The notes beneath the pieces were generated by a model. It did not search any database and was not told where the DNA came from. It saw only the letters and a program-made list of their open reading frames with translations. A stretch of 64,000 nucleotides of DNA from Thermoanaerobaculia bacterium (lineage in GTDB: Bacteria > Acidobacteriota > Thermoanaerobaculia > UBA5066). Both the position numbers and the translations under genes were made by a program. Numbering within the stretch: position 1 is the stretch's first letter; each line of letters opens with the position of its first letter. The DNA lies in assembly GCA_963821225.1 (NCBI GenBank), contig CAWGCY010000006.1, positions 275,217 through 339,216 of the forward strand, in the 5' to 3' direction. Shown one piece after another: positions 1 to 64,000 of this stretch.

Positions 1-548
1 CCCGCGGGGAGCTTCGACGTCGAGGACAGGATCGAGAAGATCGTTCCGCCCTGTGCGCGGATCGTGTCGGCGACCTCGCGGATGCTTCCCGCGCGGTCGG
101 GGATCACGAGGTTCACGCGCGTGTGCGTCCTCGAGGCGCCTGTGATTTCGACGAGCGCCCGGAACACGTCGCCCTCGGTCAGGATTCCGACGAGATTCCC
201 CTTTCCGTCCAGGACGGGCAGGCCCTCGACTCGTTTTTCGAGCATGACCGCCGCGGCTTTCTCGATCGGGGTCTCGGGGGCGACCGTCCAGGGCTTCTTC
301 GTCATCACGTCTGCGATCTTGAGCTTGTCGAGGACCGCGTGAAGCTCCCAGATGTCGAGAGTCGTGGCGCGGGAAGGTGAGACGTCCTTCAGGTCGCGGT
401 CGGACACGATCCCGACGAGCTTTCCGTTCCCGTTCACGATCGGGATCCGGCGGATGCGCTTCTCCTTCATCAGGTGGATCGCGACCGAGATCGAGTCGGT
501 CGGCTGGAGCGTGACGACCTTCGGGGACATCCACTTCGAGACGCGCAT
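1..548 (-). CDS. CBS-pair + ACT-like domain protein (AcuB-like), 3' end of gene lies beyond window start (partial)
   Basis: Reverse-complement translation from ATG at 548-546 gives MRVSKWMSPKVVTLQPTDSISVAIHLMKEKRIRRIPIVNGNGKLVGIVSDRDL...GLPVLDGKGNLVGILTEGDVFRALVEITGASRTHTRVNLVIPDRAGSIREVADTIRA. This shows two CBS motifs followed by an ACT-like C-terminus. It has the same architecture as the ORFs at 61245-61895 and 61914-62543. It is not in the ORF track because it runs off the window edge. Confidence 0.6.
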   Translation of the reverse strand, partial: MRVSKWMSPKVVTLQPTDSISVAIHLMKEKRIRRIPIVNGNGKLVGIVSDRDLKDVSPSRATTLDIWELHAVLDKLKIADVMTKKPWTVAPETPIEKAAAVMLEKRVEGLPVLDGKGNLVGILTEGDVFRALVEITGASRTHTRVNLVIPDRAGSIREVADTIRAQGGTIFSILSSTSKLPA

Positions 549-613
549 GGCGAACCTCCGTCGGCCTTTCCATTCAACCGGGAAAGCCAGCGCCGAGCGA
601 TGATTCCCCTGAA

Positions 614-3094
614 TCAGGCGTCCGGCCGCGCAGGGCTCATGAGCTCGAGGCCCGGGCGCTGGGGACCGAGCCCCAGCGCCAGCTCGACCTCCTCGGCGGG
701 AACGGGCCGGCCGAAGAGGAAGCCCTGGACGTCCGGGCAGCCGAGAGCGCCGAGCAGGGCGGCCTGCTCCTCCGTCTCGACGCCCTCGGCCGTCACGTCG
801 AGGCCGAGGTTGCTCGCCATCGAGATGATCGTCGCGACGATGGCCTTGTCTTTCTCGTCGTGGGTCATCCCCGCCACGAAGGACTGGTCGATCTTCAGGC
901 GCCGGATGGGGAAGTGCTTGAGGTAGTTCAGCGACGAGTGGCCGGTTCCGAAGTCGTCCATCGAAATCTGGACTCCGAATTCCGTCAGCTCGGTGAGCAT
1001 CCTGCCCGTGTGCGTCACGTCCTTCATCGCGATGCTCTCGGTGATCTCGAGCTCCAGGGAAGCGGGGGAGAGGCTCGTCTGCTCGACGATGAGCCGCACG
1101 GCTTGGGCGAAATCGCGCTGCTGAAACTGGCGCGCCGACACGTTCACCGACACGCGGAGCTGCGGGACGCCGCGGAACTGCCAGGACCGGGCCTGCTCGC
1201 ACGCACGCCTCAGGACCCACTCTCCCACGCGTGCGATGAGGCCGACGTCCTCGGCAAGGGGAATGAACTCGCGCGGCGACAGGATGCCCTTCTCGGGATG
1301 GCGCCAGCGGACGAGCGCCTCGACGCCGATGGGAACGCGCGTGGCGAGGCGCAGGATGGGCTGGTAATGAAGCACGAATTCGCCCCGGGGCAGGGCGCGC
1401 CGGAGCCCGCTCTCCATCGCGGCGCGTTCCTGGGACTGCTCCTGCATCTTGCGCGTGAAGAACTGGAAGCTGTTGCGGCCGGTCTCCTTCGCGCGGTACA
1501 TCGCGGTGTCCACGTTCGCCACGAGCATCTCGGCGTCCTGGCCGTCGCCGGGGAAGAGGCCGATCCCGATGGACGCCTCGACGAACAGCTCGCGCTTCTG
1601 GATCAGGAAGGGCTCGGACAGGACCTCCAGGATCTTGCGGGCCATCGTGGCGGCGTCGGCCTCGCGTTCGATTCCATTCAGCAGAAGGAGGAACTCGTCT
1701 CCGCCAACGCGCGCCACGGTGTCGTCCGCCCGGATGCAGCGCCGGAGCCGGTCGGCGGCCTTGACGAGAAGCTCGTCGCCGGCCGAGTGGCCGAGCGTGT
1801 CGTTCACACGCTTGAAATGGTCGAGGTCGAGAAACATCACCGAGAGGGACTGTCGCCGGCGCTGCGCGTGCAGGATCGCGAGCGAGAGCCTGTCGTTGAA
1901 CAGCACCCTGTTCGGCAGGTCCGTCAGCGCATCGTGATTCGCCTGGTGCCAGCGCTGCTGCTCGGCGCGCTTGCGGTCGGTGATGTCGATGAGGCTGCCT
2001 TCCATCACGGGCTCCCCGCCGCCTTCGGGCTCGAGGAGCGTCTCGTTCGCGAGGACCCACACCGCCGCGCCGTCCCGCCGTTTCAAGCAGAGCTCGAAAT
2101 TGACGAGCACCCGCTGGTGGGAAAGCCGGGCCAGGAAGGACTCCCGATCGGACGGCTCGGCATAGAGCTCGAGCGCGGAGACCTTGAGGACGTCTTCGCG
2201 GGAGGAATAGCCGAGAATTCGGGCGAAGGCCGAATTGCAGTCGAGAATCCTGCCGTCGAGCGTCGTGCGGAAGAGGCCCGCGAGATTTCGTTCGAAGAGC
2301 AGCCGGTAGCGGCGCTCGGAGGAGCTGAGAGCCTCGTCGTGCCGGCGGAGCAGTCGCGCGATCAAAGCCGACGCCCCCACCGCGAGAGCCCCGAGGAGGC
2401 CCGTCATCACGAGAATCGCGGCGATCAGCCGGCTGCGAGCCCAGCGCGTGGCCTGGCCGATGGCCGCGGAAAAGGCGTCCTCGAGGACGGTGGCGCTGTC
2501 GTTGAGCCGGTCGATCTCCTTCGCGAACGCCGAGTGAGCCGGCGGGGGAAGCGGCACCGGGGCATCGTGAACCCGCGTGCCGAGATCGATCATCTCGTCG
2601 ACCAGAAGGTCGGCGCGCTCCCAGACCTCGATCGCGCGCGAGAAGGGCGGGATGTCCTTGTAACGCAGGAAGAGTCGGGACATCTCCTCCACGTTGGAAA
2701 GGCTGTTGCGGCCTTCGAGGAAGCCCTGCTCGGCCGCGTGAACGTCCGGCTCGGGTTGCTGCAGGGCGAGCCGGGCCTTCCGGTCGCCGAGCGGCACCGC
2801 GAGCCGGCCGAGGAAACGCCTGTAATCGGCCTCGTCGCCGCTATCGAGGTACCGTGAGAGCGCGAGAGAGGCGTCCTTCTGGCCCTTCGACCAGTGGGAC
2901 TCGGCGCTCACGAACGCCTGAAGGCCGGCCAGGACGTTCAATCCGGAGGTGCCGAGAGCCACGAGGGCGCCGATCACGATCAGGAACAGAACGACCAGGA
3001 TCGCGATCCACCGGCCGACGTTGAGGGGCTTTTCTGCGGCGAGGCCTACCCCCGCGCGGCCCCGGAAGGCGTTCGGGACAGCCGAGTTTGCCAC
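614..3094 (-). CDS. Membrane-anchored sensor diguanylate cyclase/phosphodiesterase (2 TM periplasmic sensor - PAS - GGDEF - EAL)
   Basis: The 826-aa ORF has two hydrophobic TM segments flanking a ~170-aa periplasmic region. A PAS domain (LFERNLAGLFRTTLDGRILDCNSAFARILGY) follows. The GGDEF motif reads RVGGDEFLLLL. EAL signatures read EALVRW and DDFGTGHSSLNYL. Confidence 0.85.
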   Translation of the reverse strand: MANSAVPNAFRGRAGVGLAAEKPLNVGRWIAILVVLFLIVIGALVALGTSGLNVLAGLQAFVSAESHWSKGQKDASLALSRYLDSGDEADYRRFLGRLAVPLGDRKARLALQQPEPDVHAAEQGFLEGRNSLSNVEEMSRLFLRYKDIPPFSRAIEVWERADLLVDEMIDLGTRVHDAPVPLPPPAHSAFAKEIDRLNDSATVLEDAFSAAIGQATRWARSRLIAAILVMTGLLGALAVGASALIARLLRRHDEALSSSERRYRLLFERNLAGLFRTTLDGRILDCNSAFARILGYSSREDVLKVSALELYAEPSDRESFLARLSHQRVLVNFELCLKRRDGAAVWVLANETLLEPEGGGEPVMEGSLIDITDRKRAEQQRWHQANHDALTDLPNRVLFNDRLSLAILHAQRRRQSLSVMFLDLDHFKRVNDTLGHSAGDELLVKAADRLRRCIRADDTVARVGGDEFLLLLNGIEREADAATMARKILEVLSEPFLIQKRELFVEASIGIGLFPGDGQDAEMLVANVDTAMYRAKETGRNSFQFFTRKMQEQSQERAAMESGLRRALPRGEFVLHYQPILRLATRVPIGVEALVRWRHPEKGILSPREFIPLAEDVGLIARVGEWVLRRACEQARSWQFRGVPQLRVSVNVSARQFQQRDFAQAVRLIVEQTSLSPASLELEITESIAMKDVTHTGRMLTELTEFGVQISMDDFGTGHSSLNYLKHFPIRRLKIDQSFVAGMTHDEKDKAIVATIISMASNLGLDVTAEGVETEEQAALLGALGCPDVQGFLFGRPVPAEEVELALGLGPQRPGLELMSPARPDA

Positions 3095-3100
3095 GGGGGA

Positions 3101-3850
3101 TTATAGGGGCCGGGGGGGTGCGGCGGGCGCTTCGGCGACGTTGAGGCCCATGGTGCCGAGCAGGCGGCTCTCGTAGCGCGCGCCGTCGAGACCCGCCTCA
3201 CGCATGAGCGCCTGAACGCCTCGCTGGGCCGGGAATCGCTCGAGCGACTCCGGAATGTAGAGGTAGGTCTCGGGATCCCCGTGGAAGAGCCAGCCGACGA
3301 GCGGCATCACCGTCCGGAGATAGGCTTGATAGACGACGCCCGCCGCGCGGCCGTCGGGCTTTCCGAAGTCGAGGACGACGACGCGGCCATGGGGCGCGAG
3401 AACGCGGCGCATCTCCCGCAGGGCCGCGAGCGGGTCGGCGATGTTCCTCAGGCCGTAGCCCACGGTCACGACGTCGAAACGCCCGTCGGGAAACGGGAGG
3501 CGAAGCGCGTCCCCCTGTACGAACGCGCTCCGGCTCGCCGCGACGGACCGCCGCCTGGAGGCGACGCCGAGCATGGGCAGAGTGAAATCGAGTCCCGTGA
3601 TCTTCGAGCCGGGCCGGGCGTTCGCCTCGGCGAGGAACGAGAGATCGCCCGTGCCGCAGCACAGGTCGAGGATGCGGACCGGACCGGTGCGTCCTTCGAG
3701 GGCGAGCCGGATGGTGTCCTTCTTCCAGCGCCTGTGGAGACCTAGGCTCATCACGTCGTTCACGACGTCGTAGCGGGCGGCGAGGCGCGAGAACATCGCG
3801 CGAACCTTCGGGGCCCGTTGGTCGTCGTAGGAGAGATACTTGTTCCCCAC
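3101..3850 (-). CDS. ubiE: Demethylmenaquinone/ubiquinone C-methyltransferase UbiE/MenG (class I SAM MTase)
   Basis: KVRAMFSRLAARYDVVNDVMSLGLHRRWKK plus the SAM motif VLDLCCGTGDLSF match UbiE. The ORF track extends to 4252, but that N-terminal 150 aa is R/P-rich and overlaps the divergent hydrolase gene. The start is more likely GTG 3850 or ATG 3796. Confidence 0.75.
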   Translation of the reverse strand: MGNKYLSYDDQRAPKVRAMFSRLAARYDVVNDVMSLGLHRRWKKDTIRLALEGRTGPVRILDLCCGTGDLSFLAEANARPGSKITGLDFTLPMLGVASRRRSVAASRSAFVQGDALRLPFPDGRFDVVTVGYGLRNIADPLAALREMRRVLAPHGRVVVLDFGKPDGRAAGVVYQAYLRTVMPLVGWLFHGDPETYLYIPESLERFPAQRGVQALMREAGLDGARYESRLLGTMGLNVAEAPAAPPRPL

Positions 3851-3863
3851 GGAGCGATTGTAG

Positions 3864-4514
3864 GTGGAGCGGTTTCTCTTCGACGGCCCGGCGAACGCGC
3901 GGCGCACGCTCGTTCTCGCGCACGGCGCGGGGGCTCCGATGGACTCTCCCTTCCTGGAGGCCATCGCGAAGGGGATCGCCTCTGCCGGTTTTCGCGTCGC
4001 GCGCTTCGAGTTTCCGTACATGCGCGCGCGCCGCGAGGGAGGGAAGAAGGGACCACCGGACCGCGGGCCCATTCTGTCCGGGAGCTGGCGCGAGGCGATT
4101 CGCGGCCTCTCTGGGAAGGATGGTCCAGGTGCCCTCGTCATCGGGGGAAAGTCGATGGGCGGCCGCATCGCCAGTATGGTGGCGGACGAGGCCGGCGTCG
4201 GCGGCCTCGTCTGTCTGGGATACCCCTTCCACCCGCCCGGCCAGCCGGACAAGCTCCGCGTCGCGCACCTCGAAAACCTAAGGACTCCCGCGCTGATCGT
4301 CCAAGGCGAGCGCGACGCTTTCGGAACGCGCGAGGAGGTCGCCCGCTATCGCCTTTCGAAGAACATCCGGATTCTCTTCCTCGAGGACGGCGACCACTCG
4401 TTCAAGCCGCGCTCGTCTTCGGGTCGCACTGAGGCGCAGAACCTCGCGGAGGCCGTGGCGCTCGTCACGGCGTTTCTCGAGGAATCGTTGCTCGGGTCTC
4501 CCCGATCCGCATAA
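3864..4514 (+). CDS. Alpha/beta-fold hydrolase, COG3571/KANL3-TEX30-like
   Basis: 216 aa. LVLAHGAGAPMDSPFLEAIAKGIASAGFRVARFEFPYM...GGKSMGGRIAS is the typical predicted alpha/beta-hydrolase family. Divergent from ubiE. Confidence 0.7.
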   Translation: MERFLFDGPANARRTLVLAHGAGAPMDSPFLEAIAKGIASAGFRVARFEFPYMRARREGGKKGPPDRGPILSGSWREAIRGLSGKDGPGALVIGGKSMGGRIASMVADEAGVGGLVCLGYPFHPPGQPDKLRVAHLENLRTPALIVQGERDAFGTREEVARYRLSKNIRILFLEDGDHSFKPRSSSGRTEAQNLAEAVALVTAFLEESLLGSPRSA

Positions 4515-5424
4515 CCCACGCCCGCCGGTCGGGAATTCCCGCCCGGCTGGCAGCGGCGCGAAACCGGCCGGGAGGCTCGAACGGGGGCTCGTCCGTCAGG
4601 ACGATCGTGCCCCAATGCATCGCGACGAGCGTCTTCGCGCCCACGTCGCGGCCGACATAGACGGCCTCCTCGGGGGTGCAGTGCACGGGCCGCATGATCG
4701 AGGCGGGCTCGTACGCGCCGATCGGCACGAGGGCGAGGTCGAACGGGCCGATGCGCCGTCCGATCTCGGTGAAGACAGGGCCGTAGCCGGTGTCGCCTGC
4801 GAAAAAGATCTTGCGCGCGCGCGAGGCGATCGCCCAGGAGGCCCAGAGCGTCGCGTTCCGGTCGAACGGCGTCCGGCCGGAGAAGTGGTTCGAGGGCAGC
4901 GCGGCGAGGATGAAGTCGTCGCCGAGGCGCGTCTCCTCCCACCAGTGGAGCTCGCGCACGTCGCGATAACCGCGCCGCCGGAAAAAGGCGCCCAGGCCCG
5001 CCGGCACCGCCGCGACGAGGCGATCCTTGCCGGGCAGCGCCTCGACGGTGGGAGCGTCGAGGTGGTCGTAGTGGTTGTGCGAGAGGACAACGACGTCGAT
5101 CGGCGGGAGGTCCCCGAGCCGCAGACCGGGCGGCAGGAAGCGCATCGGGCCGAAGCCCGCAAAGGGGCTCGCCCGGTCGGAGAGAAAGGGATCCGTGAGA
5201 ACGGTCAGGCCGCCCGTTCGCAGAAGGAACGACGCGTGGCCGATCCACGTGAGCGACTCTGGACCCGCGCCTCGAAGCTGCTCCCTCGCCTCGGAAAGAG
5301 GCACGACGTGGCCGGCCGCAACCGTCGGCTGGTGTCTGTTGCGAAGGCGTCGCAGGAAGAACGGCGCGAATTCGGCGAGCCCCGCAGTCCGGGGAAGGCT
5401 TCCCTCTGGGTTTCGGAACCGCAC
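4465..5424 (-). CDS. MBL-fold metallo-hydrolase (NAPE-PLD-like Zn-dependent hydrolase); start uncertain (ORF open to 5610)
   Basis: LTWIGHASFLLRTGGLTVLTDPF...VVLSHNHYDHLDAPTV...HWGTIVLTDEP is a beta-lactamase-fold signature. Upstream residues of the 381-aa ORF overlap the DUF2891 N-terminus on the other strand. An internal GTG start at 5424 is proposed. Confidence 0.65.
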   Translation of the reverse strand: MRFRNPEGSLPRTAGLAEFAPFFLRRLRNRHQPTVAAGHVVPLSEAREQLRGAGPESLTWIGHASFLLRTGGLTVLTDPFLSDRASPFAGFGPMRFLPPGLRLGDLPPIDVVVLSHNHYDHLDAPTVEALPGKDRLVAAVPAGLGAFFRRRGYRDVRELHWWEETRLGDDFILAALPSNHFSGRTPFDRNATLWASWAIASRARKIFFAGDTGYGPVFTEIGRRIGPFDLALVPIGAYEPASIMRPVHCTPEEAVYVGRDVGAKTLVAMHWGTIVLTDEPPFEPPGRFRAAASRAGIPDRRAWVMRIGETRATIPRETP

Positions 5425-5467
5425 GCGGACGGAGGATAGCGGAGGCGCGCGGTAGCATGAGCTCGTC

Positions 5468-6545
5468 GTGCTCGCTCTTGCCCTCGTCCTCCTCGCAGCG
5501 CCACGGTCTTCGGCTCTCGCACCGGCCTTCGACGGCGTGGCCGCGGAGCGGTTCGCGAATCTCGCGCTCGCGTGCGTGGCTCGCGAATATCCGAACAAGA
5601 TCGCGCACACGCTGGAAAGCGATGAGGACGCGAAGCCCCCGCGCCTCCTGACCCGCTGTCTTCTACGGCTGCTACGACTGGCACTCCGCCGTCCACGCTC
5701 ACTGGCTGCTGGTCCGGCTCGCCCGCACGTTTCCCGAAGCTCCCTTCGCGAGGAAGGCCAGGGAGGCCCTGGGGAAGAGCTTCACACCTGCAAACGTCGC
5801 GGGGGAAGTGCGGTACCTGGCCGGCCCGGGACGCGCGACGTTCGAGCGGCCCTACGGCCTCGCGTGGCTGCTTCAGCTCGCCGCTGAGCTCCGGGACTGG
5901 GACGAACCCGAGCCCCGGCGGTGGGCGGCGGCGCTGAGACCGCTCGAGGAAGCCGCCGAGGCCCGGCTCCGCGAATGGATCCCAAAACTCTCGTACCCGA
6001 TCCGCGAGGGCGAGCATGCGCAGTCGGCGTTCGCCTTCGGGCTCATCCTCGACTGGGGCAAGGTCACCGGGAACAAGGTCATGGTCGCCCTTCTCGAGAA
6101 GCGCGTCCGGGAGCTCTATCTGAACGATCGCGCTTGTCCGCTTTCGTACGAGCCCTCGGGGCAGGATTTCGTGTCGCCGTGTCTCGCAGAGGCCGACCTC
6201 ATGCGCCGTGTCCTCCCGCCCGAGCGCTTCGCCGGATGGCTCGAGGCGTTTCTCCCGTCGATTCCGAAGGAGAGATCCGTCGCGTGGCTGCCCCTGGGGG
6301 TCACGACCGATCCCTCCGACGGGAAGCTCGCGCACCTGGACGGTCTGAATCTCAGCCGCGCCTGGATGCTGGAAGGGATCGTCTCGGGGCTTCCGCCGAC
6401 GGACTTGCGGCTGCCCGCGCTGCTCGCCGCGGCCGCCGCGCACCGGGAATGCGGGCTCGCAGCCGCCACGGGCGCGCACTACGAAGGCGGCCACTGGCTC
6501 GGCACGTTCGCCGTCTACCTCACGACCGGGCGCGGCCTCCGATGA
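5468..6545 (+). pseudogene. DUF2891-family protein gene interrupted by a +1 frameshift near 5649-5655
   Basis: Frame 2 (5468..5648) encodes a signal-peptide-like N-terminus followed by ERFANLALACVAREYPNKIAHTLESDEDAKPPRLLT. It hits TGA at 5649-5651 in the downstream frame. Frame 0 continues immediately with PAVFYGCYDWHSAVHAHWLLVRLARTFPEA...through to 6545. Skipping one nucleotide in the cccgc run restores a continuous protein. Confidence 0.5.
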
Positions 6546-6548
6546 TGG

Positions 6549-6872
6549 TCAATCCTCCAGGTCCTGCCGGAACGCCGGCTGTGCGGGATCCACGCGGCCG
6601 TCGGTGACCGAGGCGAGAAGACGCTCGTAAGCGCGTGTCGCCTCCGGAAGCGACGGGTAGCCGCGTTCCCGTTGCAGCGTCCCGCCACCCGAGTAGACGA
6701 GCGTGAAATAGCGGCCAGACGCGTACTCGAGCTCGATCAGGTCGGCCGGCCCGTCCGGATCGCCCTCTTGACCGAGTACGTCCATCAGGGCGACGGTCCA
6801 CCGTCGTCCCTTCGGATCTGTGACGATCTGGCGCTCGAGGTACTGCCAATCGTCCAGGTGCCAGGGCGGCAT
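6549..6872 (-). CDS. Hypothetical protein, 107 aa
   Basis: The composition is balanced and protein-like (MPPWHLDDWQYLERQIVTDPKGRRWTVALMDVLGQEGDPDGPADLIELEYASGRYFTLVYSGG...). The ATG lies 6 nt downstream of the response-regulator stop (TGA TCG ATG), so it is translationally coupled. It is the last gene of OFOR operon 1. Confidence 0.5.
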   Translation of the reverse strand: MPPWHLDDWQYLERQIVTDPKGRRWTVALMDVLGQEGDPDGPADLIELEYASGRYFTLVYSGGGTLQRERGYPSLPEATRAYERLLASVTDGRVDPAQPAFRQDLED

Positions 6873-6878
6873 CGATGA

Positions 6879-7286
6879 TCAGGGCCGGGTGACGGCGTGA
6901 TCCGGCGACAGGGAGGCCGAGAGCAGCTGGTCGAGCGCGCGTGCGACCTGCGCACCGGTGAACGGTTTCGGGATCAGGAGGACATGGTCGGCCTGCCGCG
7001 ATCGAAGGCTGGCGTCCGCGGCCTCCGGCGTATCGCTGATGATGACGACCGGAAGGTCGGCGCAAGCCGGCTCGCATCGCACCATGTCGAAGAGCGATTC
7101 GCTCATGTCGAAGGCGGAACAATCGAGGACGAGCGCGTCGGCGCGCTCCTCGACGACCCGCTCGCCGACCGCGACCGTGTAGCCGGTGGCGACGACCTCA
7201 TACCCGTGGTCGCGCAGCGCGAAGCTCAGAAGTTCGGCGATCTCGGGCGTGTCGTCGATGAGCAGAATGCGCCGCGGCGTTTTCAC
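6879..7286 (-). CDS. Stand-alone response-regulator receiver domain protein (CheY-like)
   Basis: VKTPRRILLIDDTPEIAELLSFALRDHGYEVV...ALVLDCSAFDMSESL...VVIISDT...LLIPKPF carries the canonical DD, D, T/S and K-P receiver residues. The GTG start overlaps the upstream stop (GTGA). The ORF-track N-terminal extension is an artefact. There is no output domain. Confidence 0.75.
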   Translation of the reverse strand: MKTPRRILLIDDTPEIAELLSFALRDHGYEVVATGYTVAVGERVVEERADALVLDCSAFDMSESLFDMVRCEPACADLPVVIISDTPEAADASLRSRQADHVLLIPKPFTGAQVARALDQLLSASLSPDHAVTRP

Positions 7287-7663
7287 TTCTTGCCGGAGCC
7301 GCTGCCCGGCAGGCGGTTCTTCTCTCCCGCGGACGGCTCCAGGTCGAACACCCACGACCGTCCGCCGGCCGTGTAGTAGGCGCGTCGATCGCTCTCGACC
7401 ATCGCGCCGAATGCCTCCAGCGTGCGCATGGCGAACGTGTAGCCCGCGAACTTGCCGCGCACGTGGTTCAGCACCTCGGTCGTGTGCCAATTCTCGGTGA
7501 GGAGGGCGTCGCCGGCATGGACGCTGAGGACGGTGTAGAAGCGATCGTGAGCGGCCTCGGCCCGCACCTCGCGCGTCGCGCCGCGCTTCTTTCCTTCGGT
7601 GACGATGTAGCTTTCCTGAACCACGGCGGCAGGCGGATGGGTCGTGTCACTCATGAGCTTCAC
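7283..7663 (-). CDS. Hypothetical protein, 126 aa
   Basis: MKLMSDTTHPPAAVVQESYIVTEGKKRGATREVRAEAAHDRFYTVLSVHAGDALLTENWHTTEVLNHVRGKF... It lies between the OFOR beta gene and the response regulator. Its stop overlaps the regulator's start. Confidence 0.5.
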   Translation of the reverse strand: MKLMSDTTHPPAAVVQESYIVTEGKKRGATREVRAEAAHDRFYTVLSVHAGDALLTENWHTTEVLNHVRGKFAGYTFAMRTLEAFGAMVESDRRAYYTAGGRSWVFDLEPSAGEKNRLPGSGSGKK

Positions 7664-7666
7664 GTC

Positions 7667-8731
7667 CTAGACGGTCTGCGCAACTTCGCTGGCCGCTTCC
7701 GCAGCCGCCATGTCGGTCAGGTTCTTCGCTTCGGCCGTTCTCAGCAGGACCTCCGGCAGCTCGACACCCATCATTTTCCACTGGGCGTTGGCAAACTTCT
7801 GCAGCGTCGCGATGTGCTCGGCGTGGAGGTGGCCGAAGCGCCCCTGCAGCTTCAGGTACTCGGATACCGGCCGCATGGTCTGCGGGCGGAAGGTGTAATC
7901 GAACTCGCGTTGCTGGGGATCCCATTCCCAGATGGGATACAGCCCGCATTCGACCACGAGGCGGCCGAGATCGATCGAGCGCGGCGTCTCGTACACGAAA
8001 CCCTTCTGGCACGGCGTGTAGATCATCATGAACGCCGCGCCTCTGTGGTTGAGCGCCTTGCGCACCTTGTTCATCAGGTCGATGGGGTAGCCCACGCTCG
8101 CGGTTGCCACGTAGCAGTGCGGGTGGCCGGCCGCCATCATCCGGGCAAGGTCCTTGGGGAACAGGGTCTTGGCCTCCGGGACCATTTTTCCCGGAGGCGA
8201 GAAGGTGGTCATGCCGCCGTAAGGCGTCCGGGAAGAAGCCTGGATGCCCGTGTTCGCGTACTGCTCGTTGTCGTAGCAGATGATCAGGCAGTCGTGATTC
8301 CGGTAGAGGGCGCCCGAGATCGACGCGAGCCCGATGTCGGACGCGCTGCCGTCGCCCGCTTCGCAGATGATGTTCGGAAACGGGCCCTTCCACTTGCCCT
8401 TGCGGATCATCGCCTCGTACGCGGCGGCAACGCCCGCGGTGAAGCTGCCCGAGCTGCCGATCTGCGTGTGCGCCCAGGGCACGTTGTAGGGCGTGCAGAG
8501 ATAGGAGCTGTTGGCGACGTACATGCAGCCGGTCGGTCCGACCAGGATCGTGTTGTCGCCCGCGGCCTTGCTCGTCATCCGGTACTGGATGGATGGCCCG
8601 CAGCCGGCGCACGTCCGGTGACCGGGGACGAAGGGCTCCGTCGCCGGCAGGTCGGGATTGTAGAAACGCGCCCCCTGGTTCGGGCTCCCGAACATCGGCA
8701 GGAACTGCCGCTCCACTTTGACCGCTGACAT
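7667..8731 (-). CDS. 2-oxoacid:ferredoxin oxidoreductase beta subunit (TPP-binding), cluster 1
   Basis: MSAVKVERQFLPMFGSPNQG...[11 protein letters not shown]...GDGSASDIGL...YDNEQYANTGIQ matches PorB/KorB/VorB. The true ATG is at 8731, with a GGAGGA RBS. The ORF-track upstream extension is spurious. Confidence 0.85.
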   Translation of the reverse strand: MSAVKVERQFLPMFGSPNQGARFYNPDLPATEPFVPGHRTCAGCGPSIQYRMTSKAAGDNTILVGPTGCMYVANSSYLCTPYNVPWAHTQIGSSGSFTAGVAAAYEAMIRKGKWKGPFPNIICEAGDGSASDIGLASISGALYRNHDCLIICYDNEQYANTGIQASSRTPYGGMTTFSPPGKMVPEAKTLFPKDLARMMAAGHPHCYVATASVGYPIDLMNKVRKALNHRGAAFMMIYTPCQKGFVYETPRSIDLGRLVVECGLYPIWEWDPQQREFDYTFRPQTMRPVSEYLKLQGRFGHLHAEHIATLQKFANAQWKMMGVELPEVLLRTAEAKNLTDMAAAEAASEVAQTV

Positions 8732-8745
8732 CCTGTCCTCCGATC

Positions 8746-9987
8746 CTATTCCTCGAATCCGACCCAGTGGGTGCGCTTCTCGATCTTCCCGCGCTTCTTC
8801 GCTTCGAGCATCTTCTGCGTCATCCAGTAGAACTCTTTCAGCACGATCGCCTCGCCGCCCATTCCGGCCATGAACGAAACGACCAGCGGTCGCTGCGCGC
8901 TCTCGTAGAGCGCCGCGCAGGCCTCGGCGTACAGCACTCCGCCGCTCGACACGCTGCCGAGCCCCATGTTGGTTTCGATGACGCCGACGACCGCGAACCT
9001 CGAGAGCACGTCCTTGACGCGATCCGTCGGGTAGGGCCGGATCGTCCTGAGCCGCACGAGGCCGACTTTCGCGCCGCGCTGCCGCATGTGCTGAATCGCG
9101 TAGCGTGCCGTCACGCCGTGGGCGCCCTGCAGGAAGAAAACGACCTCGGCGTCCCCGGTCATGTATTCCTCGATCCACGGGTCGTACCGGCGCCCGAAGA
9201 TCCGGGCGAACTCCTCGTGCGCCTGCTCGATGACCGGCACGGCGCCTTCCATCGCGCGGGCCCGTTCGAGCTGCAGCGGCGGACCTTGCTCCGGCATGAT
9301 CTGCGGGCCGTGCGAGACGGGACGCCGCGGATCGAGCGGGTACGGATGCCTGTAGTCCGGCAGGAACTCCCTAACCTGGCCCGTGTCGGGCAGCTCGACG
9401 TCGGTCGTGATGTGCGAGACGAAGAACCCGTCCTGGCACACCATCTGCGGAAGGAGCACGCGCGGATCCTCGCCGATCCGGTAGCCGAGCAGATGATTGT
9501 CGAACGCTTCCTGCGCGTCGCACGCCCAGCCCATGAGCCAGCCCATGTCGCGCGTCGAGAGCGCGTCCGTGTGCTCGGACCCGAAATCGCCCGGCGGATC
9601 GAGCGTGCGATCGGCGATCATCATCTGCACGGGCATCCGCGTACCCGAGATCGGCGAATAGAGCTCGTACGCGAACTGCACGCCGACGCCCGAGCTGCCG
9701 GTGAACACGCGCGCCCCGCTCGAGGAGGCGCCGTGCGCGATGCTCAGCTGCGAGTGCTCGCTGTCCGCCACGATGTACTCGGCATCCAGCTCGCCGTTGG
9801 CCACCATCTGCGCGAGCGCGATCATCGTCGCCGTGTAGGGCCGGATCGGATAGGCCGTGATCACGTCGACGTCGGCGTACTTGGCGGCCTGCGCCGCCGC
9901 GACGCAGCCGTTGATCCGGACCTTCTTCTTCTGCATCACCGCGGTCGTCACGTGGGGCTTCTTCTTCGGTTCCACTGCGGTCGACAT
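8746..9987 (-). CDS. 2-oxoacid:ferredoxin oxidoreductase alpha subunit, cluster 1
   Basis: MSTAVEPKKKPHVTTAVMQKKKVRINGCVAAAQAAKYADVDVITAYPIRPYTA...GSSGVGV...DRTLDPPGDFGSEHTD is the PorA/KorA family. ATG at 9987. Confidence 0.85.
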   Translation of the reverse strand: MSTAVEPKKKPHVTTAVMQKKKVRINGCVAAAQAAKYADVDVITAYPIRPYTATMIALAQMVANGELDAEYIVADSEHSQLSIAHGASSSGARVFTGSSGVGVQFAYELYSPISGTRMPVQMMIADRTLDPPGDFGSEHTDALSTRDMGWLMGWACDAQEAFDNHLLGYRIGEDPRVLLPQMVCQDGFFVSHITTDVELPDTGQVREFLPDYRHPYPLDPRRPVSHGPQIMPEQGPPLQLERARAMEGAVPVIEQAHEEFARIFGRRYDPWIEEYMTGDAEVVFFLQGAHGVTARYAIQHMRQRGAKVGLVRLRTIRPYPTDRVKDVLSRFAVVGVIETNMGLGSVSSGGVLYAEACAALYESAQRPLVVSFMAGMGGEAIVLKEFYWMTQKMLEAKKRGKIEKRTHWVGFEE

Positions 9988-10001
9988 ATGAGCCCTCAGC
10001 C

Positions 10002-11846
10002 CTATTTCCAGTTCTCGATGTTCTTGGCCGGACGATCCGGCAGGTTCTTCAGCTCCTCGGCCTGCCGCCCGTGCAGCCCCGGCGTGATCGCGAACGCCGT
10101 GTCCATGCGGACGACGCCCGTGTCGAAGTCCATCTCGGGCACGCTCTCGAGGCAGCCCGTCGGACACTCCTCGATGCAGACGCGGCAGCCCTTGCAGTAG
10201 TCGGTGAGGATCCTGTAGAGGCCGTTCGACCGCACGGAGCGCACGATGCACGGTTCTGGACAGACCAGGTAGCAGTTGTCGCACGCGTTGCAGGTGCCGC
10301 AGCTGAAACAGCGACTGGCCTCCTCCGTCACCTGCTCCCTCGTGAACGCCTGAATGACCTCCTCCTGCGTGCGGCGCCGGTGAGCCGTCGGCAGCATCTG
10401 CTGCTGCACGCGAGGCCACTTCGGGAAATACGTCATGTTCATCCGTTCGAGGTCCGTGATGACGTCCGTCGCGACGACGCGCTCCTGCAGCGGCTCGCCC
10501 CGGAGCACCCTGTCGAGGCTGAACGCCACGCGTTTGCCGTCGCCCACGGCGTTCACGACCATCAGCGGCTGACCGGTGCCGGCCTGTGCGATGTCGCCGG
10601 CGGCGAAGAACATCGTGTCGCCGAGACGTCCGAACCGGTCGATCCTGATCGTGCCGCGCTCGTTCTTGAACTCGGCCGGCAGCCACGCGAGGGATGCATG
10701 CTGTCCCACGGCGATGATCACGTTGTCGACCTCGAAGCGCTCGGCCGGAGAGCCGCGATCGACGGCAATCGGCGAGGCGTTGACCGCGCCGGTGAAGCGC
10801 GCCGGATGGAGCTCGAGCGCCTCGATCCGTCCGTTGCCGAGCGCGGCGGTCATGGCCCGCCCGTGCATCAGCTCGACGCCTTCCGCGAGCATGTCGTGCA
10901 GGTCCTCCGGCACACACGGCATCTCGTCGGGACCGCCCTCGACGGTGATCATCGTCACGTCTTCGGCGCCTTGGCGAAGCGCTTCGCGGGCGCAGTCGAT
11001 GGCCGTGTTGCCGCCGCCGATTACGGCCACTCGCGAGCCCAGCTTCACATTCGACGTCCCCATGCCGATGTCGCGCAGGAAGGGCAGACCATAGAGGACG
11101 CCGTCCTTGTCTTCACCTTCCGCGCGCACGCTGTTCGGCTCCGTGAGACCGACCGCCAGGACGCAGGCGTCGTAGTTCTTTTTCAGGTCGTCCCAGGTAA
11201 CGTCTTTGCCCACTTCCGTTTTCGTCTTGATCGTGATGCCGAGCTCGACGAGGCGTTCGATCTCGCGATCGAGCACGTTCTGCGGGAGCACCCAGTCGGG
11301 AATGCCGCCGCGATTGAGGCCGCCGGGCTTCGGCGACTTCTCCAGAATCGTGACCTCGTAGCCGAGGCGCGCGAGCTGGTACGCCGCGCTGTGCCCGGCG
11401 GGCCCCGATCCGACGACGGCGACCTTCTTCCCGTTCGGCGCGCCGGCTTTCACGACGTCGCGCGGCAGGGACTGCCCGAGGTCGCCGAGAAACCGCTCGA
11501 CGGCGCGGATGGAGATCGCCTCGTCGTACTGTCCGCGATTGCAGGCCTGCTCGCACGGGTGGTAGCACACGCGGCCGGTCACGGACGGGAACGGCATGTC
11601 TTCCTTGATGAGCGCGTAGGCGTCGAGGTACTTGCCGCGCTTCACCAGGTCCAGGTAGCCCTGGATCTTTTCGTTGGTGCCGCACGCATTGTTGCAGGGC
11701 GGCATCTTGTCCCGGTACACGGGCCGCGTCGAGCGCCAGTTGCCCGTCGGAAACAGGTCCTGGCCTTTTTCCTGCGACGGCGCCGGTGTGATCCCGGCAA
11801 ACGGCACCGCCAGCCAATCGGGGATATGAGTACCTTTGGTCGACAT
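10002..11846 (-). CDS. Fusion protein: GltD-like NAD(P)H-dependent FAD oxidoreductase (N-terminal Fe-S + FAD/NAD(P) Rossmann domains) fused to PorD-type 2x[4Fe-4S] ferredoxin delta subunit
   Basis: The N-terminus carries CNNACGTNEKIQGYLDLVKRGKYLDAYALIKEDMPFPSVTGRVCYHPCEQAC, the GltD iron-sulfur motif. VAVVGSGPAGHSAAYQLARLGYEVTILEK and VAVIGGGNTAIDCAREALRQG are dinucleotide-binding motifs. The C-terminus carries CFSCGTCNACDNCYLVCPEP...CKGCRVCIEECPTGC, two CxxCxxCxxxCP motifs. ATG at 11846. Confidence 0.8.
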   Translation of the reverse strand: MSTKGTHIPDWLAVPFAGITPAPSQEKGQDLFPTGNWRSTRPVYRDKMPPCNNACGTNEKIQGYLDLVKRGKYLDAYALIKEDMPFPSVTGRVCYHPCEQACNRGQYDEAISIRAVERFLGDLGQSLPRDVVKAGAPNGKKVAVVGSGPAGHSAAYQLARLGYEVTILEKSPKPGGLNRGGIPDWVLPQNVLDREIERLVELGITIKTKTEVGKDVTWDDLKKNYDACVLAVGLTEPNSVRAEGEDKDGVLYGLPFLRDIGMGTSNVKLGSRVAVIGGGNTAIDCAREALRQGAEDVTMITVEGGPDEMPCVPEDLHDMLAEGVELMHGRAMTAALGNGRIEALELHPARFTGAVNASPIAVDRGSPAERFEVDNVIIAVGQHASLAWLPAEFKNERGTIRIDRFGRLGDTMFFAAGDIAQAGTGQPLMVVNAVGDGKRVAFSLDRVLRGEPLQERVVATDVITDLERMNMTYFPKWPRVQQQMLPTAHRRRTQEEVIQAFTREQVTEEASRCFSCGTCNACDNCYLVCPEPCIVRSVRSNGLYRILTDYCKGCRVCIEECPTGCLESVPEMDFDTGVVRMDTAFAITPGLHGRQAEELKNLPDRPAKNIENWK

Positions 11847-11866
11847 CTCTTGTTGGTCCTTATCCC

Positions 11867-12514
11867 TCAAGCCACCGCTTTTCCGAGCGGCATGATGTGT
11901 AACTGGTCGAGCGCGGCGTGGAACGCTCTTTTGTTCGTGAGCATGGGCTCGATCGACTCGATCTTGACGATGCCCGTCGTCTTGACGATCGCGGCGATGA
12001 TCGGGGCCGCGATGTCGGGCGCGATCGAGGTGCTGCGTTCCGCCGCGCCCTCGGTCGACAGCCGATCGAGGCCGAGCTCGCCCAGCCGGTAGTACAACCA
12101 CTTGTGGTGGGCGATGTGCGCGGCATCGACGCACACCAACTGGGCGAGCCGTTCGGGACCAGGCACGAAGCGGATCATGTACTCGGGCGTGTAATGCGTG
12201 TTGATCACGAGCGTGCCGCCGGGCGGCATCCCGCGCATGTAATCCCAGCCTTTGACCATCGTCTGTTCGACGAGCACCACGATGTTCGGCTGCTCGTTCT
12301 CGTAGGTGAGCTCGTTTTCGAGCACGCTCTCGCTCAGGCGGCAGTACTTGCGGGTCGGCGCGTTGGTGCGATCGGGATTGTCGACGTAGTTCTCCATCGC
12401 CTGCGCGAACTTGCCCTCGAGCCGTCCGGCGGCGGCGACCGAATTGACGATGTCGCGGCCTTCCTTGTCCATGATGATGCCGCGCGTCCACACGGTGAGC
12501 TCGGTGTAACTCAT
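11867..12514 (-). CDS. 2-oxoacid:ferredoxin oxidoreductase gamma subunit, cluster 1
   Basis: MSYTELTVWTRGIIMDKEGRDIVNSVAAAG... is homologous to the cluster-2 gamma subunit. ATG at 12514 with an AGGGGGA RBS. The start overlaps the upstream stop (ATGA). Confidence 0.8.
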   Translation of the reverse strand: MSYTELTVWTRGIIMDKEGRDIVNSVAAAGRLEGKFAQAMENYVDNPDRTNAPTRKYCRLSESVLENELTYENEQPNIVVLVEQTMVKGWDYMRGMPPGGTLVINTHYTPEYMIRFVPGPERLAQLVCVDAAHIAHHKWLYYRLGELGLDRLSTEGAAERSTSIAPDIAAPIIAAIVKTTGIVKIESIEPMLTNKRAFHAALDQLHIMPLGKAVA

Positions 12515-12852
12515 GTCGGGTCCCCCTGAAACCGGCTCTGGACGTGCCGGACGAAGCGCTCGAAGACGTCTGCGAGCTTCTGCCGCTCGGGATGGTCCGG
12601 CGGCTCGGCGGCGATTGCGACCTGGGTTCGTTCCTGGCCCGCCTCGATCAGCCGGATCGTGCCCAGGTTGGTGTGCTCGATCGCCCATCCGTCTCTCTTG
12701 ACGGCAGTGACCGCCATGCTCAGCGTCTTGCCGTCGCTCTCCCAGGGCACGACGATCGCGGCGACGTGGCCCTGGACACGGGCGTCCTCCTCGATCGCGC
12801 GGGACACGGCCTGCGGAGATCCGGTGGCGGTGAACGTGAGGAACTCGCCCAT
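12511..12852 (-). CDS. Hypothetical protein, 113 aa, first gene of OFOR operon 1
   Basis: MGEFLTFTATGSPQAVSRAIEEDARVQGHVAAIVVPWESDGKTLSMAVTAVKRDGWAIEHTNLGTIRLIEAGQ... ATG at 12852 preceded by GGAGG. It overlaps the gamma start by 4 nt. Confidence 0.45.
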   Translation of the reverse strand: MGEFLTFTATGSPQAVSRAIEEDARVQGHVAAIVVPWESDGKTLSMAVTAVKRDGWAIEHTNLGTIRLIEAGQERTQVAIAAEPPDHPERQKLADVFERFVRHVQSRFQGDPT

Positions 12853-12860
12853 GCCCGCGT

Positions 12861-13691
12861 TTGCCTCCGTGTTACACTGGACCAGTGGTCGAACCACTTA
12901 GGCGCGCGATCCTGACATCCGGGCGCCGTGGTGTCAAGCGACCGGGCGCCCTCCGGCGGCCGTCAGGCGCCCGCGACTCCAGCCTGATCGAACCGATCAG
13001 AAAGACGCGGGTGGCCGAGGACATCGCGGACCGCATCCGTGTGCTGATTCTCGACGGCACCTTCCCCGCGGGCCAGGCGCTGCCCGCCGAACGCGCGCTC
13101 GCAGAATGGTTCGGCGTCAGCCGCGGGTCGATCCGCGACGCGTTCCGTACGCTGGAGACCATCGGCCTGCTCGTCACGCGCCACGGCCAGGGCACGTTTC
13201 CTCAGGAGCTCGACATCAACCGGCTCGTCGCGCCGCTGGCTTCCGTCCTCAGCTACCACTATGAACTGCAGGACGAGCTGCTGGACGTGCGCCGCATCTT
13301 CGAACCGGCCGTCGCGCGCGTCGCGGCCACGCGCGTCACCGACGAGGACATCGCCGACCTGGAGCGGATCCTCGAGGCGCAGCGCAGGAAGCTCAAGACC
13401 GGCCGATCGACCATCGCCGAGGTCACGGCCTTTCACCACGTCGTCGCGCGCGCGACGCGCAATCGCGTCGTCGTCAGCATCATGGCCACGCTGAACGATC
13501 TCCTCGTGGAATCGCGCAAGCGAAGGCTGAAGCAGAAGGGACACCCGCACCGATCCATCCTCGGTCACGAGGCGGTCGTCGCGGCATTGCGGCAGCGTGA
13601 CGGCGCCGCCGCGGCGGAAGCCATGCGCGGGCATCTCGATCAGATCGCCGACTTCCTCCGGCACGCACCGACGCTCGTTCGTCATGGATGA
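12861..13691 (+). CDS. FadR/GntR-family transcriptional regulator (paralog 1); start uncertain (TTG 12861, GTG 12885 or GTG 13011)
   Basis: SLIEPIRKTRVAEDIADRIRVLILDGTFPAGQALPAERALAEWFGVSRGSIRDAFRTLETIGLL is a winged-HTH GntR N-domain followed by an FCD-like C-domain. It is about 85% identical to the regulator at 28263-29033. Confidence 0.8.
   Translation: MPPCYTGPVVEPLRRAILTSGRRGVKRPGALRRPSGARDSSLIEPIRKTRVAEDIADRIRVLILDGTFPAGQALPAERALAEWFGVSRGSIRDAFRTLETIGLLVTRHGQGTFPQELDINRLVAPLASVLSYHYELQDELLDVRRIFEPAVARVAATRVTDEDIADLERILEAQRRKLKTGRSTIAEVTAFHHVVARATRNRVVVSIMATLNDLLVESRKRRLKQKGHPHRSILGHEAVVAALRQRDGAAAAEAMRGHLDQIADFLRHAPTLVRHG
12875..12898. promoter_or_regulatory. Bipartite palindromic operator-like motif CACTGGaCCAGTGGTCGAACCACT (FadR-type TGGTC...ACCA half-sites) between divergent hyp113/OFOR operon and GntR-1
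   Basis: It contains the perfect inverted repeats CACTGG-a-CCAGTG and AGTGGT-cga-ACCACT. A near-identical motif occurs upstream of OFOR cluster 2 (28161-28182). Confidence 0.4.
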
Positions 13692-14439
13692 GAACCTGCG
13701 CCACCAGCGTGACGTTTCGCTCGCGCAGCTCGAGGCTTTGATCCGGCGCGGCCACCAGATCCGGAGCACGCCGGCGAACGATGCCGCCCGAGCCTGGCAA
13801 GAAGACTGCGCGGCCGCGATCAATCAGCTCTCCGGCGGAAGCAAGGCCCACTGGCTCTCCCGCGCGTACAGCGATGCCTTTCTCGTGCGCCCGGCCGGTG
13901 GCGGGGTGGTCGTCGAAGTGGACGCGACGGAGATCATCGACCGCATTCTCGCCGTCCTGGCGCAGGGCGCGACGTCCCTGACGCGCATGGACGTTGTCGC
14001 CGCCTCCTCCGCGGCGGGGCCGCAGCCGCGCCAATTCGACTTCGTGCACGACGCCGACCTTCGCCCCGTCCTGGAGCAGACGTTCGCGGACAGCCGCGAC
14101 GCCCTCGGGCGCGGCGAATTCGGCCTGGCGCTCATTCTTTCGTGTAGCGTGATCGAATCGGTGCTCACCGATGCGCTGGACCTCGCTCGACCCCGGGCTC
14201 CCGGCGCGCCCGAAGAACGCATCGCCGACTGGTCCTTCGAGAGGCGCATCGCCGCGGCCGAAAGTGCGGGACTCATTCGCAACGGATGCGCCCGCCTCCC
14301 GACCGTGGCGCGGAGGTACCGGGATCTGACGGATGCCGACGGCGAGCTGCGGGTGGACACGCCGGTGTCCGAGCGCGAGGCCCGACTCGCCGGTCAGGTC
14401 CTCCGCGTCGTCATGCGAGATCTCGACCCGGGCCGATAA
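13684..14439 (+). CDS. Hypothetical protein, 252 aa, translationally coupled to GntR-1
   Basis: The ATG at 13684 lies within ATGGATGA, which overlaps the GntR stop. MDENLRHQRDVSLAQLEALIRRGHQIRSTPANDAARAWQEDCAAAINQLSGG...LALILSCSVIESVLTDALDLAR... I recognise no domain in it. Confidence 0.55.
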   Translation: MDENLRHQRDVSLAQLEALIRRGHQIRSTPANDAARAWQEDCAAAINQLSGGSKAHWLSRAYSDAFLVRPAGGGVVVEVDATEIIDRILAVLAQGATSLTRMDVVAASSAAGPQPRQFDFVHDADLRPVLEQTFADSRDALGRGEFGLALILSCSVIESVLTDALDLARPRAPGAPEERIADWSFERRIAAAESAGLIRNGCARLPTVARRYRDLTDADGELRVDTPVSEREARLAGQVLRVVMRDLDPGR

Positions 14440-14471
14440 AAGCGCGCCGAGACCCCGCTCGCGGCGATCCG

Positions 14472-14490
14472 TGAGCCTCCCGTGCCGGGA
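14472..14490 (+). terminator. GC-rich hairpin GCCTCCCG-tgc-CGGGAGGC downstream of the 252-aa gene (no U-tract)
   Basis: Perfect 8-bp inverted repeat lying 33 nt after the stop at 14439. Confidence 0.3.
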
Positions 14491-14600
14491 GGCTGCGCCG
14501 CCGCGGCGCCTCGCCAGACCTTCAGACCCCGTCACGACGCCCGGCCGCACGACCCGCAGAAAATCTGCCAATATCCGGCCCGAAGCCAGGGAGGTTTGCC

Positions 14601-17339
14601 ATGCCGTCGACGCGCGCGAAGAAAGCGACCAGGGCTGCTCCGAGAGCGAAGGCCGGGAAGTGGGTGTACCTTTTCGCCGACGGAAAGGCCGAAGGCAACG
14701 CGAAGATGCGCTCGCTGCTCGGCGGCAAAGGCGCCGGTCTCGCGGAGATGACGAACGCGGGCCTCCCCGTCCCTCCCGGTTTCACCATCACCACCGCGGC
14801 CTGCAACGCGTTCTTCAAGGGCGGCCGGAAGCTGCCGCCGGGACTCTGGGACCAGGTGGAGCGCGGCCTCGCGGCGATCGAGCGATTCACGAAGAAGCGC
14901 CTCGGCGATCCAAGGGACCCGCTGCTCGTCTCCGTCCGCTCGGGTTCCGCGATGTCGATGCCCGGAATGATGGACACGGTCCTCAACCTGGGCCTCAACG
15001 ACCAGAGCCGCCAGGGCCTCGCGACGCTCACGAAGAACGAGCGCTTCGCGTGGGACGCCTACCGCCGGTTCATCTCGATGTTCGGCCGGATCGTCCTCGA
15101 TGTCCCCGCAGAGGAGTTCGACGCGGCGCTCGAGAAGCGCAAGCGCGCCAGGAACGCAAAATCGGACACGGAGCTCGACGCGAAAGACCTCGCCGGGCTG
15201 GTGGACGAGTTCAAGGCCATCGTCCAGAGGAAGACGGGAAAACCGTTCCCAATCGAGCCACGGGACCAGCTCCGCCTCGCGGTCGAAGCCGTCTTCCGCT
15301 CGTGGTTCGGCGCGCGCGCGAAGGATTATCGCAAGCAGTTCAAGATCTCGGACGACCTCGGCACGGCGTGCAGCGTCATGACGATGGTCTTCGGCAATAT
15401 GGGCGACGACTCCGGCACCGGTGTCGCGTTCACCCGCGACCCGAGGACCGGCGAGAAGAAGCTCTACGGCGAGTACCTCATGAACGCGCAGGGTGAGGAC
15501 GTCGTGGCCGGCATCCGAACCCCTTCGAAGATCGACCAGCTGAAGCGGGAGATGCCGAGGGCGTACGCCGAGTTTCAGAAGATCGCGCAACGGCTCGAGA
15601 AGCACTATCGCGACTCGCAGGACCTCGAGTTCACGATCGAGCGCGGCAAGCTCTTCATGCTCCAGACGCGCTCGGCAAAGCGGACTGCGCGCGCCGCGAT
15701 GAAGATGGCCACGGATATGGTGAAGGAGAAGCTCATCACCAAGGACGAGGCGATCCAGCGGATCGACCCGTTGCAGGTCGAGCAGCTCCTCGTGCCCGGC
15801 TTCGACCAGGCCGCAGTCGAGCGCGCGCGAAAGCAAGGCCGGTTCCTCGCGAAGGGCCTGAACGCGTCACCCGGAGCGGCCACCGGCCGCGCCGTGTTCG
15901 ACGCAGACCGCGCGGTCGCGCTCAAAGGCCAGAAGCAGCTCGTCGTCCTCGTCCGGCCGGAGACCTCGCCGGACGACTTCCACGGCATGATCGCGGCGAC
16001 CGGGATCCTCACCGCGCGGGGAGGCTCGACTTCACACGCGGCCGTCGTCGCGCGCGGTCTCGGGCTGCCGTGCGTCGCCGGCTGCGCCGAGCTCTCGATC
16101 GACCTCGGGAAGCGCGAGATGCGCGTCGGCAAGGCCGTCATCAAGGAAGGCGACTCGATCTCCATCGACGGCACGACGGGCGAGGTGTTCGCGGGCGAGC
16201 TGCCGACGAACCCGCCGAACTACGAGAAGGAGACCGAGCTCATCGAGCTCCTCTCGTGGGCCGACAGGCGGCGCCGGCTCGGCGTGTGGGTGAACGCCGA
16301 CACCCCGGGCGAGTGCATCGAGGCGCGCAAGCTCGGAGCGGAAGGCGTGGGGCTCGCGCGAACCGAACACATGTTCCGGCAGGCCGAGCGGCTCCCGCAC
16401 GTGCAAGACATGATCATGGCCGACACCGAGGCGGGCCGAAAAGCCGCGCTCGCGAAGCTCCTCCCGTTCCAGCAGGGCGACTTCCGCGAGATGTACAAAG
16501 CGATGGACGGCCTGCCGGTGGTCATCCGGCTCATCGACCCGCCGCTCCACGAGTTCCTTCGTGAGTTCGCGAACGTCGATCTCGAGATCGCCGTCGCCGA
16601 GGCGACCGGCAAGGACGGACCGGAGCTCGAGCAGAAGAGAAAGATCTGGCGGCGGCTCGAGCAGATCCACGAGGACAATCCGATGCTCGGCCTGCGCGGG
16701 TGCCGCCTGCTTCTCGTGTACCCGGAGATCCTCGAGATGCAGATCCGCGCGATCCTCGGAGCCGCCGCCGACTCCGCCGAGAAGGGCGTGAGCGCGAAGC
16801 CCGAGATCATGATGCCGCTCGTCGGCACGATGGGGGAGCTCGATCGCCTGCGCGACCAGGTGATGAGCGTCGCCGCGGCGGTCGAGAAGGAGCGCGGGCG
16901 GAAGATCCCGTTCAAGTTCGGGACGATGATCGAGATCCCGAGGGCCTGCATCATCGCCGACGAGATCGCCACGAAGACCGAGTTCTTCTCGTTCGGCACG
17001 AACGACCTCACCCAGACCGTGCTCGGCATCTCGCGCGACGATGCGCAGAAGAGCTTCCTCACGAAGTACGTCGAGCAGAAGATCATTCCCGACGACCCGT
17101 TCCAGGTGATCGACCGTGGGGGCGTCGGCGAGATGATGAAGATGGGTGTCGACCGCGGCCGCAAGACGAAGCCCGACCTGAAGATCGGCATCTGCGGCGA
17201 GCACGCCGGCGAGCCGAGCTCGGTGGCGTTCTGCCACCAGATCGGACTCACCTACGTGTCACCGTCGACGTACCGGGTGCCCGTGGCGCGGCTCGCGGCC
17301 GCACAGGCCGCGCTCGAGTCGGGCGAGCGCGACCGCTAG
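14601..17339 (+). CDS. ppdK: Pyruvate, phosphate dikinase
   Basis: 912 aa. KWVYLFADGKAEGNAKMRSLLGGKGAGLAEMTNAGLPVPPGFTITTAAC...GGSTSHAAVVARGLGLPCVAGC, with the catalytic His region, and a PEP-utilizing C-terminal domain. GGGAGG RBS. Confidence 0.9.
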   Translation: MPSTRAKKATRAAPRAKAGKWVYLFADGKAEGNAKMRSLLGGKGAGLAEMTNAGLPVPPGFTITTAACNAFFKGGRKLPPGLWDQVERGLAAIERFTKKRLGDPRDPLLVSVRSGSAMSMPGMMDTVLNLGLNDQSRQGLATLTKNERFAWDAYRRFISMFGRIVLDVPAEEFDAALEKRKRARNAKSDTELDAKDLAGLVDEFKAIVQRKTGKPFPIEPRDQLRLAVEAVFRSWFGARAKDYRKQFKISDDLGTACSVMTMVFGNMGDDSGTGVAFTRDPRTGEKKLYGEYLMNAQGEDVVAGIRTPSKIDQLKREMPRAYAEFQKIAQRLEKHYRDSQDLEFTIERGKLFMLQTRSAKRTARAAMKMATDMVKEKLITKDEAIQRIDPLQVEQLLVPGFDQAAVERARKQGRFLAKGLNASPGAATGRAVFDADRAVALKGQKQLVVLVRPETSPDDFHGMIAATGILTARGGSTSHAAVVARGLGLPCVAGCAELSIDLGKREMRVGKAVIKEGDSISIDGTTGEVFAGELPTNPPNYEKETELIELLSWADRRRRLGVWVNADTPGECIEARKLGAEGVGLARTEHMFRQAERLPHVQDMIMADTEAGRKAALAKLLPFQQGDFREMYKAMDGLPVVIRLIDPPLHEFLREFANVDLEIAVAEATGKDGPELEQKRKIWRRLEQIHEDNPMLGLRGCRLLLVYPEILEMQIRAILGAAADSAEKGVSAKPEIMMPLVGTMGELDRLRDQVMSVAAAVEKERGRKIPFKFGTMIEIPRACIIADEIATKTEFFSFGTNDLTQTVLGISRDDAQKSFLTKYVEQKIIPDDPFQVIDRGGVGEMMKMGVDRGRKTKPDLKIGICGEHAGEPSSVAFCHQIGLTYVSPSTYRVPVARLAAAQAALESGERDR

Positions 17340-17461
17340 CGGGGCCGCCATCCGGCGCAGTCCTTCCAGGGGCTGAAGCATCAGATACTGCCGCCGCTTC
17401 CGGAGGTGGTCGCCGCGCCGTGCTCATCACGATCTGGTCGCGGCGCAGCCGGCGGGCCGCA

Positions 17462-20296
17462 TCAGCGAGACATTTCGCCCTGTCCCCCGCCTCGACGTCC
17501 ACTCTTCCGGAAGTAAAACTTGACCAGTTCCATTGCAATTGGCGAAGCGAGGAAAAACGGGGTCATGAGCAGCCAGTCGTCCAGAGTCAACTGCACCGTG
17601 TCGAAGATCCGTCTCGTGAACGGCAGGTACACCACCGCCAGAACCAGCAGGAATGACGCTGACACGGCCCAGTTCATCCACTTGTTCGAAAACACGCCGA
17701 TGGAGAACACGCTGTGGTACTCCGATCGCGCCGTATAGGCCCGGATGAGCTCGGACGTGCATAGAGTCACGAAGGCAAGGGTCTGGGCGGCCTCGAGGTG
17801 GCCCGGATAGCGCTGCAAGGCGAAATGGAACGCCAACAAGACGGCGATGGCATCGACCACGGAGATGACGCCGATGCCAATCGCCATGTCGCGATTGATG
17901 ACCGGCTCCTTCGGGGGCCGCGGCTGATGCTTCATGATGTCGGGGTCGCCCTTTTCCATCCCCAGAGCCAGGGCCGGAGCGCCGTCGCTCACCAGGTTCA
18001 ACCACAGGAGCTGAATTGGCCTCAAGGGAATCGGCAGCCCGAACAGCATCGAGCCGAAGATGATCAGGATTTCCCCGACGTTGCACGCGAGCAGGAAGTA
18101 CACAAACTTGCGGATGTTGGAGTAGATGATCCGCCCCTGTTCGATGGCCGCGACGATGCTGGCGTAATTGTCGTCCGTGAGCACCATGTCCGCCGTCTGC
18201 TTGGTCACGTCGGTTCCGGTGATGCCCATGGCGACGCCGATGTTCGCCCGCTTCAAGGCCGGGGCGTCGTTGACGCCGTCGCCCGTCATCGCCACCACGT
18301 GGTCGCGCGACTTCAGGGCATCGACGATCCTGGTCTTGTGCGTAGGCGAAACCCGGCAACAGACTTCCAGCTTGTCCGCCTTGGCCGCCAGCTCCTGGTC
18401 GCTTAGCTTTTCGATTTCCGGCCCGGTAAGAACTACACCGTCCGCGCTCAACAAGCCGATATCCCGAGCGATCGCCTCCGCGGTTTCCTTGTGATCGCCG
18501 GTTACCATGATGCTCTTCAGCCCCGCACCCTTCGCGACCTTCACCGCCTCCATCACCTCCGGACGCGCCGGGTCGATCATGCCCAGGAGCCCCACGAAAG
18601 TGAGATCCTTTTCGATATTCTCGGACGTGCAGCTTTTGGAGACTTCTTTCAGGGGGCGATAGGCGACTCCTAACACCCGCAACGCGTTGCTCGCGAGATC
18701 GCAGTTCTGATCCAGCACTTCCTTGCGCTTCTCCTCCGTCAGAAGAACGGCTTGCCCGGCCTCCTGTATGTGTCCGCAAAGATCCAGGATGATGTCGGGG
18801 GCGCCCTTGACGAAGGCGACGAACTGCGCGTATTGGAAGCCCGCGGCCGAAGTCAGGCCGTTGGCGCCATCGAGCCTGTGGATGGTACTCATGCGCTTTC
18901 GGTCCGAGTCGAACGGAATCTCCTGAATACGGGGCAAAGCCCGTTCCAACTCGCCTCGTACGAAGCCGCCTTTCATCGCTACGACAGCCATGGCGCCCTC
19001 GGTGGGATCGCCGATGATCTGCCACGAGCGCTTGCCCGCTTCGTCGCTTCGTTCCTCCAGTTTCGCATCGTTGCAAAGTAGCGCCCCGTGAAGGAGCAAC
19101 GTGGCGTCCGGGTCCGCGTGCGTATCGAAGTGCTTCCCGTCAATCGTGAATTGCCCGATCGGACTGTATCCTTCTCCCGTGACCCGGAACCGCTTGGCCC
19201 CGGACCACCCCTGGACCACGGTCATCTCGTTCTGTGTCAGAGTCCCGGTCTTGTCGGAACAAATGACCGTGGCGCAGCCCAGCGTTTCCACGGCCGGAAG
19301 CTTGCGTATCAATGCGTGGCGCTTGACCATCTGCTGCATTCCCAGCGCGAGACAGATGGTTACGATGGCCGGCAGACCCTCCGGAACGGCAGCGATGGCA
19401 AGACTGACGGCGGTCATGAAGAGATTGATGATGTCCTTCTGCTCGGTCTGCAAGTAGTGGAGCCAACCGATCGTGAAGACATCCGTCAGGTGCGTATCCC
19501 GGATGAGACCGTAGACAAAGACAAACACGCAGATGGCGATGCAGCTCGTGCCGAGCACCTTCCCGAGATGCTCCAACTTCCGCTGCAGCGGCGTGTCTTC
19601 CTCCTCGAAAGACTGGATCATCTCCGCAATGAGCCCGATCTGTGTGCTCATCCCCGTGCCCGTCACCAGGCCCGTGCCGCGACCGTACGTCACCATGGTC
19701 CCCATGAAGGCGGAGTTCTTGCGGTCGCCCAGCGGGATCTCCTTGTCCAGCACCACGGCGGCATTCTTCTCCACGGGTACCGATTCGCCGGTGAGGGAGG
19801 CTTCTTCGACCTTGAGGTTGATGCTGGCGACCAGGCGGAGGTCGGCGGGAATGTAGTTGCCTGCTTCCACCAGAACGATGTCTCCCGGAACCAGCTCCCG
19901 GCCCGGGACCGTGACCTGATGGCCGTCACGGATGACCTGGGCACTGGGGGCGGCCATCTTCTTCAGGGCCGCGAGGGCCTGCTCGGCCTTCGATTCCTGG
20001 ATGACTCCGACCACGGCGTTCAGCACCACGATGAACATGATGGCGATGGAGTCGACCCACTCTCCCAGCGCCACCGAGACGAGTGCCGCGACGATCAGGA
20101 TGATCACGAGGTAATTGTTGAATTGACTCCAGAGCAACGAGAGGAAGCCGGGCCGGGGGCGCTCCGTCAGCTCATTGGCGCCGGATTTTCGGAGGCGATC
20201 CTGCGCCTCCTGCTGAGTCAGGCCTCGTTCGAGGTGTGTCTGAAAGTCGCTGACAAGCTCCTCGATCGGCTTGCCATGGGATTCCTTGTCTTGCAT
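17462..20296 (-). CDS. P-type cation-transporting ATPase (P2-type, Ca2+/Mg2+-like)
   Basis: 944 aa with [12 protein letters not shown] (phosphorylation site), [24 protein letters not shown] and about 10 TM helices. GAGGAGG RBS. Confidence 0.9.
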
Positions 20297-20412
20297 ACAA
20301 GCCTCCTCTGGGAGCCCGTCCGGGAAAGGGTCGACTGGGAAGCCATGGGCTTTGGTCCGGTCTCTCCACAGGCCGCTAACCGAAATTCCACATTCCAGGC
20401 CTCCATGAGCTG

Positions 20413-21366
20413 CTACAGGTTCTTTGCCTCGTTTTTCTTCATGCCCTTCCAGCAGGCGGAGATCGCGGCTCTCAGGGAACTTTTCGCCTCAGAAAGATCC
20501 ATGGGTCGGTATCCAAGGAGTTCCCGGGCGGCTGCGTCCGACAGCTCCCAGGGGTCCGCCAGGAAGGCGCTTCCGGTCCACTCCTCCCTGGGAACGCACC
20601 GGATCTCCGAGCGCGATCCGGTCGCATCCCTGACCATTTCCGCAACTTCTTCCCAGGTGACATAGAGCGTGGAGAGATTGAACGTCCGACCGAATGCCTT
20701 CGGATTTCCGAGACACAGGTCCAGTCCTTTCGCAAGGTCCTCCATGTGGAGGAAGCTGCCTCCGGAATCTCCGGGAACCTCCAGCGGATCGCCCGCAGCG
20801 GCGATCCGAAGCATCTCCCGGAGATGTTTCCCCCCGATTTCCTTCCCGAAGGCCCACCAGAACCGGAGGACGGTGGCCGGAGGCCCCTTCGTCTTCCCGT
20901 ACATGAGGCAGAGCTTCTCGGCTGCAGCCTTGGCGATCCCGTAGAGGGGCTTCCTCGCCTCGTCCACCATGAGGGGATGTTTTTCATCGACGGGGGAGTA
21001 TCCCGGCTTCCCGTATACCACCGCGGTGCTCGCGTAGACCATGTGTCCGACCTTCTGGGAAGCGGCCTCCTCCAGGAGGTAGAGATGGCCTTTCAGGTCG
21101 TGCTCGAGCACCTCGAGGGGATCCTCGGAAAAGGACCAGGCCAGGTGGACTACGGCGTCAACCCCCTCGACGGCCGACTTCAAGATTCTCCTGTCCTCGA
21201 TCCCCGCCTGGACAAGCGTCAGATTCTCGTCTTCCATCGCCCGGAGGGGCCCCACGTTCCTGTCGATCACCCGGACCGCGTGACCGCGCGCAAGCAGCCA
21301 GGCGGTCACGTATCTCCCGCACGATCCCGCCCCCCCGGTGATGAGGATCCTGCTTCCCGCTTTCAT
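20413..21366 (-). CDS. NAD-dependent epimerase/dehydratase family protein (extended SDR)
   Basis: ILITGGAGSCGRYVTAWLLARGHAVRVIDR is a Rossmann motif. YASTAVVYG...Y...K matches the catalytic motif. It lies downstream of tctA on the same strand. Confidence 0.8.
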   Translation of the reverse strand: MKAGSRILITGGAGSCGRYVTAWLLARGHAVRVIDRNVGPLRAMEDENLTLVQAGIEDRRILKSAVEGVDAVVHLAWSFSEDPLEVLEHDLKGHLYLLEEAASQKVGHMVYASTAVVYGKPGYSPVDEKHPLMVDEARKPLYGIAKAAAEKLCLMYGKTKGPPATVLRFWWAFGKEIGGKHLREMLRIAAAGDPLEVPGDSGGSFLHMEDLAKGLDLCLGNPKAFGRTFNLSTLYVTWEEVAEMVRDATGSRSEIRCVPREEWTGSAFLADPWELSDAAARELLGYRPMDLSEAKSSLRAAISACWKGMKKNEAKNL

Positions 21367-21412
21367 GGCAGTCTGGATTCCCGGCTGACCCGCGCCCGAG
21401 AAATCCCTTCCT

Positions 21413-22921
21413 TCAGGCCGGCCCTGCGCTCGGCCGTTTCTTCTTGAAGAGCGGCTGGATGGTGGGCAAGAAGAAGATGATGATCGCCGCGATCATGATC
21501 GGCAACGCGATGGGAGGCTTGAAGAAGATCAGGGGGTTGCCGTGTCCCATGATGAGGGCCTGCCTCATCGCCGCCTCGGCCATGTCTCCAAGGACGAGAG
21601 CCAACACCATCGGCGCAAGGGGATAGTCGAGCTTCTTGAAGACGTATCCGAGCACGCCGAAGATGATCATGTAATAGATGTCGATCATCCGGTTGTTCAC
21701 GGCGTAGGCGCCGATGGCACAGACGTACACGATCGCAGGCATCAGGACCGCGAACCGGATCTTCAGAACCGCGGCGAACAGGGGAGTGAAGGCCAGGACG
21801 ATGAAGAGGCCGATGAAGTTCCCCACCCAGCAGCTTCCGATGAGGCCCCAGACGAAGTCCGCGTGCTCCTTGAACAGCATCGGCCCCGGCAGGAGTCCGA
21901 AGATCATGAGGCCGCCCATGATGACGGCCATCGTCGGCGATCCCGGGATTCCAAGGGTGATCATGGGAAGCGTTGCTGAGGTTCCCGCGGCGTGGGCCGC
22001 GGCTTCGGGGGCGATGATTCCGGCCGAAGCCCCCTGCCCGAATTCATCCTTGTTCTTGGCGGCCTGTTTGGCGAAACCGTACGCCATGAAGGAAGCCGGC
22101 GTCGCGCCTCCGGGCTTGAGACCCATCCAGCATCCGACCGCCGCTCCCATGACGACAGTCTTCCAGTGCACGATGAGTGCCTTCGAACCTTCCGCGATAT
22201 CCTTCAACGTCACCTTCGCGGTGATCCCTTCCATCTTGAGGCCTTCCTCGACCGTGAGAAAGATTTCCCCCAGGCCGAACAGGCCGATGACGGCGACGAT
22301 GAAGTTGAACCCTCCCATCAATTCGACGGACCCGAAGGTCATCCGGAGCTGTCCGGTCACGATGTCCATCCCGACCGCCGCCAGGATGAAGCCGAAGAAG
22401 ATGGAAATGAGGGTTTTTGTGGGGGACTTCCCTCCCAGCCCCACGAACGCGCTGAACGTGAGCATCATCACGGAGAAGATCTCGGCCGGGCCGAACTTCA
22501 GGGCGAACTCCGCGATGATCGGTGCGAAGAAGCTCAGCATGATGATCCCGAATACCGCTCCCACGCCATGGGACAAGAACGCCATCACGAGCGCTTTCCC
22601 CGCCTTCCCCTTTTTTGCCAGGGGGTAACCGTCGAAGGTGGTTGCCACCGACCACGGCTCTCCGGGTATGTTGAAGAGTATCGAGGTGATGCTCCCCCCG
22701 TAGAGCGCTCCCCAGTAGATGCTCGACAACAGGATGATGCCCGGCACGGGACTCATCGTCACCGTCAGGGGGATGAGGATGGCCACCCCGTTTGCTCCGC
22801 CAAGGCCGGGCAGGACGCCGACGATCACCCCGAGAACCAGCCCGATCATCGCGATCATGAAATTCCCCGGCTGGATCGCGATGCTTATGCCCGCTAACAG
22901 ATGATGGAGATTCTCGACCAC
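21413..22921 (-). CDS. tctA: Tripartite tricarboxylate transporter permease TctA
   Basis: 502-aa polytopic membrane protein. LPGLGGANGVAILIPLT...GSITSILFNIPGE is typical of the TctA family. Confidence 0.85.
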   Translation of the reverse strand: MVENLHHLLAGISIAIQPGNFMIAMIGLVLGVIVGVLPGLGGANGVAILIPLTVTMSPVPGIILLSSIYWGALYGGSITSILFNIPGEPWSVATTFDGYPLAKKGKAGKALVMAFLSHGVGAVFGIIMLSFFAPIIAEFALKFGPAEIFSVMMLTFSAFVGLGGKSPTKTLISIFFGFILAAVGMDIVTGQLRMTFGSVELMGGFNFIVAVIGLFGLGEIFLTVEEGLKMEGITAKVTLKDIAEGSKALIVHWKTVVMGAAVGCWMGLKPGGATPASFMAYGFAKQAAKNKDEFGQGASAGIIAPEAAAHAAGTSATLPMITLGIPGSPTMAVIMGGLMIFGLLPGPMLFKEHADFVWGLIGSCWVGNFIGLFIVLAFTPLFAAVLKIRFAVLMPAIVYVCAIGAYAVNNRMIDIYYMIIFGVLGYVFKKLDYPLAPMVLALVLGDMAEAAMRQALIMGHGNPLIFFKPPIALPIMIAAIIIFFLPTIQPLFKKKRPSAGPA

Positions 22922-22939
22922 GTTGTTCTCGCTCCGCTT

Positions 22940-23521
22940 TCAGAAGGGGATCAGTTTGCTGCCCCACAATCCCGTCGGCAATGGAATGAGGAACAATTTG
23001 TCAAACACGACGAAAAGGGAAGCCGGAAGGAGGATGCTCACGAGGATCACCGTGACCCAGTGAATCTTCCCCACCGCCCGCATGTAGAACGCAAGGAATG
23101 TCGCGGCCGCGATGTGAAGGCCGACGAATTCCGTGAGGATCACCATCCCGGCCGACGGGAGCAACACCCATAGGATCGGCTTGAGCCCTCCTTCCGGGAT
23201 CAGACGGCCCTTCCCGGCGATCCGCCTGGCCTCGGCCTCCAAGAGGCGCACCCGCTCCTCGGGGACGCCACCCGCCGTCGTGACGACGACGCGCCGAATC
23301 CTCTCCATGGCGGCTTCGAGGTTCTCGGGTGTGGGCTCCTTGAACGCCTTGGTCAGGACGACTGCGCTGCAGATCAGCGTGCCCACCCCGAGATAGAAAG
23401 GGAAGAAGCCGGACTCGGGACCGCTCGGCCCCCATCCAAAGCGAAGCCGGACCGCGTCGACGATGACGATGATCGCGATCGCGATGAAGAAAAAGGCGAC
23501 GACGATCTGAGCCTTCCGCAT
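22940..23521 (-). CDS. tctB: Tripartite tricarboxylate transporter small subunit TctB
   Basis: 193 aa with 4 TM helices, located between tctC and tctA. Confidence 0.7.
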   Translation of the reverse strand: MRKAQIVVAFFFIAIAIIVIVDAVRLRFGWGPSGPESGFFPFYLGVGTLICSAVVLTKAFKEPTPENLEAAMERIRRVVVTTAGGVPEERVRLLEAEARRIAGKGRLIPEGGLKPILWVLLPSAGMVILTEFVGLHIAAATFLAFYMRAVGKIHWVTVILVSILLPASLFVVFDKLFLIPLPTGLWGSKLIPF

Positions 23522-23634
23522 CTTCCCTCCCCGTCCGAACCATCATGAAAAACAGCCGGACGATGAAGAAGGCGGGCCAGCCCGCCCTCCCCTCGTCCGG
23601 CGCTCTTTCTGGATTACTGAAATCAAAGGCCTTG

Positions 23635-24624
23635 TTACTTGATGAATCCACCCTTTTTCATGAGGTCCTGCGTCGTTTTGTCCTTCTCTTCCAACCATTT
23701 CACGTATTCCGGACCGGTCAGGTATGCATCCTTGAGCCCCATGTCGGACGTGTACTTCTTCCACTCGGGAGTCTCGGAGACCTTCTTGAAAACCCCGGCA
23801 TAGAACTCCTGTTGTTCCTTGGTGATGCCGGGCGCTGCAAAGAAGCCGCGAAGCATCAGGTAGCTCATGTCCTTGCCGGTCGCTTCCTTCACGGTGGGAA
23901 TCGCCTTCCAATCGGGCAGATTGATTCGCTCATGGTCGATCGTCGCCAGGGGGCGCAATCTCCCGGCCTTCCATTGGCTCACGGCCTCAGCCGGGTTGTT
24001 CACCGTGGAATCGATGTGCTTGCCGACGAGTTCCACGGCCACTTCTCCTCCGCCTTTGAACGGCACGTAGGAGAACTTCACGCCGAATATCTGCTCGAAC
24101 ATGACCGTGATGATCTGGTCCTCCTGCTTCGAGCCGGTGCCGCCCATGTTGAATTTTCCCGGCGCCTTCTTGACCGCATCGAGGTACTCCTGGGCAGTCT
24201 TGTACGGAGATTCGGCGTTCACCCAGAGGACGAAATAGTCGAGCGCAAGGCGCGAGACCGGGGTGAGGTCCTTCCAGCTGAAGGGCACGCCCGTCGCCAA
24301 TGGGGTCGTGAACACGTTGTCCAACGTGATGATGATGACGTTCGGATCGCCCTTCTTGCCCTTCACATACATGAAGCCTTCCGCTCCGGCGCCGCCGGAC
24401 TTGTTCACGACGATGAAAGGCTTCGGGGACAATTTGTACTTCTCGATGAGAGGTGAAGCGAACCGGGCGAGGACGTCGGCACCGCCGCCGGCGCCCGCCG
24501 GAACGATCAGCTCGACGGGCCTGTCCGGCTGCCACGCGTTCGCCGTGCCGGCCGATAAGAGAAGCAAAGCCAGGGAACAAACGAAGATCGTGCCGATCCT
24601 CGCTCGCGAAATCGGTCTACTCAT
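23635..24624 (-). CDS. tctC: Tripartite tricarboxylate transporter substrate-binding protein TctC (Bug family)
   Basis: Signal peptide followed by WQPDRPVELIVPAGAGGGADVLARFASPLIEKYKLSPKPFIVVNKSGGAGAEG, typical of Bug/TctC. GGGGAGGA RBS. Confidence 0.85.
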   Translation of the reverse strand: MSRPISRARIGTIFVCSLALLLLSAGTANAWQPDRPVELIVPAGAGGGADVLARFASPLIEKYKLSPKPFIVVNKSGGAGAEGFMYVKGKKGDPNVIIITLDNVFTTPLATGVPFSWKDLTPVSRLALDYFVLWVNAESPYKTAQEYLDAVKKAPGKFNMGGTGSKQEDQIITVMFEQIFGVKFSYVPFKGGGEVAVELVGKHIDSTVNNPAEAVSQWKAGRLRPLATIDHERINLPDWKAIPTVKEATGKDMSYLMLRGFFAAPGITKEQQEFYAGVFKKVSETPEWKKYTSDMGLKDAYLTGPEYVKWLEEKDKTTQDLMKKGGFIK

Positions 24625-24736
24625 GGTGCTGTCCTCCCCATGTTAAAAAACGTTTCCGTGTATCTGAGCAACGCCTCTTCTTGTTCGTTCCTCGCCCGGA
24701 CCTGTTCCAGAGTATCCTCTTCGCCTTCACGCCGGC

Positions 24737-25759
<1,023 letters not shown>

Positions 25760-26941
25760 CTACATTCCGAGCCAGTAGACGTATCGGTCGGTCCGTTTTT
25801 CCTTGACCATCTTCGTGAGAACTCCCGCCATGTAATCGAAGTCGGCGGGCCAGATGGTCTCGCCGCCAAGGCCGCCCATGAAGGACGTGACGAGAGGACG
25901 CTTATCCAGGTCATAGAGGCTGGCCCTGAGCTCGTGAATGAGGTTGCCGCCTCGCATGGCCGATCCGTAGGAGGTGCTGGTCTCGATGACGCCGACAGCC
26001 TTGACATGGCCGAGCGCCTCGGCGAGCTGATGGGTAGGCCATGGGCGGACCCAGCGCAGCCGGGCCAGGCCGGCCTTGACGCCTTCCTTACGGAGCTTGT
26101 CGACGGCCGTCCGGGCGGTGTTGGAATGAGCGCCCATGATGAAGAACGCGATCTCCGCGTCCTCGAGCTTGTACTGCTCGACGAACGGGTCGTACTTGCG
26201 TCCGAAGATGCGCCCGAAATCCGCCGTCGCCTCCTCGATGACCTTGGGAACCGCGAGGAACGTCTGGGCGCGCATCGCATCCATCGGAGCGCCCTGGTCG
26301 GGGCGGATCTGCGGACCGTGGGAAACCGGGTTGGTCAGGCTCAGGGGGTGGATCGGCCGGTAGGGAGGCAGGAACTCCTTCACCTGTGAGGCTTCTCCGA
26401 TGGTGACCTTGTCCGGAATGTGGGAGATGAAATAGCCGTCCTGGCAAACCATCTGGGGCAGCATCACGCGGTGGTCTTCGCCGATGCGGTAGGCCATCAG
26501 GGTGTTGTCGTAGACCTCCTGCGGAGTGGCGGCCCAGCCGAGAAGCCAGCCCTGGTCGCGGGTCGACATCGCGTCCGTGTGCTCGGAGCCGAAATCGCCC
26601 GGCGGGTCGAGCGTACGGTCGGCAATCGACATCTGAACGGGGTACCGGCCGCCGGCCATGGGGCTGTAGACCTCCATGGCATACGTCACGCCGACGCCCG
26701 AGCTTCCCGTATAAGCGCGGGCACCCGCAGCGGAGGCGCCGAGGACGACCGACACCTGCGCGTGCTCACCCTCGCCGTGGATGAACTCCGCGTTCAGCTC
26801 GCCGTTGGCGACCATCTTCGCGAGCTCCATCATGATCGCCGTGTAGGGACGGATGGGATAGGAACAGATCACTTCGACCTCGGCCGCCTTCGCGCCCTCT
26901 GCGGCTGCGCGGCAACCGGTCATCATGCTTTCTTTTGCCAT
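25760..26941 (-). CDS. 2-oxoacid:ferredoxin oxidoreductase alpha subunit, cluster 2
   Basis: VICSYPIRPYTAIMMELAKMVANGELNAEFIHGEGEHAQ...DRTLDPPGDFGSEHTD. Paralog of 8746-9987. Confidence 0.85.
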   Translation of the reverse strand: MAKESMMTGCRAAAEGAKAAEVEVICSYPIRPYTAIMMELAKMVANGELNAEFIHGEGEHAQVSVVLGASAAGARAYTGSSGVGVTYAMEVYSPMAGGRYPVQMSIADRTLDPPGDFGSEHTDAMSTRDQGWLLGWAATPQEVYDNTLMAYRIGEDHRVMLPQMVCQDGYFISHIPDKVTIGEASQVKEFLPPYRPIHPLSLTNPVSHGPQIRPDQGAPMDAMRAQTFLAVPKVIEEATADFGRIFGRKYDPFVEQYKLEDAEIAFFIMGAHSNTARTAVDKLRKEGVKAGLARLRWVRPWPTHQLAEALGHVKAVGVIETSTSYGSAMRGGNLIHELRASLYDLDKRPLVTSFMGGLGGETIWPADFDYMAGVLTKMVKEKRTDRYVYWLGM

Positions 26942-26953
26942 AGCGTTCTCCTT

Positions 26954-27328
26954 TTAGAAGGGTTTCTCCAACCGAACCACGCCACCCTCGAAATCGAGCT
27001 CGGGCACCGCGACGAGCGCTCCTTCCTCGGGGCACTGCGCGATGCAGACCTGGCAGCCCTTGCAGAAGTCGCCGACCCACTCCAGGGTGTCGTCCTGCTC
27101 CTTGTAGACCCAGCAGGCGTCCGGGCAGGCCATATAGCATTGCAGGCAGCGCGTGCATTTCTCCTCGTCCCTGACGGGGCGGACGACCCGCCAGTTCGAT
27201 GTCTGAAACAACGGCTGCGTCCCTACGGGGGCGGGGGTCACGGCGCCGAACGGCACGACGCGATCCTTGGGAACGTCTATGGTCCCGTAGCTGGGGAGCT
27301 TCTTCGCCATGATCTCCTCCTTGTTCAT
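26954..27328 (-). CDS. 2-oxoacid:ferredoxin oxidoreductase delta subunit (2x[4Fe-4S] ferredoxin), cluster 2
   Basis: 124 aa. CTRCLQCYMACPDAC...CKGCQVCIAQCPE. Its start overlaps the gamma stop. Confidence 0.8.
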   Translation of the reverse strand: MNKEEIMAKKLPSYGTIDVPKDRVVPFGAVTPAPVGTQPLFQTSNWRVVRPVRDEEKCTRCLQCYMACPDACWVYKEQDDTLEWVGDFCKGCQVCIAQCPEEGALVAVPELDFEGGVVRLEKPF

Positions 27329-27993
27329 TTGTGATGTTTGCTGCCGGCGGTGGCGGTGACCAGCTCGGGGGCGGTGCGCGATGGCGCGTCGAAGCGCTTG
27401 ATCTTCACCTCTTTGAAGCCCCGTTCCATGCCGGAGACGTCGCTGACGACCTTCGCCAGGTGTTCCTTCTTGATCAAGCCCGTGACCTTCGCGATGGCGC
27501 CGACGATGGGAGCCGCAATGCCCTTTCCGATGCCGGTCGCGTCGACGCCGCCCTCGGAGCCGGAGAAATCGACCGTCCGGACACCGGTGATGGCGTCCGC
27601 GTCGACCGTGGCGACCGTGCCGAGCAGGCTGGCATTCGGGATGAATTTCAGCATGTCGTCGATCGAGCGGTTGGTATTGATGATGAGGGTGCCGCCGGGC
27701 TCCATGCCCCTCAGGATGTCGATGCCCTTGACGATCGTCGCCTCACAGATGACGACCACTTCCGGCTTGTCGTTCGTGTAGACGTACTTGTGAGTGATCT
27801 CTTCGTCGCTGAGTCGGACGTATTTCCGGACGGTCACGAGCACGCGGTCCGGCAGGTCTTCGTAGTTGTCGAATGCCTGCGCGTGCTTGCCGTCCATCTG
27901 GGCGGCCTTCGCAAAGAGGTTGATGACGTCCCGACCCTCTTTGTCCATGAGGACGCCTCGCGCCCAAACCGTAATTTCGTGTACCTTTGCCAT
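27325..27993 (-). CDS. 2-oxoacid:ferredoxin oxidoreductase gamma subunit, cluster 2
   Basis: MAKVHEITVWARGVLMDKEGRDVINLFAKAAQ... ATG at 27993 with a perfect AAGGAGGTG RBS. The ORF-track GTG at 27999 is less likely. Confidence 0.8.
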   Translation of the reverse strand: MAKVHEITVWARGVLMDKEGRDVINLFAKAAQMDGKHAQAFDNYEDLPDRVLVTVRKYVRLSDEEITHKYVYTNDKPEVVVICEATIVKGIDILRGMEPGGTLIINTNRSIDDMLKFIPNASLLGTVATVDADAITGVRTVDFSGSEGGVDATGIGKGIAAPIVGAIAKVTGLIKKEHLAKVVSDVSGMERGFKEVKIKRFDAPSRTAPELVTATAGSKHHK

Positions 27994-28142
27994 AGACACC
28001 TCCTTAATCGCCGGGAAAATGGGAGCGGACTCGTTTCGAGCTTTCGTGACGAAAGGCGACCTCCTGGGACCGGAACGGTGACGGCCCCGCGGACCGCCGT
28101 CGCCTGGAGGCAGCCAAGTGCTTGATACGACGATGCTTAAAG

Positions 28143-28182
28143 CTAAGACACATCCGTCTTAGTGGTTCGACCATTGGACCAA
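28143..28182. promoter_or_regulatory. Operator-like region upstream of OFOR operon 2: hairpin CTAAGAC-acatcc-GTCTTAG followed by AGTGGTTCGACCATTGGaCCAAATG (homologous to 12875-12898 in reverse orientation)
   Basis: Reverse complement CATTTGGTCCAATGGTCGAACCACTA aligns with CACTGGACCAGTGGTCGAACCACTT from cluster 1. The 14-bp core matches at 13 of 14 positions. Confidence 0.4.
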
Positions 28183-28262
28183 ATGTAGAGCGTCCGGCCG
28201 CTCGGAGATATGACGCGAATGAATCAGTTAGCGGGCGACCGAAAGGCTGGCGGCGCCGCTCG

Positions 28263-29033
28263 TCAGTCATCACGAACGGGGGATGGCGTGTCCCTGAGGA
28301 GGTCCGCGATCTGATCGATGTGCTCTCGCATGGCTTCCGCGGCGGCGCCGGCGTCGCGCTGCCGCAAGGCGGAGACGACAGCCTCATGCCCCAGGATGGA
28401 TCGGCCTGGACGGCCCTTCTGCCTGAGCGTGCGCTTGCGCGATTCCACGAGCAGATCGTTCAGTGTGGCCATGATGCTGACGACCGCGCGATTGCGCGTG
28501 GCGCGCGCGAGGACATGGTGAAAGGCCGTGTCCTCGACGATGGCCGACCGGCCGGTCGTGAGCTTCTGCCGTTGCGCGTCGAGGATGCGCTCCAGGTCGG
28601 CGATGTCCTCGTCGGTGACGCGCGTGGCTGCCGCGCGCGCGACGGCGGGTTCGAACATCCGGCGCAGGTCCAGCAGCTCGTCCTGCAGCTCATGACGGTA
28701 GCTCAGGACGGAAGCCAGCGGTGCGATGAGCCGGTTGACGTCGAGCTCCTGGGGGAACGTGCCGTGACCGTGCCGTCTGACGAGCAGGCCGATCGTCTCC
28801 AGGGTACGGAGCGCGTCGCGGATCGACCCCCGACTGACGCCGAACCGCTCGGCCAGAGCGCGCTCGGCGGGCAGGGCCTGACCCTTGGCGAACGTGCCGT
28901 CGAGGATCAGGAGCCGGATGCGGTCGGCGATCTCTTCGACCAGTCGCGTCTTTCTGATTGGCTCGATCAGCCTTGAGCCGCGGGCACTCTCGCCTGCTTC
29001 AACGGAGCCTTTAGCGGCGACGAATCCCGACAC
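28263..29033 (-). CDS. FadR/GntR-family transcriptional regulator (paralog 2)
   Basis: SRLIEPIRKTRLVEEIADRIRLLILDGTFAKGQALPAERALAERFGVSRGSIRDALRTLETIGLL. About 85% identity to the 12861-13691 product along the whole length. Confidence 0.8.
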   Translation of the reverse strand: MSGFVAAKGSVEAGESARGSRLIEPIRKTRLVEEIADRIRLLILDGTFAKGQALPAERALAERFGVSRGSIRDALRTLETIGLLVRRHGHGTFPQELDVNRLIAPLASVLSYRHELQDELLDLRRMFEPAVARAAATRVTDEDIADLERILDAQRQKLTTGRSAIVEDTAFHHVLARATRNRAVVSIMATLNDLLVESRKRTLRQKGRPGRSILGHEAVVSALRQRDAGAAAEAMREHIDQIADLLRDTPSPVRDD

Positions 29034-29052
29034 TCGCTTCAGTCTAGGATCC

Positions 29053-29094
29053 AGCCGCTCACAAGAAATGAGGCGAATGTATCAGTGAGCGGCT
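29053..29094 (-). terminator. Stem-loop AGCCGCTCAC-(22 nt)-GTGAGCGGCT 6 nt downstream of the CDC48-like gene stop
   Basis: Perfect 10-bp inverted repeat. There is no U-tract, which is common in high-GC genomes. Confidence 0.3.
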
Positions 29095-29099
29095 AGGCT

Positions 29100-31244
29100 T
29101 CAGGTCAGCCTGGCCTCGCGGCTCTTTCTGAGCTCTTCGACCGCTGCCCTGAAGTGTGCCGCGGACAAGGAGAGCTTTCCCTCGTTCTTCCCCCGCTGTC
29201 CATGAATCAGCTCGGCAATGGCCAGCATCGTCGCCCTCTTGCACAGGAAAGCGATGTGAGAGCCGACGAGTCCGTCCGTCATTCGCGCGAGCTCGCCAAG
29301 GTCGACGTCGCTGTTCAACGGCCTCCCGGAAGAGTGGATTTGGAGTATCTCGAGCCGTTCCTTCTCGTCCGGAGCGTGGAAATGGAGAACGTAATCGAGA
29401 CGCCCGGGCCTCACGAGGGCCGGGTCGAGGAGCTCTTGCCGGTTCGTTGCCCCGATGACGATCACCTGGGAGAGATCGCTCAGAGAATCGAGCTCGTTGA
29501 AGAACTGGCTTGCCACGCGCTCCGTAGCCGCCGATCCCGTCTCGTCGCCCCGCTTTGGCGCGAGGGCGTCGATTTCGTCGAAAAAAAGGATCGTCGGGGC
29601 GGACTGCTTCGCCTTCTTGAAGATCCCGTGGAGCGCCTTCTCCGACTCTCCCAGCCATTTCGAGAAGAGGATCGAGCTGCTGATCGGGATGAAATTGATG
29701 CCCGTCTCCCCGGCGAGAGCCCTGACCATGACGGTCTTGCCGGTGCCGGAAGGGCCGGATAGAAGGATGCCGCGCGACGAGATCTTGCCCGAGGCGAAGA
29801 GCTCGGGATACTTCAGCGGCCAATCGACGATCGAGAGAAGCGTCTCTTTGATCTCAGCCAGCCCGCCGATGTCGCAGAGCTTCAACGTGGACCTTTCGTT
29901 GAAGAATTCCCGGGTCGCCGTCGGTTCGACCTCTCGAAGGGCAGTCAGAAAATCCTCGTGAGAAATTCTCATGCTCTCCGGAGAGAGGGGCAGGCGGTCG
30001 GGGTTGCCCAATGCACCCACCGGCAGATATCGCCGCACGGCGGCCATCCCCGCCTCCTTGCAGAGCGCTTCCAGATCCGCCCCGACGAAACCGTGGGTGA
30101 TCTGCGCAACCTGATCGAGATCGACGTCGGCGTCGAGAGGCATCCGACGGCTGTGAATCTTCAAGATGGCCCGGCGTCCGTCGGCGTGGGGAGCGGAGAT
30201 GCCGATTTCCCGGTCGAACCGGCCCGGTCTGCGCAGCGCGGGGTCAATCATTTCCGGGACGTTGGTCGCGCCGATCACGAGAACATGACCGCGAGGAACC
30301 GTGCCGTCCATGAGGGCGAGAAGTTGCGCCACGACCCTCTTCTCCACATCCCCCACGACCTCGGCACGCTTCGGGGCGATGGCATCGATTTCATCGATGA
30401 AGATGACGCTCGGCGCCTTGCGCGTCGCCTCTTCGAAGATCTCGCGCAATCTGGCTTCGCTGTCGCCATAATATTTCTGGATGATTTCCGGCCCGTTGAT
30501 CTTGATGAAGTGGAGCTTCGTCTCCGCTGCGATTGCGCGGGCGATGAGAGTCTTTCCGGTTCCCGGCGGCCCATAGAGAAGCAGCCCCTTCGGCGCCTCG
30601 ATCCCCAGTCTGTCGAAGAGCTCCCCGTACCGCAGCGGAATCTCCACCATCTCCCGGATGGATCTCAGCTCCCGTTCCAATCCGCCGATGTCCTCATACG
30701 AAATGCGGGAGTCCGCTTTTTCGACATAGTCGGGTTTGTTGACCTTGAATTTTGTGTGCTGATTGATGATGACCGCGCCGGAGGGTGAAGTACCCTCCAC
30801 GGAAAAGAAGCGATCCTTGCCTCCAAAGAGCGGAATGTTCACTCTGTCGCCGGAAATGACGGCCAGCCCTTGCAGGATCTTTCCGATATATCCGACCTCG
30901 TTTTCGTCGGGCCACCAGTTTGCGGAGTCGATCGGGGTGAGCACGATGGTGGTCGCGGTTTGCCGGGCCGCCTTCTTGAGCGTCACCGTTCCGCCGATCT
31001 GCACCCCGGCGTTCGCGCGGGTGTAGCCGTCGAGCTGGACCAGTTTTTGGCCAAGATGTTCCGGGAAAATTCCGGAGATTCTGGCGACGGTGCGCTGTTC
31101 GCCGATAACCTCGACAACGTCGCCAAGAGTAGCGCCCAGGGCCTCGACGTCTTCAGGGTCAAAGCGCGCCAAGCCCTTGCCGACGTCGTCGATGAACACC
31201 TCCGCGACCCTCAACTCGACTTCGGGGACGGGCTTCTGAGACAT
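29100..31244 (-). CDS. CDC48/VCP-like AAA+ ATPase (N-domain + two AAA modules)
   Basis: 714 aa. LLYGPPGTGKT...IIFIDEIDAIAPKR is followed by a second copy LLSGPSGTGKT...ILFFDEIDALAPKRG. The N-terminal double-psi/beta-barrel-like region VAEVFIDDVGKGLARFDPEDVEALGATLGDVVEV is also present. Confidence 0.85.
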   Translation of the reverse strand: MSQKPVPEVELRVAEVFIDDVGKGLARFDPEDVEALGATLGDVVEVIGEQRTVARISGIFPEHLGQKLVQLDGYTRANAGVQIGGTVTLKKAARQTATTIVLTPIDSANWWPDENEVGYIGKILQGLAVISGDRVNIPLFGGKDRFFSVEGTSPSGAVIINQHTKFKVNKPDYVEKADSRISYEDIGGLERELRSIREMVEIPLRYGELFDRLGIEAPKGLLLYGPPGTGKTLIARAIAAETKLHFIKINGPEIIQKYYGDSEARLREIFEEATRKAPSVIFIDEIDAIAPKRAEVVGDVEKRVVAQLLALMDGTVPRGHVLVIGATNVPEMIDPALRRPGRFDREIGISAPHADGRRAILKIHSRRMPLDADVDLDQVAQITHGFVGADLEALCKEAGMAAVRRYLPVGALGNPDRLPLSPESMRISHEDFLTALREVEPTATREFFNERSTLKLCDIGGLAEIKETLLSIVDWPLKYPELFASGKISSRGILLSGPSGTGKTVMVRALAGETGINFIPISSSILFSKWLGESEKALHGIFKKAKQSAPTILFFDEIDALAPKRGDETGSAATERVASQFFNELDSLSDLSQVIVIGATNRQELLDPALVRPGRLDYVLHFHAPDEKERLEILQIHSSGRPLNSDVDLGELARMTDGLVGSHIAFLCKRATMLAIAELIHGQRGKNEGKLSLSAAHFRAAVEELRKSREARLT

Positions 31245-31559
31245 GGGCCCTGGTCCGCTACCGACCGGCGCTCGGTGGGCCGGGCTGGCCGCCGGGAATG
31301 ACGGGCCGGAAGGGGTACGGACGGACGAAAACCGATCTCGAATGCCGGGACGTGACGTCAGGACAGACCACGATCTTTAATTCTACCAGTTCCCGAACGT
31401 CCGAACACCGTTGGACGGCGCCTCAATGGAGCGCCTTGTAGAGCATGTAACCCGCCAGAGCGAGCATGGTGCGCGCGAACGCGCGTCTCAGAGCCTTCAC
31501 CGGCGAGCGATGCGGGTGCTAGGCTGCGGCCGCGGGCTGCCGCGGAGGGCCGTGCACGG

Positions 31560-33290
31560 ATGAAGACGTTCTCGTTCAAGATCGACGCGCTCACGGGTGA
31601 AGAGTTCCTCGAGGTCTACATCCGGGGTCGCCAGCTCCTGAACGACCCGCTCCTGAACAAGGGGTCGGGCTTCACCCGGGAGGAACGGCTCGCGTTCGGC
31701 CTCGACGGGTACGTCCGTTCGGGGTATTCCCCGATGGAGGTGCAGGTCGAGAGGACGCTCGAAGCGTATCGCCGCAAACCCGACGCCATGGAGCGTTACA
31801 TCTTCCTGAACAGTCTGCTCGACAGGAGCGAGCCGCTCTTCTATCGGCTCCTCCGCGACAACCTGACCGAGATGGTGCCCATCGTCTACACGCCCACCGT
31901 CGGGCAGGCGTGCCTCGAGCTGAGCCACATCCAGCGGCGTTTCCGGGGCGTCTACGTGAGCCCAGAAAACATCGATCGGATCGACCAGATCTTCCAGTCG
32001 ATCAGCCGGCCGCACGTTTATCTGATCGTGGTGACGGACGGCGAACGGATCCTCGGCCTCGGCGACCTCGGCTCCGACGGAATGGGGATCCCGGTCGGAA
32101 AGGTCAGCCTCTACGTGGCCGCCGGAGGCCTCCATCCGGCTGTCTGCCTTCCCATGTGCCTCGACATCGGCACGAACAACGAACGGCTCCTCGGCGACCC
32201 GCTTTATCTGGGCTACCGCCACCGGCGCCTCGAGGGGGAGGCGTACGCGGAGATCGTCGAGCGGTTCGTCCTCGGCGTGAAGCGAAACTTCCCCGACGCC
32301 CTGCTTCAGTGGGAGGACTTCGCCAAGAACAAGGCCCTCCAGAACCTCGAGCGGTACCGCGAGCGGATCCTCTCCTTCAACGACGACATCCAGGGGACCG
32401 GCGCCGCCGCGCTTGCCGCCCTGATGACGGCCATGCGCATCAAGGAGACCACATTCCACGAGCAGCGGTTCGTCGTCGTCGGGATGGGGCAGGCCGGCTC
32501 GGGGATCTGCTACATGATCCGGACGATGCTCCGGCAGGAAGGGCTCTCCGAGGCCGAGGCTCGCCGCCGACTCTTCGCGCTCGACATGCAGGGTCTTCTC
32601 CTGGAGGACGACCCCTCTCTCGAGCCCCAGCAGAAGATGTACGCCCAGCCCCGGGCCGCGGTAGAGGGCTGGCGCCTCCAGTCCTCTTCGGGCGTCGGTC
32701 TTCTCGACGTCGTGAGGAACGCCAAGCCGACCGTCCTGATCGGCGTCACGGCGCAGCGAGGCCTCTTCTCGGCCGAGATCCTCGAGGAGGTGGCCCGGAA
32801 TACCGACCGTCCGGTCGTGATGGCTCTGTCGAACCCCACGTCACGGACCGAGTGCACCCCGGAGGAGCTGGCTCGCGCCACTGGCGGGCGGGGACTCCTG
32901 GCGACCGGGAGCCCGTTTCCGCCGCTCGAGTGGAACGGCCGGACGATCAAGACGTCGCAGGGGAACAACCTCTTCATCTTCCCGGGCGTCGGTCTCGGCG
33001 CGCTCGTGAGCAGGGCGGCCAAAGTCACGGACGGGATGTTCCTCGCCGCGACGCGCGCCGTCAGCGCGATGGTGACGCCCGGGGAAGAGGAGCAGGGGCT
33101 GCTCCTCCCGGACATGGAGGCCATTCGCGACGTGTCTGCCCGCGTGGCCACGGCCGTGGCGATCGAGGCTCGCGACGCCGGTCTGGGCCGACTCCTCGAC
33201 GACCGGGAGCTCGAGGGCCTCGTCCGCAAGGCCCAGTGGGAGCCGCGGTTCAGCCCTTATCGGCCGGGGCCCGCGGCCGCCGCCGGCTGA
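31560..33290 (+). CDS. NAD(P)-dependent malic enzyme (oxaloacetate-decarboxylating malate dehydrogenase)
   Basis: 576 aa. LNDPLLNKGSGFTREERLAFGLDG...IVYTPTVGQACL...FNDDIQGTGAAALAAL is the eukaryote-type large malic enzyme family. Confidence 0.9.
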   Translation: MKTFSFKIDALTGEEFLEVYIRGRQLLNDPLLNKGSGFTREERLAFGLDGYVRSGYSPMEVQVERTLEAYRRKPDAMERYIFLNSLLDRSEPLFYRLLRDNLTEMVPIVYTPTVGQACLELSHIQRRFRGVYVSPENIDRIDQIFQSISRPHVYLIVVTDGERILGLGDLGSDGMGIPVGKVSLYVAAGGLHPAVCLPMCLDIGTNNERLLGDPLYLGYRHRRLEGEAYAEIVERFVLGVKRNFPDALLQWEDFAKNKALQNLERYRERILSFNDDIQGTGAAALAALMTAMRIKETTFHEQRFVVVGMGQAGSGICYMIRTMLRQEGLSEAEARRRLFALDMQGLLLEDDPSLEPQQKMYAQPRAAVEGWRLQSSSGVGLLDVVRNAKPTVLIGVTAQRGLFSAEILEEVARNTDRPVVMALSNPTSRTECTPEELARATGGRGLLATGSPFPPLEWNGRTIKTSQGNNLFIFPGVGLGALVSRAAKVTDGMFLAATRAVSAMVTPGEEEQGLLLPDMEAIRDVSARVATAVAIEARDAGLGRLLDDRELEGLVRKAQWEPRFSPYRPGPAAAAG

Positions 33291-33357
33291 CGCGCCGGAG
33301 CGGAGCGGGCGCGGGACGTCGTCAGGAACGAGCGCGCCCTCGGGACCTTGAAAGGGC

Positions 33358-35508
33358 TCACCAGAGGCCCAGGTCGAGCGTCACGGACACGCTGCGGGTC
33401 GCCGCCGCGTAGTAGTACGGAATCCCCGAGACCGTGTCCTGTCCCGCATCGCGCGTCACGTAGAGGTACGAGTACCCGCTCGGGAAGATGCGCCGGTTGT
33501 CGAGGAGGTTGTTGACGCGCACCGAGAGCCGCGGCTTTCCGGCCGCGACGAGGCGCGAAAGGTCGAGCCGGAAGGAGGCGTCGAGCTGGAAGAAGCGCGG
33601 CGCCTCGAGGCCTTCCGTGTTCGTGTTGTCGAGCCACGAGGCGGCGACGTAGCGGCCAGTGAGGCCGACCGTCACGTCCTTCAGGGCCGTCGTCTCGAGG
33701 CCGGCCGTCGCGACGAATGGGGGAGTCCCCACGGGCGCCACGTCGTGGAACGTGCGCGGCAGAGAACCCGTGAAGTTGCCGTCCGCGTCGTACACGTCGT
33801 AGAACTGCGTCCACTCGCTGATCCGGCTGCGGTTCAGGTTCACCGCGGCCGTGACCCGGAGCGCGGGCAGCGCCTGCCACGCGGCGTCCAGCTCGAGCCC
33901 GCGGCGGAAGCTCCTCGCCACGTTCCGCCGGAGCGCGAGCCCGATCGGCGAGAGCTCGCCCGTGAGCGCGATTTCGTCGTGAAACTCCATGTCGTAGAGG
34001 TTCGCCCTGAGAACGAGGTCCTTCGTCCGCCACTCGGCACCCAGCTCCACGTCCCAGACGCTCTCGGGCTTGACCGCGTCGAAGTCGGGGAGCGTCGAGG
34101 CGTTGTCCTCGCCGAGGAGAATGTCCGAGCGAGCAGGTTCGCGCTCGGTGCGGCCGATCGACACGTAGGCGCTCGAGCGGTCCGAGACGTCGACGCGCAA
34201 GCCGGCCTTCGGGTTGAAGAACGTCCACCCGCGCCCGGCCTCCCCGACGTCGCCCGCGTAGGACAGGTGCGCGTACCGCACCTGCGCGTCGAGGAACGGA
34301 TGCCACGCGCCGAGGCCGCCCAGGAGCTTCACGAAACCGCTGACTTCGTTCTTGTACCCGTGGTTCAGGTAATTGCGCTGTCCTCCGTCCACTTCGTCCT
34401 GGGTATGCGTGCTGCGGTAGCCGTACGCGTGCGCGCCCGCGGTCAGGTGGAAGGTGCCGAAATCGCGCGTGTAAGTCGCGAGGCCTCCGCCGAAGAGCCA
34501 CGACAGGCCGTATTCCTGCAGGTCCGCGCGGTTCGCCTCGTCCGCGAAGAGGCGGTACCAGCCGCCCGCGCCCACCACATAGCCCTGCAGGGAGAAGCTC
34601 GCTTTGGCTCCGAGTGCCTTCGTCCATTGCCCCGTGACGAGATATTCGTGGAAGTGATCCCTCTCCTCGGGCGCGAGAGGATTGAACGTGAGGTCCTTCT
34701 CGAGGATGTCGGGTTCCACGGCATAAAATGCCTGCTGGATGCGCTCTTCGCCCGCGAAGCCCGAGAACCGGAGCGTCGAGGACTCGAAGTCGCGTGCGGC
34801 CGAGAAAAAGACGCTGTCCTGCTTCACGCCCGAGCTCTCGCGGAACCCGTCCGTCGTCTGCCAGGACGGACGCAGCGACAGCCGCCACCCGCCGCCGAGC
34901 GTCCCGGTGTTCCAGTTCGCGCTCGCCCGAGCCGTGCCGAAAGAGCCCGCGCCGAGCTGAAGGTCCAGCGACGGCGAGCGGGCCGGGTCGAGGCTCTCGA
35001 AGTTGACCGAGCCGGCGAAGGATGCGGCGCCCACGGTGGACGTCCCGACGCCGCGCTGGACCTGGACGCTCCCGACGTTGCCCGCGAGGTTCGCGAAGTC
35101 GGCCGTGTAGACGGCCGAATCCTCCGGCTCGTTCAGCGGCACGCCGTCGAACGTCATGTTCACGCGCGTCTGTCCGATGCCGCGCATTTGCAGGTACGCG
35201 TATCCCTGCCCCGAGCCCGTCTCGGAGTACGCCGTCACGGACGGCGACTCCTGAAGCAGCATCGGCATTTCCTGCCCCCAGCTCTTCGCGGCGAGCTCGG
35301 GCTGGTCCAGGTTCGTCTTCGTGACGGGTGCGACGTCGTCGGCGCGGAGCGCCTTCACGACGACGTTCTCCGACACGTGCGGCGTGGAAGCCAAGCTCTG
35401 CGTGGGCGTCGGTGTCGGAGTGGGTGCGGGGGAGGCCTGCTGCGCGCGTGCGGTTGCCGTCCAGAGGAAAACCAGAAGTGAGAGGGTCCGGAAGATTTTC
35501 GGCGACAT
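33358..35508 (-). CDS. TonB-dependent outer-membrane receptor (putative thiamin/TPP-related uptake, riboswitch-controlled)
   Basis: 716 aa with a signal peptide, a plug domain (ETGSGQGYAYLQMRGIGQTRVNMTFDGVPLNEPED), a 22-strand barrel and a C-terminal ...TLDLGLW aromatic terminus. Its 5' leader carries a TPP riboswitch. Confidence 0.85.
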   Translation of the reverse strand: MSPKIFRTLSLLVFLWTATARAQQASPAPTPTPTPTQSLASTPHVSENVVVKALRADDVAPVTKTNLDQPELAAKSWGQEMPMLLQESPSVTAYSETGSGQGYAYLQMRGIGQTRVNMTFDGVPLNEPEDSAVYTADFANLAGNVGSVQVQRGVGTSTVGAASFAGSVNFESLDPARSPSLDLQLGAGSFGTARASANWNTGTLGGGWRLSLRPSWQTTDGFRESSGVKQDSVFFSAARDFESSTLRFSGFAGEERIQQAFYAVEPDILEKDLTFNPLAPEERDHFHEYLVTGQWTKALGAKASFSLQGYVVGAGGWYRLFADEANRADLQEYGLSWLFGGGLATYTRDFGTFHLTAGAHAYGYRSTHTQDEVDGGQRNYLNHGYKNEVSGFVKLLGGLGAWHPFLDAQVRYAHLSYAGDVGEAGRGWTFFNPKAGLRVDVSDRSSAYVSIGRTEREPARSDILLGEDNASTLPDFDAVKPESVWDVELGAEWRTKDLVLRANLYDMEFHDEIALTGELSPIGLALRRNVARSFRRGLELDAAWQALPALRVTAAVNLNRSRISEWTQFYDVYDADGNFTGSLPRTFHDVAPVGTPPFVATAGLETTALKDVTVGLTGRYVAASWLDNTNTEGLEAPRFFQLDASFRLDLSRLVAAGKPRLSVRVNNLLDNRRIFPSGYSYLYVTRDAGQDTVSGIPYYYAAATRSVSVTLDLGLW

Positions 35509-35519
35509 GTGCGCTCTTT

Positions 35520-35600
35520 CTGCCTTTCCCTACGCCGGTTCGAACCGGATCAGGTTCCGGGGTGTGATCTCAGGCCCTCTCGGGCCACCCCCAGGCAGGA
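35520..35600 (-). ncRNA. TPP (thiamine pyrophosphate) riboswitch, THI element, in 5' leader of the TonB-dependent receptor gene
   Basis: The reverse-complement RNA reads CCUGCCUGGGGGUGGCCCGAGAGGGCCUGAGAUCACACCCCGGAACCUGAUCCGGUUCGAACCGGCGUAGGGAAAGGCAG. Every conserved THI-box block is present: GGGGUG(G)CCC, GGCCUGAGA, ACACCC, GAACCUGAUC, GGUU..AACC (the P3 hairpin), and GCGUAGGGAA. A CUGCC/GGCAG P1 helix closes the element. It ends 12 nt before the start codon. Confidence 0.8.
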
Positions 35601-35698
35601 ATAAATGTGGGCCCGAAACCGCCCGGAGTCAAGCGCAGCCTTTCTGCGGCGTTCCTGAGGAGGTTTCGTTGCAGAATCCGCCCGGAAGGAGACGTCAC

Positions 35699-36124
35699 AT
35701 GCCGGTACGCAGCGCCAGCGCCGTCTGGCAAGGAGACCTGAAGGCGGGCAAAGGCACGATGCGCCTCGGGAGCGGAGCTTTCGAGGGCCAGTTCTCGTTC
35801 GCCTCGCGCTTCGAGGAGGGCAACGGCACGAACCCGGAGGAGCTCGCTGGCGCGGCCCACGCCGGGTGCTTCTCGATGGCCTTCTCGAACGAGCTGTCCA
35901 CGGCGGGCTTCGTTCCGACCCGCGTCGCCACGAGCGCGAAGGTGCACCTCGAAAAAGGGGAGGGCGGCTTCGCGATCTCGCGCATCGACCTCGATTGCGA
36001 GGCGCAGGTGCCCAGGATCGACAACGCGAAGTTCCAGGAGATCGCAGCCGCCGCCAAGAAAGGCTGCCCGATCTCGAAACTCTTCACCGGGGCTCAGATC
36101 AACCTCGTCGCGAAGCTGGTCTGA
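35699..36124 (+). CDS. osmC: OsmC-family peroxiredoxin-like protein
   Basis: 141 aa. TNPEELAGAAHAGCFSMAFSNEL...AAKKGCPISKL carries the two conserved Cys of OsmC/Ohr. GGAAGGAGA RBS. The ORF-track upstream extension is rejected. Confidence 0.85.
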   Translation: MPVRSASAVWQGDLKAGKGTMRLGSGAFEGQFSFASRFEEGNGTNPEELAGAAHAGCFSMAFSNELSTAGFVPTRVATSAKVHLEKGEGGFAISRIDLDCEAQVPRIDNAKFQEIAAAAKKGCPISKLFTGAQINLVAKLV

Positions 36125-36242
36125 CCTAGAAAACTGGAAAGGACGGCGCTTCGCGCCGTGCTCAGAACAGGAAGAGAAGGAAACCAAGACGCGTACGTTG
36201 CGTATCCCGGAATCAGATCGACGGAAAAAGGAGGAGAAAACG

Positions 36243-36911
36243 ATGAAGCGCTTCCGAAACTCCGCTCTTGTCCTCTCAGCAGCTCTTTCTCTTCTCGTCC
36301 TCTCTTTGGTTCCCTCGGCGGCGTCCGCCGACGAGAAGCCCAAGGAAGCCGCGAAGGCCGCGGCGCCCGCGACGAAGGCCGCCGCGCCGGCCGGCATGCC
36401 CAGCCAGGAAGAAATGATGAAGGCCTGGATGGCGGCCGCCACCCCCGGCGAGGCTCACAAGAAGCTGGAGCCAGTCGTCGGGTCCTTCACGGTCCAGACG
36501 AAGATGTGGATGGATCCCTCGAAGCCCCCGGAAGAGTCCGGAGGCACCAGCGAGAGCAAGTGGGTGCTCGGCGGACGCTTCGTCGAGCAGCACGTGGAAG
36601 GCACCGCGATGGGCCAGCCCTTCTCCGGCATCGGGTACACCGGCTACGACAACTACAAGAAGAAGTACGTCGGCTCGTGGGTGGACAGCATGGGGACGAT
36701 GATCATGACCTCGACCGGCACGGCGGATGCCTCGGGGAAGAAGCTCACGTTCTGGTCCACGATGGACGACGTCGTGATGAAGAAGACGATGAAGGTCAAG
36801 AGCCAGGTGACGATCGTGGACAACGACCACCACACCTACGAGATGTGGGGACCTGGTCCCGACGGGAAGATGTTCAAGACGCTGGAAATCCATTACACGC
36901 GGAAGAAGTAG
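36243..36911 (+). CDS. DUF1579-family secreted protein
   Basis: MKRFRNSALVLSAALSLLVLSLVPSAASA is a signal peptide. ...PGEAHKKLEPVVGSFTVQTKMWMDP...HHTYEMWGPGPDGKMFKTLEIHYTRK. AAGGAGGAG RBS at the internal ATG 36243. Confidence 0.65.
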   Translation: MKRFRNSALVLSAALSLLVLSLVPSAASADEKPKEAAKAAAPATKAAAPAGMPSQEEMMKAWMAAATPGEAHKKLEPVVGSFTVQTKMWMDPSKPPEESGGTSESKWVLGGRFVEQHVEGTAMGQPFSGIGYTGYDNYKKKYVGSWVDSMGTMIMTSTGTADASGKKLTFWSTMDDVVMKKTMKVKSQVTIVDNDHHTYEMWGPGPDGKMFKTLEIHYTRKK

Positions 36912-36912
36912 C

Positions 36913-38661
36913 TCAGAGCTTCTTCAGCGCCTCCATCGCCTTTTTCAACGACTGCCGGCTCCGGAAGAACCCGGCCCACGGGTCGGGCTTCCGGAGCCGC
37001 TCTGCGAAGTTGCCGAGGTTGAAGTCGGCCGCCTTCAGGGACGCCTTCACCTCGGACCATTCGAGCGGCGTCGAGACGGGGGCGTGCGCGCGCCGCCTCA
37101 CCGAGTAGGGCGTCACCACGGTCTGGCCGAGCGCGTTCCGGAAGGAGTCGAGGAAGACGCGTCCCTCCCTCGCCGCGATGCGCATCTCGACCGTCAACTC
37201 CCTCGGGTACGCCGCCGTGAGGCGCGTCCCCAGCTCCTTCGCGAACCACGTGACTTCCTTCGTGCTGGGGCCGGGCTTGATCGGCAGGAAGATGTGCAGC
37301 CCCTTTCCTCCGGAGGTCTTCACGAAGGCCTCGAGGTCGAGCGCGTCCAGGGCCCGCTTCACTTTCAGCGCCGCGTTCACCGCGTCGACCATCTGGCCCG
37401 AGTCCGGATCGAGGTCGAAGCAGACCCAGTCGGGCCGGTCGAGATCGCCGACTCGGCTGTTCCAGACGTGGACGGCGATGCAGCCGAGATTCGCGAGCGC
37501 GAGCTGGGTCTCGAGCTTTCCACCCACGACGGTGTTCGTGATTCCGCGGTCGTGCTTCACGGGGATCGTGGGGGTGTCTTTCGGCATCCCGGCGGGTCTC
37601 TCCTTCTGGTAAAAGCACTCGCCGCCCATCCCGTCCGGACAGCGCTCCAGGGAGAGGGGGCGATCGTCGACGTAGGGCTTCAGGCTTGGAAAGATGCCCT
37701 GATAGAAGGCGACGAGATCCGCCTTCGTGTACCCCTCCTCGGGCCAGAACACCTTGTCGGGGTTCGAGACGGGGACTGGGAATGAGTGTTTTGAGGAGGA
37801 CGAAGAGGAAGACGAGGAGAAAGACGAAGGTTTCTTAGAAGGGGGTTGGGGTTCGGCTGCGCGCGTCGATTTTTCGTCGCGCGTCGAGCTGGCCCGTGCG
37901 GCGCCCCTCTTACCCTTCGAAGAAATCTTCTCTTCGTGCTCTTCGGACCCGACATTCTCGGCGACAGTTTTATTCGAATGCCAGACCGCGGGCGCTTTCT
38001 TCCTCTTGCGCTCCAGGAGCTTCGGTTCCTTGAGCAGCTTTTCGACCTCGCCAACCGGATCTCCCGTCGACGCCTTTTCGACGTCGCCGCCCTCGTCGAT
38101 CGCGATCTCGGTCAGCAGGCGATTCGAGACGACCGAGCGCGGCTGGTCCTCTGCGATGTCCTCGTCCGATGCGAAACCGTCGCGATGCTTGATGAGGAGC
38201 CACGCGGGGCGCTTCGACGAGCCCCAGCCCTTCGTGCGCACGAGGACCCACCCGCCCTTCAGCTTTTCGCCCGACAGCGTGAACTTGAGCTCGCCTTTCG
38301 CGAGAGCCGCGTCGACGTCGGGCGACTCCGGACTCCAGGTGCCGCGGTCCCATACCATGACCGTCCCGCCGCCGTACTCGCCTGCGGGGATGATCCCCTC
38401 GAACGCCGCGTACTCGATCGGGTGATCCTCGACGTGGGTCGCCATGCGCTTGACCGCCGGGTCGAGGGACGGCCCCTTCGGGACCGCCCACGACAACAGG
38501 ACACCGTTCCACTCGAGGCGGAAGTCGTAGTGCAACGCGGTCGCGCGGTGCTTCTGGACGACGTAGGCGAGCGCCGTCTTTCGCTTTTTCGGCGCCTTCG
38601 CGCCCGCGGGCTCCTTCGTGACGTCGAAGCGGCGCTTCTTGCGGTAGTCCTCGAGCGGCAT
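36913..38661 (-). CDS. ligD: LigD-type NHEJ protein: N-terminal 3'-phosphoesterase (PE) domain + poly-Ser linker + C-terminal primase-polymerase (Pol) domain; no ATP-dependent ligase domain
   Basis: The PE domain reads LEDYRKKRRFDVTKEPAG...HYDFRLEWNGVLLSWAVPKGPS. The linker reads PSKKPSSFSSSSSSSSSKHSF. The Pol domain reads KVFWPEEGYTKADLVAFYQGIFPSLKPYVDDRPLSLERCPDG...VVTPYSVRRRAHAPVSTPLEW. ATG at 38661. Confidence 0.8.
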   Translation of the reverse strand: MPLEDYRKKRRFDVTKEPAGAKAPKKRKTALAYVVQKHRATALHYDFRLEWNGVLLSWAVPKGPSLDPAVKRMATHVEDHPIEYAAFEGIIPAGEYGGGTVMVWDRGTWSPESPDVDAALAKGELKFTLSGEKLKGGWVLVRTKGWGSSKRPAWLLIKHRDGFASDEDIAEDQPRSVVSNRLLTEIAIDEGGDVEKASTGDPVGEVEKLLKEPKLLERKRKKAPAVWHSNKTVAENVGSEEHEEKISSKGKRGAARASSTRDEKSTRAAEPQPPSKKPSSFSSSSSSSSSKHSFPVPVSNPDKVFWPEEGYTKADLVAFYQGIFPSLKPYVDDRPLSLERCPDGMGGECFYQKERPAGMPKDTPTIPVKHDRGITNTVVGGKLETQLALANLGCIAVHVWNSRVGDLDRPDWVCFDLDPDSGQMVDAVNAALKVKRALDALDLEAFVKTSGGKGLHIFLPIKPGPSTKEVTWFAKELGTRLTAAYPRELTVEMRIAAREGRVFLDSFRNALGQTVVTPYSVRRRAHAPVSTPLEWSEVKASLKAADFNLGNFAERLRKPDPWAGFFRSRQSLKKAMEALKKL

Positions 38662-38776
38662 GCCGGGAAGATACGTGGCCGGGACGCCGGAAGCCAACTT
38701 AGGTGTCCGAGGCCGACGAAGAAGGCGCCCTCAGCGTGCTAGCATCTTGGTGTTTCGAGGTCACCACGGAGCTCCG

Positions 38777-41410
38777 ATGCCTCGGCGGACGGGAGGCCTC
38801 AGGGGAGCGTTTTCCAGCGTGTCGAGGGAAGAGGAACAGCCACCGCTCGATCCGGATGTTCGCGAGGCGCTCTTCGAGCTCCAACGCTACCTTTCCGACA
38901 CGCTGGCGCCGCTCATGGTCGCCGACGCGGTCAATCTTCTGCTCGACTATCCGGCCGATCTCGCGGTGAACGAGATCCAGGCCTGGACGACCGCGCAGTT
39001 CAGGAGCGCGAAGCCGGTGCCGGTCTCGGACTACCTCTATCACGCACTGGAAAAGCTGCACGCCATGGGGCAATACCAGCTCGTGCCGAAGGATGCGCTC
39101 CAGCGATACCTCGACGACCTGAAGCCTCTCGTCCTCGAGCTATGCCCGGCTGCCGACCGCGAACTTCTCGCCCAGAACCTCAATCGGCTCGGCAGTACGG
39201 AGAGCATTCTCTCGGCCCCTGTGGAGTTCCTGAGGCGGCAAGGGGGCCTCGCGGGCGCCGACAGCCTCTCGGCGAGCGGCCCGAGAGGCGAGGGAGGCTT
39301 TCCCGAAGGCTCCTCGCACTTGCGCGAGCTCTCGCTTCTCATCGACCGCCTCGGCCCCATCCTCGCGGCGGGCGGCGCTGCCGCACCCGCGGCGCGGGGT
39401 GAGGCGGGTGGGGGCCATGGCGCGAGCGCGGCGGCGGTGGCGCGAGGCGCGGCGGCTGCAACCGGCGCCGCCCTCGTGGGAGGGGCAGCCGCGGCGGCTC
39501 TGCCCGGGGCAAGCGCGGAGCGACGCGACGTCCTTCTGTCGCAGATCCTCTCGGTGGCGGCGATGGCGGCCCGAACCGACCTCGAGCTCCGCGCCGCCCT
39601 CGACAAGCTTCGAAGCATCGGAGTCGACGTACCGACAGCCGAGGTCTTTCGGGCGCTCGGCCGTTCGGTTCCCCCCTGGTCCGTCTCGGCGCCCTCGGCA
39701 CCCCTCGAGCAGGCTCTCATGGCCGCGAAGGGGGCACCGACGGCGGCGATGCGCCGCGTCGTCACCCTGCCCGAGAATCCCGAAGAGGTCGGCCGCCGTT
39801 TCAGCGAGATGGTGACCGCCGCCGTCGAGCAGCTCAACCAGGGCTCCCTCTCGCGGGCGGCGCGGATGTTCGCCGTCGCCGACAAGCTGGTTGCCGAGAA
39901 TCGGGTCGATTCCGTCCTGGCCGAGAGCGCGCGCCGGCGGGCGCAGGAAAGCGTGGACCTCGAGCACGTCCGCTCGCTCGGCGAGGATTCCCGGAATCAC
40001 GAGCCCCTCGCCCGGATCCTGTCGTTTTTTCCGGCCCTGAGGGCGCCCGCGCTCATCGACGAGCTGCACGTCGAGGAGAAGCGCGAGCGCCGGCGTCTGC
40101 TCCTTTCGCTTCTCGAAATTCACGGCCCGGAAGCCCGCGCGACCGCGCTCGGCCTCCTGGCGGGGTCGCTGGCGGGCGAGCCCGCGCAAGACTGGCACTT
40201 CAAGCGCAATCTGCTCTATCTGCTGCGTCGCATTCCGCGCGCGGGGGAGGAGCCGACCAGCGCGGAGCTCGACGTCCTCATCTCCTTCGCGGAGCCTTCG
40301 CTGCCTCCGCCCCTCGTGAAGGAGGCGATCGCGGGGCTCGGTGTCGCCCGGCACGAGAGGTCCGAGGCGGCGCTCGTCTCGATCGTCCAGGGGCTCGAGT
40401 CGATGCTCGCCAAGAGAGGCGACGCCCCGTTCGACGAGGCGGAGCTGCAGCCGCTCCTCGATCGCGCAGTCTCGGCGCTCGCCCGGTTCGGAAGCGGCAC
40501 CGCGCGGCGGGTGGTCGTGGAGCACGGGCTGCGCCGAAAAGGGGGCCTCGGAGACGCGCGGGCGCGCCTGACGGAGCTCGCGGGGCAGGATCTCTCCGAC
40601 GACGCCGACCTCGTGGCCGTCCTCCTCAGGGGGCTGAAGGCCGAGCTGCCGTTCAAGGTGTTCGGCCTCACCCTCAAAAAGCGTGACGACAAGATCGGCC
40701 CGATCATCGACGCCCTTTCCTCGACGCCGCTGCCTCAGGTGAGGAGCGCGTTCGAGGACATCGTCGAGCGCCATCCGGGGACGGAGTTCGCGAAAACAGC
40801 GGCGCGCGCGCTCACGGCCTTCGACGCGCCCAAGGCCGACGAGAGCGCGGGGGCTGCGAGCCTTTCGGGCGATCTCGCGATCTTCGAGCTGCCCTCCCTT
40901 CTCCAGAGCCTCGCGGCCTCGGAGGTGACGGGAACGCTGACGCTTCGAAACGCATCCGGTTCCGTCATGGGCCGCCTGCTCGTCGAATCCGGCCGGATCC
41001 GAACGGCCGAAAGCGGAGCTTTGCGCGGAGACGAGGCGTGCTACCAGCTCTTCGAGCGGCCCGGTGGGGCGACGTTCGCGTTCGTCAGGCAGACCGGCCT
41101 CGCGCCCCGGGCCGAAGGAGAGCCGCCGCTCCGGGAGGTCGTCTCCATCCTCCTCGAAGGCATGCGCCGTTACGACGAGCTCCAGCGCTGTGCGGCGCTC
41201 GTGCCGGACAACGCGGTCTTCAAGCCGACCAGCTCGAAACCCTCGACCGAGCCTGAAGAGCCCGACCCCGGTTTCCAGCAGTCGGTCTACTCGAAGGCGG
41301 TTTCAGGGCTCAATGCGCAGGCCATCGAGGCCGCGGTCGTGACCGACTCGTTCCGCGTCCGGAGATTGCTCGCGCGGTGGGTCGAGGACGGAAGCCTGAA
41401 GGTGGCCTGA
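38777..41410 (+). CDS. Large (877 aa) helical-repeat protein with Ala/Gly-rich disordered segment and C-terminal DUF4388 domain
   Basis: C-terminal LSGDLAIFELPSLLQSLAASEVTGTLTLRNASGSVMGRLLVESGRIRTAESGALRGDEACYQLF matches the DUF4388 pattern. ATG at 38777 with a GGAG RBS. The ORF-track start at 38660 overlaps the ligD start. Confidence 0.6.
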   Translation: MPRRTGGLRGAFSSVSREEEQPPLDPDVREALFELQRYLSDTLAPLMVADAVNLLLDYPADLAVNEIQAWTTAQFRSAKPVPVSDYLYHALEKLHAMGQYQLVPKDALQRYLDDLKPLVLELCPAADRELLAQNLNRLGSTESILSAPVEFLRRQGGLAGADSLSASGPRGEGGFPEGSSHLRELSLLIDRLGPILAAGGAAAPAARGEAGGGHGASAAAVARGAAAATGAALVGGAAAAALPGASAERRDVLLSQILSVAAMAARTDLELRAALDKLRSIGVDVPTAEVFRALGRSVPPWSVSAPSAPLEQALMAAKGAPTAAMRRVVTLPENPEEVGRRFSEMVTAAVEQLNQGSLSRAARMFAVADKLVAENRVDSVLAESARRRAQESVDLEHVRSLGEDSRNHEPLARILSFFPALRAPALIDELHVEEKRERRRLLLSLLEIHGPEARATALGLLAGSLAGEPAQDWHFKRNLLYLLRRIPRAGEEPTSAELDVLISFAEPSLPPPLVKEAIAGLGVARHERSEAALVSIVQGLESMLAKRGDAPFDEAELQPLLDRAVSALARFGSGTARRVVVEHGLRRKGGLGDARARLTELAGQDLSDDADLVAVLLRGLKAELPFKVFGLTLKKRDDKIGPIIDALSSTPLPQVRSAFEDIVERHPGTEFAKTAARALTAFDAPKADESAGAASLSGDLAIFELPSLLQSLAASEVTGTLTLRNASGSVMGRLLVESGRIRTAESGALRGDEACYQLFERPGGATFAFVRQTGLAPRAEGEPPLREVVSILLEGMRRYDELQRCAALVPDNAVFKPTSSKPSTEPEEPDPGFQQSVYSKAVSGLNAQAIEAAVVTDSFRVRRLLARWVEDGSLKVA

Positions 41411-41424
41411 GCTCCGGGGCTCAC

Positions 41425-41445
41425 GCGGGGCGCACGGCGCCCCGC
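41425..41445. terminator. Bidirectional GC hairpin GCGGGGCGC-acg-GCGCCCCGC between convergent genes
   Basis: Perfect 9-bp inverted repeat. It lies 15 nt after the 41410 stop and 20 nt after the porin stop at 41466. Confidence 0.4.
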
Positions 41446-41465
41446 GGAGCCACGCGGAGAGGGAT

Positions 41466-42605
41466 TCAGAAGTAGAAGACCTGGACCTGGACCGTGTACT
41501 GGTTCGTCGAGGCCACGTTCCTGTTGTCCGGGGCTTCGGTGCGCGTGAACCCGGCCTTGATGTTGAAGTTATAGCCGTAGGGGTACCAGCCTACGCCCCC
41601 CTGGTACTTATTCCTGTTGAGGCCCTTGTTCACGTCGTCCGAGTACTTCAGCTGCTCGTAGCGGATGAACGGCATGATCTTGGGTCCGCCCATGTAGAAC
41701 CCGGCTTCGGCGTACAGGTCGTCCTGCTTGAAGAGCGCCGCCGTGTTGAAGGTGACGCCGCCATCGTAGTGGATGTAGTCGGCTTGCACCGTGATGCCGT
41801 TGCCCGCTCCGACGGGATAGTCGAAGAAGGCGTCGCCGGCGTACGCGATGTAATCGCTCTGCGCGTCGATGCCCGCCCCGATCGCGAGAATCTTCTTCTT
41901 GCCGAGGTACGTGCCCGGGTAGAACGGGCCCACCTCGACGTCGAACACGTTGTACTGGAGACGCCCGGCGTACCGGAACGAGTTTTTCACCCCGGGAGCG
42001 CGGAAGCCGGAATAGACGCCCGCGCGGTACTCGAGGTGGTTGTCCGCGAGGTAGCCCTTCGCCTGGAATCCGGTATCGCGTCCGACGGAGGACTGCGTCG
42101 AAGCGCTTTCCTGGAACGACCAGGTTCCGTAATCCATCGTGAGCAGGTTCACGGCGCTCGAGTTGCAGTTGCGGCAGAGCGGAATGAGGATGAGGCCGCC
42201 GTCGATCCGGAACTCGTTCGCGATCGCCCACTCCACGAACGCGTCCTGGACGATGAAGCCCGTGCCCGGCGCCTTGCCGCCGGCACCGCCCGCAACGGTC
42301 TGCGTGGACTTTCCGAGGTTCGGGTTGTCGGTCATGAAGAAGAACGTGACGTTCTTCGCGACCTGCCCGCCGAGGAAGAACCTGGCCCGGCGCAGGAACA
42401 GGTTCTGCTGGAAGCCGGCCGTATCCCCCGTGGCAGTGGACTGGCCGGTCCAGTCGGCCCACGCCTGAAGCAGGATGCCGAGCTTGAAGTTAACGGTATC
42501 GTTGACCTTGATGACGGCCTGAGCATTCGCGACTGCTGGCAACAGCGCGATGAGCAGGGCAAGGGAAACGAGGGCGAATCGATTCGAACGAATCTTTGAA
42601 CGCAC
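41466..42605 (-). CDS. Outer-membrane beta-barrel porin (phosphate-selective porin O/P-like)
   Basis: Signal peptide FALVSLALLIALLPAVANA. The composition is beta-strand rich and the C-terminus is ...YTVQVQVFYF. GTG start at 42605 preceded by GAAGGAGGAAG. Confidence 0.75.
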   Translation of the reverse strand: MRSKIRSNRFALVSLALLIALLPAVANAQAVIKVNDTVNFKLGILLQAWADWTGQSTATGDTAGFQQNLFLRRARFFLGGQVAKNVTFFFMTDNPNLGKSTQTVAGGAGGKAPGTGFIVQDAFVEWAIANEFRIDGGLILIPLCRNCNSSAVNLLTMDYGTWSFQESASTQSSVGRDTGFQAKGYLADNHLEYRAGVYSGFRAPGVKNSFRYAGRLQYNVFDVEVGPFYPGTYLGKKKILAIGAGIDAQSDYIAYAGDAFFDYPVGAGNGITVQADYIHYDGGVTFNTAALFKQDDLYAEAGFYMGGPKIMPFIRYEQLKYSDDVNKGLNRNKYQGGVGWYPYGYNFNIKAGFTRTEAPDNRNVASTNQYTVQVQVFYF

Positions 42606-42875
42606 ACCTTCCTCCTTCAAGTCAGCACGCCGATGAGCGGCACGGCTGGAGCGCATCTATGGTGAAAACGATAGACATCTAATGGTTTCCACGTCAACAG
42701 GAATCTTCCGCTCGAGGCTGATGCATCTGCATTAACACAGGGCCAGTATTTCGCTTGACATGGAACGCCAGAGTGAAAGACTCGCGCCCAGTCTTGTTTG
42801 CCATGAATTCAGGATTTGGAGTCCGCTTCGCGCGATGGCGCAGCGGCGGCCCGGCCACTTCCGAGGCGCGGCCGC

Positions 42876-42896
42876 ACTCCCGGAAATCCCGGGAGT
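42876..42896. promoter_or_regulatory. 21-bp palindrome ACTCCCGG-aaatc-CCGGGAGT upstream of the MFS/CoA-transferase cluster
   Basis: Perfect 8-bp arms, about 130 nt upstream of the MFS start. It lies in a 420-nt divergent intergenic region of locally lower GC. Confidence 0.35.
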
Positions 42897-43025
42897 CTTC
42901 TCCCATCTCTGCGTTAACGCGGTACAAATGACTGGATCGAACTGAAAAAGGAGACTTAAGACCAGGTCGTCGTCGTTCCCCAGTTTTCTGGAACGCCATG
43001 AACCGAAAGGAAGGGAGGCTCTAAT

Positions 43026-44288
43026 ATGTCAAGTTCTGCTGGAACCGCGGGGGCCGCTGCCGTGGATGTCGGGTTGAATCGATGGTGGCGCGTGGTAGGC
43101 GGGCTTCTGATGAATCTGGCTCTGGGCTCGCTCTACGCCTGGAGCGTCTTCGTGGCGCCTCTGGAGAAGGAATTCGGCTGGAAGCGAGCGGACACGTCCG
43201 AGGTGTTCACGTGGGCCGTCGTCGTATTTGCCATCGCCTTCATCGTCGCCGGACGCCTCCAGGACAAGCTGGGTCCCTTCATGGTCTCGATGATCGGCTG
43301 CATCCTCCTGACGGCGGGCTTCATCCTGTGCATGTGGACGAGCAGCCTGACGTACCTGATCATCTGCTTCGGAATCCTCGTCGGTATCGGTAACGGATTC
43401 GGCTACGCGACGCCGATCCCGGTCATGTCGAAATGGTTCCCGGACAAGCGCGGCCTGGCCGTCGGCCTGGCCGTTGCCGGCTACGGCGGCGGCTCGGCGA
43501 TCTTCGGGCCGCTCGCGAACCTCTGGCTGATCCCGACGTACGGGTGGCGCGCCACGTTCGCCATCCTCGGCGTCATCTTCTTCGTGATGACCCTCGTCGG
43601 AGCGTTCCTGCTGAAGAACCCTCCCGCCGGGTACACGGTGTCGGGCTGGGTGCCGGCGTCGAAACCGAAGTCCCTGGCGACGACCTACGAGTTCACGCCC
43701 GGCGAGATGTGGAAAACCCCGCCGGCCTATTTCATGTGGATCGCCTACTGCCTGGGCTGCGCCGCCGGCCTCATGGTCATCAGCCAGCTGATCCCGTTCG
43801 CCAAGAGCGTGGGGATTCCCGGGTCGGCTCTCCCCGTCATCGGACTCGTCATCGGCGCGGCGGGCAATGCCTCTGGCCGAATCCTGTCGGGCTGGATGTC
43901 CGACGCGATGGGACGCCTCAACGTCCTGCGTTTGATGATCGGCATCTCGGCCGTCTCCATGCCCATCCTCTACCTCACCGGCAGCAACGTCGCGATGCTC
44001 TACATCATGGTGTTCATCGTCTACTGGTGCTACGGCACGCAGCTTTCGGTGAACGCCTCCACGACCGCCGACTTCTGGGGCACGAAGAACGTCGGCATCA
44101 ACTACGGAATACTGTTCACCGCCTGGGGCGTCGCGGGCTTCATCGGACCGAGGATCGGCGGCGTGCTCTTCGACAAGTACAAGAACTACCAGGCAGCTTT
44201 CTACACGGCCGCTGCGCTGGCGGTGGTCGCGCTCATCGCTGAGTTCCTGGCGCGGCGGCCGTCGCCGCCGACGGCGGCGCGCGCGTAG
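43026..44288 (+). CDS. MFS transporter, oxalate/formate antiporter (OFA) family
   Basis: 420 aa with 12 TM helices. LMNLALGSLYAWSVFVAPLEKEFGW...GIGNGFGYATPIPVMSKWFPDKRGLAVGLAVAGYGGGSAIFGPL is typical of the OFA/OxlT-like subfamily. GGAAGGGAGG RBS. Confidence 0.85.
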   Translation: MSSSAGTAGAAAVDVGLNRWWRVVGGLLMNLALGSLYAWSVFVAPLEKEFGWKRADTSEVFTWAVVVFAIAFIVAGRLQDKLGPFMVSMIGCILLTAGFILCMWTSSLTYLIICFGILVGIGNGFGYATPIPVMSKWFPDKRGLAVGLAVAGYGGGSAIFGPLANLWLIPTYGWRATFAILGVIFFVMTLVGAFLLKNPPAGYTVSGWVPASKPKSLATTYEFTPGEMWKTPPAYFMWIAYCLGCAAGLMVISQLIPFAKSVGIPGSALPVIGLVIGAAGNASGRILSGWMSDAMGRLNVLRLMIGISAVSMPILYLTGSNVAMLYIMVFIVYWCYGTQLSVNASTTADFWGTKNVGINYGILFTAWGVAGFIGPRIGGVLFDKYKNYQAAFYTAAALAVVALIAEFLARRPSPPTAARA

Positions 44289-44340
44289 CGGACGCAGATC
44301 GTGACACGGAACCCTTTTCGATAACGGACAGGAGAAGAGA

Positions 44341-45756
44341 ATGGCAGACACGACGTTTCCCAAACACAAGGTCCTGCCTTGGCCGGCGGTCCCGATCCCG
44401 ACACCCGACGAGGTCTACGCTGGCCTCACGGACCAGGCCAAGGAATATCCCCTCTCGCTCGAGAAGCAACTCAGGCAGAGCGAGAACTTCAAGAAGCCCG
44501 AGAACCTGACGACGGTTCGGGTCCTCGATCTGACCAAAGGGATGATCATCGGCAACTGGGCCTCCTCGATGCTTTCCGAGCTGGGCTCCGACACCATCAA
44601 GTGCGAGCCGCCCGACGGCGACCCGCTGCGGTGGCAGACGCCGTTCGGGCGCAAGGAGTACATGATCAAGGACGCCGAGACCGGCGAGCCGATCGGCCTC
44701 CACTTCCTCCACGAGATGAGGAACAAGCAGTCCATCACTCTCAATCTCGAGAAGCCGGAGGGCCGCGAGCTTCTCAAGAAGCTCGCCGTCCACGTCGACG
44801 TCCTGATCGAAAACTACGCGCCGGGGCAATTCGACGCGTGGGGAATCGGCTATCGGCAGCTCAAGGAGATCAACCCGAGGCTCGTCTATTGCTGGGTCGG
44901 GCAGAAGGGCCAGTGGGGCCCGTCCAAGGACAAGCCCGGTAACCTCGACCCGACCGCTCAGGCTTCCTGCGGATTCATCCACGGCACGGGCCTCCCGAAG
45001 GAGTTCGGCGGACGGCCCACCCGCTCGGCCATGTGGATGGCCGACCAGGTCGGCGGGACCACGGCGGCCATCGGGATCCTCGCCGCGCTCCTCTACCGCG
45101 ACAAGGTCTCGGGCAAAGGCCAGTTCGTAGAAGCGACGGCCGCGGAAGCCGTCATTCGCATCCTGGACTACAACTGGGGCTGGTACGGGTTCGACGGGAG
45201 CATCCGCCCCCGCTACGGCAACTGGGACCTGGCCATCAACATCTACGCCGTCAACCCATGCAAGGACGGCTATTTCATGGTAGGCGGCGGACACGATCGC
45301 CTCTGGTACCGGATCTGGCGGACGGTGGGGCAGACGCGTCCCGACCTCGAGGACGAGATTCTCGACGACAAGAGCCTCCGGGTGGTCACGGCGCGGCTTC
45401 CACACCTGAAGCAGGTGAAGACGTACACGGTCCTCGCCGACTGGCAGAAGGATCATTCCCGGGCAGACGCCATGCACCAGCTGCTCGCACAGCAGGTTGC
45501 GTCCGGCGGCGTGAACTACATCGACGAGGTCGCCGAAGACCCGCATTTCAAGTACAGAGGCCACGTCGACGAGTTCGACGACCGGCTCTACGGGAAAGTC
45601 CTCTATGGCACGTCGCCTTTGCTCGAGGACAAGGCTCCCGCGCGCCTGAAATGGATCGGCCGGCCGCTGGGATACGACAACGGAGAGATCTACCTGAAGC
45701 TGCTGGGACTTGGGCCCGCTGAGGTTGCGGGGCTCAAGAAGCGCGGCGTGGTTTAG
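44341..45756 (+). CDS. Family III CoA-transferase (CaiB/BaiF/Frc-like), subunit A
   Basis: 471 aa. RVLDLTKGMIIGNWASSMLSELGSDTIKCEPPDGDPLR...LIENYAPGQFDAWGIGYRQLKEINPRLVYCWVG...D is the family-III signature. Confidence 0.85.
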   Translation: MADTTFPKHKVLPWPAVPIPTPDEVYAGLTDQAKEYPLSLEKQLRQSENFKKPENLTTVRVLDLTKGMIIGNWASSMLSELGSDTIKCEPPDGDPLRWQTPFGRKEYMIKDAETGEPIGLHFLHEMRNKQSITLNLEKPEGRELLKKLAVHVDVLIENYAPGQFDAWGIGYRQLKEINPRLVYCWVGQKGQWGPSKDKPGNLDPTAQASCGFIHGTGLPKEFGGRPTRSAMWMADQVGGTTAAIGILAALLYRDKVSGKGQFVEATAAEAVIRILDYNWGWYGFDGSIRPRYGNWDLAINIYAVNPCKDGYFMVGGGHDRLWYRIWRTVGQTRPDLEDEILDDKSLRVVTARLPHLKQVKTYTVLADWQKDHSRADAMHQLLAQQVASGGVNYIDEVAEDPHFKYRGHVDEFDDRLYGKVLYGTSPLLEDKAPARLKWIGRPLGYDNGEIYLKLLGLGPAEVAGLKKRGVV

Positions 45757-45768
45757 GAGGCAGAAGAG

Positions 45769-47112
45769 ATGGCCACACCCGATTTCGAAACTTACTGTCA
45801 GCAGCTCTTCGACCACAAGACGGCTGCCGGCAAGCCGGAGGTCCTGAAGGGTTATCGCGTTCTTTCGTGCACGCAGTACATCCTCGGTCCTTCCTGCGCG
45901 AGCTATCTGGCCGAGCTGGGAGCCGAGGTCATCAAGATCGAGACGCCGAGGCGCGGCGAGCCGATGCGTCACACGACGCCGTTCAACGAGCCTCTCCTCT
46001 ACCCGCTTTCCCGCTGGGTGCCTGAGGCGGGGACGGGCCTCGGCTTCTTCGGGGCCAACCCGAACGAGGAGTTCATCAGTCTCGACTTCCACCGGCCGGA
46101 GGCGAGGCAAGCCATGTTGGAGCTGGCGGCCAAGTCGGACGTCATGGTCCAGAACTTCCGGCCCGGGACGTTCGACCGGTGGGGGATGGGATATCAGCAC
46201 TTTTCCAAGGTGAACCCCCGCCTCGTCTACCAATGGCTGGGGGGGTTCGGCGGCTGGGGGCCGGGACGCGTGCGTGCCTCCTACGACATCCTGGGCCAGG
46301 CAATGGGCGGCGCCTTCGGGATCACGGGCGAAGCCGCAGACCGGGGCGGGACGCCCTCCAAGCACACGATCTGGCTCGCCGACTACTGGGGCGGCATGAT
46401 GGCCGCGGTCGGCATCCTGGCCGCTCTCTACTATCGCGACACGGTCTCCGGCCAGGGTTGCTTCATCGAGTACTCGCAGGTGCACGGCGTCACGCGGATG
46501 CTCGAGTACGCTCTTCCGCTCTATGGCCGGTTCGGGGTTCGCCGGGAGCGGTGGGGTAACTGGGACACGGAGCTCTGCCCGCACGGGATCGTCCAGTGCG
46601 GCAAGTCGTCCTATCCAGGCTCCAAGAACCCGCAGGAGGCCGAGGTGGGGTACATCCTCGTCTCTGCCCATACGGACGAGGACTTCAAGAAGCTGTGCGG
46701 CGTGATCGGGGCGAAGGACCTCGGGACGTCACTCGCGAAGCACGACGAGCGCGTCAAGGCCGAGAATCAGAGCACCGTCTACGATGCCATCGAGGCCTGG
46801 GCGAAGGACAAAACCAAGGAAGACGTTGCAACCCTCCTCGACAAGGCCGGCCTCAACAACCAGCCCGTTTGGAACGCGAAGGAGGTTTCCGAGCATCCCC
46901 ACTGGAAGCTGCGCGGCGCGGTCCAGTGGATCGACGACCCGATCTACGGCGACCTCCACCATCAGGGTCCGGCCTTCAAGATGTCCGACACGCCTCCGCG
47001 CCTGAAGTGGGCGCTGAAGCCCGTGGGCACCGACAACGAGAGGGTCTACGGCCGGCTTCTCGGGTGGACGAAATCGAAGCTCGCGAAGATGGAAGAGATG
47101 GAGGTGATCTGA
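45769..47112 (+). CDS. Family III CoA-transferase, subunit B (paralog of upstream gene)
   Basis: 447 aa. RVLSCTQYILGPSCASYLAELGAEVIKIETPRRGEPMR...VMVQNFRPGTFDRWGMGYQHFSKVNPRLVYQWLGGFG. The adjacent paralog pair resembles heteromeric BbsEF-type CoA-transferases. Confidence 0.85.
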   Translation: MATPDFETYCQQLFDHKTAAGKPEVLKGYRVLSCTQYILGPSCASYLAELGAEVIKIETPRRGEPMRHTTPFNEPLLYPLSRWVPEAGTGLGFFGANPNEEFISLDFHRPEARQAMLELAAKSDVMVQNFRPGTFDRWGMGYQHFSKVNPRLVYQWLGGFGGWGPGRVRASYDILGQAMGGAFGITGEAADRGGTPSKHTIWLADYWGGMMAAVGILAALYYRDTVSGQGCFIEYSQVHGVTRMLEYALPLYGRFGVRRERWGNWDTELCPHGIVQCGKSSYPGSKNPQEAEVGYILVSAHTDEDFKKLCGVIGAKDLGTSLAKHDERVKAENQSTVYDAIEAWAKDKTKEDVATLLDKAGLNNQPVWNAKEVSEHPHWKLRGAVQWIDDPIYGDLHHQGPAFKMSDTPPRLKWALKPVGTDNERVYGRLLGWTKSKLAKMEEMEVI

Positions 47113-47113
47113 G

Positions 47114-47530
47114 ATGGCCACCGAGTCTGGCGTCATCAAACAGGGCCTGGTGCTCACGTGCGCCAAGTGCTCCACGAAGAACTTCCTCGACCCGTATCCG
47201 TTCTGGAACTTCAGCGGCAATACGAAGTGCGCCGGTTGCGACGCCATTTATGCCGTGACGTTCGTCAAAGGCCAGCAGACGAGCGGGCCGACGGCCGCCA
47301 CGGGGAAAGCCGATCTGCTGCCGGGCTACGCCGAGGACAAGACCGGAGCCGCCATCACCGGGGAAGGGAAGATCCGCCCGGCGCCGCAGGCGCGGCCGGA
47401 TCCTTTCACCGGGCAGCAGAAGCAGATCACGAAGAGCCTCAGGGGCAATCCGGTCAGCGGCAGCCGTCTCAAGAAGGAAGATCTCGTGGGAAGCCGGCCC
47501 AGGTTCATCGTGGACCTGCACAAGGCCTGA
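47114..47530 (+). CDS. Zn-ribbon (CxxC-x17-CxxC) protein with disordered C-terminal tail, 138 aa
   Basis: LVLTCAKCSTKNFLDPYPFWNFSGNTKCAGCDAIYAV. It starts 1 nt after the CoA-transferase stop. GGAGG RBS. Confidence 0.55.
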   Translation: MATESGVIKQGLVLTCAKCSTKNFLDPYPFWNFSGNTKCAGCDAIYAVTFVKGQQTSGPTAATGKADLLPGYAEDKTGAAITGEGKIRPAPQARPDPFTGQQKQITKSLRGNPVSGSRLKKEDLVGSRPRFIVDLHKA

Positions 47531-47546
47531 AGAAGGAGAAACAGCC

Positions 47547-47741
47547 GTGGCAGAGACTGAAAAGAAAAAACAAGAGTCGACCTACAAGTGCTGCGAACAC
47601 TTCGAAGCGGCGCTGGATCCGAACATCCTGAGGGCGTACGTCGGCTACTGCAAAGCGCGCGCGTGGCCCTTCACCGTGATGGTTCCGATCGGCGGGCTGG
47701 AGGGCGAGTGTCCGAAGCCCCCGATCAAGAAGAAGGCCTGA
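47547..47741 (+). CDS. Cys-rich microprotein, 64 aa
   Basis: MAETEKKKQESTYKCCEHFEAALDPNILRAYVGYCKARAWPFTVMVPIGGLEGECPKPPIKKKA. GTG start with an AAGGAG RBS 9 nt upstream. Confidence 0.45.
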   Translation: MAETEKKKQESTYKCCEHFEAALDPNILRAYVGYCKARAWPFTVMVPIGGLEGECPKPPIKKKA

Positions 47742-47758
47742 GACGGCCGGGAACAGGC

Positions 47759-48091
47759 ATGGCGAGCCTCCGAGAGGAGTTCGAGCAGCGGTACGGACGA
47801 CTCTGGTCCGGCGCGTCGTCGCTCGAAATCGGGGGCGTCACCTACGAGCTTGAAGAGGTGATGCACAAGATCGGCTTCGGCTTCGAGGGGCTCAAGCTCA
47901 TCGACGCCCCTCGGGTCGAAGCCGGCCGTTCCGCCATCCGTTTCTTCGACGGCGAGGTTCGGAGCATCGTGTGCCTCGAGCTGGGGGAGGACCTAACGAT
48001 TCTAGAAGAGCATCGGGTCCACATCGCCGAGTGGCTTGGGGACGCCTACTTCGAGACGGAATGGCAGGTTAACTGCCCCATGGATTTCTGA
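47759..48091 (+). CDS. Hypothetical protein, 111 aa
   Basis: MASLREEFEQRYGRLWSGASSLEIGGVTYELEEVMHKIGFGFEGLKLIDAPRVEAGRSAIRFFDGEVRSIVCLELGEDLTILEEHRVHIAEWLGDAYFETEWQVNCPMDF. The composition is protein-like. It lies in an operon context. Confidence 0.5.
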   Translation: MASLREEFEQRYGRLWSGASSLEIGGVTYELEEVMHKIGFGFEGLKLIDAPRVEAGRSAIRFFDGEVRSIVCLELGEDLTILEEHRVHIAEWLGDAYFETEWQVNCPMDF

Positions 48092-48102
48092 GAGGAGACA
48101 GC

Positions 48103-48507
48103 ATGAAAGTCAAGTTCTACTATTCCAGCAAGGACAAACCGGGCGAGCAATACCCGTGCAACATTGCGGACTGCCTGGAAAAGATCAAGGCGCTGAAGGG
48201 ATACGGAGTCGACGCCGAGGCGATCGACGTGGCCGGCGTGGCGGACGTTTTTCGCTTCTACCACTCGGCCCTGACGGGCCCGCCCGCGACCGTTCGGGCG
48301 GTCTTCGGCATGAAAGGCGCGCTCGAGGCGGACTTCGGCCGCGTGACGCCCGCCGTCCTCATCTTCGGCGACCCGAAGGATCGGTATCCCACCGACGCCT
48401 ATCCGCGGCAGGATCAGGCCCGCGGCGGCCTCGTCGGATGCGATAAGGCGCTGGGCGACCTCATCAAGACGCCGGAAACGGGGGACGTTCCGGGAGGTTG
48501 GCGATGA
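48103..48507 (+). CDS. Hypothetical protein, 134 aa, possible thioredoxin-like fold (KVKFYYSS...YPCNIADC)
   Basis: GAGAGGAGA RBS. A beta-strand followed by paired Cys 4 residues apart, then a helix. The fold assignment is speculative. Confidence 0.55.
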   Translation: MKVKFYYSSKDKPGEQYPCNIADCLEKIKALKGYGVDAEAIDVAGVADVFRFYHSALTGPPATVRAVFGMKGALEADFGRVTPAVLIFGDPKDRYPTDAYPRQDQARGGLVGCDKALGDLIKTPETGDVPGGWR

Positions 48508-48556
48508 ACGTTGTCGCGGAACGGCGGCCAGGGAGCACCCGCGAGGAGGCGCCCCG

Positions 48557-50224
48557 TTGAGTACGATTCCCGCGGACTACCTTCCGCCGAAGGAATTTCA
48601 ACCCGATCGGATCTACAAGCTCAAGGAGTTCGCGAGCTATCCGGATTCGCTGAACAGCACCGAGGAGCTGCTCGACAAGCAGATCGCGGCAGGCCGGGGC
48701 GACCGCCCCGCGATCCTGTTCGGTGACAAGGTCATCACGTACAAGCAGCTTCTAGGGGCCGCCTGCAAGATCGGAAATGCCCTCAGAAAGCTCGGCGTCG
48801 AGGAGACGGACCGGGTCATGCTCCGGTCGCCGAACGTTCCGCCCGCGCTGTTCACGAATTTCGGCGTCCTGAGGCTTGGGGCCGTGATGGTCCCGACCTC
48901 GCACATGCTCTCTCCGAACGAGATCGCGCACATCGCCAACAACGCCGAGGCGAAAGTGATCGTCGTGGCGGCCGCGTTCGCGGAGGGGGTCGTCAAGGCG
49001 CGGGCGAATCTCAAGACGACCAAGCACGTCATCGTCTTCGGCGGTAAGCCGGAGGAGCTGAAGGCGCAGGGGCTTCTCTGCTACGAGGAGCTCGTCGCGA
49101 ACGAGTCGCCGGCTCTCGATCCGGTCCGCCGTCCGCGCACGGCGGTCTCCGTCCTGCTCTACACATCGGGAACGACGGGCATGCCGAAGGGAACGGCGCA
49201 CTACATGGAAGAGGCGCTGATCGTCCCGGACACGATGGGAAAGTACGGGTGGAACGTACAGCCCGAGGACGTTCTCTGCGGCCCAGCTCCCATCTCGCTT
49301 GCCGGCGGGTACTCGACCGTGGCGACAATTCCATTCCGGTTCGGCGCCGCGGCTTCCCTGATCGCGAAGTTCACTCCCGAGGGGCTCTTCGAGCAGATCC
49401 AGAGCCACAAGGTGACGATCCTGAGTGCTCTCCCCACGGCCTACCGGAAGATGCTCGAGTTCGCGGGCACGGACAAGAAGTTCGATCTGTCGAGCCTTCG
49501 CGTGCTGACAGGGGGCGGCGAATCGCTGACGGCCAAGACGTATCTGGACTGGAAGGCCCGCTTCGGCCAGGAGATCTACGAGGGCCTCGGAACGACGGAG
49601 ATGATGTACGTCTTCGTCTCCAGCGTGGTCACCCGCAAAGTGAAGCCGGGGGCGATCGGCACCGCGGTCCCCGGGTACGAAATCCAGGTCATCACGGAAG
49701 AAGGCAAGGTCGCGAAACCGGGAGAGCTGGGAAGGCTCTACGCTCGCGGCCCCACGGGGACCCTCTATTGGCGTCCCCTCGAGGAGGGTGGAAATCTCCT
49801 CGAGAAACAGAAATCGCTCATCCGCGAAGGGTGGGTGCTGGTCGGCGACTTCTGCACGATGGACGAGGAGGGGTACCTCAGCTTCGTCTCCCGCCAGGAG
49901 GATCTGATCAAGAGCTCCGGCTACCGCATCGGTCCTGAGGAAATCGAAGACGCGCTTCTCAAGCATCCCGCCGTGGCCGACGCGGGCGTGATCGGCATCC
50001 CGGACCCCGTCCGGGGACAGAACGTCAAGGCCGCCGTCATCCTGAAACCCGGGATCACGCCGAGCGAGGAGCTGAAGAAGCAGCTCATCGACAGCTGCCG
50101 GGATCACGTCGCGATTTACAAGCTGCCGCGGATCGTGGAGTTCGTCACGGAGCTTCCGCGCACGCTGCAGGGGAAACTCCTGCGGCGGGTTCTGCGGGAC
50201 AAGGAGCCGGCGCCCACGAAGTAG
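48557..50224 (+). CDS. AMP-forming acyl/aryl-CoA ligase (benzoate/4-hydroxybenzoate-CoA ligase-like)
   Basis: 555 aa. LLYTSGTTGMPKGTAHY is the AMP-binding motif. YGTTE is approximated by EGLGTTEMMYVF. Also present are GWVLVGDFCTMDEEGYLSFVSRQEDLIKSSGYRIGPEEIE and the conserved C-terminal K (PRTLQGKLLR). TTG start with a GAGGAGG RBS. Confidence 0.85.
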   Translation: MSTIPADYLPPKEFQPDRIYKLKEFASYPDSLNSTEELLDKQIAAGRGDRPAILFGDKVITYKQLLGAACKIGNALRKLGVEETDRVMLRSPNVPPALFTNFGVLRLGAVMVPTSHMLSPNEIAHIANNAEAKVIVVAAAFAEGVVKARANLKTTKHVIVFGGKPEELKAQGLLCYEELVANESPALDPVRRPRTAVSVLLYTSGTTGMPKGTAHYMEEALIVPDTMGKYGWNVQPEDVLCGPAPISLAGGYSTVATIPFRFGAAASLIAKFTPEGLFEQIQSHKVTILSALPTAYRKMLEFAGTDKKFDLSSLRVLTGGGESLTAKTYLDWKARFGQEIYEGLGTTEMMYVFVSSVVTRKVKPGAIGTAVPGYEIQVITEEGKVAKPGELGRLYARGPTGTLYWRPLEEGGNLLEKQKSLIREGWVLVGDFCTMDEEGYLSFVSRQEDLIKSSGYRIGPEEIEDALLKHPAVADAGVIGIPDPVRGQNVKAAVILKPGITPSEELKKQLIDSCRDHVAIYKLPRIVEFVTELPRTLQGKLLRRVLRDKEPAPTK

Positions 50225-50286
50225 AACCGACTTCACGTCACGTCGCGCGCGCGGGGCGGCGGAGATCTGAACTAACATTCCGCGCC

Positions 50287-51144
50287 ATGAGTCCGATGGT
50301 CTTGCAGGCCGTCGCATCCGGCCTCGTGCTCGGTCTGGTCTATGCCGGAATCGGGGCCGGCTTTTCGCTCATCATGGCCACCGGACGCCTGATGAATCTC
50401 GCCCACGGCGAGTTCGTTCTCGTCGGGGGCTACATCCTCTTCGTTCTGTGCCAAGGGATCGGCTGGCCGTGGCCGGCGGCCCTCGCGCTGACGCTTCTCG
50501 GAGGGGCGCTCCTCGGAGCCGCCCTGCCCCCTCTCGTCCGCCGTCTGCCGCGCCGCGAGTCGGACGGGCTGGCATTGACGCTTGGCGTCGGCTTCGTGCT
50601 GCAGAGCCTTCTCCTGCAAGGGGCGAGTGCGACGTATCGCGTGATTCCCGGCGGGGCCTGGCCGGAGACGATGGCATTCGGGCCGGTCACTCTCAGTCGG
50701 ATCACGCTGGCAGCGGCCGGCGCGGCGGCTGCGGCCCTCGTCGGCCTCGACCTCTGGCTCCACGTTTCCTGGACGGGTACAGGGCTGAGGGCGGTCAGCC
50801 AGTCCCGGCCCGCCGCGGCCAGTCTCGGGATCTCTCCTGCCCGGATGGAATGGGTCGCCTTCCTCACCGGGGGAGCGATCGCGGCCGGCGCCGGGGGACT
50901 CGTGCTCCTGACCCGCTTTCTCACTCCGGCAGAAGGCCCGGCCTGGACGCTCGTGGCGCTCGCCGTCGTCTTCCTTGGAGGGCGACCCCGGGCGGGAACC
51001 CTCGTCGCGGCGGGAGTCGCGCTTGGAATCCTCGAATCTCTCGCAACCGTGCTCGTGGGAGGCGGCTGGCGCGAAATCGTCGCGAGCGCTTGCGTCCTCC
51101 TTTGGCTTCTCGTCCCCGGGAGGACGGAGCTCGCCGATGCATGA
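50287..51144 (+). CDS. Branched-chain amino acid-type ABC transporter permease (LivH-like)
   Basis: 285 aa with about 8 TM helices. The LivH/LivM family signature around GGALLGAALPPLVRRL...LTLGVGFVLQSL. Confidence 0.8.
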   Translation: MSPMVLQAVASGLVLGLVYAGIGAGFSLIMATGRLMNLAHGEFVLVGGYILFVLCQGIGWPWPAALALTLLGGALLGAALPPLVRRLPRRESDGLALTLGVGFVLQSLLLQGASATYRVIPGGAWPETMAFGPVTLSRITLAAAGAAAAALVGLDLWLHVSWTGTGLRAVSQSRPAAASLGISPARMEWVAFLTGGAIAAGAGGLVLLTRFLTPAEGPAWTLVALAVVFLGGRPRAGTLVAAGVALGILESLATVLVGGGWREIVASACVLLWLLVPGRTELADA

Positions 51145-52756
51145 GGGGAGGCCGTTCTTTCTCGCGTGGGCGGTCGTTCTGGGAGCCAGCGGGATCGCCA
51201 TCGCGACCCTGGGCCGATACGGCGTGAACGTCGTGGCCTTCGGGCTTCTCTACGCCGCCCTCGCGACGAGCTGGAGCTTCATGCGGGCCACCGGGCTCTT
51301 TTCCTTCGGGCAGGCGGCGTTTTTCGGGGTGGGGGCGCTGACTCAAGCCTGGCTCGTCGCGGTCGGACGGACCTCTCCGTGGCTGGCCCTCTCCGCGAGC
51401 GCGGCGGCAGGCGCTCTGGCTGCCGTTCCGTTGATCCCCGGCCTCCGCCTTTCTCCACCGGGCTTCGGCCTTGCAACTCTCGCCTACGCGATCCTTTTGA
51501 GAGGCCTGGCCGGGAACGTGCCGGACTTCGGAATGGAGGGATTCCTTCTCCCCACGACGCCGGGCTTCGACGGGCCGGCCGCCCCGGTCGTGGGGACGCT
51601 GGCTGTGCTCGTCCTCGTCAGCGGCCTCGGTTACGAAGTTTTTCTCGGCCGGCCAGGCGGCCGCGCCGCCGCCGCCCTTCGCCAGTCACCCGAGACGACG
51701 CTCAGCCTCGGCATCGACCCCGTCTCGGCGCGATGGCGCCCGTTGACGTTGAGCGCGGCGACGACCGCGATGGCGGGCGCTCTTTACGCCCACCTCGTCG
51801 GGAGCGTCGAGACGACCGTCGTTTTCTCATCGACCTTCTCCGTCGTGCCGCTGGTACTGGGAATGCTCGGAGGCGCCCTCAGCCCGCTTGGCGGGCTGGT
51901 CGGGACGCTCGCTCTCTACCCGGTCGACGAGCTCTTCTTCAGGCCTGCTCTTCCCCTCGCGCACACGCTGGCCTATGGCCTCGCCCTGTGCGGGTTGCTC
52001 CTCTTCAAACCGGAAGGACTCCTCGGAGCCCGGACGCCACGGATTCCCGCCTCCGCCGCTCTGCGGCGGATCCCGCATGGACCCTGTAGCCTGGCCGTTC
52101 GCGACCTGACCGTGCGCCGCAATGGGACTCCGGTACTCCAGGACGTCAGTTTCGCGATCGAGCCCGGGCAGATTCTCAGGGTTCTCGGCCCCAACGGCGC
52201 TGGGAAAACGTCGCTTCTCCTGGCGATTGCGGGAAGGATTCCTGTCGCACGAGGAGCGATCCTTCTGGGCGGTACGCCGTCACCGCGTGGCCCGGCCGCG
52301 CGGGTCCGGCGCGGCGTGGGGCGGACGTTTCAGGCGCCCCGGCCGTTCCCGGAGTGGACCGTACGAGAGAACGTCGCGCTCGCTTCGGAACGCGGGAACG
52401 CCTCGGGCGAAGTGGAGGAACTCCTCCGGGAACTCGACCTTTCCGCACTTTCAGGTCGCCCGGCCGGGCAGCTGAGCGTGGGGGAGGGGAAACGCCTGGA
52501 CCTCGCGCGGGTGCTCGCCCTCGAACCCGCGCTCCTGCTGCTCGACGAGCCCCTCGCCGGGCTCAGCCCGGCAGCCGCCGAGCGCGTGTCCGGCGCCATC
52601 GAGCGGAAGCGCCGCGAGGGCACAGCCGTCGTCTGGGTCGAGCATGGCCCGGCCGCCGGCGATCTGACCAACCAGCTTCTCGTCCTCGACGGCGGACAGG
52701 TTCGTTTCCTCGGGTCGCCCGGCGACTGGGAGGCGGCGCGCAAGGCGCAATCGTGA
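51137..52756 (+). CDS. Fused LivM-like permease + LivG-like ABC ATPase
   Basis: The N-terminal ~330 aa form a polytopic permease. They run without a stop into LAVRDLTVRRNGTPVLQDVSFAIEPGQILRVLGPNGAGKTSLLLAIAG (Walker A), LSVGEGKRLDLARVL (signature) and LLLLDEPLAGL (Walker B). The start overlaps the livH stop by 8 nt. Confidence 0.75.
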   Translation: MHEGRPFFLAWAVVLGASGIAIATLGRYGVNVVAFGLLYAALATSWSFMRATGLFSFGQAAFFGVGALTQAWLVAVGRTSPWLALSASAAAGALAAVPLIPGLRLSPPGFGLATLAYAILLRGLAGNVPDFGMEGFLLPTTPGFDGPAAPVVGTLAVLVLVSGLGYEVFLGRPGGRAAAALRQSPETTLSLGIDPVSARWRPLTLSAATTAMAGALYAHLVGSVETTVVFSSTFSVVPLVLGMLGGALSPLGGLVGTLALYPVDELFFRPALPLAHTLAYGLALCGLLLFKPEGLLGARTPRIPASAALRRIPHGPCSLAVRDLTVRRNGTPVLQDVSFAIEPGQILRVLGPNGAGKTSLLLAIAGRIPVARGAILLGGTPSPRGPAARVRRGVGRTFQAPRPFPEWTVRENVALASERGNASGEVEELLRELDLSALSGRPAGQLSVGEGKRLDLARVLALEPALLLLDEPLAGLSPAAAERVSGAIERKRREGTAVVWVEHGPAAGDLTNQLLVLDGGQVRFLGSPGDWEAARKAQS

Positions 52757-53457
52757 CGGCGGACCTCGTCGCACGCGAGCTCACGGGCGGCTATCCCGGT
52801 GCGATCGTCTTCTCGGGGGCGAGCTTGTCCGTGAAATCGGGGGAGATCCTGGTCGTTTTGGGCGCCAACGGCTCGGGGAAATCCGCGCTGCTCGAGACTC
52901 TGCAGGGCCTTCTGGTGCACCGTGGCGGTGAGGTCCTTCTCGATGGCGAGAGCGTCCAGGACCTCGCGCCGGAAGCCCGCGCGGTACGCGGGATGAGCCT
53001 CGTCTCCGACCGGCGACGGCTCTTCGGGAATATGACGGTCGACGAGCATCTCCGGGTCGGCGCGTTTCGCGCTGCAGCTCGGCTCGGCTGGCGCCGTCGC
53101 GCGCTCGAGGTTCGCGGCCTCTTCACGGGCTTGACGCTGCATCGCGGCGCGCGACCGGCGGGCTTGAGCGGCGGCCTCCAGCAGCAGTTGGCGCTCGCGA
53201 GGTTTGGGATGTCCTCCCCGCGAGTCTGGCTGCTGGACGATCCTCTTCAGGGGCTCGATGAGGAGACGACCGGAGGTGTCCTCGACTGGATCCAGACGGC
53301 AGCGAGTGCCGGCGCAGCCGTGATCCTGACGGGACAGCACATCCGCGCCCTTCTCGGTGTTGCGACGAAGGCGATGTTCCTCGAAGGGGGCTCCCTCTCG
53401 GCGCTCTCCGTCGGCGCCGAAGGCCTTGAGGATCCGCGCGTGCGCGGGCTGCTCTGA
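52753..53457 (+). CDS. ABC transporter ATP-binding protein (LivF-like)
   Basis: The GTG start overlaps the upstream stop (GTGA). GANGSGKSALLETL is Walker A. LSGGLQQQLALARF is the signature. VWLLDDPLQGLD is Walker B. Confidence 0.8.
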   Translation: MTADLVARELTGGYPGAIVFSGASLSVKSGEILVVLGANGSGKSALLETLQGLLVHRGGEVLLDGESVQDLAPEARAVRGMSLVSDRRRLFGNMTVDEHLRVGAFRAAARLGWRRRALEVRGLFTGLTLHRGARPAGLSGGLQQQLALARFGMSSPRVWLLDDPLQGLDEETTGGVLDWIQTAASAGAAVILTGQHIRALLGVATKAMFLEGGSLSALSVGAEGLEDPRVRGLL

Positions 53458-53506
53458 GAGGGCCGCCCGCGGATGCGCGCCCGAACGCATGAAAGGGTTC
53501 CGCCGC

Positions 53507-53998
53507 CTACGGAACCTGATATTCTCCCTCGATCTGTTCCGTGACGCTGCCGTCGGCGTTAATCGTGCCCTTGTAAGTGCCCCTTCCTTTCAGACCTTTC
53601 AACTTCCCGGTGCCCGCCGTGAAGGTCCATGAACCCTGGGCGCTCTGAAGGACTCCGTCCTTCGATTTCGCGGATCCATGAAAACTCGTGGCGAAGGTGT
53701 CTCCGTTGACCATCGTTCCCGCGTGGAACCCATGGTTCGCCACATTCTCGCCGGTCACCTCGGCAAAGGCGGTGCTGACGCCGTCCTTCGTCAGCACGCC
53801 AGCCATCTCGATCGGCTTGCTCCAGGTGCACTGAGCTTTCTCGATGGCGAAGACGTGGTTGGGTTTGTCGGTGAGAGGAATGTTGTAGGCCGGGTCCGGC
53901 TTGCCACACTTCAAGGTGCCGGAGATCTTCGTCTGCGCGGCCGCCGGCGCGGCGAGTGTTGCGGCGAACAGGAACACCAGAAGACGCTTGTCGCTCAT
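53507..53998 (-). CDS. Secreted hypothetical protein, 163 aa
   Basis: Signal peptide MSDKRLLVFLFAATLAAPAAAQ, followed by a Gly/Thr/Lys-rich beta-type sequence. Confidence 0.6.
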   Translation of the reverse strand: MSDKRLLVFLFAATLAAPAAAQTKISGTLKCGKPDPAYNIPLTDKPNHVFAIEKAQCTWSKPIEMAGVLTKDGVSTAFAEVTGENVANHGFHAGTMVNGDTFATSFHGSAKSKDGVLQSAQGSWTFTAGTGKLKGLKGRGTYKGTINADGSVTEQIEGEYQVP

Positions 53999-54165
53999 GA
54001 ATCCTTCCTTCCTCGGCTTCTACCGACGTCGCTTTCCTTGAAACAGACCACGTGGGCCGGTTGTCGGTGGGGAGTCTCCGTCTGCTGCCGGGGCTCGTCA
54101 AGGGCAAGAGGGGGCCGATCAACGACCGCCGCGGCCGAAAGCCGTGTCGTATAGTCCCCGCCGCC

Positions 54166-54576
54166 ATGAGCGAACCCGAAGTGAACTCCACCGCGTCCGC
54201 ACACTTCATCGTGGCGCCGTCCGATCTCGCGAGCGCCCTCAACCTCGAGCCCGAGGACGCGTTCCCGCCGGTGTTCGCGACGTCCCGCATGGTGGCCCTG
54301 ATGGAGCTCGCGGCCGCCCGCCTTCTCCGTCCCCATCTTCGGGCGGGCGAGCTCTCCGTCGGAGTCACCCTCGACGTCGTCCATACGGCCGCCACCCCTC
54401 CCGGCGCCACCGTCTCGGCCACGGCGAAATTCCTCGGGCGCGAGGGGAAGCTCTTCGTCTTCGAGGTCCTCGCCAACGACGACGCGGGCGAGATCGGCCG
54501 CTGCACGCACAAGCGGGCGGTCGTCACGACCGAGAGGCTCGTCGCGGGCGCGGCTCGCCGTGGAGAAAAGGCCTGA
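54166..54576 (+). CDS. Hotdog-fold acyl-CoA thioesterase (FlK/PaaI-like)
   Basis: 136 aa. FATSRMVALMELAAARLL...VGVTLDVVHTAATPPGATVSATAKFLGREGKLFVFEVLANDDAGEIGRCTHKRAVV. Confidence 0.75.
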   Translation: MSEPEVNSTASAHFIVAPSDLASALNLEPEDAFPPVFATSRMVALMELAAARLLRPHLRAGELSVGVTLDVVHTAATPPGATVSATAKFLGREGKLFVFEVLANDDAGEIGRCTHKRAVVTTERLVAGAARRGEKA

Positions 54577-55357
54577 CGCCTCGTTGACGAGCCTCGAGAT
54601 CCTCGGGCGGCGCCTCGAATACCGCTGGATAGGGCCGCGTCCCGGCGACGCGCCGTCGATCGTGTTCCTGCACGAGGGCCTCGGTTGTGTGGGAACGTGG
54701 CGGGAGTTCCCCGAGCGCCTGGCGTCCGCGACCGGCTGCGGCGCTCTCGTTTACAGCCGGATGGGCTACGGCGGGTCCGATCCCCTGATCGGAAAGCGGC
54801 CGGTCCGTTACATGCACGACGAAGCGCTGGGGGCGCTCCCGGCGGTCCTCGAGCACCTCAAGCTCGAGAATGTCGTCCTCTTCGGGCACAGCGACGGCGC
54901 GTCGATCGCGCTCATCCACGCAGGCGCCCAGGGGGGCTCCGTCCGCGGGCTGATCGTCGAGGCGCCGCACGTCTTCGTGGAGTCCATCAGTATCGAGGGG
55001 ATCCGGCGGACCACGGCGGATTACGAGACGACGCGCCTGAAAGAACGCCTCGCCCGATATCACGGCAGCAACACCGATTCGATGTTCCGGGGGTGGTCCG
55101 ACGTTTGGCTCAGCCCCGAGTTCCTGGAGTGGAACATCGAGGAGTACCTGCCGGCGATCAAGTGCCCCGTGCTCGTCGTCCAGGGTGAAGACGACCGGTA
55201 CGGCACTCTCAAGCAGGTCGACGCCGTGGTGGCGCAGGCCGGGGGTTCGGTCGAATCACTGATCCTTCCCCGTTGCGGCCACTCCCCGCACTCGGAAAGG
55301 CCGGACGAGGTACTCAAAGCTGCGACCCGGTTCATCAAGAACGCAATCGACATCTAG
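54560..55357 (+). CDS. Alpha/beta hydrolase (GHSDG nucleophile elbow)
   Basis: SIVFLHEGLGCVGTWREF...VVLFGHSDGASIALIHA...GHSPH. The listed GTG overlaps the thioesterase end by 17 nt. A TTG at 54584 is an alternative start. Confidence 0.75.
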   Translation: MEKRPDASLTSLEILGRRLEYRWIGPRPGDAPSIVFLHEGLGCVGTWREFPERLASATGCGALVYSRMGYGGSDPLIGKRPVRYMHDEALGALPAVLEHLKLENVVLFGHSDGASIALIHAGAQGGSVRGLIVEAPHVFVESISIEGIRRTTADYETTRLKERLARYHGSNTDSMFRGWSDVWLSPEFLEWNIEEYLPAIKCPVLVVQGEDDRYGTLKQVDAVVAQAGGSVESLILPRCGHSPHSERPDEVLKAATRFIKNAIDI

Positions 55358-55375
55358 GTTCAGAAGGAGCACAAA

Positions 55376-57256
55376 ATGCTCCCATCCATGGCCCGTCCGG
55401 CTGTCCTTTTCGCCGCTCTTGTTTCCTCGGCCCTGATGCAGGGAGATGCGCAATCGCCTGCAGCCCGCGCGGCGAATCTGCCGCGCGAACGGATCATGTA
55501 TACGACCCGTCGTCCAGCGAGCCTAAGGCTGTATCTCTTTGAGGCCGGATTCCCGCCGAAACCGATCACAGACGATCGGGCTCTCAATTACGATGCGACG
55601 TTTTCTCCTGATGGCCAGTGGGTCGTGTTTTGCTCGGAGCGTTCCGGAGATCCCCACCTCTACGCGATCGACCCGACCCATCCCGATCCGCCGAGCCAGT
55701 TGACGCGCGGACATTTCATGGACGCTGCGCCCGCGTTCACGCCCGACGGTAAGTCGCTGCTATTTGTGAGCGATCGCGAGGGAAACGCGGATCTGTTCAC
55801 GATGCCGTTCCGGCCGGACGATCCGGCGGCGGGAGATGAAGCCAGGATCTTGACCCGCAACCCGGCGGGCGATTTCCGTCCCGCCGTTTCCCCCGACGGC
55901 AAGAGGGTCGCCTTCAGCAGCGATCGCGATAGCGGAAAGAGCGGGAATATTTATCCGTATAAGGCCGAGATCTACGTGATGAACCTGAACGGATCGGACG
56001 AGCGACGGTTGACGAGGACCGATGCAATGAATGGTTCGCCCGCCTGGTCCCGCGATGGCAGCACGCTTTTCTTCTACTCGGACCGCGAAGACCGCAAAGG
56101 CGAAAGCTACCGTATCTGGGCGATGGACTCCGCTGGCAAGAACCAACGCGCGCTCACGCCGCGAGAGCTGTCGGCCTTCTCGCCCGCGGTCATGCCGAAC
56201 GGCCGCGTCGCGTTTACCGCGAAAAAGCCCGGCGGCTTCCAGGTCATGTCGGCGGCGGCGGATGGCTCGGACGTCCGCCTGGAAAGCGGGACACAGCCGC
56301 AATGCCAGGGCCCCGCTTTCGACCGTCAGAGCGACCGGATGGTCTGCGCGGGAAGGGGACCGGTCTCGAACGTGCTGCCGGTTGTCGCGCTCGGCGCTCA
56401 CGGTGAGGTGCGGTTGCCTGACCGCATCCTTGATGTTCAGGGGGTGCACTCCCTGTTCTGCTCGATCAGCCCCGACGGTCTCGAATTCGTGACAGGGCAT
56501 TCGAAGACGCCAGGCGATTTGAGCGACATGCGCTTGGTTGCTCATCGTCTCGAAGGCTCCGGTGACCGCGAGGTATTCCGTCCCGCGAAGGCCGCACCCG
56601 TGTGGGCGATGAGCTGGGCCCGCCACGCGGATTTGATCGCGTTCACGGTGGGACCGCCATTCGCTCCAGAAAACGCCGTCGTGGACATCTGGACAGTTCA
56701 CGGCGACGGGTCGGCCCCAACAAATTTGACGAAAGGAAAATTTCGCAACAACGCGTTTCCCGAACTGACTGCCGACGGTCGGGAGATCGTCTTTCGCAGC
56801 ACCCGTGACGGGAAGAAGGGCATTTACATGATGAGTTCGGACGGCACGAACGTGCGGCGCGTCGCGACGGATCCAGCGGGGGCCCTCGCCACGATGCCTT
56901 CGATTTCCCCGAATGGGGACATGATCGCGTTCTCGACTTTTCAGATTTTCGTCCAACCCCTGATCAACGGCAAACCGGACGGCAGCCCGCGGCTACTTCA
57001 GAAGTATTCACCGAGCGTCCATGCTCGCTTCTCACCGGATGGAAAATGGATCGTGTTCGCGTCGAGGCGCGCCTGGCTGAACGATGAGGCTCCGCTCTCA
57101 AACGGCGAGTCGCAGCCATACGGCGAGATCTTCGTCGCGCCGGTGGATGGGAAGTCCGAGGCGATCCGACTGACCCACAACAAGTGGGAAGACAGCGTCC
57201 CGTGCTGGGGTGTCATGCCGCCTTCCTCGATCGCGGCTCACGCGGGCGGTAACTAG
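55376..57256 (+). CDS. Periplasmic TolB-like beta-propeller (PD40/WD40-like repeat) protein
   Basis: Signal peptide. Repeated FSPDGQWVVFCSERSGDPHLY, FTPDGKSLLFVSDREGNADLF, VSPDGKRVAFSSDRD and FSPDGKWIVFASRR modules. Confidence 0.75.
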   Translation: MLPSMARPAVLFAALVSSALMQGDAQSPAARAANLPRERIMYTTRRPASLRLYLFEAGFPPKPITDDRALNYDATFSPDGQWVVFCSERSGDPHLYAIDPTHPDPPSQLTRGHFMDAAPAFTPDGKSLLFVSDREGNADLFTMPFRPDDPAAGDEARILTRNPAGDFRPAVSPDGKRVAFSSDRDSGKSGNIYPYKAEIYVMNLNGSDERRLTRTDAMNGSPAWSRDGSTLFFYSDREDRKGESYRIWAMDSAGKNQRALTPRELSAFSPAVMPNGRVAFTAKKPGGFQVMSAAADGSDVRLESGTQPQCQGPAFDRQSDRMVCAGRGPVSNVLPVVALGAHGEVRLPDRILDVQGVHSLFCSISPDGLEFVTGHSKTPGDLSDMRLVAHRLEGSGDREVFRPAKAAPVWAMSWARHADLIAFTVGPPFAPENAVVDIWTVHGDGSAPTNLTKGKFRNNAFPELTADGREIVFRSTRDGKKGIYMMSSDGTNVRRVATDPAGALATMPSISPNGDMIAFSTFQIFVQPLINGKPDGSPRLLQKYSPSVHARFSPDGKWIVFASRRAWLNDEAPLSNGESQPYGEIFVAPVDGKSEAIRLTHNKWEDSVPCWGVMPPSSIAAHAGGN

Positions 57257-57264
57257 AGGGCGGG

Positions 57265-59295
57265 CTACAAAGCATCTCGAGCGGACAGGACGATCCTGCT
57301 GTCCACGACCGTCAGACCCTTTTCGTGCACGATGACCGGATTCAGGTCCATCTCGTCGATCTCGGGATGTCGCGTCACGAGGCCGGAGACCTGAACGAGC
57401 AGCCGGCGGAGCGCCGCGACGTCGGCAGGCTTTCGTCCGCGCACACCCTCGAGCAGCTTCGCTCCCCGGGTTTCTCCGATCATCTCCGAGGCGTCCTTCT
57501 CGGAGAGGGGAACGATCCGGAAGGCGACGTCGCGGAAGACCTCGACGAGGGTGCCGCCGATTCCGAACATCACGGCATGGCCGAACTGGAGGTCGCGCGT
57601 CACGCCTACAATGATCTCGAGTCCGGGCGCAGCCATCGCGCTCACGAGCACGCCGGCGGATCGCGCCCCGACCCGTCGCACGACGCCCTCGAGGTCGTGA
57701 AAGGCCTTTCGGACTCCCGCCTCGTCTTTCACGTTCAGAAGGACACCTCCAACGTCGCTCTTGTGCGTCACGTCCGGAGAATTCATCTTGACGGCGACGG
57801 GATAGCCGATTGCGCGGGCGGCGGCGACAGCCTCGTCCTCGCTAACCGCCTGCCGTGAAGGCACGACACCCATCCCCTCTCGGGCGAGAAATGCCATGGA
57901 ATCGGCAGGGGTGAGCGACTTCCCCGTTCCTGGCGGAGCCGCGGGAGCGGAAGGCTGCTCGGGTTCCTGCGGGAAGCGATCCCGGGCGAAGCGGACATGG
58001 CAGGAATAGGCTTTGACGGCTCGGTCCGGCGTGGGAAAGACGGCGATCCCCTTCTCGTGAAGGAGTAACCGCTCGGCGCGCTCGACGTCAGCGCCGCCGA
58101 GATACGCCACGAGGTCGGGCTGTCCCGGCTCCAGGGCGTTCGAGGCGCCCGGGATCGGGTCCCCGAAGATCGTCAGGACGACGTCGTAGTGATTCCGCGC
58201 CTTCGCGATGACTTTGCGGAAGCACTCCGCATCGCCGTCGCCCGTGAGGTCGAGCGGGTTTCCGACGATGAAGTGGGAGGGCAGAAACTCCCGCAGCTGC
58301 GCTGCAAGGGGAGAGGGCAGCTGGCTGATCCGGAACCCGTTGTCCGCCGCGACGTCCGTGGCGATGATCGCGGATCCCCCGGAGCTCGTGACGATGAGCA
58401 TCCGGGGTCCGGCGGGAGCCGGCACGTAGGCCAGAGCTTTGGAGAAGTCGTAGAGCTCCTCGAGGGACGTCGCGCGGTGGATGCCGAATTGCCGGAAGAC
58501 GGCGTCGAAGATCTCATCCTTTCCGGCGAGCGAGCGGGTGTGCGATTCGGCGGCCTTACGCCCCTGCTCGGTCCTTCCTGACTTGAAGACCACGATGGGC
58601 TTCCGGCATGCCCGGACGGCGGACAGGAAGCGCGGAGCGTCCTTCACGCCTTCGATGTACAGCGTGATCACTTTCGTGTTCGGATCAGCGCCGAAGAACT
58701 CGATCAGGTCGGCCTCGTCGACGTCGATTCTGTTCCCCATGCTCACGAACGCCGAGAAGCCGAGTCTCTCCTCGGCAGCCCAGTCGATCAGGGCCGCCCC
58801 GACGGTCCCGCTCTGCGAGGCGATGGCCATGGCGCCCTTTCGGGTGATCAGCGGCCACGACGCGCAGAGGCCGTGGTGCGGATAGTTCACGCCCTGACAG
58901 TTCGGCCCGACCACGCGGATTCCGCACCGAGCTGCGTTCTGCTTGACCTCCTCCTGCAGGCGGGCGCCTTCCGACCCCGATTCGGCGAAGCCTCCTGTGA
59001 TCACGATGGCCGCCCGAACCTTCCGCTCGCCGAGCTGGAGGATGGTTCCGGGGACGGATGCCGCCGGAACGATGACGACGGCCAGATCGGTGCCGGACGG
59101 GATGTCGTTCACCGATTTGACGGACGGGACTCCGAGGATCGTCTCTCCCTTGGGATTCACGGGGATGACCGGACCGCCGAAGCCCGCGTCGAGGATGTTC
59201 TTGAAGATTGTGAACCCCAGTTTGCCCGGCTTTGCGGAGGCGCCGATGACCGCCATGGCATTGGGGCGAAAAAGCGCCTGCAGGGAGTCACTCAT
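57265..59295 (-). CDS. ADP-forming acetyl-CoA synthetase (NDP-forming acyl-CoA synthetase, fused alpha/beta domains; CoA-binding + ATP-grasp)
   Basis: 676 aa. The N-terminus MAVIGASAKPGKLGFTIFKNILDAGFGGPVIPVNP is a CoA-binding Rossmann. SQSGTVGAALIDWAAE is the catalytic His-loop region. The C-terminal ATP-grasp segment reads AIGYPVAVKMNSPDVTHKSDVGGVLLNV. GAGGAG RBS. Confidence 0.85.
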   Translation of the reverse strand: MSDSLQALFRPNAMAVIGASAKPGKLGFTIFKNILDAGFGGPVIPVNPKGETILGVPSVKSVNDIPSGTDLAVVIVPAASVPGTILQLGERKVRAAIVITGGFAESGSEGARLQEEVKQNAARCGIRVVGPNCQGVNYPHHGLCASWPLITRKGAMAIASQSGTVGAALIDWAAEERLGFSAFVSMGNRIDVDEADLIEFFGADPNTKVITLYIEGVKDAPRFLSAVRACRKPIVVFKSGRTEQGRKAAESHTRSLAGKDEIFDAVFRQFGIHRATSLEELYDFSKALAYVPAPAGPRMLIVTSSGGSAIIATDVAADNGFRISQLPSPLAAQLREFLPSHFIVGNPLDLTGDGDAECFRKVIAKARNHYDVVLTIFGDPIPGASNALEPGQPDLVAYLGGADVERAERLLLHEKGIAVFPTPDRAVKAYSCHVRFARDRFPQEPEQPSAPAAPPGTGKSLTPADSMAFLAREGMGVVPSRQAVSEDEAVAAARAIGYPVAVKMNSPDVTHKSDVGGVLLNVKDEAGVRKAFHDLEGVVRRVGARSAGVLVSAMAAPGLEIIVGVTRDLQFGHAVMFGIGGTLVEVFRDVAFRIVPLSEKDASEMIGETRGAKLLEGVRGRKPADVAALRRLLVQVSGLVTRHPEIDEMDLNPVIVHEKGLTVVDSRIVLSARDAL

Positions 59296-59367
59296 GTCGC
59301 TCCTCGAGATCGTGCTCGGCGAAGTCTATCCCGGCGGGGTGGTACGAGCGGCTAGACTCGTCGTCTG

Positions 59368-61260
59368 GTGTTGAGAGACCAGAGTCGCGCGGGTGAGAGT
59401 CCCTCTCCTGTCTCGATCTCGAGGCAGGAGATCCTCCGGGACCTGGAGAAGCTGATCCGGGATGGCGCTCTCTTCGGTGCCGACCGCGATCCGTCGATCA
59501 TGGACGCCGCCGAGTTCGACCGGGCGGTCGTCAAGAAGAAGGGGAAGGGAAGCCGGTTTCTCATCAGGAAGGTTCCCCGGAAGTCGAAGCTGCTGAGGCG
59601 GTGGGCGCGCCTCTTCGAGAACGCGGTCTCGCCCTGTGCGCTCCTCGACGCGCTCTCCGCCAGGATCCACGAGTTCGAGCACCGGGAGAAACTGCTCCTC
59701 TTCAGCAGGGACCGGATCATCTATGACACGGAGATCTTCCAGGCGGAGGAGAGCGTCGGCGAGCTGACGGTCAGTTTCGCATCCCTGCGGGACCCGGCCG
59801 CCGGGTTGCGCGGTTACTTTTCGGGCGAAAGGCTGCGGATCGTCTACATCGAGCACATCCACCTGACGGCGCAGAAGTCGGGATACGCCTCGGCTCTCTT
59901 CCGGCACTACGAGCGGCTTTTTCACGACCTCGGGTTCAACCAGTTCCGGCTCAGCGCCGCCCTCTCCGTCGGCAGGTATTACTGGGCCCAGGAGGGATTC
60001 GATTTCTCGGACAAATCGGAGGCCGGCAGGAGGAAGGCGGAGCTGAGAGCTCTCGTGAAGGAAAGGGACCTTCCCGTCCGGGAGGTTGAGATCGGACGTC
60101 TCAACCACGCCTACGATTTCGCCCGCTTCAGGAGAGAGCTAAAGATTCCCGCCTACCGCGACGCGGAAGGCGCTTACTCGTCGAAGGCCGACGCCCGCTT
60201 TAGCGAGGAAGTCTCCCTGCCGCTCGGGAAGGCGTTTCTTCTCTGCTCGGCGCCCTGGGAGGGGTACAAGACGATTTACACGAACACTCCGCGGATAACC
60301 GGCTTCGTGACCTCCAGGGATTATCTCTCGCACCGAACGCGCAGGGGCCACGTCGAGAGCCCCGGGCGGCTCCGCACGCTCCTCAAGGCGATCGACAAGC
60401 AGCGCCCGAGAAGGAGCCTCGTCGAGCTTTCGCCATACGTTCCCGACCTCGAGTTCCTCCAGGGGATCCACTCGGCGGAGTACCTGGCGAAATTTCGTGA
60501 GAGTGTCCGGAGGGGCGAGAAGGTTTTCTCCACGGCGGACTGCTCGATTTCCGCAGCGAGCTTCGACGTTGCGCTCCTGGCGGCGGGCGGGGTGATGGCG
60601 GGCGTGGACGCGGTCCTGAACGGGAGGGTCGACAACGTGTTCTGCGCCGTCCGGCCTCCCGGCCATCACGCGGGACGGGATTCCGCGATGGGCTTCTGTT
60701 TCATCAACAACGTCGCGGTGGGCGCGCTCTACGCGAGGGCGGTCTACGGCGTGGAGAAAATCTTCATCCTGGACTGGGACGTCCATCACGGAAACGGAAC
60801 GCAGGAGATCTTCGAGGGCGACCCCCTGACCTACTACTGCAGCCTCCACGAGCATCCGACGTTCTGCTTTCCCGGTACGGGCCGGAGGACGGAGCGAGGG
60901 ACGGGGGCGGGCGCGGGCTTCACAATGAACCTGCCTCTGAAGCCGCACACCAGGGACGAGGAGCTGATGGAGATCTTCGAGCGAGAAGTCGTCCCGGAGA
61001 TCGAGCGCTTCGAGCCCGACCTGATCATGATCTCGGCGGGCTTCGACGCGCACGAAAGGGACCCCATCGCCGACCTCGATCTCACGGAGAAGTCCTTTGT
61101 CCACATGACACGAAGAGTCTGCGAGCTGGCGGATCGATATTGCGGGGGCCGGATCGTGTCGGTCCTGGAAGGAGGGTACGACGGTCCCGCCCTCGCCTCG
61201 TCGGCCCTCGTTCACCTGAAGATTCTTCAGGGAAGGAGTGAAGAATGTTCGTCGGAATAA
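59368..61260 (+). CDS. Fusion protein: N-terminal GNAT-like (AcuA-like) acetyltransferase domain + C-terminal histone-deacetylase-superfamily (AcuC-like) deacetylase domain
   Basis: The N-domain RIVYIEHIHLTAQKSGYASALFRHYERLFHDLGFNQFRLSAALSVGRYYWAQEGFDF has a GNAT motif-A-like segment and the YYW element seen in AcuA. The C-domain carries the HDAC hallmarks RPPGHHA, DWDVHHGNGTQ and SAGFDAHERDP. The GTG start is uncertain; an ATG at 59500 is possible. Confidence 0.75.
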   Translation: MLRDQSRAGESPSPVSISRQEILRDLEKLIRDGALFGADRDPSIMDAAEFDRAVVKKKGKGSRFLIRKVPRKSKLLRRWARLFENAVSPCALLDALSARIHEFEHREKLLLFSRDRIIYDTEIFQAEESVGELTVSFASLRDPAAGLRGYFSGERLRIVYIEHIHLTAQKSGYASALFRHYERLFHDLGFNQFRLSAALSVGRYYWAQEGFDFSDKSEAGRRKAELRALVKERDLPVREVEIGRLNHAYDFARFRRELKIPAYRDAEGAYSSKADARFSEEVSLPLGKAFLLCSAPWEGYKTIYTNTPRITGFVTSRDYLSHRTRRGHVESPGRLRTLLKAIDKQRPRRSLVELSPYVPDLEFLQGIHSAEYLAKFRESVRRGEKVFSTADCSISAASFDVALLAAGGVMAGVDAVLNGRVDNVFCAVRPPGHHAGRDSAMGFCFINNVAVGALYARAVYGVEKIFILDWDVHHGNGTQEIFEGDPLTYYCSLHEHPTFCFPGTGRRTERGTGAGAGFTMNLPLKPHTRDEELMEIFEREVVPEIERFEPDLIMISAGFDAHERDPIADLDLTEKSFVHMTRRVCELADRYCGGRIVSVLEGGYDGPALASSALVHLKILQGRSEECSSE

Positions 61261-61895
61261 GGATGACGCGGAACGTGATCACGGTCTCCCGAGGGGACAC
61301 CTTGAAGTTTGCGAGCAATCTTCTGCACGAAAACCGGATCCACCAGCTCCCGGTCGTCGAAGGCGAGGAGTTGATCGGTTTCGTGTCGGGTACCGATATA
61401 CGCAACTCGACGTTCGAGGAGACGACGGTTTCCGGGACCGGCAAGATCGTCGTGAAGAACAAGACCGTCGAGGAGATCATGACGCGCGAGGTGATCACGG
61501 TGAGCCCGTGGGACACGGTCGAGGACGCGCTCCTGATCTTCCACAAGAGGAGACTGGGCGCCGTGCCGGTCGTGGAAGGAAAGAAGCTGGTGGGGATCAT
61601 CACGAAGGCGGACGTGCTCGCGGCGTTCTGCGACACCCTCAGGATCCAAGAGCCCGGGGTGAGAATCGAGGTGCTCCTCCCTCGCGAAGCCGGCTCCCTC
61701 ATTCACCTCGTGAAGAAGCTCGGGGAACTGAAGACCGAGATCCGGAGCCTGATCCTCTCTCCATTGAGGGACGGCTTCGTTGCCTTCATCCGGATCTCGA
61801 CGATCGACGTGGCGGCGGTGAAGAATGCGCTCAAAGACGCGGGCTTCACCGTTCCGGAACTCGCGGATTTTCTCGGGGGGACCGGCGAACGATAG
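61245..61895 (+). CDS. CBS-pair + ACT-like protein (AcuB-like) copy 1
   Basis: 216 aa. Two CBS motifs (ENRIHQLPVVEGEELIGFVSGTDI and KRRLGAVPVVEGKKLVGIITKADV), then an ACT-like C-terminus. GGAAGGAG RBS. It overlaps the upstream stop. Confidence 0.75.
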   Translation: MFVGIRMTRNVITVSRGDTLKFASNLLHENRIHQLPVVEGEELIGFVSGTDIRNSTFEETTVSGTGKIVVKNKTVEEIMTREVITVSPWDTVEDALLIFHKRRLGAVPVVEGKKLVGIITKADVLAAFCDTLRIQEPGVRIEVLLPREAGSLIHLVKKLGELKTEIRSLILSPLRDGFVAFIRISTIDVAAVKNALKDAGFTVPELADFLGGTGER

Positions 61896-61913
61896 AGAGA
61901 CTCGAGGTGTTAC

Positions 61914-62543
61914 ATGTTGATTCGAGACATCATGCGGAGCCCGGCCCTGGCCATCTCCGCGGATACGACGCTCCAGGATGCCTACCGGACGATGCGGGAG
62001 CACGGCATCCGGCACTTGCCGGTGCTCGAGGGCGAAAAGCTCGTCGGGGTGGTCACGGACCGCGATCTGAGGCTGGCGACCAGCTCGCTCGCGCCCTCAC
62101 CATTCTCGCCTGACAGCCGGGTCTCCGCGGTCATGTCTCAAGCGCCGCTGACGGCGGATGCCGCCGACCCGGTCGAGGACGCCGCACGCACGATGCGGGA
62201 GCGGAAGATCGGCTGCCTCCCGGTCCTGGACGACGGGCGGTTGATCGGGATCGTCACGGGCCTCGATCTGCTGGACGCGTTGGTGCGACTGACGGGCGTG
62301 CACAAGCCCTCGGGCCGCCTGGAAGTGCGCCTTCCCGACCATCCAGGCGAGCTCGCCCGGCTCACGAGCTTCGTCAGCCACCGCGATCTGAACGTCCACT
62401 CGATCTTGACCTATCCCGATGGTCCCGACTCGATTCGGACGGTCCTGCGCATCGGCTCGATCGAGACCGGGCTGCTCGCGCAGGACCTGCGCCGAGCCGG
62501 GTTCGACGTGCTTTGGCCCCCGGAGAAGCCGTGCCCTCGGTGA
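61914..62543 (+). CDS. CBS-pair + ACT-like protein (AcuB-like) copy 2
   Basis: 209 aa. EHGIRHLPVLEGEKLVGVVTDRDL and ERKIGCLPVLDDGRLIGIVTGLDL. GAGGTG RBS. Confidence 0.75.
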   Translation: MLIRDIMRSPALAISADTTLQDAYRTMREHGIRHLPVLEGEKLVGVVTDRDLRLATSSLAPSPFSPDSRVSAVMSQAPLTADAADPVEDAARTMRERKIGCLPVLDDGRLIGIVTGLDLLDALVRLTGVHKPSGRLEVRLPDHPGELARLTSFVSHRDLNVHSILTYPDGPDSIRTVLRIGSIETGLLAQDLRRAGFDVLWPPEKPCPR

Positions 62544-63670
62544 TCTACGCTCCCGCCTACCGGACGTACTCCTTCGGCGACGAGCATCCGTTCAGCCCTG
62601 TGCGAACCGACATGGTGCTCGATCTCCTGGGTGCGCTCGGGCACCGCGTCGAGACCGTCGAACCAAAGCCGGCGACGCGGGAGGATCTCCTCGACGTGCA
62701 CCAGGATGTGTACGTCTGCCGGGTGGAGAAACTGAGCGCGGGCGCTCTGGTCGTCGACGGACAGGAATACGGGCTGGGCACACAGGACACCCCCTCGTTT
62801 CCGGGTATGGACGAGGCGGCCAGGTGGATCGTCGGGGGCACCCTGCATGGCGCGCGCCTGATCTCGGAAGGGCGAGAGAAGCGCGTCCTTCAGCTCGGAG
62901 GGGGGCTGCATCACGCGCGCGGCAGGTTTGCGTCGGGTTTCTGCATCTACAACGACCTCGCAATCGCGATCAACTCCCTCACGCGGAAGGGACTGAAGGT
63001 GGCCTATCTCGACATCGACGTCCACCACGCCGACGGCGTTCAAGAGATCCTCTACGAGGATCCACGCGTCTTGACCGTGAGCCTTCACGAGTCGGGCAAA
63101 TACCTCTTCCCGGGGACCGGCGAGATTCGCGAGCTCGGCTCAGGAGCCGCCCGTGGCCTGAAGCTGAACCTGCCGCTGGAGCCGTTCACCGAAGGCGAGA
63201 GCTACCTGGAAGTTCTCGAGAAGGTGACCCCGGCCGCCCTGCGGTACTTTCGCCCCGACGTGCTCGTGGTCCAGGCGGGAGCGGACGCGCATTTCGACGA
63301 TCCGCTCTCCGATCTCATGCTGACCACGCGCGATTACGAGGTGATCTTCAGGCGAATCCTGGCCTGGGCGGACGAGTTCACCGCGGGCCGGGTGCTGTTC
63401 ACGCTGGGAGGCGGCTACTCCTTCCGCGCGGCGCCGCGCGTGTGGGCGATCCTCTACCTCGTGATGCACGACGTCGATGTGGTGCAGGAGCTTCCGGAGT
63501 CCTGGCGAAGCAGATGGAGCCACACTTCCGAAAGCGGGCTCCCGCGCACATTGCACGATCCGAATCCGTCGCACGCCGACATTGCCAACCGCTACGAGAT
63601 TTCACACCGCAACCGGCAGGTGGCCGAGAGGCTCCTGGACCTGACGCGGCAATACTGGTTCCCCAAGTAA
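62531..63670 (+). CDS. acuC: AcuC-like class-I-type deacetylase (acetoin utilization protein AcuC/histone deacetylase family)
   Basis: VIYAPAYRTYSFGDEHPFSPVRTDMVLDLL...GGGLHHARGRFASGFCIYNDLAIAI...DIDVHHADGVQ...AGADAHFDDPLSDL. A likely GTG start at 62531 overlaps the upstream stop. The ORF track lists TTG 62513. Confidence 0.8.
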   Translation: MPSVIYAPAYRTYSFGDEHPFSPVRTDMVLDLLGALGHRVETVEPKPATREDLLDVHQDVYVCRVEKLSAGALVVDGQEYGLGTQDTPSFPGMDEAARWIVGGTLHGARLISEGREKRVLQLGGGLHHARGRFASGFCIYNDLAIAINSLTRKGLKVAYLDIDVHHADGVQEILYEDPRVLTVSLHESGKYLFPGTGEIRELGSGAARGLKLNLPLEPFTEGESYLEVLEKVTPAALRYFRPDVLVVQAGADAHFDDPLSDLMLTTRDYEVIFRRILAWADEFTAGRVLFTLGGGYSFRAAPRVWAILYLVMHDVDVVQELPESWRSRWSHTSESGLPRTLHDPNPSHADIANRYEISHRNRQVAERLLDLTRQYWFPK

Positions 63671-63696
63671 GACAAGACGCGAACCGGTGCGCGCGC

Positions 63697-64000
63697 TCAA
63701 GACTTCGGCGCGATCACCCGTCCCGCGGCCCTCTCGCGTGGATAGAGAAGGACGTGTCGTCCACTCTGGATCTGGAAGATGCCCACTTCGTAACGCCGAG
63801 GGTCCCCGTGCTCGTCGAACTGCAGCCGCTCGAGTGGAAGCAGGAGGTCGGTTTTGCGAAGCGCGTCGCGGACCGCCTCCCGTTCCGGAGGGGCCGACGT
63901 GCGAGAAGCCCTCTCCAGCGCCGCCAGAACCGCGCGCGCCGCCGTGTATCCGTACATGCTGAGCGGCGCCGGAGGATGTTTGAACTCCCGGACGAATCCG
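63697..64000 (-). CDS. Branched-chain amino acid-type ABC substrate-binding protein (LivK family), C-terminal fragment, gene continues beyond window end
   Basis: The C-terminal peptide ...MYGYTAARAVLAALERASRTSAPPEREAVRDALRKTDLLLPLERLQFDEHGDPRRYEVGIFQIQSGRHVLLYP is a typical type-I periplasmic binding-protein ending. The frame is open to the window edge. Confidence 0.6.
   Translation of the reverse strand, partial: GFVREFKHPPAPLSMYGYTAARAVLAALERASRTSAPPEREAVRDALRKTDLLLPLERLQFDEHGDPRRYEVGIFQIQSGRHVLLYPRERAAGRVIAPKS

What the first reader, a model, noticed from the sequence alone, without database searches (positions are those of the whole stretch)
10002..11846. OFOR ferredoxin (delta) subunit fused to a GltD-like NAD(P)H:FAD oxidoreductase, suggesting a built-in pyridine-nucleotide-linked 2-oxoacid oxidoreductase complex
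In canonical four-subunit OFORs the delta subunit is a free 12-kDa 2x[4Fe-4S] ferredoxin-like protein, as in cluster 2 at 26954-27328. Here the same CxxCxxCxxxCP x2 module is the C-terminus of a 614-aa protein. Its first 440 residues are a GltD/SudA-type unit: an N-terminal Fe-S motif and two dinucleotide Rossmann motifs. Electrons from the TPP site could therefore flow directly to NAD(P)+, or come from NAD(P)H for reductive carboxylation, without soluble ferredoxin. This is functionally analogous to pyruvate:NADP+ oxidoreductase but is built differently.
Basis: partly seen in the sequence, partly recalled or inferred. Interest (0 to 1): 0.65.

Follow-up and report, generated by a model that had tools for sequence, protein, structure and literature searches.

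The report
Oxalate oxidoreductase with built-in NAD module
This gene encodes the small iron-sulfur subunit of an oxalate-oxidising enzyme with a flavin/NAD-binding unit spliced into it, so many soil bacteria may turn oxalate directly into CO2 and NADH; this has not been tested in the laboratory.

Summary
Window 10002-11846 (-) is one uninterrupted 614-aa ORF with a GltD/NfnB-type Fe-S/FAD/NAD unit and a C-terminal 2x[4Fe-4S] OFOR-delta module. It lies in a tight gamma / fusion / alpha / beta operon.

Three refinements:

1. **The partner enzyme is an oxalate oxidoreductase (OOR) orthologue.** Alpha, beta and gamma match Moorella OOR best (E 1.8e-152, 4.2e-114, 1.6e-42). Alpha keeps the oxalate-specific YPIRP motif and the ADRTLDPPGDFG loop. 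The Moorella operon frame (GntR, CDC48-like ATPase, delta, alpha, beta) recurs in relatives.

2. **It is an insertion, not an end-to-end fusion.** Residues 7-46 are the delta N-terminal arm. The flavoprotein sits between that arm and the ferredoxin core in circularly permuted form, as in StnC/Bfu-NfnA.

3. **The flavin and NAD sites differ from NfnB.** The NADPH motif YRR is replaced by V-E-G with an invariant Glu, pointing to NAD(H). The arginines linked to bifurcation are Val, and there is no nfnA.

Close relatives turned up at 417 places in species-representative genomes, mostly Acidobacteriota, with conserved synteny. The window also holds a second, ferredoxin-type OOR cluster with a free delta.

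I found no biochemical characterisation. The only literature notice is a DsrL study that excluded such genes. Verdict: new variant of a known kind; function inferred.

The parts
10002..11846 (-). 614-aa OFOR delta subunit carrying an inserted NfnB/DsrL-like Fe-S flavoprotein (the finding)
   Evidence: ORF; Pfam and NCBIfam; PDB sequence matches; AF2 model with pLDDT 86, pTM 0.83; Foldseek.
11709..11828 (-). Residues 7-46: N-terminal arm of delta (VPFAGxTPAP...TGNWRxxRPV)
   Evidence: Aligns to the N-arm of the window's own free delta, of Moorella OOR delta and of an actinobacterial delta. z = 10-13, with 0 of 500 shuffles reaching the score. TGxWRxxRP is conserved in the wider family.
11478..11708 (-). 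Residues 47-123: NfnB-type Fe-S domain. C55, C94, C98 and E117 are assigned to the proximal cluster. C51 and C102 are two ligands of the distal cluster.
   Evidence: Matches Fer4_20 profile positions 28-107 only. Residue equivalences to T. maritima NfnB C47, C51, C90, C96, C100 and E117 come, with ligand roles from PMC7596348. All are invariant in 113 family representatives and in 121 close relatives.
10497..11477 (-). Residues 124-450: FAD and NAD(H) Rossmann domains (GSGPAG 146-151; GGGNTA 277-282; V186; E303; V312)
   Evidence: Pyr_redox_2 at 140-437. The YRR motif of NfnB aligns to V302-E303-G304, the N5 arginine (R201 as cited for NfnB; StnC R239) to V186, and Pf NfnI R333 to V312. V186 and E303 are invariant in 121 of 121 close relatives.
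10299..10496 (-). Residues 451-516: linker plus the permuted GltD 'N-terminal' helix and C513xxC516, proposed as the missing two ligands of the distal cluster
   Evidence: Residues 489-525 align to NfnB 15-51 with z = 10 and 0 of 2000 shuffles reaching the score; z = 8 without the cysteine region. Fer4_20 profile positions 2-36 match residues 490-524. C513 and C516 are invariant or nearly so. The segment is confidently modelled.
10122..10298 (-). Residues 517-575: ferredoxin core of delta (OFOR domain V), 2x[4Fe-4S]
   Evidence: PorD_KorD and PorD_Arch match 517-571. Moorella OOR delta 260-313 matches. It is 46% identical to the window's free delta. All eight cysteines are invariant or nearly so.
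10002..10121 (-). Residues 576-614: C-terminal tail with low model confidence, function unknown
   Evidence: pLDDT 36-63; 82% conserved in the clade; absent from free delta subunits.
11867..12514 (-). Gamma subunit (OFOR domain III), 215 aa
   Evidence: Pfam POR. Best match is the N-half of Moorella OOR delta, E 1.6e-42.
8746..9987 (-). Alpha subunit (domains I-II), 413 aa, with YPIRP and ADRTLDPPGDFG
   Evidence: NCBIfam OOR alpha equivalog scores 580 bits against a cutoff of 500. 5c4i_A matches at E 1.8e-152. Motifs.
7667..8731 (-). Beta subunit (domain VI, TPP and one [4Fe-4S]), 354 aa
   Evidence: OOR beta model scores 436 bits, below its cutoff of 590. 5c4i_C matches at E 4.2e-114.
7283..7663 (-). 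Conserved 126-aa protein of unknown function, co-operonic
   Evidence: Present after beta in 76 of 86 related loci; no family match.
6879..7289 (-). Single-domain response-regulator receiver, co-operonic (start codon not verified)
   Evidence: Pfam Response_reg; present in 71 of 86 loci.
6549..6872 (-). Conserved 107-aa protein of unknown function, co-operonic
   Evidence: Present in 71 of 86 loci; no family match.
12511..12897 (-). Conserved 128-aa protein upstream of gamma; its stop overlaps the gamma start by 4 nt
   Evidence: Homologue present in 32 of 86 loci; no family match.
12933..13691 (+). Divergent GntR/FCD regulator (start inferred from its paralogue)
   Evidence: 80% identical to the GntR of cluster 2. 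A GntR/FCD gene flanks 80 of 86 related loci and the Moorella OOR operon.
20413..31244 (-). Second, ferredoxin-type OOR cluster. CDC48-like ATPase 29100-31244, GntR 28263-29033, gamma 27325-27999, free delta 26954-27328, alpha 25760-26941, beta 24737-25723, TctCBA transporter 21413-24624, epimerase-like gene 20413-21366.
   Evidence: NCBIfam OOR alpha scores 562 bits (cutoff 500), OOR delta N-half 242 bits (cutoff 230), and CDC48 is found. The alpha carries YPIRP.

Best explanation
The operon encodes an oxalate oxidoreductase-type TPP/Fe-S enzyme (gamma, alpha, beta) whose delta subunit has acquired an internal NfnB/DsrL-like flavoprotein.

Proposed mechanism:
1. Oxalate is decarboxylated on TPP at the alpha/beta active site, as in Moorella OOR, without CoA.
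2. The two electrons leave one at a time through the beta [4Fe-4S] cluster and the two clusters of the delta ferredoxin core.
3. Instead of going to a soluble ferredoxin, they pass to the adjoining distal cluster of the inserted unit (ligands C51, C102, C513, C516).
4. They move on to the proximal cluster (C55, C94, C98, E117) and then to FAD.
5. FAD collects the two electrons and reduces NAD+ as a hydride.

Net reaction: oxalate + NAD+ gives 2 CO2 + NADH. There is no bifurcation, no ferredoxin and no CoA.

What is shown: the domain anatomy, ligand conservation, OOR-type active-site motifs, operon conservation, and the permuted-insertion topology shared with StnC/Bfu-NfnA. In StnC, cryo-EM shows a linear wire from FAD through the two GltD-domain clusters to the following clusters.

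What is inferred: the direction and continuity of electron flow, the NAD+ preference, oxalate as the substrate, and C513/C516 as cluster ligands.
For: **OOR identity**
- Alpha, beta and gamma match Moorella OOR at E 1.8e-152, 4.2e-114 and 1.6e-42. The next PDB hit, a PFOR, is 50-85 orders of magnitude weaker for alpha and beta; for gamma the next hit (2raa_A, PorC) is about 35 orders weaker.
- The NCBIfam OOR-alpha equivalog is passed.
- YPIRP (Arg31) and the Arg109/Asp116 loop, which define oxalate binding (PMC5020499, section 7), are identical in the window and in 82 of 82 fusion-linked alphas.
- The Moorella locus reads GntR/FCD, CDC48-like ATPase, delta, alpha, beta. The same frame surrounds the fusion in 70-80 of 86 loci.

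**Delta identity of the fusion**
- The N-arm aligns with z = 10-13.
- The ferredoxin core matches PorD/OOR delta.
- The gene sits where delta sits.
- Three variants of this operon position exist: fused III-V (L087), split gamma plus free delta (L089 and window cluster 2), and gamma plus delta-with-insert.

**Wire**
- All 15 cysteines plus E117, enough for four [4Fe-4S] clusters, are invariant or nearly so.
- The permuted segment aligns with z = 10.
- The AF2 model has pTM 0.83 with a confident linker.
- Foldseek aligns about 600 columns to StnC and Bfu-NfnA, whose structures show FAD-C7-C6-C5 as an electron path (PMC10482914).

**NAD, non-bifurcating**
- YRR is replaced by V-E-G, with E303 invariant.
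- The N5 arginine is V186 and Pf R333 is V312.
- No nfnA gene is present (criteria from PMC12221290 section 14, PMC7596348 and PMC10482914).

**Precedent**
- DsrL has the same domain order and is a characterised NAD(P)H:acceptor oxidoreductase serving DsrAB (PMC7596348).
Against: - No enzyme of this type has been assayed, and only one OOR (Moorella) has been characterised. The window alpha is 58% identical to it, so specificity could have shifted.
- The beta and gamma scores are below NCBIfam's OOR cutoffs.
- The Arg to Val change at the flavin N5 position is unusual: 109 of 113 family representatives keep Arg, and StnC R239A is almost inactive (PMC10482914). The flavin chemistry may therefore differ from the simple picture.
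- NAD versus NADP is predicted from one motif only.
- Dumping very low-potential electrons on NAD+ wastes energy, which leaves room for a coupled second acceptor.
Confidence: 0.62

Rival explanations
1. The architecture and wire are the same, but the physiological substrate is not oxalate. It would be another small 2-oxoacid such as glyoxylate, oxamate, mesoxalate or pyruvate, and the alpha1 clade would be a specificity variant of OOR.
For: Alpha1 forms its own clade. None of the 120 alphas most similar to Moorella's is closest to it, and it is only 55-58% identical to alpha2 and to Moorella alpha. The genome already has a second OOR-type cluster with its own transporter, so the paralogues may have diverged in function. 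Beta1 scores lower on the OOR beta model than beta2 (436 against 553 bits).
Against: YPIRPYT and ADRTLDPPGDFG are identical in 82 of 82 fusion-linked alphas, in alpha2 and in Moorella. The regulators of the two clusters are 80% identical, which suggests a shared effector. The operon frame is that of Moorella OOR.
Confidence: 0.15
2. The flavoprotein insert does not serve as the main electron exit. Either it takes part in bifurcation or confurcation, with NAD(H) plus an external ferredoxin or flavodoxin, or it feeds NAD(P)H electrons inward to keep the clusters reduced or to reactivate the enzyme in organisms exposed to oxygen.
For: The module's closest structural relatives belong to bifurcating complexes. 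The CO2/oxalate couple is low enough to reduce ferredoxin and NAD+ together (own knowledge). The proximal cluster keeps the NfnB-type Glu ligand. The clade-specific Val at the flavin N5 position shows a remodelled flavin site. A conserved CDC48-like ATPase and three unknown proteins accompany the operon, which hints at extra steps.
Against: In StnC and Bfu-NfnA the homologous FAD is explicitly non-bifurcating (PMC10482914, PMC12018979). The features tied to bifurcation are absent: the N5 arginine, Arg333, the long N-terminus and an nfnA neighbour (PMC12221290). No second flavin or NfnA-like subunit is encoded in the conserved operon.
Confidence: 0.12
3. The protein is an ordinary DsrL-like or GltD-like NAD(P)H oxidoreductase that merely lies next to OFOR genes and works with another partner.
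For: The same module occurs beside dsrAB-like genes (L093) and fused to a dihydroorotate-dehydrogenase-like domain (L112, P0237). NCBIfam names the family only 'NAD(P)-binding protein'.
Against: It occupies the delta position in the operon, and no other delta is encoded there. It retains both the delta N-arm and the delta ferredoxin core. Gene spacings are 14-20 nt. Gamma, fusion, alpha and beta co-occur in 79-85 of 86 loci. Versions with gamma fused in front exist (P0143, P0148, P0230).
Confidence: 0.04

Closest known systems
Moorella thermoacetica oxalate oxidoreductase (OOR; PDB 5c4i, 5exd, 5exe)
   Same: Alpha, beta and domain III are its closest solved homologues. The YPIRP motif and the Arg109/Asp116 loop are the same. 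The gene order (delta, alpha, beta) and the flanking GntR/FCD and CDC48-like ATPase genes are the same in relatives.
   Different: In Moorella, delta is one 315-aa protein (domains III and V) that delivers electrons to soluble ferredoxin. Here domain III is a separate gene, and domain V carries a roughly 470-aa Fe-S/FAD/NAD insertion. The hosts are soil Acidobacteriota rather than an acetogenic Firmicute.
DsrL (Fe-S flavoprotein, NAD(P)H:acceptor oxidoreductase of DsrAB sulfite reductase)
   Same: The domain order is the same: Fe-S domain, FAD with embedded NAD(P) domain, linker, C-terminal 2x[4Fe-4S] ferredoxin. The logic is the same, a pyridine-nucleotide module docked to an Fe-S enzyme (PMC7596348). 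A DsrL-like gene next to dsrAB-like genes (L093) is 40% identical to a family representative and shares the RCxSCGxC junction.
   Different: The partner is an OFOR, not DsrAB. The DsrL authors explicitly excluded genes linked to pyruvate/ketoisovalerate:ferredoxin oxidoreductase subunits (PMC7596348, section 14). The window protein lacks YRR and the flavin-proximal Arg.
StnC / Bfu-type NfnA (PDB 8oh5_C, 9bov_A, 9n5u_A)
   Same: These are the best sequence and fold matches over about 600 columns. The GltD-like unit is inserted in the same permuted form, beginning at PPC and ending at EAxRCxxCG, and is followed by further [4Fe-4S] clusters. The FAD is non-bifurcating and feeds a linear cluster chain (PMC10482914, PMC12018979).
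   Different: Those proteins are NADPH-oxidising entry modules of transhydrogenases, embedded in a NuoG/FdhF-like scaffold with HydBC-like partners. Their proximal cluster has a Lys ligand, where the window protein has Glu. They keep YRR and the Arg.
NfnB / CAC0764-type ferredoxin:NADP+ oxidoreductases
   Same: Same fold, the same proximal-cluster ligands (3 Cys plus Glu), and the same FAD and dinucleotide motifs. The stand-alone CAC0764 type catalyses simple Fd-to-NADP+ transfer without bifurcation (PMC12221290).
   Different: Those are free proteins that use diffusible ferredoxin and are NADP-specific (YRR), with the CxxC ligands at the N-terminus. Here the ferredoxin is covalently attached and belongs to an OFOR, and the order is permuted.
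Phenylglyoxylate:NAD+ oxidoreductase PadEFGHI (EC 1.2.1.58) and pyruvate:NADP+ oxidoreductase of Euglena/Cryptosporidium
   Same: These are functional precedents for an OFOR core that reduces a pyridine nucleotide through an added flavoprotein. NCBIfam names the Pad subunits 'NADH-dependent'. The enzyme has five subunits and PadF is a delta of about 100 aa (bioRxiv 10.64898/2026.01.30.702948). PNO is cited from my own knowledge.
   Different: In Pad, the delta and the flavoprotein are separate subunits. The window proteins score far below the Pad cutoffs (for example alpha 247 against 700 bits). PNO uses a C-terminal cytochrome-P450-reductase-type FMN/FAD domain, which is an unrelated solution (own knowledge).
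Five-subunit POR/OGOR of Hydrogenobacter and Nitrospira
   Same: An OFOR with an extra subunit, found in oxygen-exposed organisms.
   Different: The extra subunit has no known cofactor motif (PMC3578206, section 15). It is not a flavoprotein, and those enzymes still use ferredoxin.

Membership tests
Oxalate oxidoreductase (OOR, Moorella type) | Alpha subunit carries the YPIRP motif, with Arg31 replacing the Thr of YPITP | tested here: met
   YPIRP at alpha residue 46. Identical in 82 of 82 fusion-linked alphas. The motif's role is taken from PMC5020499.
Oxalate oxidoreductase (OOR, Moorella type) | Arg109 and the Asp116/Phe117 'plug/switch' loop in alpha | tested here: met
   ADRTLDPPGDFG is identical to Moorella.
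Oxalate oxidoreductase (OOR, Moorella type) | NCBIfam equivalog score cutoffs for alpha, beta and delta | tested here: inconclusive
   Alpha 580 bits passes its cutoff of 500. Beta 436 bits is below 590. Gamma alone 175 bits is below 230. The fusion's C-terminus scores 51 bits.
Oxalate oxidoreductase (OOR, Moorella type) | Three subunits, with domains III and V in one delta chain and ferredoxin as acceptor | tested here: not met
   Domain III is a separate gene, and domain V carries a roughly 470-aa flavoprotein insertion.
Oxalate oxidoreductase (OOR, Moorella type) | CoA-independent oxidation of oxalate to 2 CO2 | not testable with these tools
   Needs an enzyme assay.
Oxalate oxidoreductase (OOR, Moorella type) | Operon frame: GntR/FCD, CDC48-like ATPase, (gamma/delta), alpha, beta | tested here: met
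   Moorella locus L087. Among 86 related loci, 70 have CDC48 and 80 have GntR. Window cluster 1 has the GntR but no adjacent CDC48, whereas cluster 2 has both.
OFOR delta subunit (PorD/KorD, TIGR02179) | Two CxxCxxCxxxCP motifs | tested here: met
   C519/522/525/529-P and C551/554/557/561-P, invariant or nearly so.
OFOR delta subunit (PorD/KorD, TIGR02179) | N-terminal arm (TGxWRxxRP) preceding the ferredoxin core | tested here: met
   Residues 7-46 align to three free or fused deltas with z = 10-13, but the arm is separated from the core by the insertion.
OFOR delta subunit (PorD/KorD, TIGR02179) | Model score cutoff | tested here: not met
   43.3 bits against a cutoff of 60.05, covering profile positions 26-77 only.
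GltD/NfnB-type Fe-S flavoprotein (Fer4_20 + Pyr_redox_2) | Pfam gathering thresholds for both domains | tested here: met
   Fer4_20 scores 64.7 bits (cutoff 25.8) and Pyr_redox_2 scores 104.2 bits (cutoff 26.1).
GltD/NfnB-type Fe-S flavoprotein (Fer4_20 + Pyr_redox_2) | Eight ligands for two [4Fe-4S] clusters in the N-terminal domain | tested here: inconclusive
   Only six are N-terminal: C51, C55, C94, C98, C102 and E117. The C39/C42 equivalents are C513 and C516, found after the FAD domain. Ligation is inferred, not measured.
Electron-bifurcating NfnB | Arg hydrogen-bonded to FAD N5 (R201 as cited for NfnB), Arg333 (Pf numbering), extended N-terminus, nfnA gene upstream, YRR NADPH motif | tested here: not met
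   The corresponding residues are V186, V312 and V-E-G. No nfnA is in the operon. Criteria from PMC12221290 and PMC10482914.
DsrL | Domain order Fe-S / FAD+NAD / linker / 2x[4Fe-4S] | tested here: met
   description in PMC7596348.
DsrL | Host has dsrAB, and the gene is not linked to POR/VOR subunit genes | tested here: not met
   The gene is flanked by OFOR gamma, alpha and beta. The exclusion criterion is in PMC7596348, section 14.
NCBIfam NF009410 (PRK12771, 'NAD(P)-binding protein') | Whole-protein score cutoff of 516 bits | tested here: not met
   504 bits, covering profile positions 28-564 of 566. This is a near miss with the same architecture.
Phenylglyoxylate:NAD+ oxidoreductase (PadEFGHI) | NCBIfam equivalog cutoffs for PadE, PadG and PadI | tested here: not met
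   Gamma 44.7 against 300, alpha 247 against 700, beta 174 against 700 bits.

The most novel reading that the evidence does not exclude
A ferredoxin- and CoA-independent oxalate:NAD+ oxidoreductase is a widespread and so far unrecognised route of oxalate oxidation in soil Acidobacteriota and neighbouring phyla. It would give these abundant bacteria direct access to oxalate as a respiratory electron donor. Its delta subunit also illustrates a general construction rule: a circularly permuted NfnB-like flavoprotein, whose two chain ends meet at its distal cluster, can be spliced into the ferredoxin modules of different Fe-S enzymes (OFOR delta, DsrL, StnC/Bfu-NfnA).
Probability: 0.4. Interest if true: 0.75.

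Novelty: new variant of a known kind. Interest (0 to 1): 0.6.

Why it matters
Oxalate is a major plant and fungal exudate in soil, and its microbial oxidation drives the oxalate-carbonate pathway. Surveys of oxalotrophy count the frc/oxc/oxlT route (PMC10192776). In the literature I could search, OOR is treated as a ferredoxin-dependent OFOR-family enzyme, and its structure and mechanism are known from one acetogen (PMC5020499, PMC10699278).

If the complex described here oxidises oxalate to NADH, three things follow:
- Relatives found at hundreds of places in species-representative genomes, mostly Acidobacteriota, a leading soil phylum, would have a one-enzyme oxalate-to-NADH route that gene-marker surveys miss.
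- The enzyme would show how an OFOR can be uncoupled from ferredoxin for life with a respiratory chain.
- It would offer a compact, CoA-free, NAD-linked decarboxylating module of biotechnological interest.

The insertion-with-permutation anatomy also links OFOR delta subunits, DsrL and the StnC/NfnA family into one evolutionary construction scheme.

Tried and rejected
**Sequencing or frameshift artefact: rejected.** Over 120 clusters of the same length and 86 syntenic loci exist. The single 465-aa relative, P0121, is itself a frameshifted copy with a garbage tail.

**Simple C-terminal fusion of a free delta to GltD: rejected.** An insertion fits better, given the delta N-arm at residues 7-46 and the permuted helix/CxxC at 489-516.

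**'All 550-600-aa relatives are OFOR deltas': rejected.** The metagenome scan showed the same module beside dsrAB-like genes and fused to a DHODH-like domain.

**Pyruvate, 2-oxoglutarate, 2-oxoisovalerate or indolepyruvate enzyme: rejected.** Those models score far lower.

**Hydrogenobacter-type five-subunit OFOR: rejected.** Its extra subunit has no cofactor motif.

**Pad-type enzyme: rejected.** Scores are far below the cutoffs.

**Things that led nowhere**
- An exact-sequence look-up of the window protein found nothing.
- The OOR structure papers are not held in the library, so the residue roles were taken from PMC5020499.
- The StnC supplements do not list the distal-cluster ligands.
- Literature searches for an NAD-linked OOR, or for OOR in Acidobacteria, found nothing.
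- The accessory proteins (126 aa, 107 aa, 128 aa) match no Pfam or NCBIfam family.


Full report
**1. Observation**

Window 10002-11846 (minus strand) is a single ORF of 614 codons plus a stop. Its ATG lies 20 nt downstream of the stop of the preceding gene, and its own stop lies 14 nt upstream of the next start.

Pfam places Fer4_20 at residues 47-123, Pyr_redox_2 at 140-437 and 4Fe-4S ferredoxin models at 518-567. NCBIfam gives the whole-length model NF009410/PRK12771 ('NAD(P)-binding protein') at 504 bits against a cutoff of 516, then several GltD-family models. For residues 517-571 it gives PorD/KorD and the C-terminus of Moorella OOR delta.

The fusion is not an assembly artefact. The 120 best protein clusters are 85-94% identical and 603-614 aa long. 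A scan of one genome per species found relatives at 417 places, and the best 80 were 84-90% identical.

**2. Operon**

The genes on the minus strand are, in order:

| Gene | Coordinates | Size |
|---|---|---|
| Conserved small protein | 12511-12897 | 128 aa |
| Gamma (POR domain III) | 11867-12514 | 215 aa |
| The fusion | 10002-11846 | 614 aa |
| Alpha | 8746-9987 | 413 aa |
| Beta | 7667-8731 | 354 aa |
| Unknown | 7283-7663 | 126 aa |
| Single-domain receiver | about 6879-7289 | 136 aa |
| Unknown | 6549-6872 | 107 aa |

A GntR/FCD regulator is transcribed divergently.

Across 86 related loci, tblastn finds gamma in 85, alpha in 82, beta in 79, the 126-aa protein in 76, and the receiver and the 107-aa protein in 71 each. 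It finds a GntR in 80 and a CDC48-like double-AAA ATPase directly upstream of gamma in 70 (gene calls). Most absences are at contig ends. The hosts named in the records are mostly Acidobacteriota (Vicinamibacterales, Terriglobales, Acidoferrales, Bryobacteraceae), with some Eremiobacterota and others. All of the top 80 are metagenome-assembled genomes.

**3. Which OFOR is it?**

The three OFOR proteins are each closest to the oxalate oxidoreductase of Moorella thermoacetica:

| Subunit | Best PDB match | E-value | Next PDB match |
|---|---|---|---|
| Alpha | 5c4i_A | 1.8e-152 | a PFOR, 5.8e-68 |
| Beta | 5c4i_C | 4.2e-114 | a PFOR, 1.4e-59 |
| Gamma | residues 14-202 of 5c4i_B | 1.6e-42 | 2raa_A (PorC), 2.2e-07 |

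Alpha passes NCBIfam's OOR-alpha equivalog cutoff (580 against 500 bits). Beta (436 against 590) and the split gamma (175 against 230) do not.

The features that make OOR oxalate-specific are described in PMC5020499, section 7. Arg31 forms a unique YPIRP motif, and Arg109 and Asp116 sit in the 'plug' loop. These are present as YPIRP and ADRTLDPPGDFG. They are identical in all 82 alpha genes found next to a fusion gene.

Looking up the Moorella alpha gave the reference locus: GntR/FCD, CDC48-like ATPase (733 aa), delta (315 aa, domains III and V), alpha, beta, transporter. Caldinitratiruptor has the same arrangement. An actinobacterial genome has CDC48, gamma (208 aa), free delta (94 aa), alpha, beta and an MFS transporter. 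So the window operon is the OOR operon with a third version of the III/V region.

**4. A built-in control in the same window**

Window 20413-31244 (minus strand) holds a second OOR-type cluster:
- CDC48-like ATPase, 29100-31244
- GntR/FCD, 28263-29033, which is 80% identical to the first regulator
- gamma, 27325-27999
- a free 124-aa delta, 26954-27328
- alpha, 25760-26941 (OOR-alpha model 562 bits against a cutoff of 500, with YPIRP present)
- beta, 24737-25723
- a TctCBA carboxylate transporter and an epimerase-like gene

Alpha1 and alpha2 are 55% identical.

**5. Anatomy of the 614-aa protein**

(a) *Residues 7-46 are the delta N-arm.* They align to the N-terminal arm that precedes the ferredoxin core in the window's free delta, in Moorella delta and in the actinobacterial delta (VPFAGxTPAP...TGNWRxxRPV). 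The z-scores are 10-13, and 0 of 500 shuffles reach the observed score.

(b) *Residues 47-123 cover only part of Fer4_20.* They match profile positions 28-107. In the alignment to T. maritima NfnB, C51, C55, C94, C98, C102 and E117 correspond to C47, C51, C90, C96, C100 and E117. PMC7596348 assigns those NfnB residues as follows: C51/C90/C96/E117 bind the proximal cluster, and C47/C100 are two of the four ligands of the distal cluster. The other two NfnB ligands, C39 and C42, have no counterpart at the N-terminus of the window protein.

(c) *The missing piece sits after the FAD/NAD domains.* Residues 489-525 (RRRTQEEVIQAFTREQVTEEASRC513FSC516GTC...) align to NfnB residues 15-51 (RRRNFEEVALGYTLEEALEEAQRC39LQC42...). 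The z-score is 10 with 0 of 2000 shuffles reaching the score, and it is 8 without the cysteine region. The protein's own N-terminus scores at background. Fer4_20 profile positions 2-36 match residues 490-524.

(d) *The ferredoxin core follows immediately.* C519/522/525/529-P and C551/554/557/561-P are the delta ferredoxin core.

All 15 cysteines and E117 are invariant or nearly so in 113 diverse family representatives and in 121 close relatives.

The flavoprotein is therefore inserted into delta in circularly permuted order. The two ends of the insert would meet at the distal cluster, directly beside the first delta cluster.

The AF2 model is confident: mean pLDDT 86, pTM 0.83, with the linker at 72-95. 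Only residues 1-31 and 573-594 are poor. Foldseek aligns about 600 columns to StnC (8oh5_C) and Bfu-type NfnA (9n5u_A, 9bov_A) at TM 0.71-0.73. It aligns only about 435 columns to NfnB or GltD. In StnC the GltD-like region is defined as residues 102-565. It holds two [4Fe-4S] clusters, and cryo-EM shows a linear path from FAD through C7, C6 and C5 (PMC10482914). I could not read model coordinates, so ligation of the distal cluster by C513 and C516 is an inference.

**6. Nucleotide and flavin site**

- NfnB's YRR, which holds the 2'-phosphate of NADPH (PMC7596348), aligns to V302-E303-G304.
- E303 follows the second strand of the second Rossmann unit (strand 296-300 in the model). It is invariant in 121 of 121 close relatives.
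- Most of the wider family keeps Y-R-R. An acidic residue at this position is the classical mark of NAD(H) preference (own knowledge).
- The arginine that hydrogen-bonds FAD N5 in bifurcating NfnB (R201 as cited for NfnB; StnC R239) is V186. This is invariant in the clade, whereas 109 of 113 family representatives have Arg.
- Pf NfnI R333 corresponds to V312.
- There is no nfnA gene.

By the criteria of PMC12221290 (section 14) and PMC10482914, this is a non-bifurcating site. The Val at the N5 position is unexplained.

**7. Mechanism proposed**

Oxalate is decarboxylated on TPP. Single electrons travel through the beta cluster, the two delta clusters, the distal and then the proximal NfnB-type clusters, and reach FAD. 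FAD reduces NAD+. The anatomy, conservation and homology to solved wires are shown. The flow, its direction, the substrate and the NAD+ preference are inferred.

The reverse reaction, NADH-driven CO2 fixation to oxalate, is thermodynamically implausible, because the CO2/oxalate couple lies well below NAD+/NADH (own knowledge).

**8. The wider family**

Representatives at 35-45% identity share the architecture. Variants include gamma + insert + delta in one chain of about 755 aa (P0143, P0148, P0230). Others are IOR-alpha-like proteins of about 1100 aa carrying the same module (P0162, P0168).

A metagenome scan with distant members found full-length relatives inside OFOR operons, in the orders gamma-X-alpha-beta or gamma-alpha-beta-X (L090-L092, L099, L107, L114, L123). 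It also found one directly after dsrAB-like genes (L093, that is, a DsrL) and one fused to a DHODH-like domain (L112). The module is therefore a reusable NAD(P)-coupling device.

**9. What is known**

DsrL is characterised as an NAD(P)H:acceptor oxidoreductase with this domain order. [quoted passage not shown] That is the only notice of such genes that I found.

Searches for an NAD-linked OOR, and for OOR together with Acidobacteria, returned nothing. A recent oxalotrophy survey does not consider OOR at all.

Pad-type NADH-dependent phenylglyoxylate dehydrogenase is a functional precedent with separate subunits, and the window proteins are far below its cutoffs. The Hydrogenobacter five-subunit enzymes carry an extra subunit without cofactor motifs.

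**10. Verdict**

This is a new variant of known kinds: OOR combined with a DsrL/NfnB-like module. It is uncharacterised, widespread in soil bacteria, and directly testable.

Noticed in passing
window 20413-31244 (-): A second, complete OOR-type cluster with a free 124-aa delta, its own CDC48-like ATPase, a GntR that is 80% identical to the first one, a TctCBA transporter and an epimerase-like gene. The genome therefore carries both a ferredoxin-type and a flavoprotein-type OOR paralogue.
   Followed up: partly
window 29100-31244 (-); L001 7154-9328; L087 4670-6871; L088 4810-7002; L089 4791-6893: A CDC48-family double-AAA ATPase sits directly upstream of OOR genes in Moorella, Caldinitratiruptor, an actinobacterium and 70 of 86 acidobacterial-type loci. 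The copies are 48-53% identical across these groups. Its role is unknown; enzyme maturation or reactivation is a possibility.
   Followed up: partly
window 6549-7663 (-): A conserved trio follows beta in 71-76 of 86 flavoprotein-type loci: a 126-aa unknown, a single-domain receiver with the canonical D/D/S/K residues, and a 107-aa unknown. The trio is absent from the Moorella, Caldinitratiruptor and actinobacterial loci. Neither unknown matches any family.
   Followed up: partly
window 12511-12897 (-): A 128-aa conserved protein with no family match lies upstream of gamma, and its stop overlaps the gamma start by 4 nt. A homologue occurs between GntR and the CDC48-like gene in 32 of 86 loci.
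   Followed up: no
window 11289-11291 (residue V186 of the fusion): The arginine next to FAD N5, kept in 109 of 113 family representatives and important in StnC, is an invariant valine in this clade (121 of 121). The nearest outlier, P0122, has His. The consequence for flavin chemistry is unexplained.
   Followed up: partly
L093 3614-7686: A DsrL-like protein encoded right after dsrAB-like genes shares the RCxSCGxC junction and a relic of the delta N-arm (GESWKCPVY...PPC) with the OFOR-linked proteins. This suggests a common origin for DsrL and delta-with-insert proteins.
   Followed up: partly
P0143, P0148, P0230 (about 755 aa); P0162, P0168 (about 1100 aa); P0237 and L112 166-2772: The same permuted flavoprotein-ferredoxin module occurs in other fusions: after an OFOR gamma domain, after an indolepyruvate-oxidoreductase-alpha-like chain (POR_N + PFOR_II + TPP_C), and after a dihydroorotate-dehydrogenase-like domain.
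   Followed up: partly
L007-L086 versus the window: The fusion protein is 84-90% identical across different acidobacterial classes and in Eremiobacterota genomes, and its Fe-S domain is 99% conserved. This is unusually high for such distant hosts and suggests strong constraint or recent horizontal spread.
   Followed up: no
window 14601-17339 (+) and 31560-33290 (+); L001 15378-17525: A pyruvate phosphate dikinase gene and a malic enzyme gene flank the two OOR clusters. A malate synthase G gene lies next to the operon in L001-L002, and a weaker (65%) match occurs in L022. A PPDK-type gene also lies near the Caldinitratiruptor OOR locus (L088).
   Followed up: no
P0121: A 465-aa 'unfused' relative (68% identity) ends in unrelated low-complexity sequence. 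It is most likely a frameshifted gene call, not a naturally split form.
   Followed up: yes

Follow-up and report, generated by a model that had tools for sequence, protein, structure and literature searches.

A widely conserved gene set that had not been described previously, encoding a putative two-part CoA-transferase and small Cys-rich proteins of new families, was found in the window, the whole stretch of 64,000 nucleotides from a Thermoanaerobaculia bacterium that was analyzed. The real conserved unit consists of the genes for two family-III CoA-transferases, CT1 and CT2, and two dedicated small proteins, S1 and S2, with which the pair always occurs. The order CT1-CT2-S1-S2(S4) was kept in 71 to 80 of the best 80 genome hits, the related loci used as the comparison set, which came from Acidobacteriota, Methylomirabilota/Rokubacteria and Armatimonadota and included no cultured strain. 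In the Acidobacteria version this core is tied to a CoA ligase, an importer of the lactate type and a thioesterase of the fluoroacetyl-CoA type, a combination that suggests the handling of a small organic acid. The reading preferred here, held with a little less than even confidence, is that the island is the Thermoanaerobaculia form of a conserved CoA-thioester module, by which a small alpha-substituted monocarboxylic acid would be taken up and processed via CoA thioesters.

Eleven co-directional genes, all called on the plus strand, are packed within positions 43026-53457 (Table 1). From the MFS carrier gene to the LivH-like gene they are separated by 52, 12, 1, 16, 17, 11, 49 and 62 nt, and the LivH-like/LivM-G and LivM-G/LivF-like pairs overlap by 8 and 4 nt, which bears out the tight layout described in an earlier note on this DNA. 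The called frames of the cluster genes were each tracked by frame-specific GC3, and Shine-Dalgarno-like motifs were detected upstream of S1, S2, S4 and the ligase. The limits given in the earlier note, 43026-53457, hold for these eleven genes, but the conserved cluster continues past 53457 with a thioesterase and an alpha/beta hydrolase (54052-55357). As that note had stated, there is no TPP-dependent decarboxylase in the cluster and the gene set fits no pathway that can be named: no described operon corresponding to it was found.

Table 1. Genes of the cluster and its surroundings, with positions counted from the first letter of the window.
Feature	Position	Strand	Basis
SfMCT-type monocarboxylate MFS carrier, 420 aa	43026-44288	+	
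CT1, family-III CoA-transferase paralogue, 471 aa	44341-45756	+	PF02515
CT2, family-III CoA-transferase paralogue, 447 aa	45769-47112	+	PF02515
S1, orphan Cys4 zinc-ribbon protein, 138 aa	47114-47530	+	
S2, orphan Cys-rich mini-protein, 64 aa, GTG start	47547-47741	+	GC3 frame signal, translation
S3, orphan alpha+beta protein, 110 aa	47759-48091	+	
S4, predicted thioredoxin-fold protein without CxxC motif, 134 aa	48103-48507	+	
ANL-superfamily acyl/aryl-CoA ligase, 555 aa, TTG start	48557-50224	+	PF00501, PF13193
LivH-like ABC permease, accessory insertion	50287-51144	+	PF02653
LivM-type permease/LivG-type ATPase fusion, accessory insertion	51137-52756	+	BPD_transp_2 + ABC_tran
LivF-type ATPase, accessory insertion	52753-53457	+	PF00005
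FlK-type hot-dog thioesterase, conserved partner beyond 53457	54052-54576	+	PF22636
alpha/beta hydrolase	54560-55357	+	PF12697, PF00561
Porin_O_P-type anion-selective outer-membrane porin, divergent from cluster	41466-42656	-	PF07396
ADP-forming acyl-CoA synthetase, convergent	57265-59295	-	CoA_binding_2, Succ_CoA_lig, ATP-grasp_5

The two CoA-transferases are 35% identical and both match PF02515 (CT1, 279.2 bits; CT2, 304.6 bits), in agreement with the earlier proposal of a CoA-thioester cluster around an adjacent paralogous pair of this family. CT1 reached no NCBIfam equivalog cut-off; its Asp235 aligns with the catalytic Asp and was kept in all 75 group-1 loci, being replaced by Ser in 7 of 47 loci of a second cluster type (group 2, see below). 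CT2 Asp205, which lines up with the Asp that acts as nucleophile in YfdW, SUGCT and BbsF, was invariant (146 of 146 loci), and CT2 as a whole was 68-96% identical over the 80 genomes and about 50% identical to homologues in archaeal context. Judged from the sequences, CT1 and CT2 would form a physical complex, a heteromeric family-III CoA-transferase, of which CT2 is probably the catalytic subunit. The best solved relative of CT2 was the BbsF subunit (125.5 bits) of BbsEF, the succinyl-CoA:(R)-benzylsuccinate CoA-transferase (PDB 9fn0), in which adjacent paralogous family-III subunits also make one enzyme. The label "BbsEF-type" given earlier to the pair is thus right as to the adjacent paralogues, but the type is only an analogy: the match amounts to only 125 bits, the CT1 and CT2 subunits are 40-60 residues longer, and the genetic context here is a monocarboxylate carrier, with no bbs beta-oxidation genes. 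To our knowledge, small Cys-rich subunits have not been described for BbsEF.

The MFS protein, called OFA-type in the earlier note, was reassigned. It scored 393.7 bits against the NCBIfam SfMCT equivalog for L-lactate (NF049980, cut-off 320) and remained below the cut-offs of the OFA subfamily (TIGR00890, 244 versus 375) and OxlT (204 versus 335); among solved proteins it gave 238.6 bits with SfMCT (PDB 6g9x), the L-lactate/H+ carrier of Syntrophobacter fumaroxidans (PMC6573034), and 124.5 bits with OxlT (8hpj). The SfMCT residues L28, Y119, N276, R280, Y331 and F359 are conserved, including those that bind the carboxylate and the hydroxyl. By contrast, three of the nine pocket residues, at pocket-shaping positions, differ (L145 to Tyr, F335 to Leu and C362 to Trp), so that lactate itself is not assured as the substrate and the acid carried may be another one. 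SfMCT has been shown to bind thiosalicylate, and oxalate hardly competes with lactate for it (PMC6573034). This carrier adjoins the CoA-transferase pair in many Terriglobia loci, at 61-78% identity.

The FlK-type thioesterase, a partner absent from the first reading, matches PF22636 with 96.5 bits, probably starts at Met39 (near 54166) and directly follows the ligase where the ABC genes are missing, as in locus L002. It is 47% identical to FlK, the Streptomyces cattleya thioesterase for fluoroacetyl-CoA (PDB 3kv7; PMC2903362), and has retained the FlK residues T42, E50, G69, H76 and R120, as have nearly all of the 26 cluster-linked homologues. In FlK the alpha-substituent is read by R120 and G69, and the other members of PF22636 have no known substrate (PMC2903362). 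Unlike FlK, the enzyme has a gate loop (FAEFP) shortened by one residue and without F33, and its gene lies in a CoA-transferase cluster rather than a fluorometabolite locus, in a host not known to produce fluoroacetate.

The ligase matches PF00501 (237.1 bits) and PF13193 (78.1 bits) and was found downstream of S4 in about 62 of the 80 group-1 loci. Its earlier designation as an aryl-CoA ligase is not established: it fell below all NCBIfam cut-offs (PRK06187, 352 versus 476; benzoate-CoA ligase family, 290 versus 375) and matched acyl-CoA synthetases for short and medium chains equally well. Its solved relatives were an anthranilate-CoA ligase (263 bits, the best), an acetyl-CoA synthetase (255 bits) and benzoate-CoA ligase (224 bits).

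In the preferred reading, a small monocarboxylic acid that carries a polar group at the alpha position (a compound resembling lactate, glycolate, a 2-hydroxy acid or a halo acid) would enter by the SfMCT-type carrier, perhaps after the anion porin has let it pass the outer membrane, and the ANL ligase would spend ATP to make the first acyl-CoA. The CT1/CT2 complex would then shift CoA from the product or a donor thioester onto fresh substrate, a recycling that would save the ATP cost at each turn. S1, S2, S4 and S3 may act as metal-binding, redox or scaffold subunits, either for assembly of the complex or for the CoA-ester conversion, a step for which no recognisable enzyme was found in the cluster, and the FlK-type thioesterase might hydrolyse the end-product or an off-pathway small thioester. 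Both the substrate class and this division of labour are predictions from sequence. A ligase-primed, transferase-recycled CoA logic is known from CaiC/CaiB/CaiT (carnitine) and BaiB/BaiF/BaiK/BaiG (bile acids), and the bai operon also encodes a pair of paralogous transferases together with small NTF2-like proteins. Like the cluster, these operons bring together an ANL ligase, at least one family-III CoA-transferase and a dedicated membrane carrier. They differ from it in that the CoA-transferases here scored only 83-89 bits against the NCBIfam CaiB cut-off of 413, the dehydrogenase, hydratase and dehydratase genes are missing, and Pfam and PDB searches revealed no relationship between S1-S4 and the Cai or Bai proteins. 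The anthranilate-CoA ligase as the ligase's best solved relative and the aromatic-flavored Terriglobia neighbours speak against the preferred reading.

An unlikely alternative is anaerobic or hypoxic aromatic-acid catabolism, in which the ligase would form an aryl-CoA while the transferase, a heteromer like BbsEF, would act on an aryl or arylalkyl acid. The relationship of CT2 to BbsF, the anthranilate- and benzoate-CoA ligases among the ligase's best solved relatives, the binding of thiosalicylate by SfMCT, and the Terriglobia loci with Amidohydro_2, ABM-like, R2-like, U32-family and DAHP-synthase/chorismate-mutase genes are all consistent with it, as is the Liv-type ABC system. Such systems often accompany aromatic-acid clusters. 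However, the LivH-like, LivM-G and LivF-like genes were present in only 6 of the 80 loci (in each of these six the fusion gave one HSP of 515-537 aa), their region has a G+C content of 0.68-0.69 versus 0.62-0.64 for 42001-50000, and they are a lineage-specific insertion outside the conserved unit. The LivHMGF system had been reported as lacking a binding protein, and none was found in the cluster or among the other window ORFs scanned, but LivM and LivG are one fused gene. Moreover, the loci inspected contained no bbs-type beta-oxidation, ring-reducing, epoxidising or UbiD-type genes, the aromatic-looking neighbours occurred in only 14-26 of the 80 loci and are missing from the window, the ligase missed the benzoate-CoA-ligase cut-off while acetyl- and medium-chain synthetases scored equally, and the thioesterase retains the small polar pocket residues of FlK. 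The earlier suggestion of an aromatic or dicarboxylic acid activated as a CoA thioester therefore survives as regards the CoA thioester; a dicarboxylic substrate finds no support in the SfMCT-type carrier, and an aromatic one is kept as a rival only.

A further result absent from the first reading is that the CT1-CT2-S1-S2 core is common to archaea. The second cluster type, represented by 84 additional loci, of which some have archaeal surroundings and others adjoin bacterial sigma-54 activators, carries the same gene order with CoA-transferases about 50% identical, and 281 metagenome relatives place the core in sediment bacteria and archaea. Clusters of the Acidobacteriota type add to this core S3, the ANL ligase, the FlK-type thioesterase and S4, the last of these normally fused to S2. 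Group 2 lacks the ligase, the carrier and the FlK-type enzyme, so the function of the core may exceed the uptake and catabolism of one acid. It has instead an MBL-TPR protein, whose MBL best solved relatives were LACTB2, hydroxyacylglutathione hydrolases and the PqsE thioesterase; both types thus pair the core with a hydrolase of the kind that acts on small thioesters.

This distribution would also suit a core that serves in housekeeping or under stress, by repairing, detoxifying or recycling small thioesters of CoA or adducts of its thiol. Lactoyl-CoA arising from methylglyoxal in cells with CoA as thiol buffer would be one case, and the carrier would then export the released acid. We regard this as somewhat less probable still than an aromatic substrate. 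Some group-2 clusters, with neither ligase nor carrier, lie among archaeal housekeeping genes (thermosome, Alba, RFC and Trm10), both groups have a small-thioester hydrolase (FlK-type or glyoxalase II-related MBL), the carrier is of the lactate type, S4 has a predicted thioredoxin fold, S1 and S2 are Cys4 proteins, and the locus in the window unites four makers or breakers of CoA thioesters (ligase, transferase, thioesterase and ADP-forming synthetase). Nevertheless, this evidence is contextual and no glyoxalase-I-like protein was recognisable, the ATP-consuming ligase of most group-1 loci suits a route of uptake and activation more than one of detoxification, and many group-2 loci adjoin sigma-54 PAS/GAF activators of the kind typical for catabolic operons induced by their substrate.

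The four small ORFs at 47114-48507 to which the earlier note had drawn attention are real, conserved in 60-79 of the 80 related genomes, and without a match in Pfam, NCBIfam or PDB. By tblastn, S1-S4 were found in order in most of the 80 loci at 35-96% identity, and in the closest relative independent gene callers gave products of 140, 64, 110 and 141 aa. S1, present in 79 of the 80 loci, has invariant C16, C19, C39 and C42, an LDPYxFWNF motif, LPGxA and several Arg and Gly residues, and its C-terminal half is extended and conserved. Small Cys4 zinc ribbons encoded beside the CoA-ester enzymes that they presumably hold together are also found in the DUF35 proteins of the archaeal thiolase/HMG-CoA synthase complex and in BbsA, which serve as scaffolds. 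S1 had no Pfam match to DUF35 or its zinc-ribbon domain; its Cys pairs are spaced differently, and its extended tail takes the place of the OB fold of DUF35 proteins. S2 has four Cys positions that show little or no variation in bacterial and archaeal-type homologues alike, and a His follows the first Cys pair in most, not all, sequences. S2 is also the N-terminal domain of an S2-S4 fusion protein in at least 55 loci, and this fused form has 596 relatives, all annotated "hypothetical" and without Pfam domain. S4 has a thioredoxin fold according to its AF2 model, a poor one (pLDDT 52.6) with the topology beta-alpha-beta...beta-beta-alpha. Compared with Thioredoxin 2 (zinc finger plus thioredoxin), S4 lacks the CxxC active site, has one conserved Cys only and shows no sequence-level match, its model being of low confidence. 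S3, of which Terriglobia have two paralogues, was conserved in about 60 loci and has 159 database relatives, all "hypothetical".

That these ORFs are unrelated passengers (regulators or metal chaperones) in a merely syntenic block is very improbable. S3 does change place between lineages: here it lies between S2 and S4, in Terriglobia it is found several kb downstream, and in Rokubacteria it is upstream, on the opposite strand. However, members of the S1 and S2 families are essentially confined to the neighbourhood of CT2 orthologues, in two domains of life and two otherwise different cluster types; the S1 family is very small, accounting for only 56 of the 50%-identity clusters in a set of 1.84 billion representatives, and was never in another context within the loci examined; and the tight spacing, with S1 beginning 1 nt downstream of CT2, points to translational coupling.

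Oxalate or formate handling by Frc-like transferases and an oxalate:formate antiporter, the lead offered by the earlier note, is largely refuted already: as in Frc/YfdW with OxlT, a family-III transferase stands beside a carrier of the wider OFA-related MFS branch, the CoA-transferases match Frc in part, and one Rokubacteria locus (L061) has TPP-enzyme and glycolate-oxidase genes nearby, but these occur in 1 of 80 loci, oxalyl-CoA decarboxylase is absent here, the transferases scored 136-170 bits against the Frc cut-off of 504, and the carrier, besides scoring as SfMCT and not as OxlT (238.6 versus 124.5 bits), has Trp at OxlT Lys355, thus lacking the second basic residue, and belongs with a protein in which oxalate hardly displaces lactate.

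Additionally, several genes around the cluster recurred in related genomes. The alpha/beta hydrolase directly follows the thioesterase in nine Thermoanaerobaculia loci (69-80% identity). The porin (PF07396, 25.9 bits) adjoins the cluster at 79-88% identity in four Thermoanaerobaculia loci (L001, L003, L006 and L011), and the ADP-forming synthetase keeps its relative position in ten loci of this class (76-90% identity); both possibly belong to the cluster. In Terriglobia, the neighbours have an aromatic flavor, with Amidohydro_2, ABM-like, R2-like di-iron and U32 proteins.

The earlier note had described eleven co-directional, tightly spaced genes at 43026-53457, and this description proved correct, since the gene calls, the intergenic gaps, the Pfam domains and the 35% identity between the two adjacent family-III CoA-transferases (CT1 and CT2) all agreed with it. 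The G+C content of the window is ~0.60-0.70. From the MFS carrier gene to the LivH-like permease gene the gaps were, in order, 52, 12, 1, 16, 17, 11, 49 and 62 nt; the two remaining junctions overlap by 8 and 4 nt. Shine-Dalgarno-like motifs were observed upstream of the small genes S1, S2 and S4 and of the ligase gene. S2 is shorter than the minima of the ORF lists (70 and 125 aa) and was evident in the GC3 frame plot. Promoter and terminator scans of the cluster gave results no better than shuffles, and the riboswitch search detected none within or near it.

Features of the CoA-transferase cluster and of its surroundings in the window
Feature	Position	Strand	Description
TctA and TctC tripartite tricarboxylate transporter genes, with adjoining genes	21413-29033	-	adjoined by a 2-oxoacid:ferredoxin oxidoreductase subunit and a GntR/FCD regulator
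TonB-dependent receptor	33358-35508	-	
TPP riboswitch	35509-35602	-	RF00059, 62.9 bits; directly upstream of the receptor gene
DUF4388/PatA_N protein	38660-41410	+	916 aa; Ala/Gly-rich stretch in the N-terminal half, C-terminal DUF4388/PatA_N domain
Anion porin	41466-42656		divergent
MFS	43026-44288	+	420 aa; MFS_1
CT1	44341-45756	+	471 aa; CoA_transf_3
CT2	45769-47112	+	447 aa; CoA_transf_3
S1	47114-47530	+	138 aa
S2	47547-47741	+	64 aa; GTG start
S3	47759-48091	+	110 aa
S4	48103-48507	+	134 aa
Ligase	48557-50224	+	555 aa; TTG start; AMP-binding + AMP-binding_C
LivH-like permease	50287-51144	+	BPD_transp_2/ABC_tran assigned across the ABC genes
LivM-LivG, permease and ATPase fused	51137-52756	+	one ORF
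LivF-like ATPase	52753-53457	+	
Orphan gene	53507-53998	-	163 aa, secreted-looking
FlK-family hot-dog thioesterase	54052-54576		PF22636, 96.5 bits (cut-off 27)
Alpha/beta hydrolase	54560-55357		directly after the thioesterase
ADP-forming acyl-CoA synthetase	57265-59295		convergent
Synthetase with histone-deacetylase-family and CBS genes	57265-63670		two histone-deacetylase-family and two CBS or CBS-ACT genes

The conservation of the cluster was analyzed in a genome scan with CT2, which gave 139 relatives; the best 80 (loci L001-L080) all came from metagenome-assembled genomes, the closest, at 96%, belonging to Thermoanaerobaculia, an affiliation that puts the window in Acidobacteriota. When every window protein was used in tblastn, the order CT1-CT2-S1-S2-...-S4-ligase was found at 80-96% identity in Thermoanaerobaculia, and it was also kept in Terriglobia, 'Acidiferrales', Rokubacteria/Methylomirabilota and one Armatimonadota genome, with identities of ~35-60% for the small proteins. 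Among the best 80 of the 139 relatives, and with Terriglobia ORFs as queries, S1 was detected in 79 loci, S2-S4 in 71, S3 in 63 and the ligase in 62, that is, in most loci of this Acidobacteriota-type cluster (group 1). Independent gene callers give products of 140, 64, 110 and 141 aa in the nearest relative, and S1-S4 are real genes of orphan families. The earlier view of these four proteins as unknown was upheld, as Pfam and NCBIfam searches with S1-S4 at E values up to 10 gave no match beyond zinc-ribbon noise and the S1 and S3 profiles found no match among PDB sequences. All of the database relatives of the S2-S4 protein (596) and of S3 (159) are named 'hypothetical', as are those of S1, which forms only 56 clusters at 50% identity among 1.84 billion representatives.

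Four Cys residues of S1 (C16, C19, C39 and C42) are invariant and flank an invariant LDPYxFWNF motif, beyond which lies an extended segment with many invariant Arg, Gly and Pro residues; S1 may be a zinc ribbon plus a tail lying along a partner protein. Apparent S1 fusions (235, 234 and 182 aa) were set aside, as they look like frameshift or chimeric gene calls. S2 also carries four Cys positions, invariant or nearly so from Acidobacteriota through archaeal-type homologues, and a His after the first Cys pair in most, not all, of the sequences. S2 and S4 form a single fused protein of ~200-212 aa in at least 55 loci, and are split with S3 between them only in Thermoanaerobaculia-type loci, the window included. 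Structure prediction gave a poor model for S2-S4, and S4 may have a thioredoxin-like fold; the CxxC redox motif is absent from S4, and a single conserved Cys (FPCD) is present in the S4 part of 55 fused sequences.

Distant S1 homologues (35-41% identity) revealed a second cluster type, designated group 2. Its genes encode, in order, CT1 (~504 aa, 48-50% identical to the CT1 of the window), CT2 (~475 aa, ~50% identical), S1 (~160 aa) and an S2-like protein (76-86 aa). These are followed by the genes for a ~104-aa helical protein, for a highly conserved one of ~148 aa that starts with MPEKxRVxxCGFDPMLVRGY, and for an MBL-TPR protein (~396 aa). The ~104-aa and ~148-aa families are orphans with no Pfam match, always located after S1-S2 and before the MBL-TPR gene (e.g., L140 7840-8286 and L152 6847-7176). 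A metagenome scan detected 281 relatives, and the order was nearly invariant in the 80 loci kept, which had a G+C content of 0.34-0.64 and came from marine sediment and other sources. In two group-2 loci the neighbouring genes (thermosome, Alba, RFC, Cgi121 and Trm10) are unmistakably archaeal, and many others belong to bacteria and have genes for PAS/GAF sigma-54 activators upstream. Group 2 lacks a ligase, a carrier, an FlK-type enzyme, S3 and S4, and its extra small proteins (families f144 and f187) were rejected as S3/S4 relatives at a profile-profile probability below 1%. The weak closest matches of the group-2 MBL domain (~45 bits) were LACTB2, hydroxyacylglutathione hydrolases and the PqsE thioesterase, and each cluster type adds a hydrolase of the kind acting on small thioesters. 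By these comparisons, both types share CT1+CT2+S1+S2 as their invariant unit, a four-gene core that joins the transferase pair to orphan Cys4 partners and spans two domains of life.

Both transferases belong to family III (CaiB/BaiF), scoring 279.2 (CT1) and 304.6 bits (CT2) against PF02515, whose gathering cut-off is 23.3 bits. They fell far below every NCBIfam equivalog cut-off, including those of Frc, YfdE, CaiB and the mesaconate and glutarate enzymes, and reached only about 100-135 bits against solved structures, with a formyl-CoA transferase and SUGCT the closest for CT1; an exact-sequence look-up of CT2 gave no record. Asp205 of CT2 aligns with the nucleophile Asp of YfdW, SUGCT and BbsF (the Frc/YfdW Asp169 position), and Asp235 of CT1 aligns with Asp205 of CT2. 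The Asp was invariant in CT2 (146 of 146 loci fetched) and kept in CT1 in 115 of 122 loci, the exceptions being a Ser in 7 of 47 group-2 loci. This pattern suggests one catalytic and one structural subunit in the pair, and, since only the CT1 residue is ever lost, CT2 is the more secure choice as the catalytic one.

The carrier had been called OFA-type in the earlier note. This label did not survive: the MFS protein scored 393.7 against the NCBIfam SfMCT L-lactate equivalog NF049980 (cut-off 320), but only 244 against the OFA subfamily (cut-off 375) and 204.3 against OxlT TIGR04259 (cut-off 335), and among solved structures it gave 238.6 bits with SfMCT vs. 124.5 bits with OxlT. In SfMCT, residues L28, Y119, N276, R280, Y331 and F359 bind the carboxylate and alpha-hydroxyl of lactate, and lactate uptake drops only 5-14% with oxalate (PMC6573034). 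All six residues are conserved in the window protein in the printed alignments, and three other pocket positions are changed (L145Y, F335L and C362W). Lys355 of OxlT, the second basic residue binding the dicarboxylate, aligns with a Trp. The carrier is of the monocarboxylate type and points to a monocarboxylate substrate, not necessarily lactate. In many Terriglobia loci the transferase pair is bordered by the same carrier, at 61-78% identity.

At the other end of the cluster, the importer was only in part as previously described. Two BPD_transp_2 permeases and two ABC ATPases do give the LivHMGF/HAAT-type composition, and no binding-protein gene was found between the ligase and thioesterase genes, either in the window or in the six ABC-bearing related loci, nor among the window ORFs scanned; LivM and LivG, however, are one fused gene, here as in those six loci. 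The ABC genes, which did not reach the Liv and Urt equivalog cut-offs, are G+C-richer than the remaining cluster and occur in only these six loci among the best 80 of the 139 relatives. When they are missing (e.g., L002), the ligase gene is followed directly by homologues of the thioesterase and alpha/beta hydrolase genes of the window. The orphan gene between the ABC genes and this pair gave no Pfam match, and none of the 80 related loci has a homologue of it. The convergent ADP-forming acyl-CoA synthetase gene is conserved in ten Thermoanaerobaculia loci, and the divergent anion porin gene in four, at 79-88% identity.

The thioesterase is 47% identical to FlK of Streptomyces cattleya, in which Arg120 and Gly69 recognise the alpha-fluorine and Thr42, His76 and a water molecule form the catalytic triad (PMC2903362). 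The window protein and almost all of 26 cluster-linked homologues share Thr42, Glu50, Gly69, His76 and Arg120, and the polar pocket is intact. In contrast to FlK, the FAEFP gate loop is shorter and lacks F33, with F36 and P37 retained in the window protein.

We propose that CT1, CT2, S1 and S2 together would form one enzyme, whose substrate would be a small monocarboxylate bearing a polar alpha-substituent. The ligase would prime the system, the transferase would recycle CoA, and the thioesterase would clear an end-product or a stray thioester.

An aromatic acid as the substrate, one idea of the earlier note, seems unlikely. The ligase belongs to the ANL superfamily (AMP-binding 237.1 bits, AMP-binding_C 78.1 bits) and does have aryl-CoA ligase relatives, anthranilate-CoA ligase being the nearest among solved proteins (263 bits) and benzoate-CoA ligase lying further away (224 bits). 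However, an acetyl-CoA synthetase (255 bits) and a Methanosarcina medium-chain enzyme (222 bits) are found at similar distances, and the label 'aryl-CoA ligase' could not be established because these relatives are mixed. The ligase scored 290.4 against the benzoate-CoA ligase family TIGR02262 (cut-off 375.25) and higher on PRK06187 (352) and PRK04319 (320.6), each still below its own cut-off, and it reached no other family cut-off either. The solved structure closest to CT2 is BbsF, which also favours an aromatic acid, and the pair resembles BbsEF in comprising two adjacent paralogous family-III subunits, encoded 12 nt apart. This likeness, already pointed out in the earlier note, did not extend to orthology (CT2 vs. 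BbsF 125.5 bits, CT1 vs. BbsE 98 bits) or to the bbs beta-oxidation neighbours, as the loci inspected contained no genes for an acyl-CoA dehydrogenase, hydratase or thiolase. Ring-processing genes were likewise absent, and the aromatic-looking neighbours seen in Terriglobia occur in only part of the loci.

A housekeeping or detoxification role for small CoA thioesters, to which the group-2 clusters would lend themselves, is rather improbable. Just as doubtful is a bolder reading of the core, according to which CT1/CT2+S1+S2 would be an unrecognised multi-subunit metal-containing enzyme of Bacteria and Archaea doing new chemistry on a small alpha-substituted acyl-CoA beyond CoA transfer, for example a CoA-dependent glyoxalase-like route making or consuming lactoyl- or glycolyl-CoA with the thioester bond conserved, and with the FlK-type thioesterase or the glyoxalase-II-like hydrolase as a release valve. 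The small ORFs are unlikely to be unrelated passengers, because in the loci examined S1 and S2 were found essentially only beside CT2 orthologues. Finally, oxalate handling by Frc-like transferases is effectively excluded by the OFA and OxlT scores, the Trp at the position of Lys355, the low scores against the Frc equivalog TIGR03253 (CT1 136.4 and CT2 169.9, cut-off 504.2) and the lack of a TPP-dependent oxalyl-CoA decarboxylase in the window cluster, which the earlier note had already remarked; 'oxalate/formate antiporter plus formyl-CoA transferase' would be a tempting annotation of these genes, and it is wrong. Just one of the 80 loci (L061, Rokubacteria) has a TPP enzyme close to the cluster, together with glycolate-oxidase genes, and these were dismissed as incidental.

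Searches of the paper library for an already described cluster with this composition returned nothing relevant, in agreement with the earlier statement that it matches no nameable pathway, and we know of no such operon. The cluster is not categorically new, since its central enzymes belong to known superfamilies. Family-III CoA-transferases are usually treated as self-sufficient homo- or heterodimers. It is unusual that a specific pair is genetically bound to orphan Cys4 proteins, a linkage that hundreds of metagenome contigs show across Acidobacteriota, Methylomirabilota, Armatimonadota, sediment bacteria and archaea; none of these Cys4 families is named or has a Pfam model. If the proteins form one enzyme, it would represent a new architecture for CoA-transfer enzymes and probably a so far unrecognised step by which abundant, mostly uncultured microbes of soil, peat and sediment turn over small organic acids. 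Moreover, the pocket that reads the fluorine is intact in the FlK-like thioesterase, whose host organisms are not known to encounter fluoroacetate. Experiments could start from the four orphan families, the fused S2-S4 form and a catalytic plus a possibly non-catalytic subunit, and such work is well justified by how broadly the system is conserved and by its four (or six) orphan families.

Additionally, other group-1 loci carry lineage-specific genes. In Terriglobia these encode a PAS protein and an alpha/beta-hydrolase-like protein (43-44 loci), a second hydrolase (28), an Amidohydro_2 protein (26), an R2-like di-iron protein (14), a HAD hydrolase (10) and an aldehyde dehydrogenase (9). The stand-alone PAS protein and the 252-aa alpha/beta-hydrolase-like protein follow the ligase (L077 14172-14735 and 15697-16455), and the PAS motif 'IPEKHRPRHWEGY' resembles, by eye only, the haem pocket of FixL. 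Immediately upstream of the CoA-transferase pair, 16 Terriglobia loci carry a run of three U32-peptidase-family genes (L077 1317-8174; L081-L083 1875-6429). In L077, the one locus checked, they are accompanied by an adjacent DAHP-synthase/chorismate-mutase fusion gene and by genes for an ABM-like protein, an R2-like di-iron protein and an Amidohydro_2 protein; U32 proteins with a prephenate source recall O2-independent hydroxylases. In Rokubacteria/Methylomirabilota a second family-III pair, 35-38% identical to CT1/CT2, is inserted between S1 and S2-S4 (L032 11894-14532; L030 3909-6529) with a small signal-peptide protein alongside, and this protein, of 124 aa, was rejected as an S1 or S3 paralogue.

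Elsewhere in the window, the TPP riboswitch and the receptor gene next to it suggest thiamine-regulated outer-membrane uptake (33358-35602). The Tct and oxidoreductase genes, together with those for malic enzyme and pyruvate phosphate dikinase, indicate a central metabolism of the anaerobe type. The 916-aa protein is conserved beside the porin in the closest relative, and the gene set starting with the ADP-forming synthetase looks like an AcuABC-like acetylation control.
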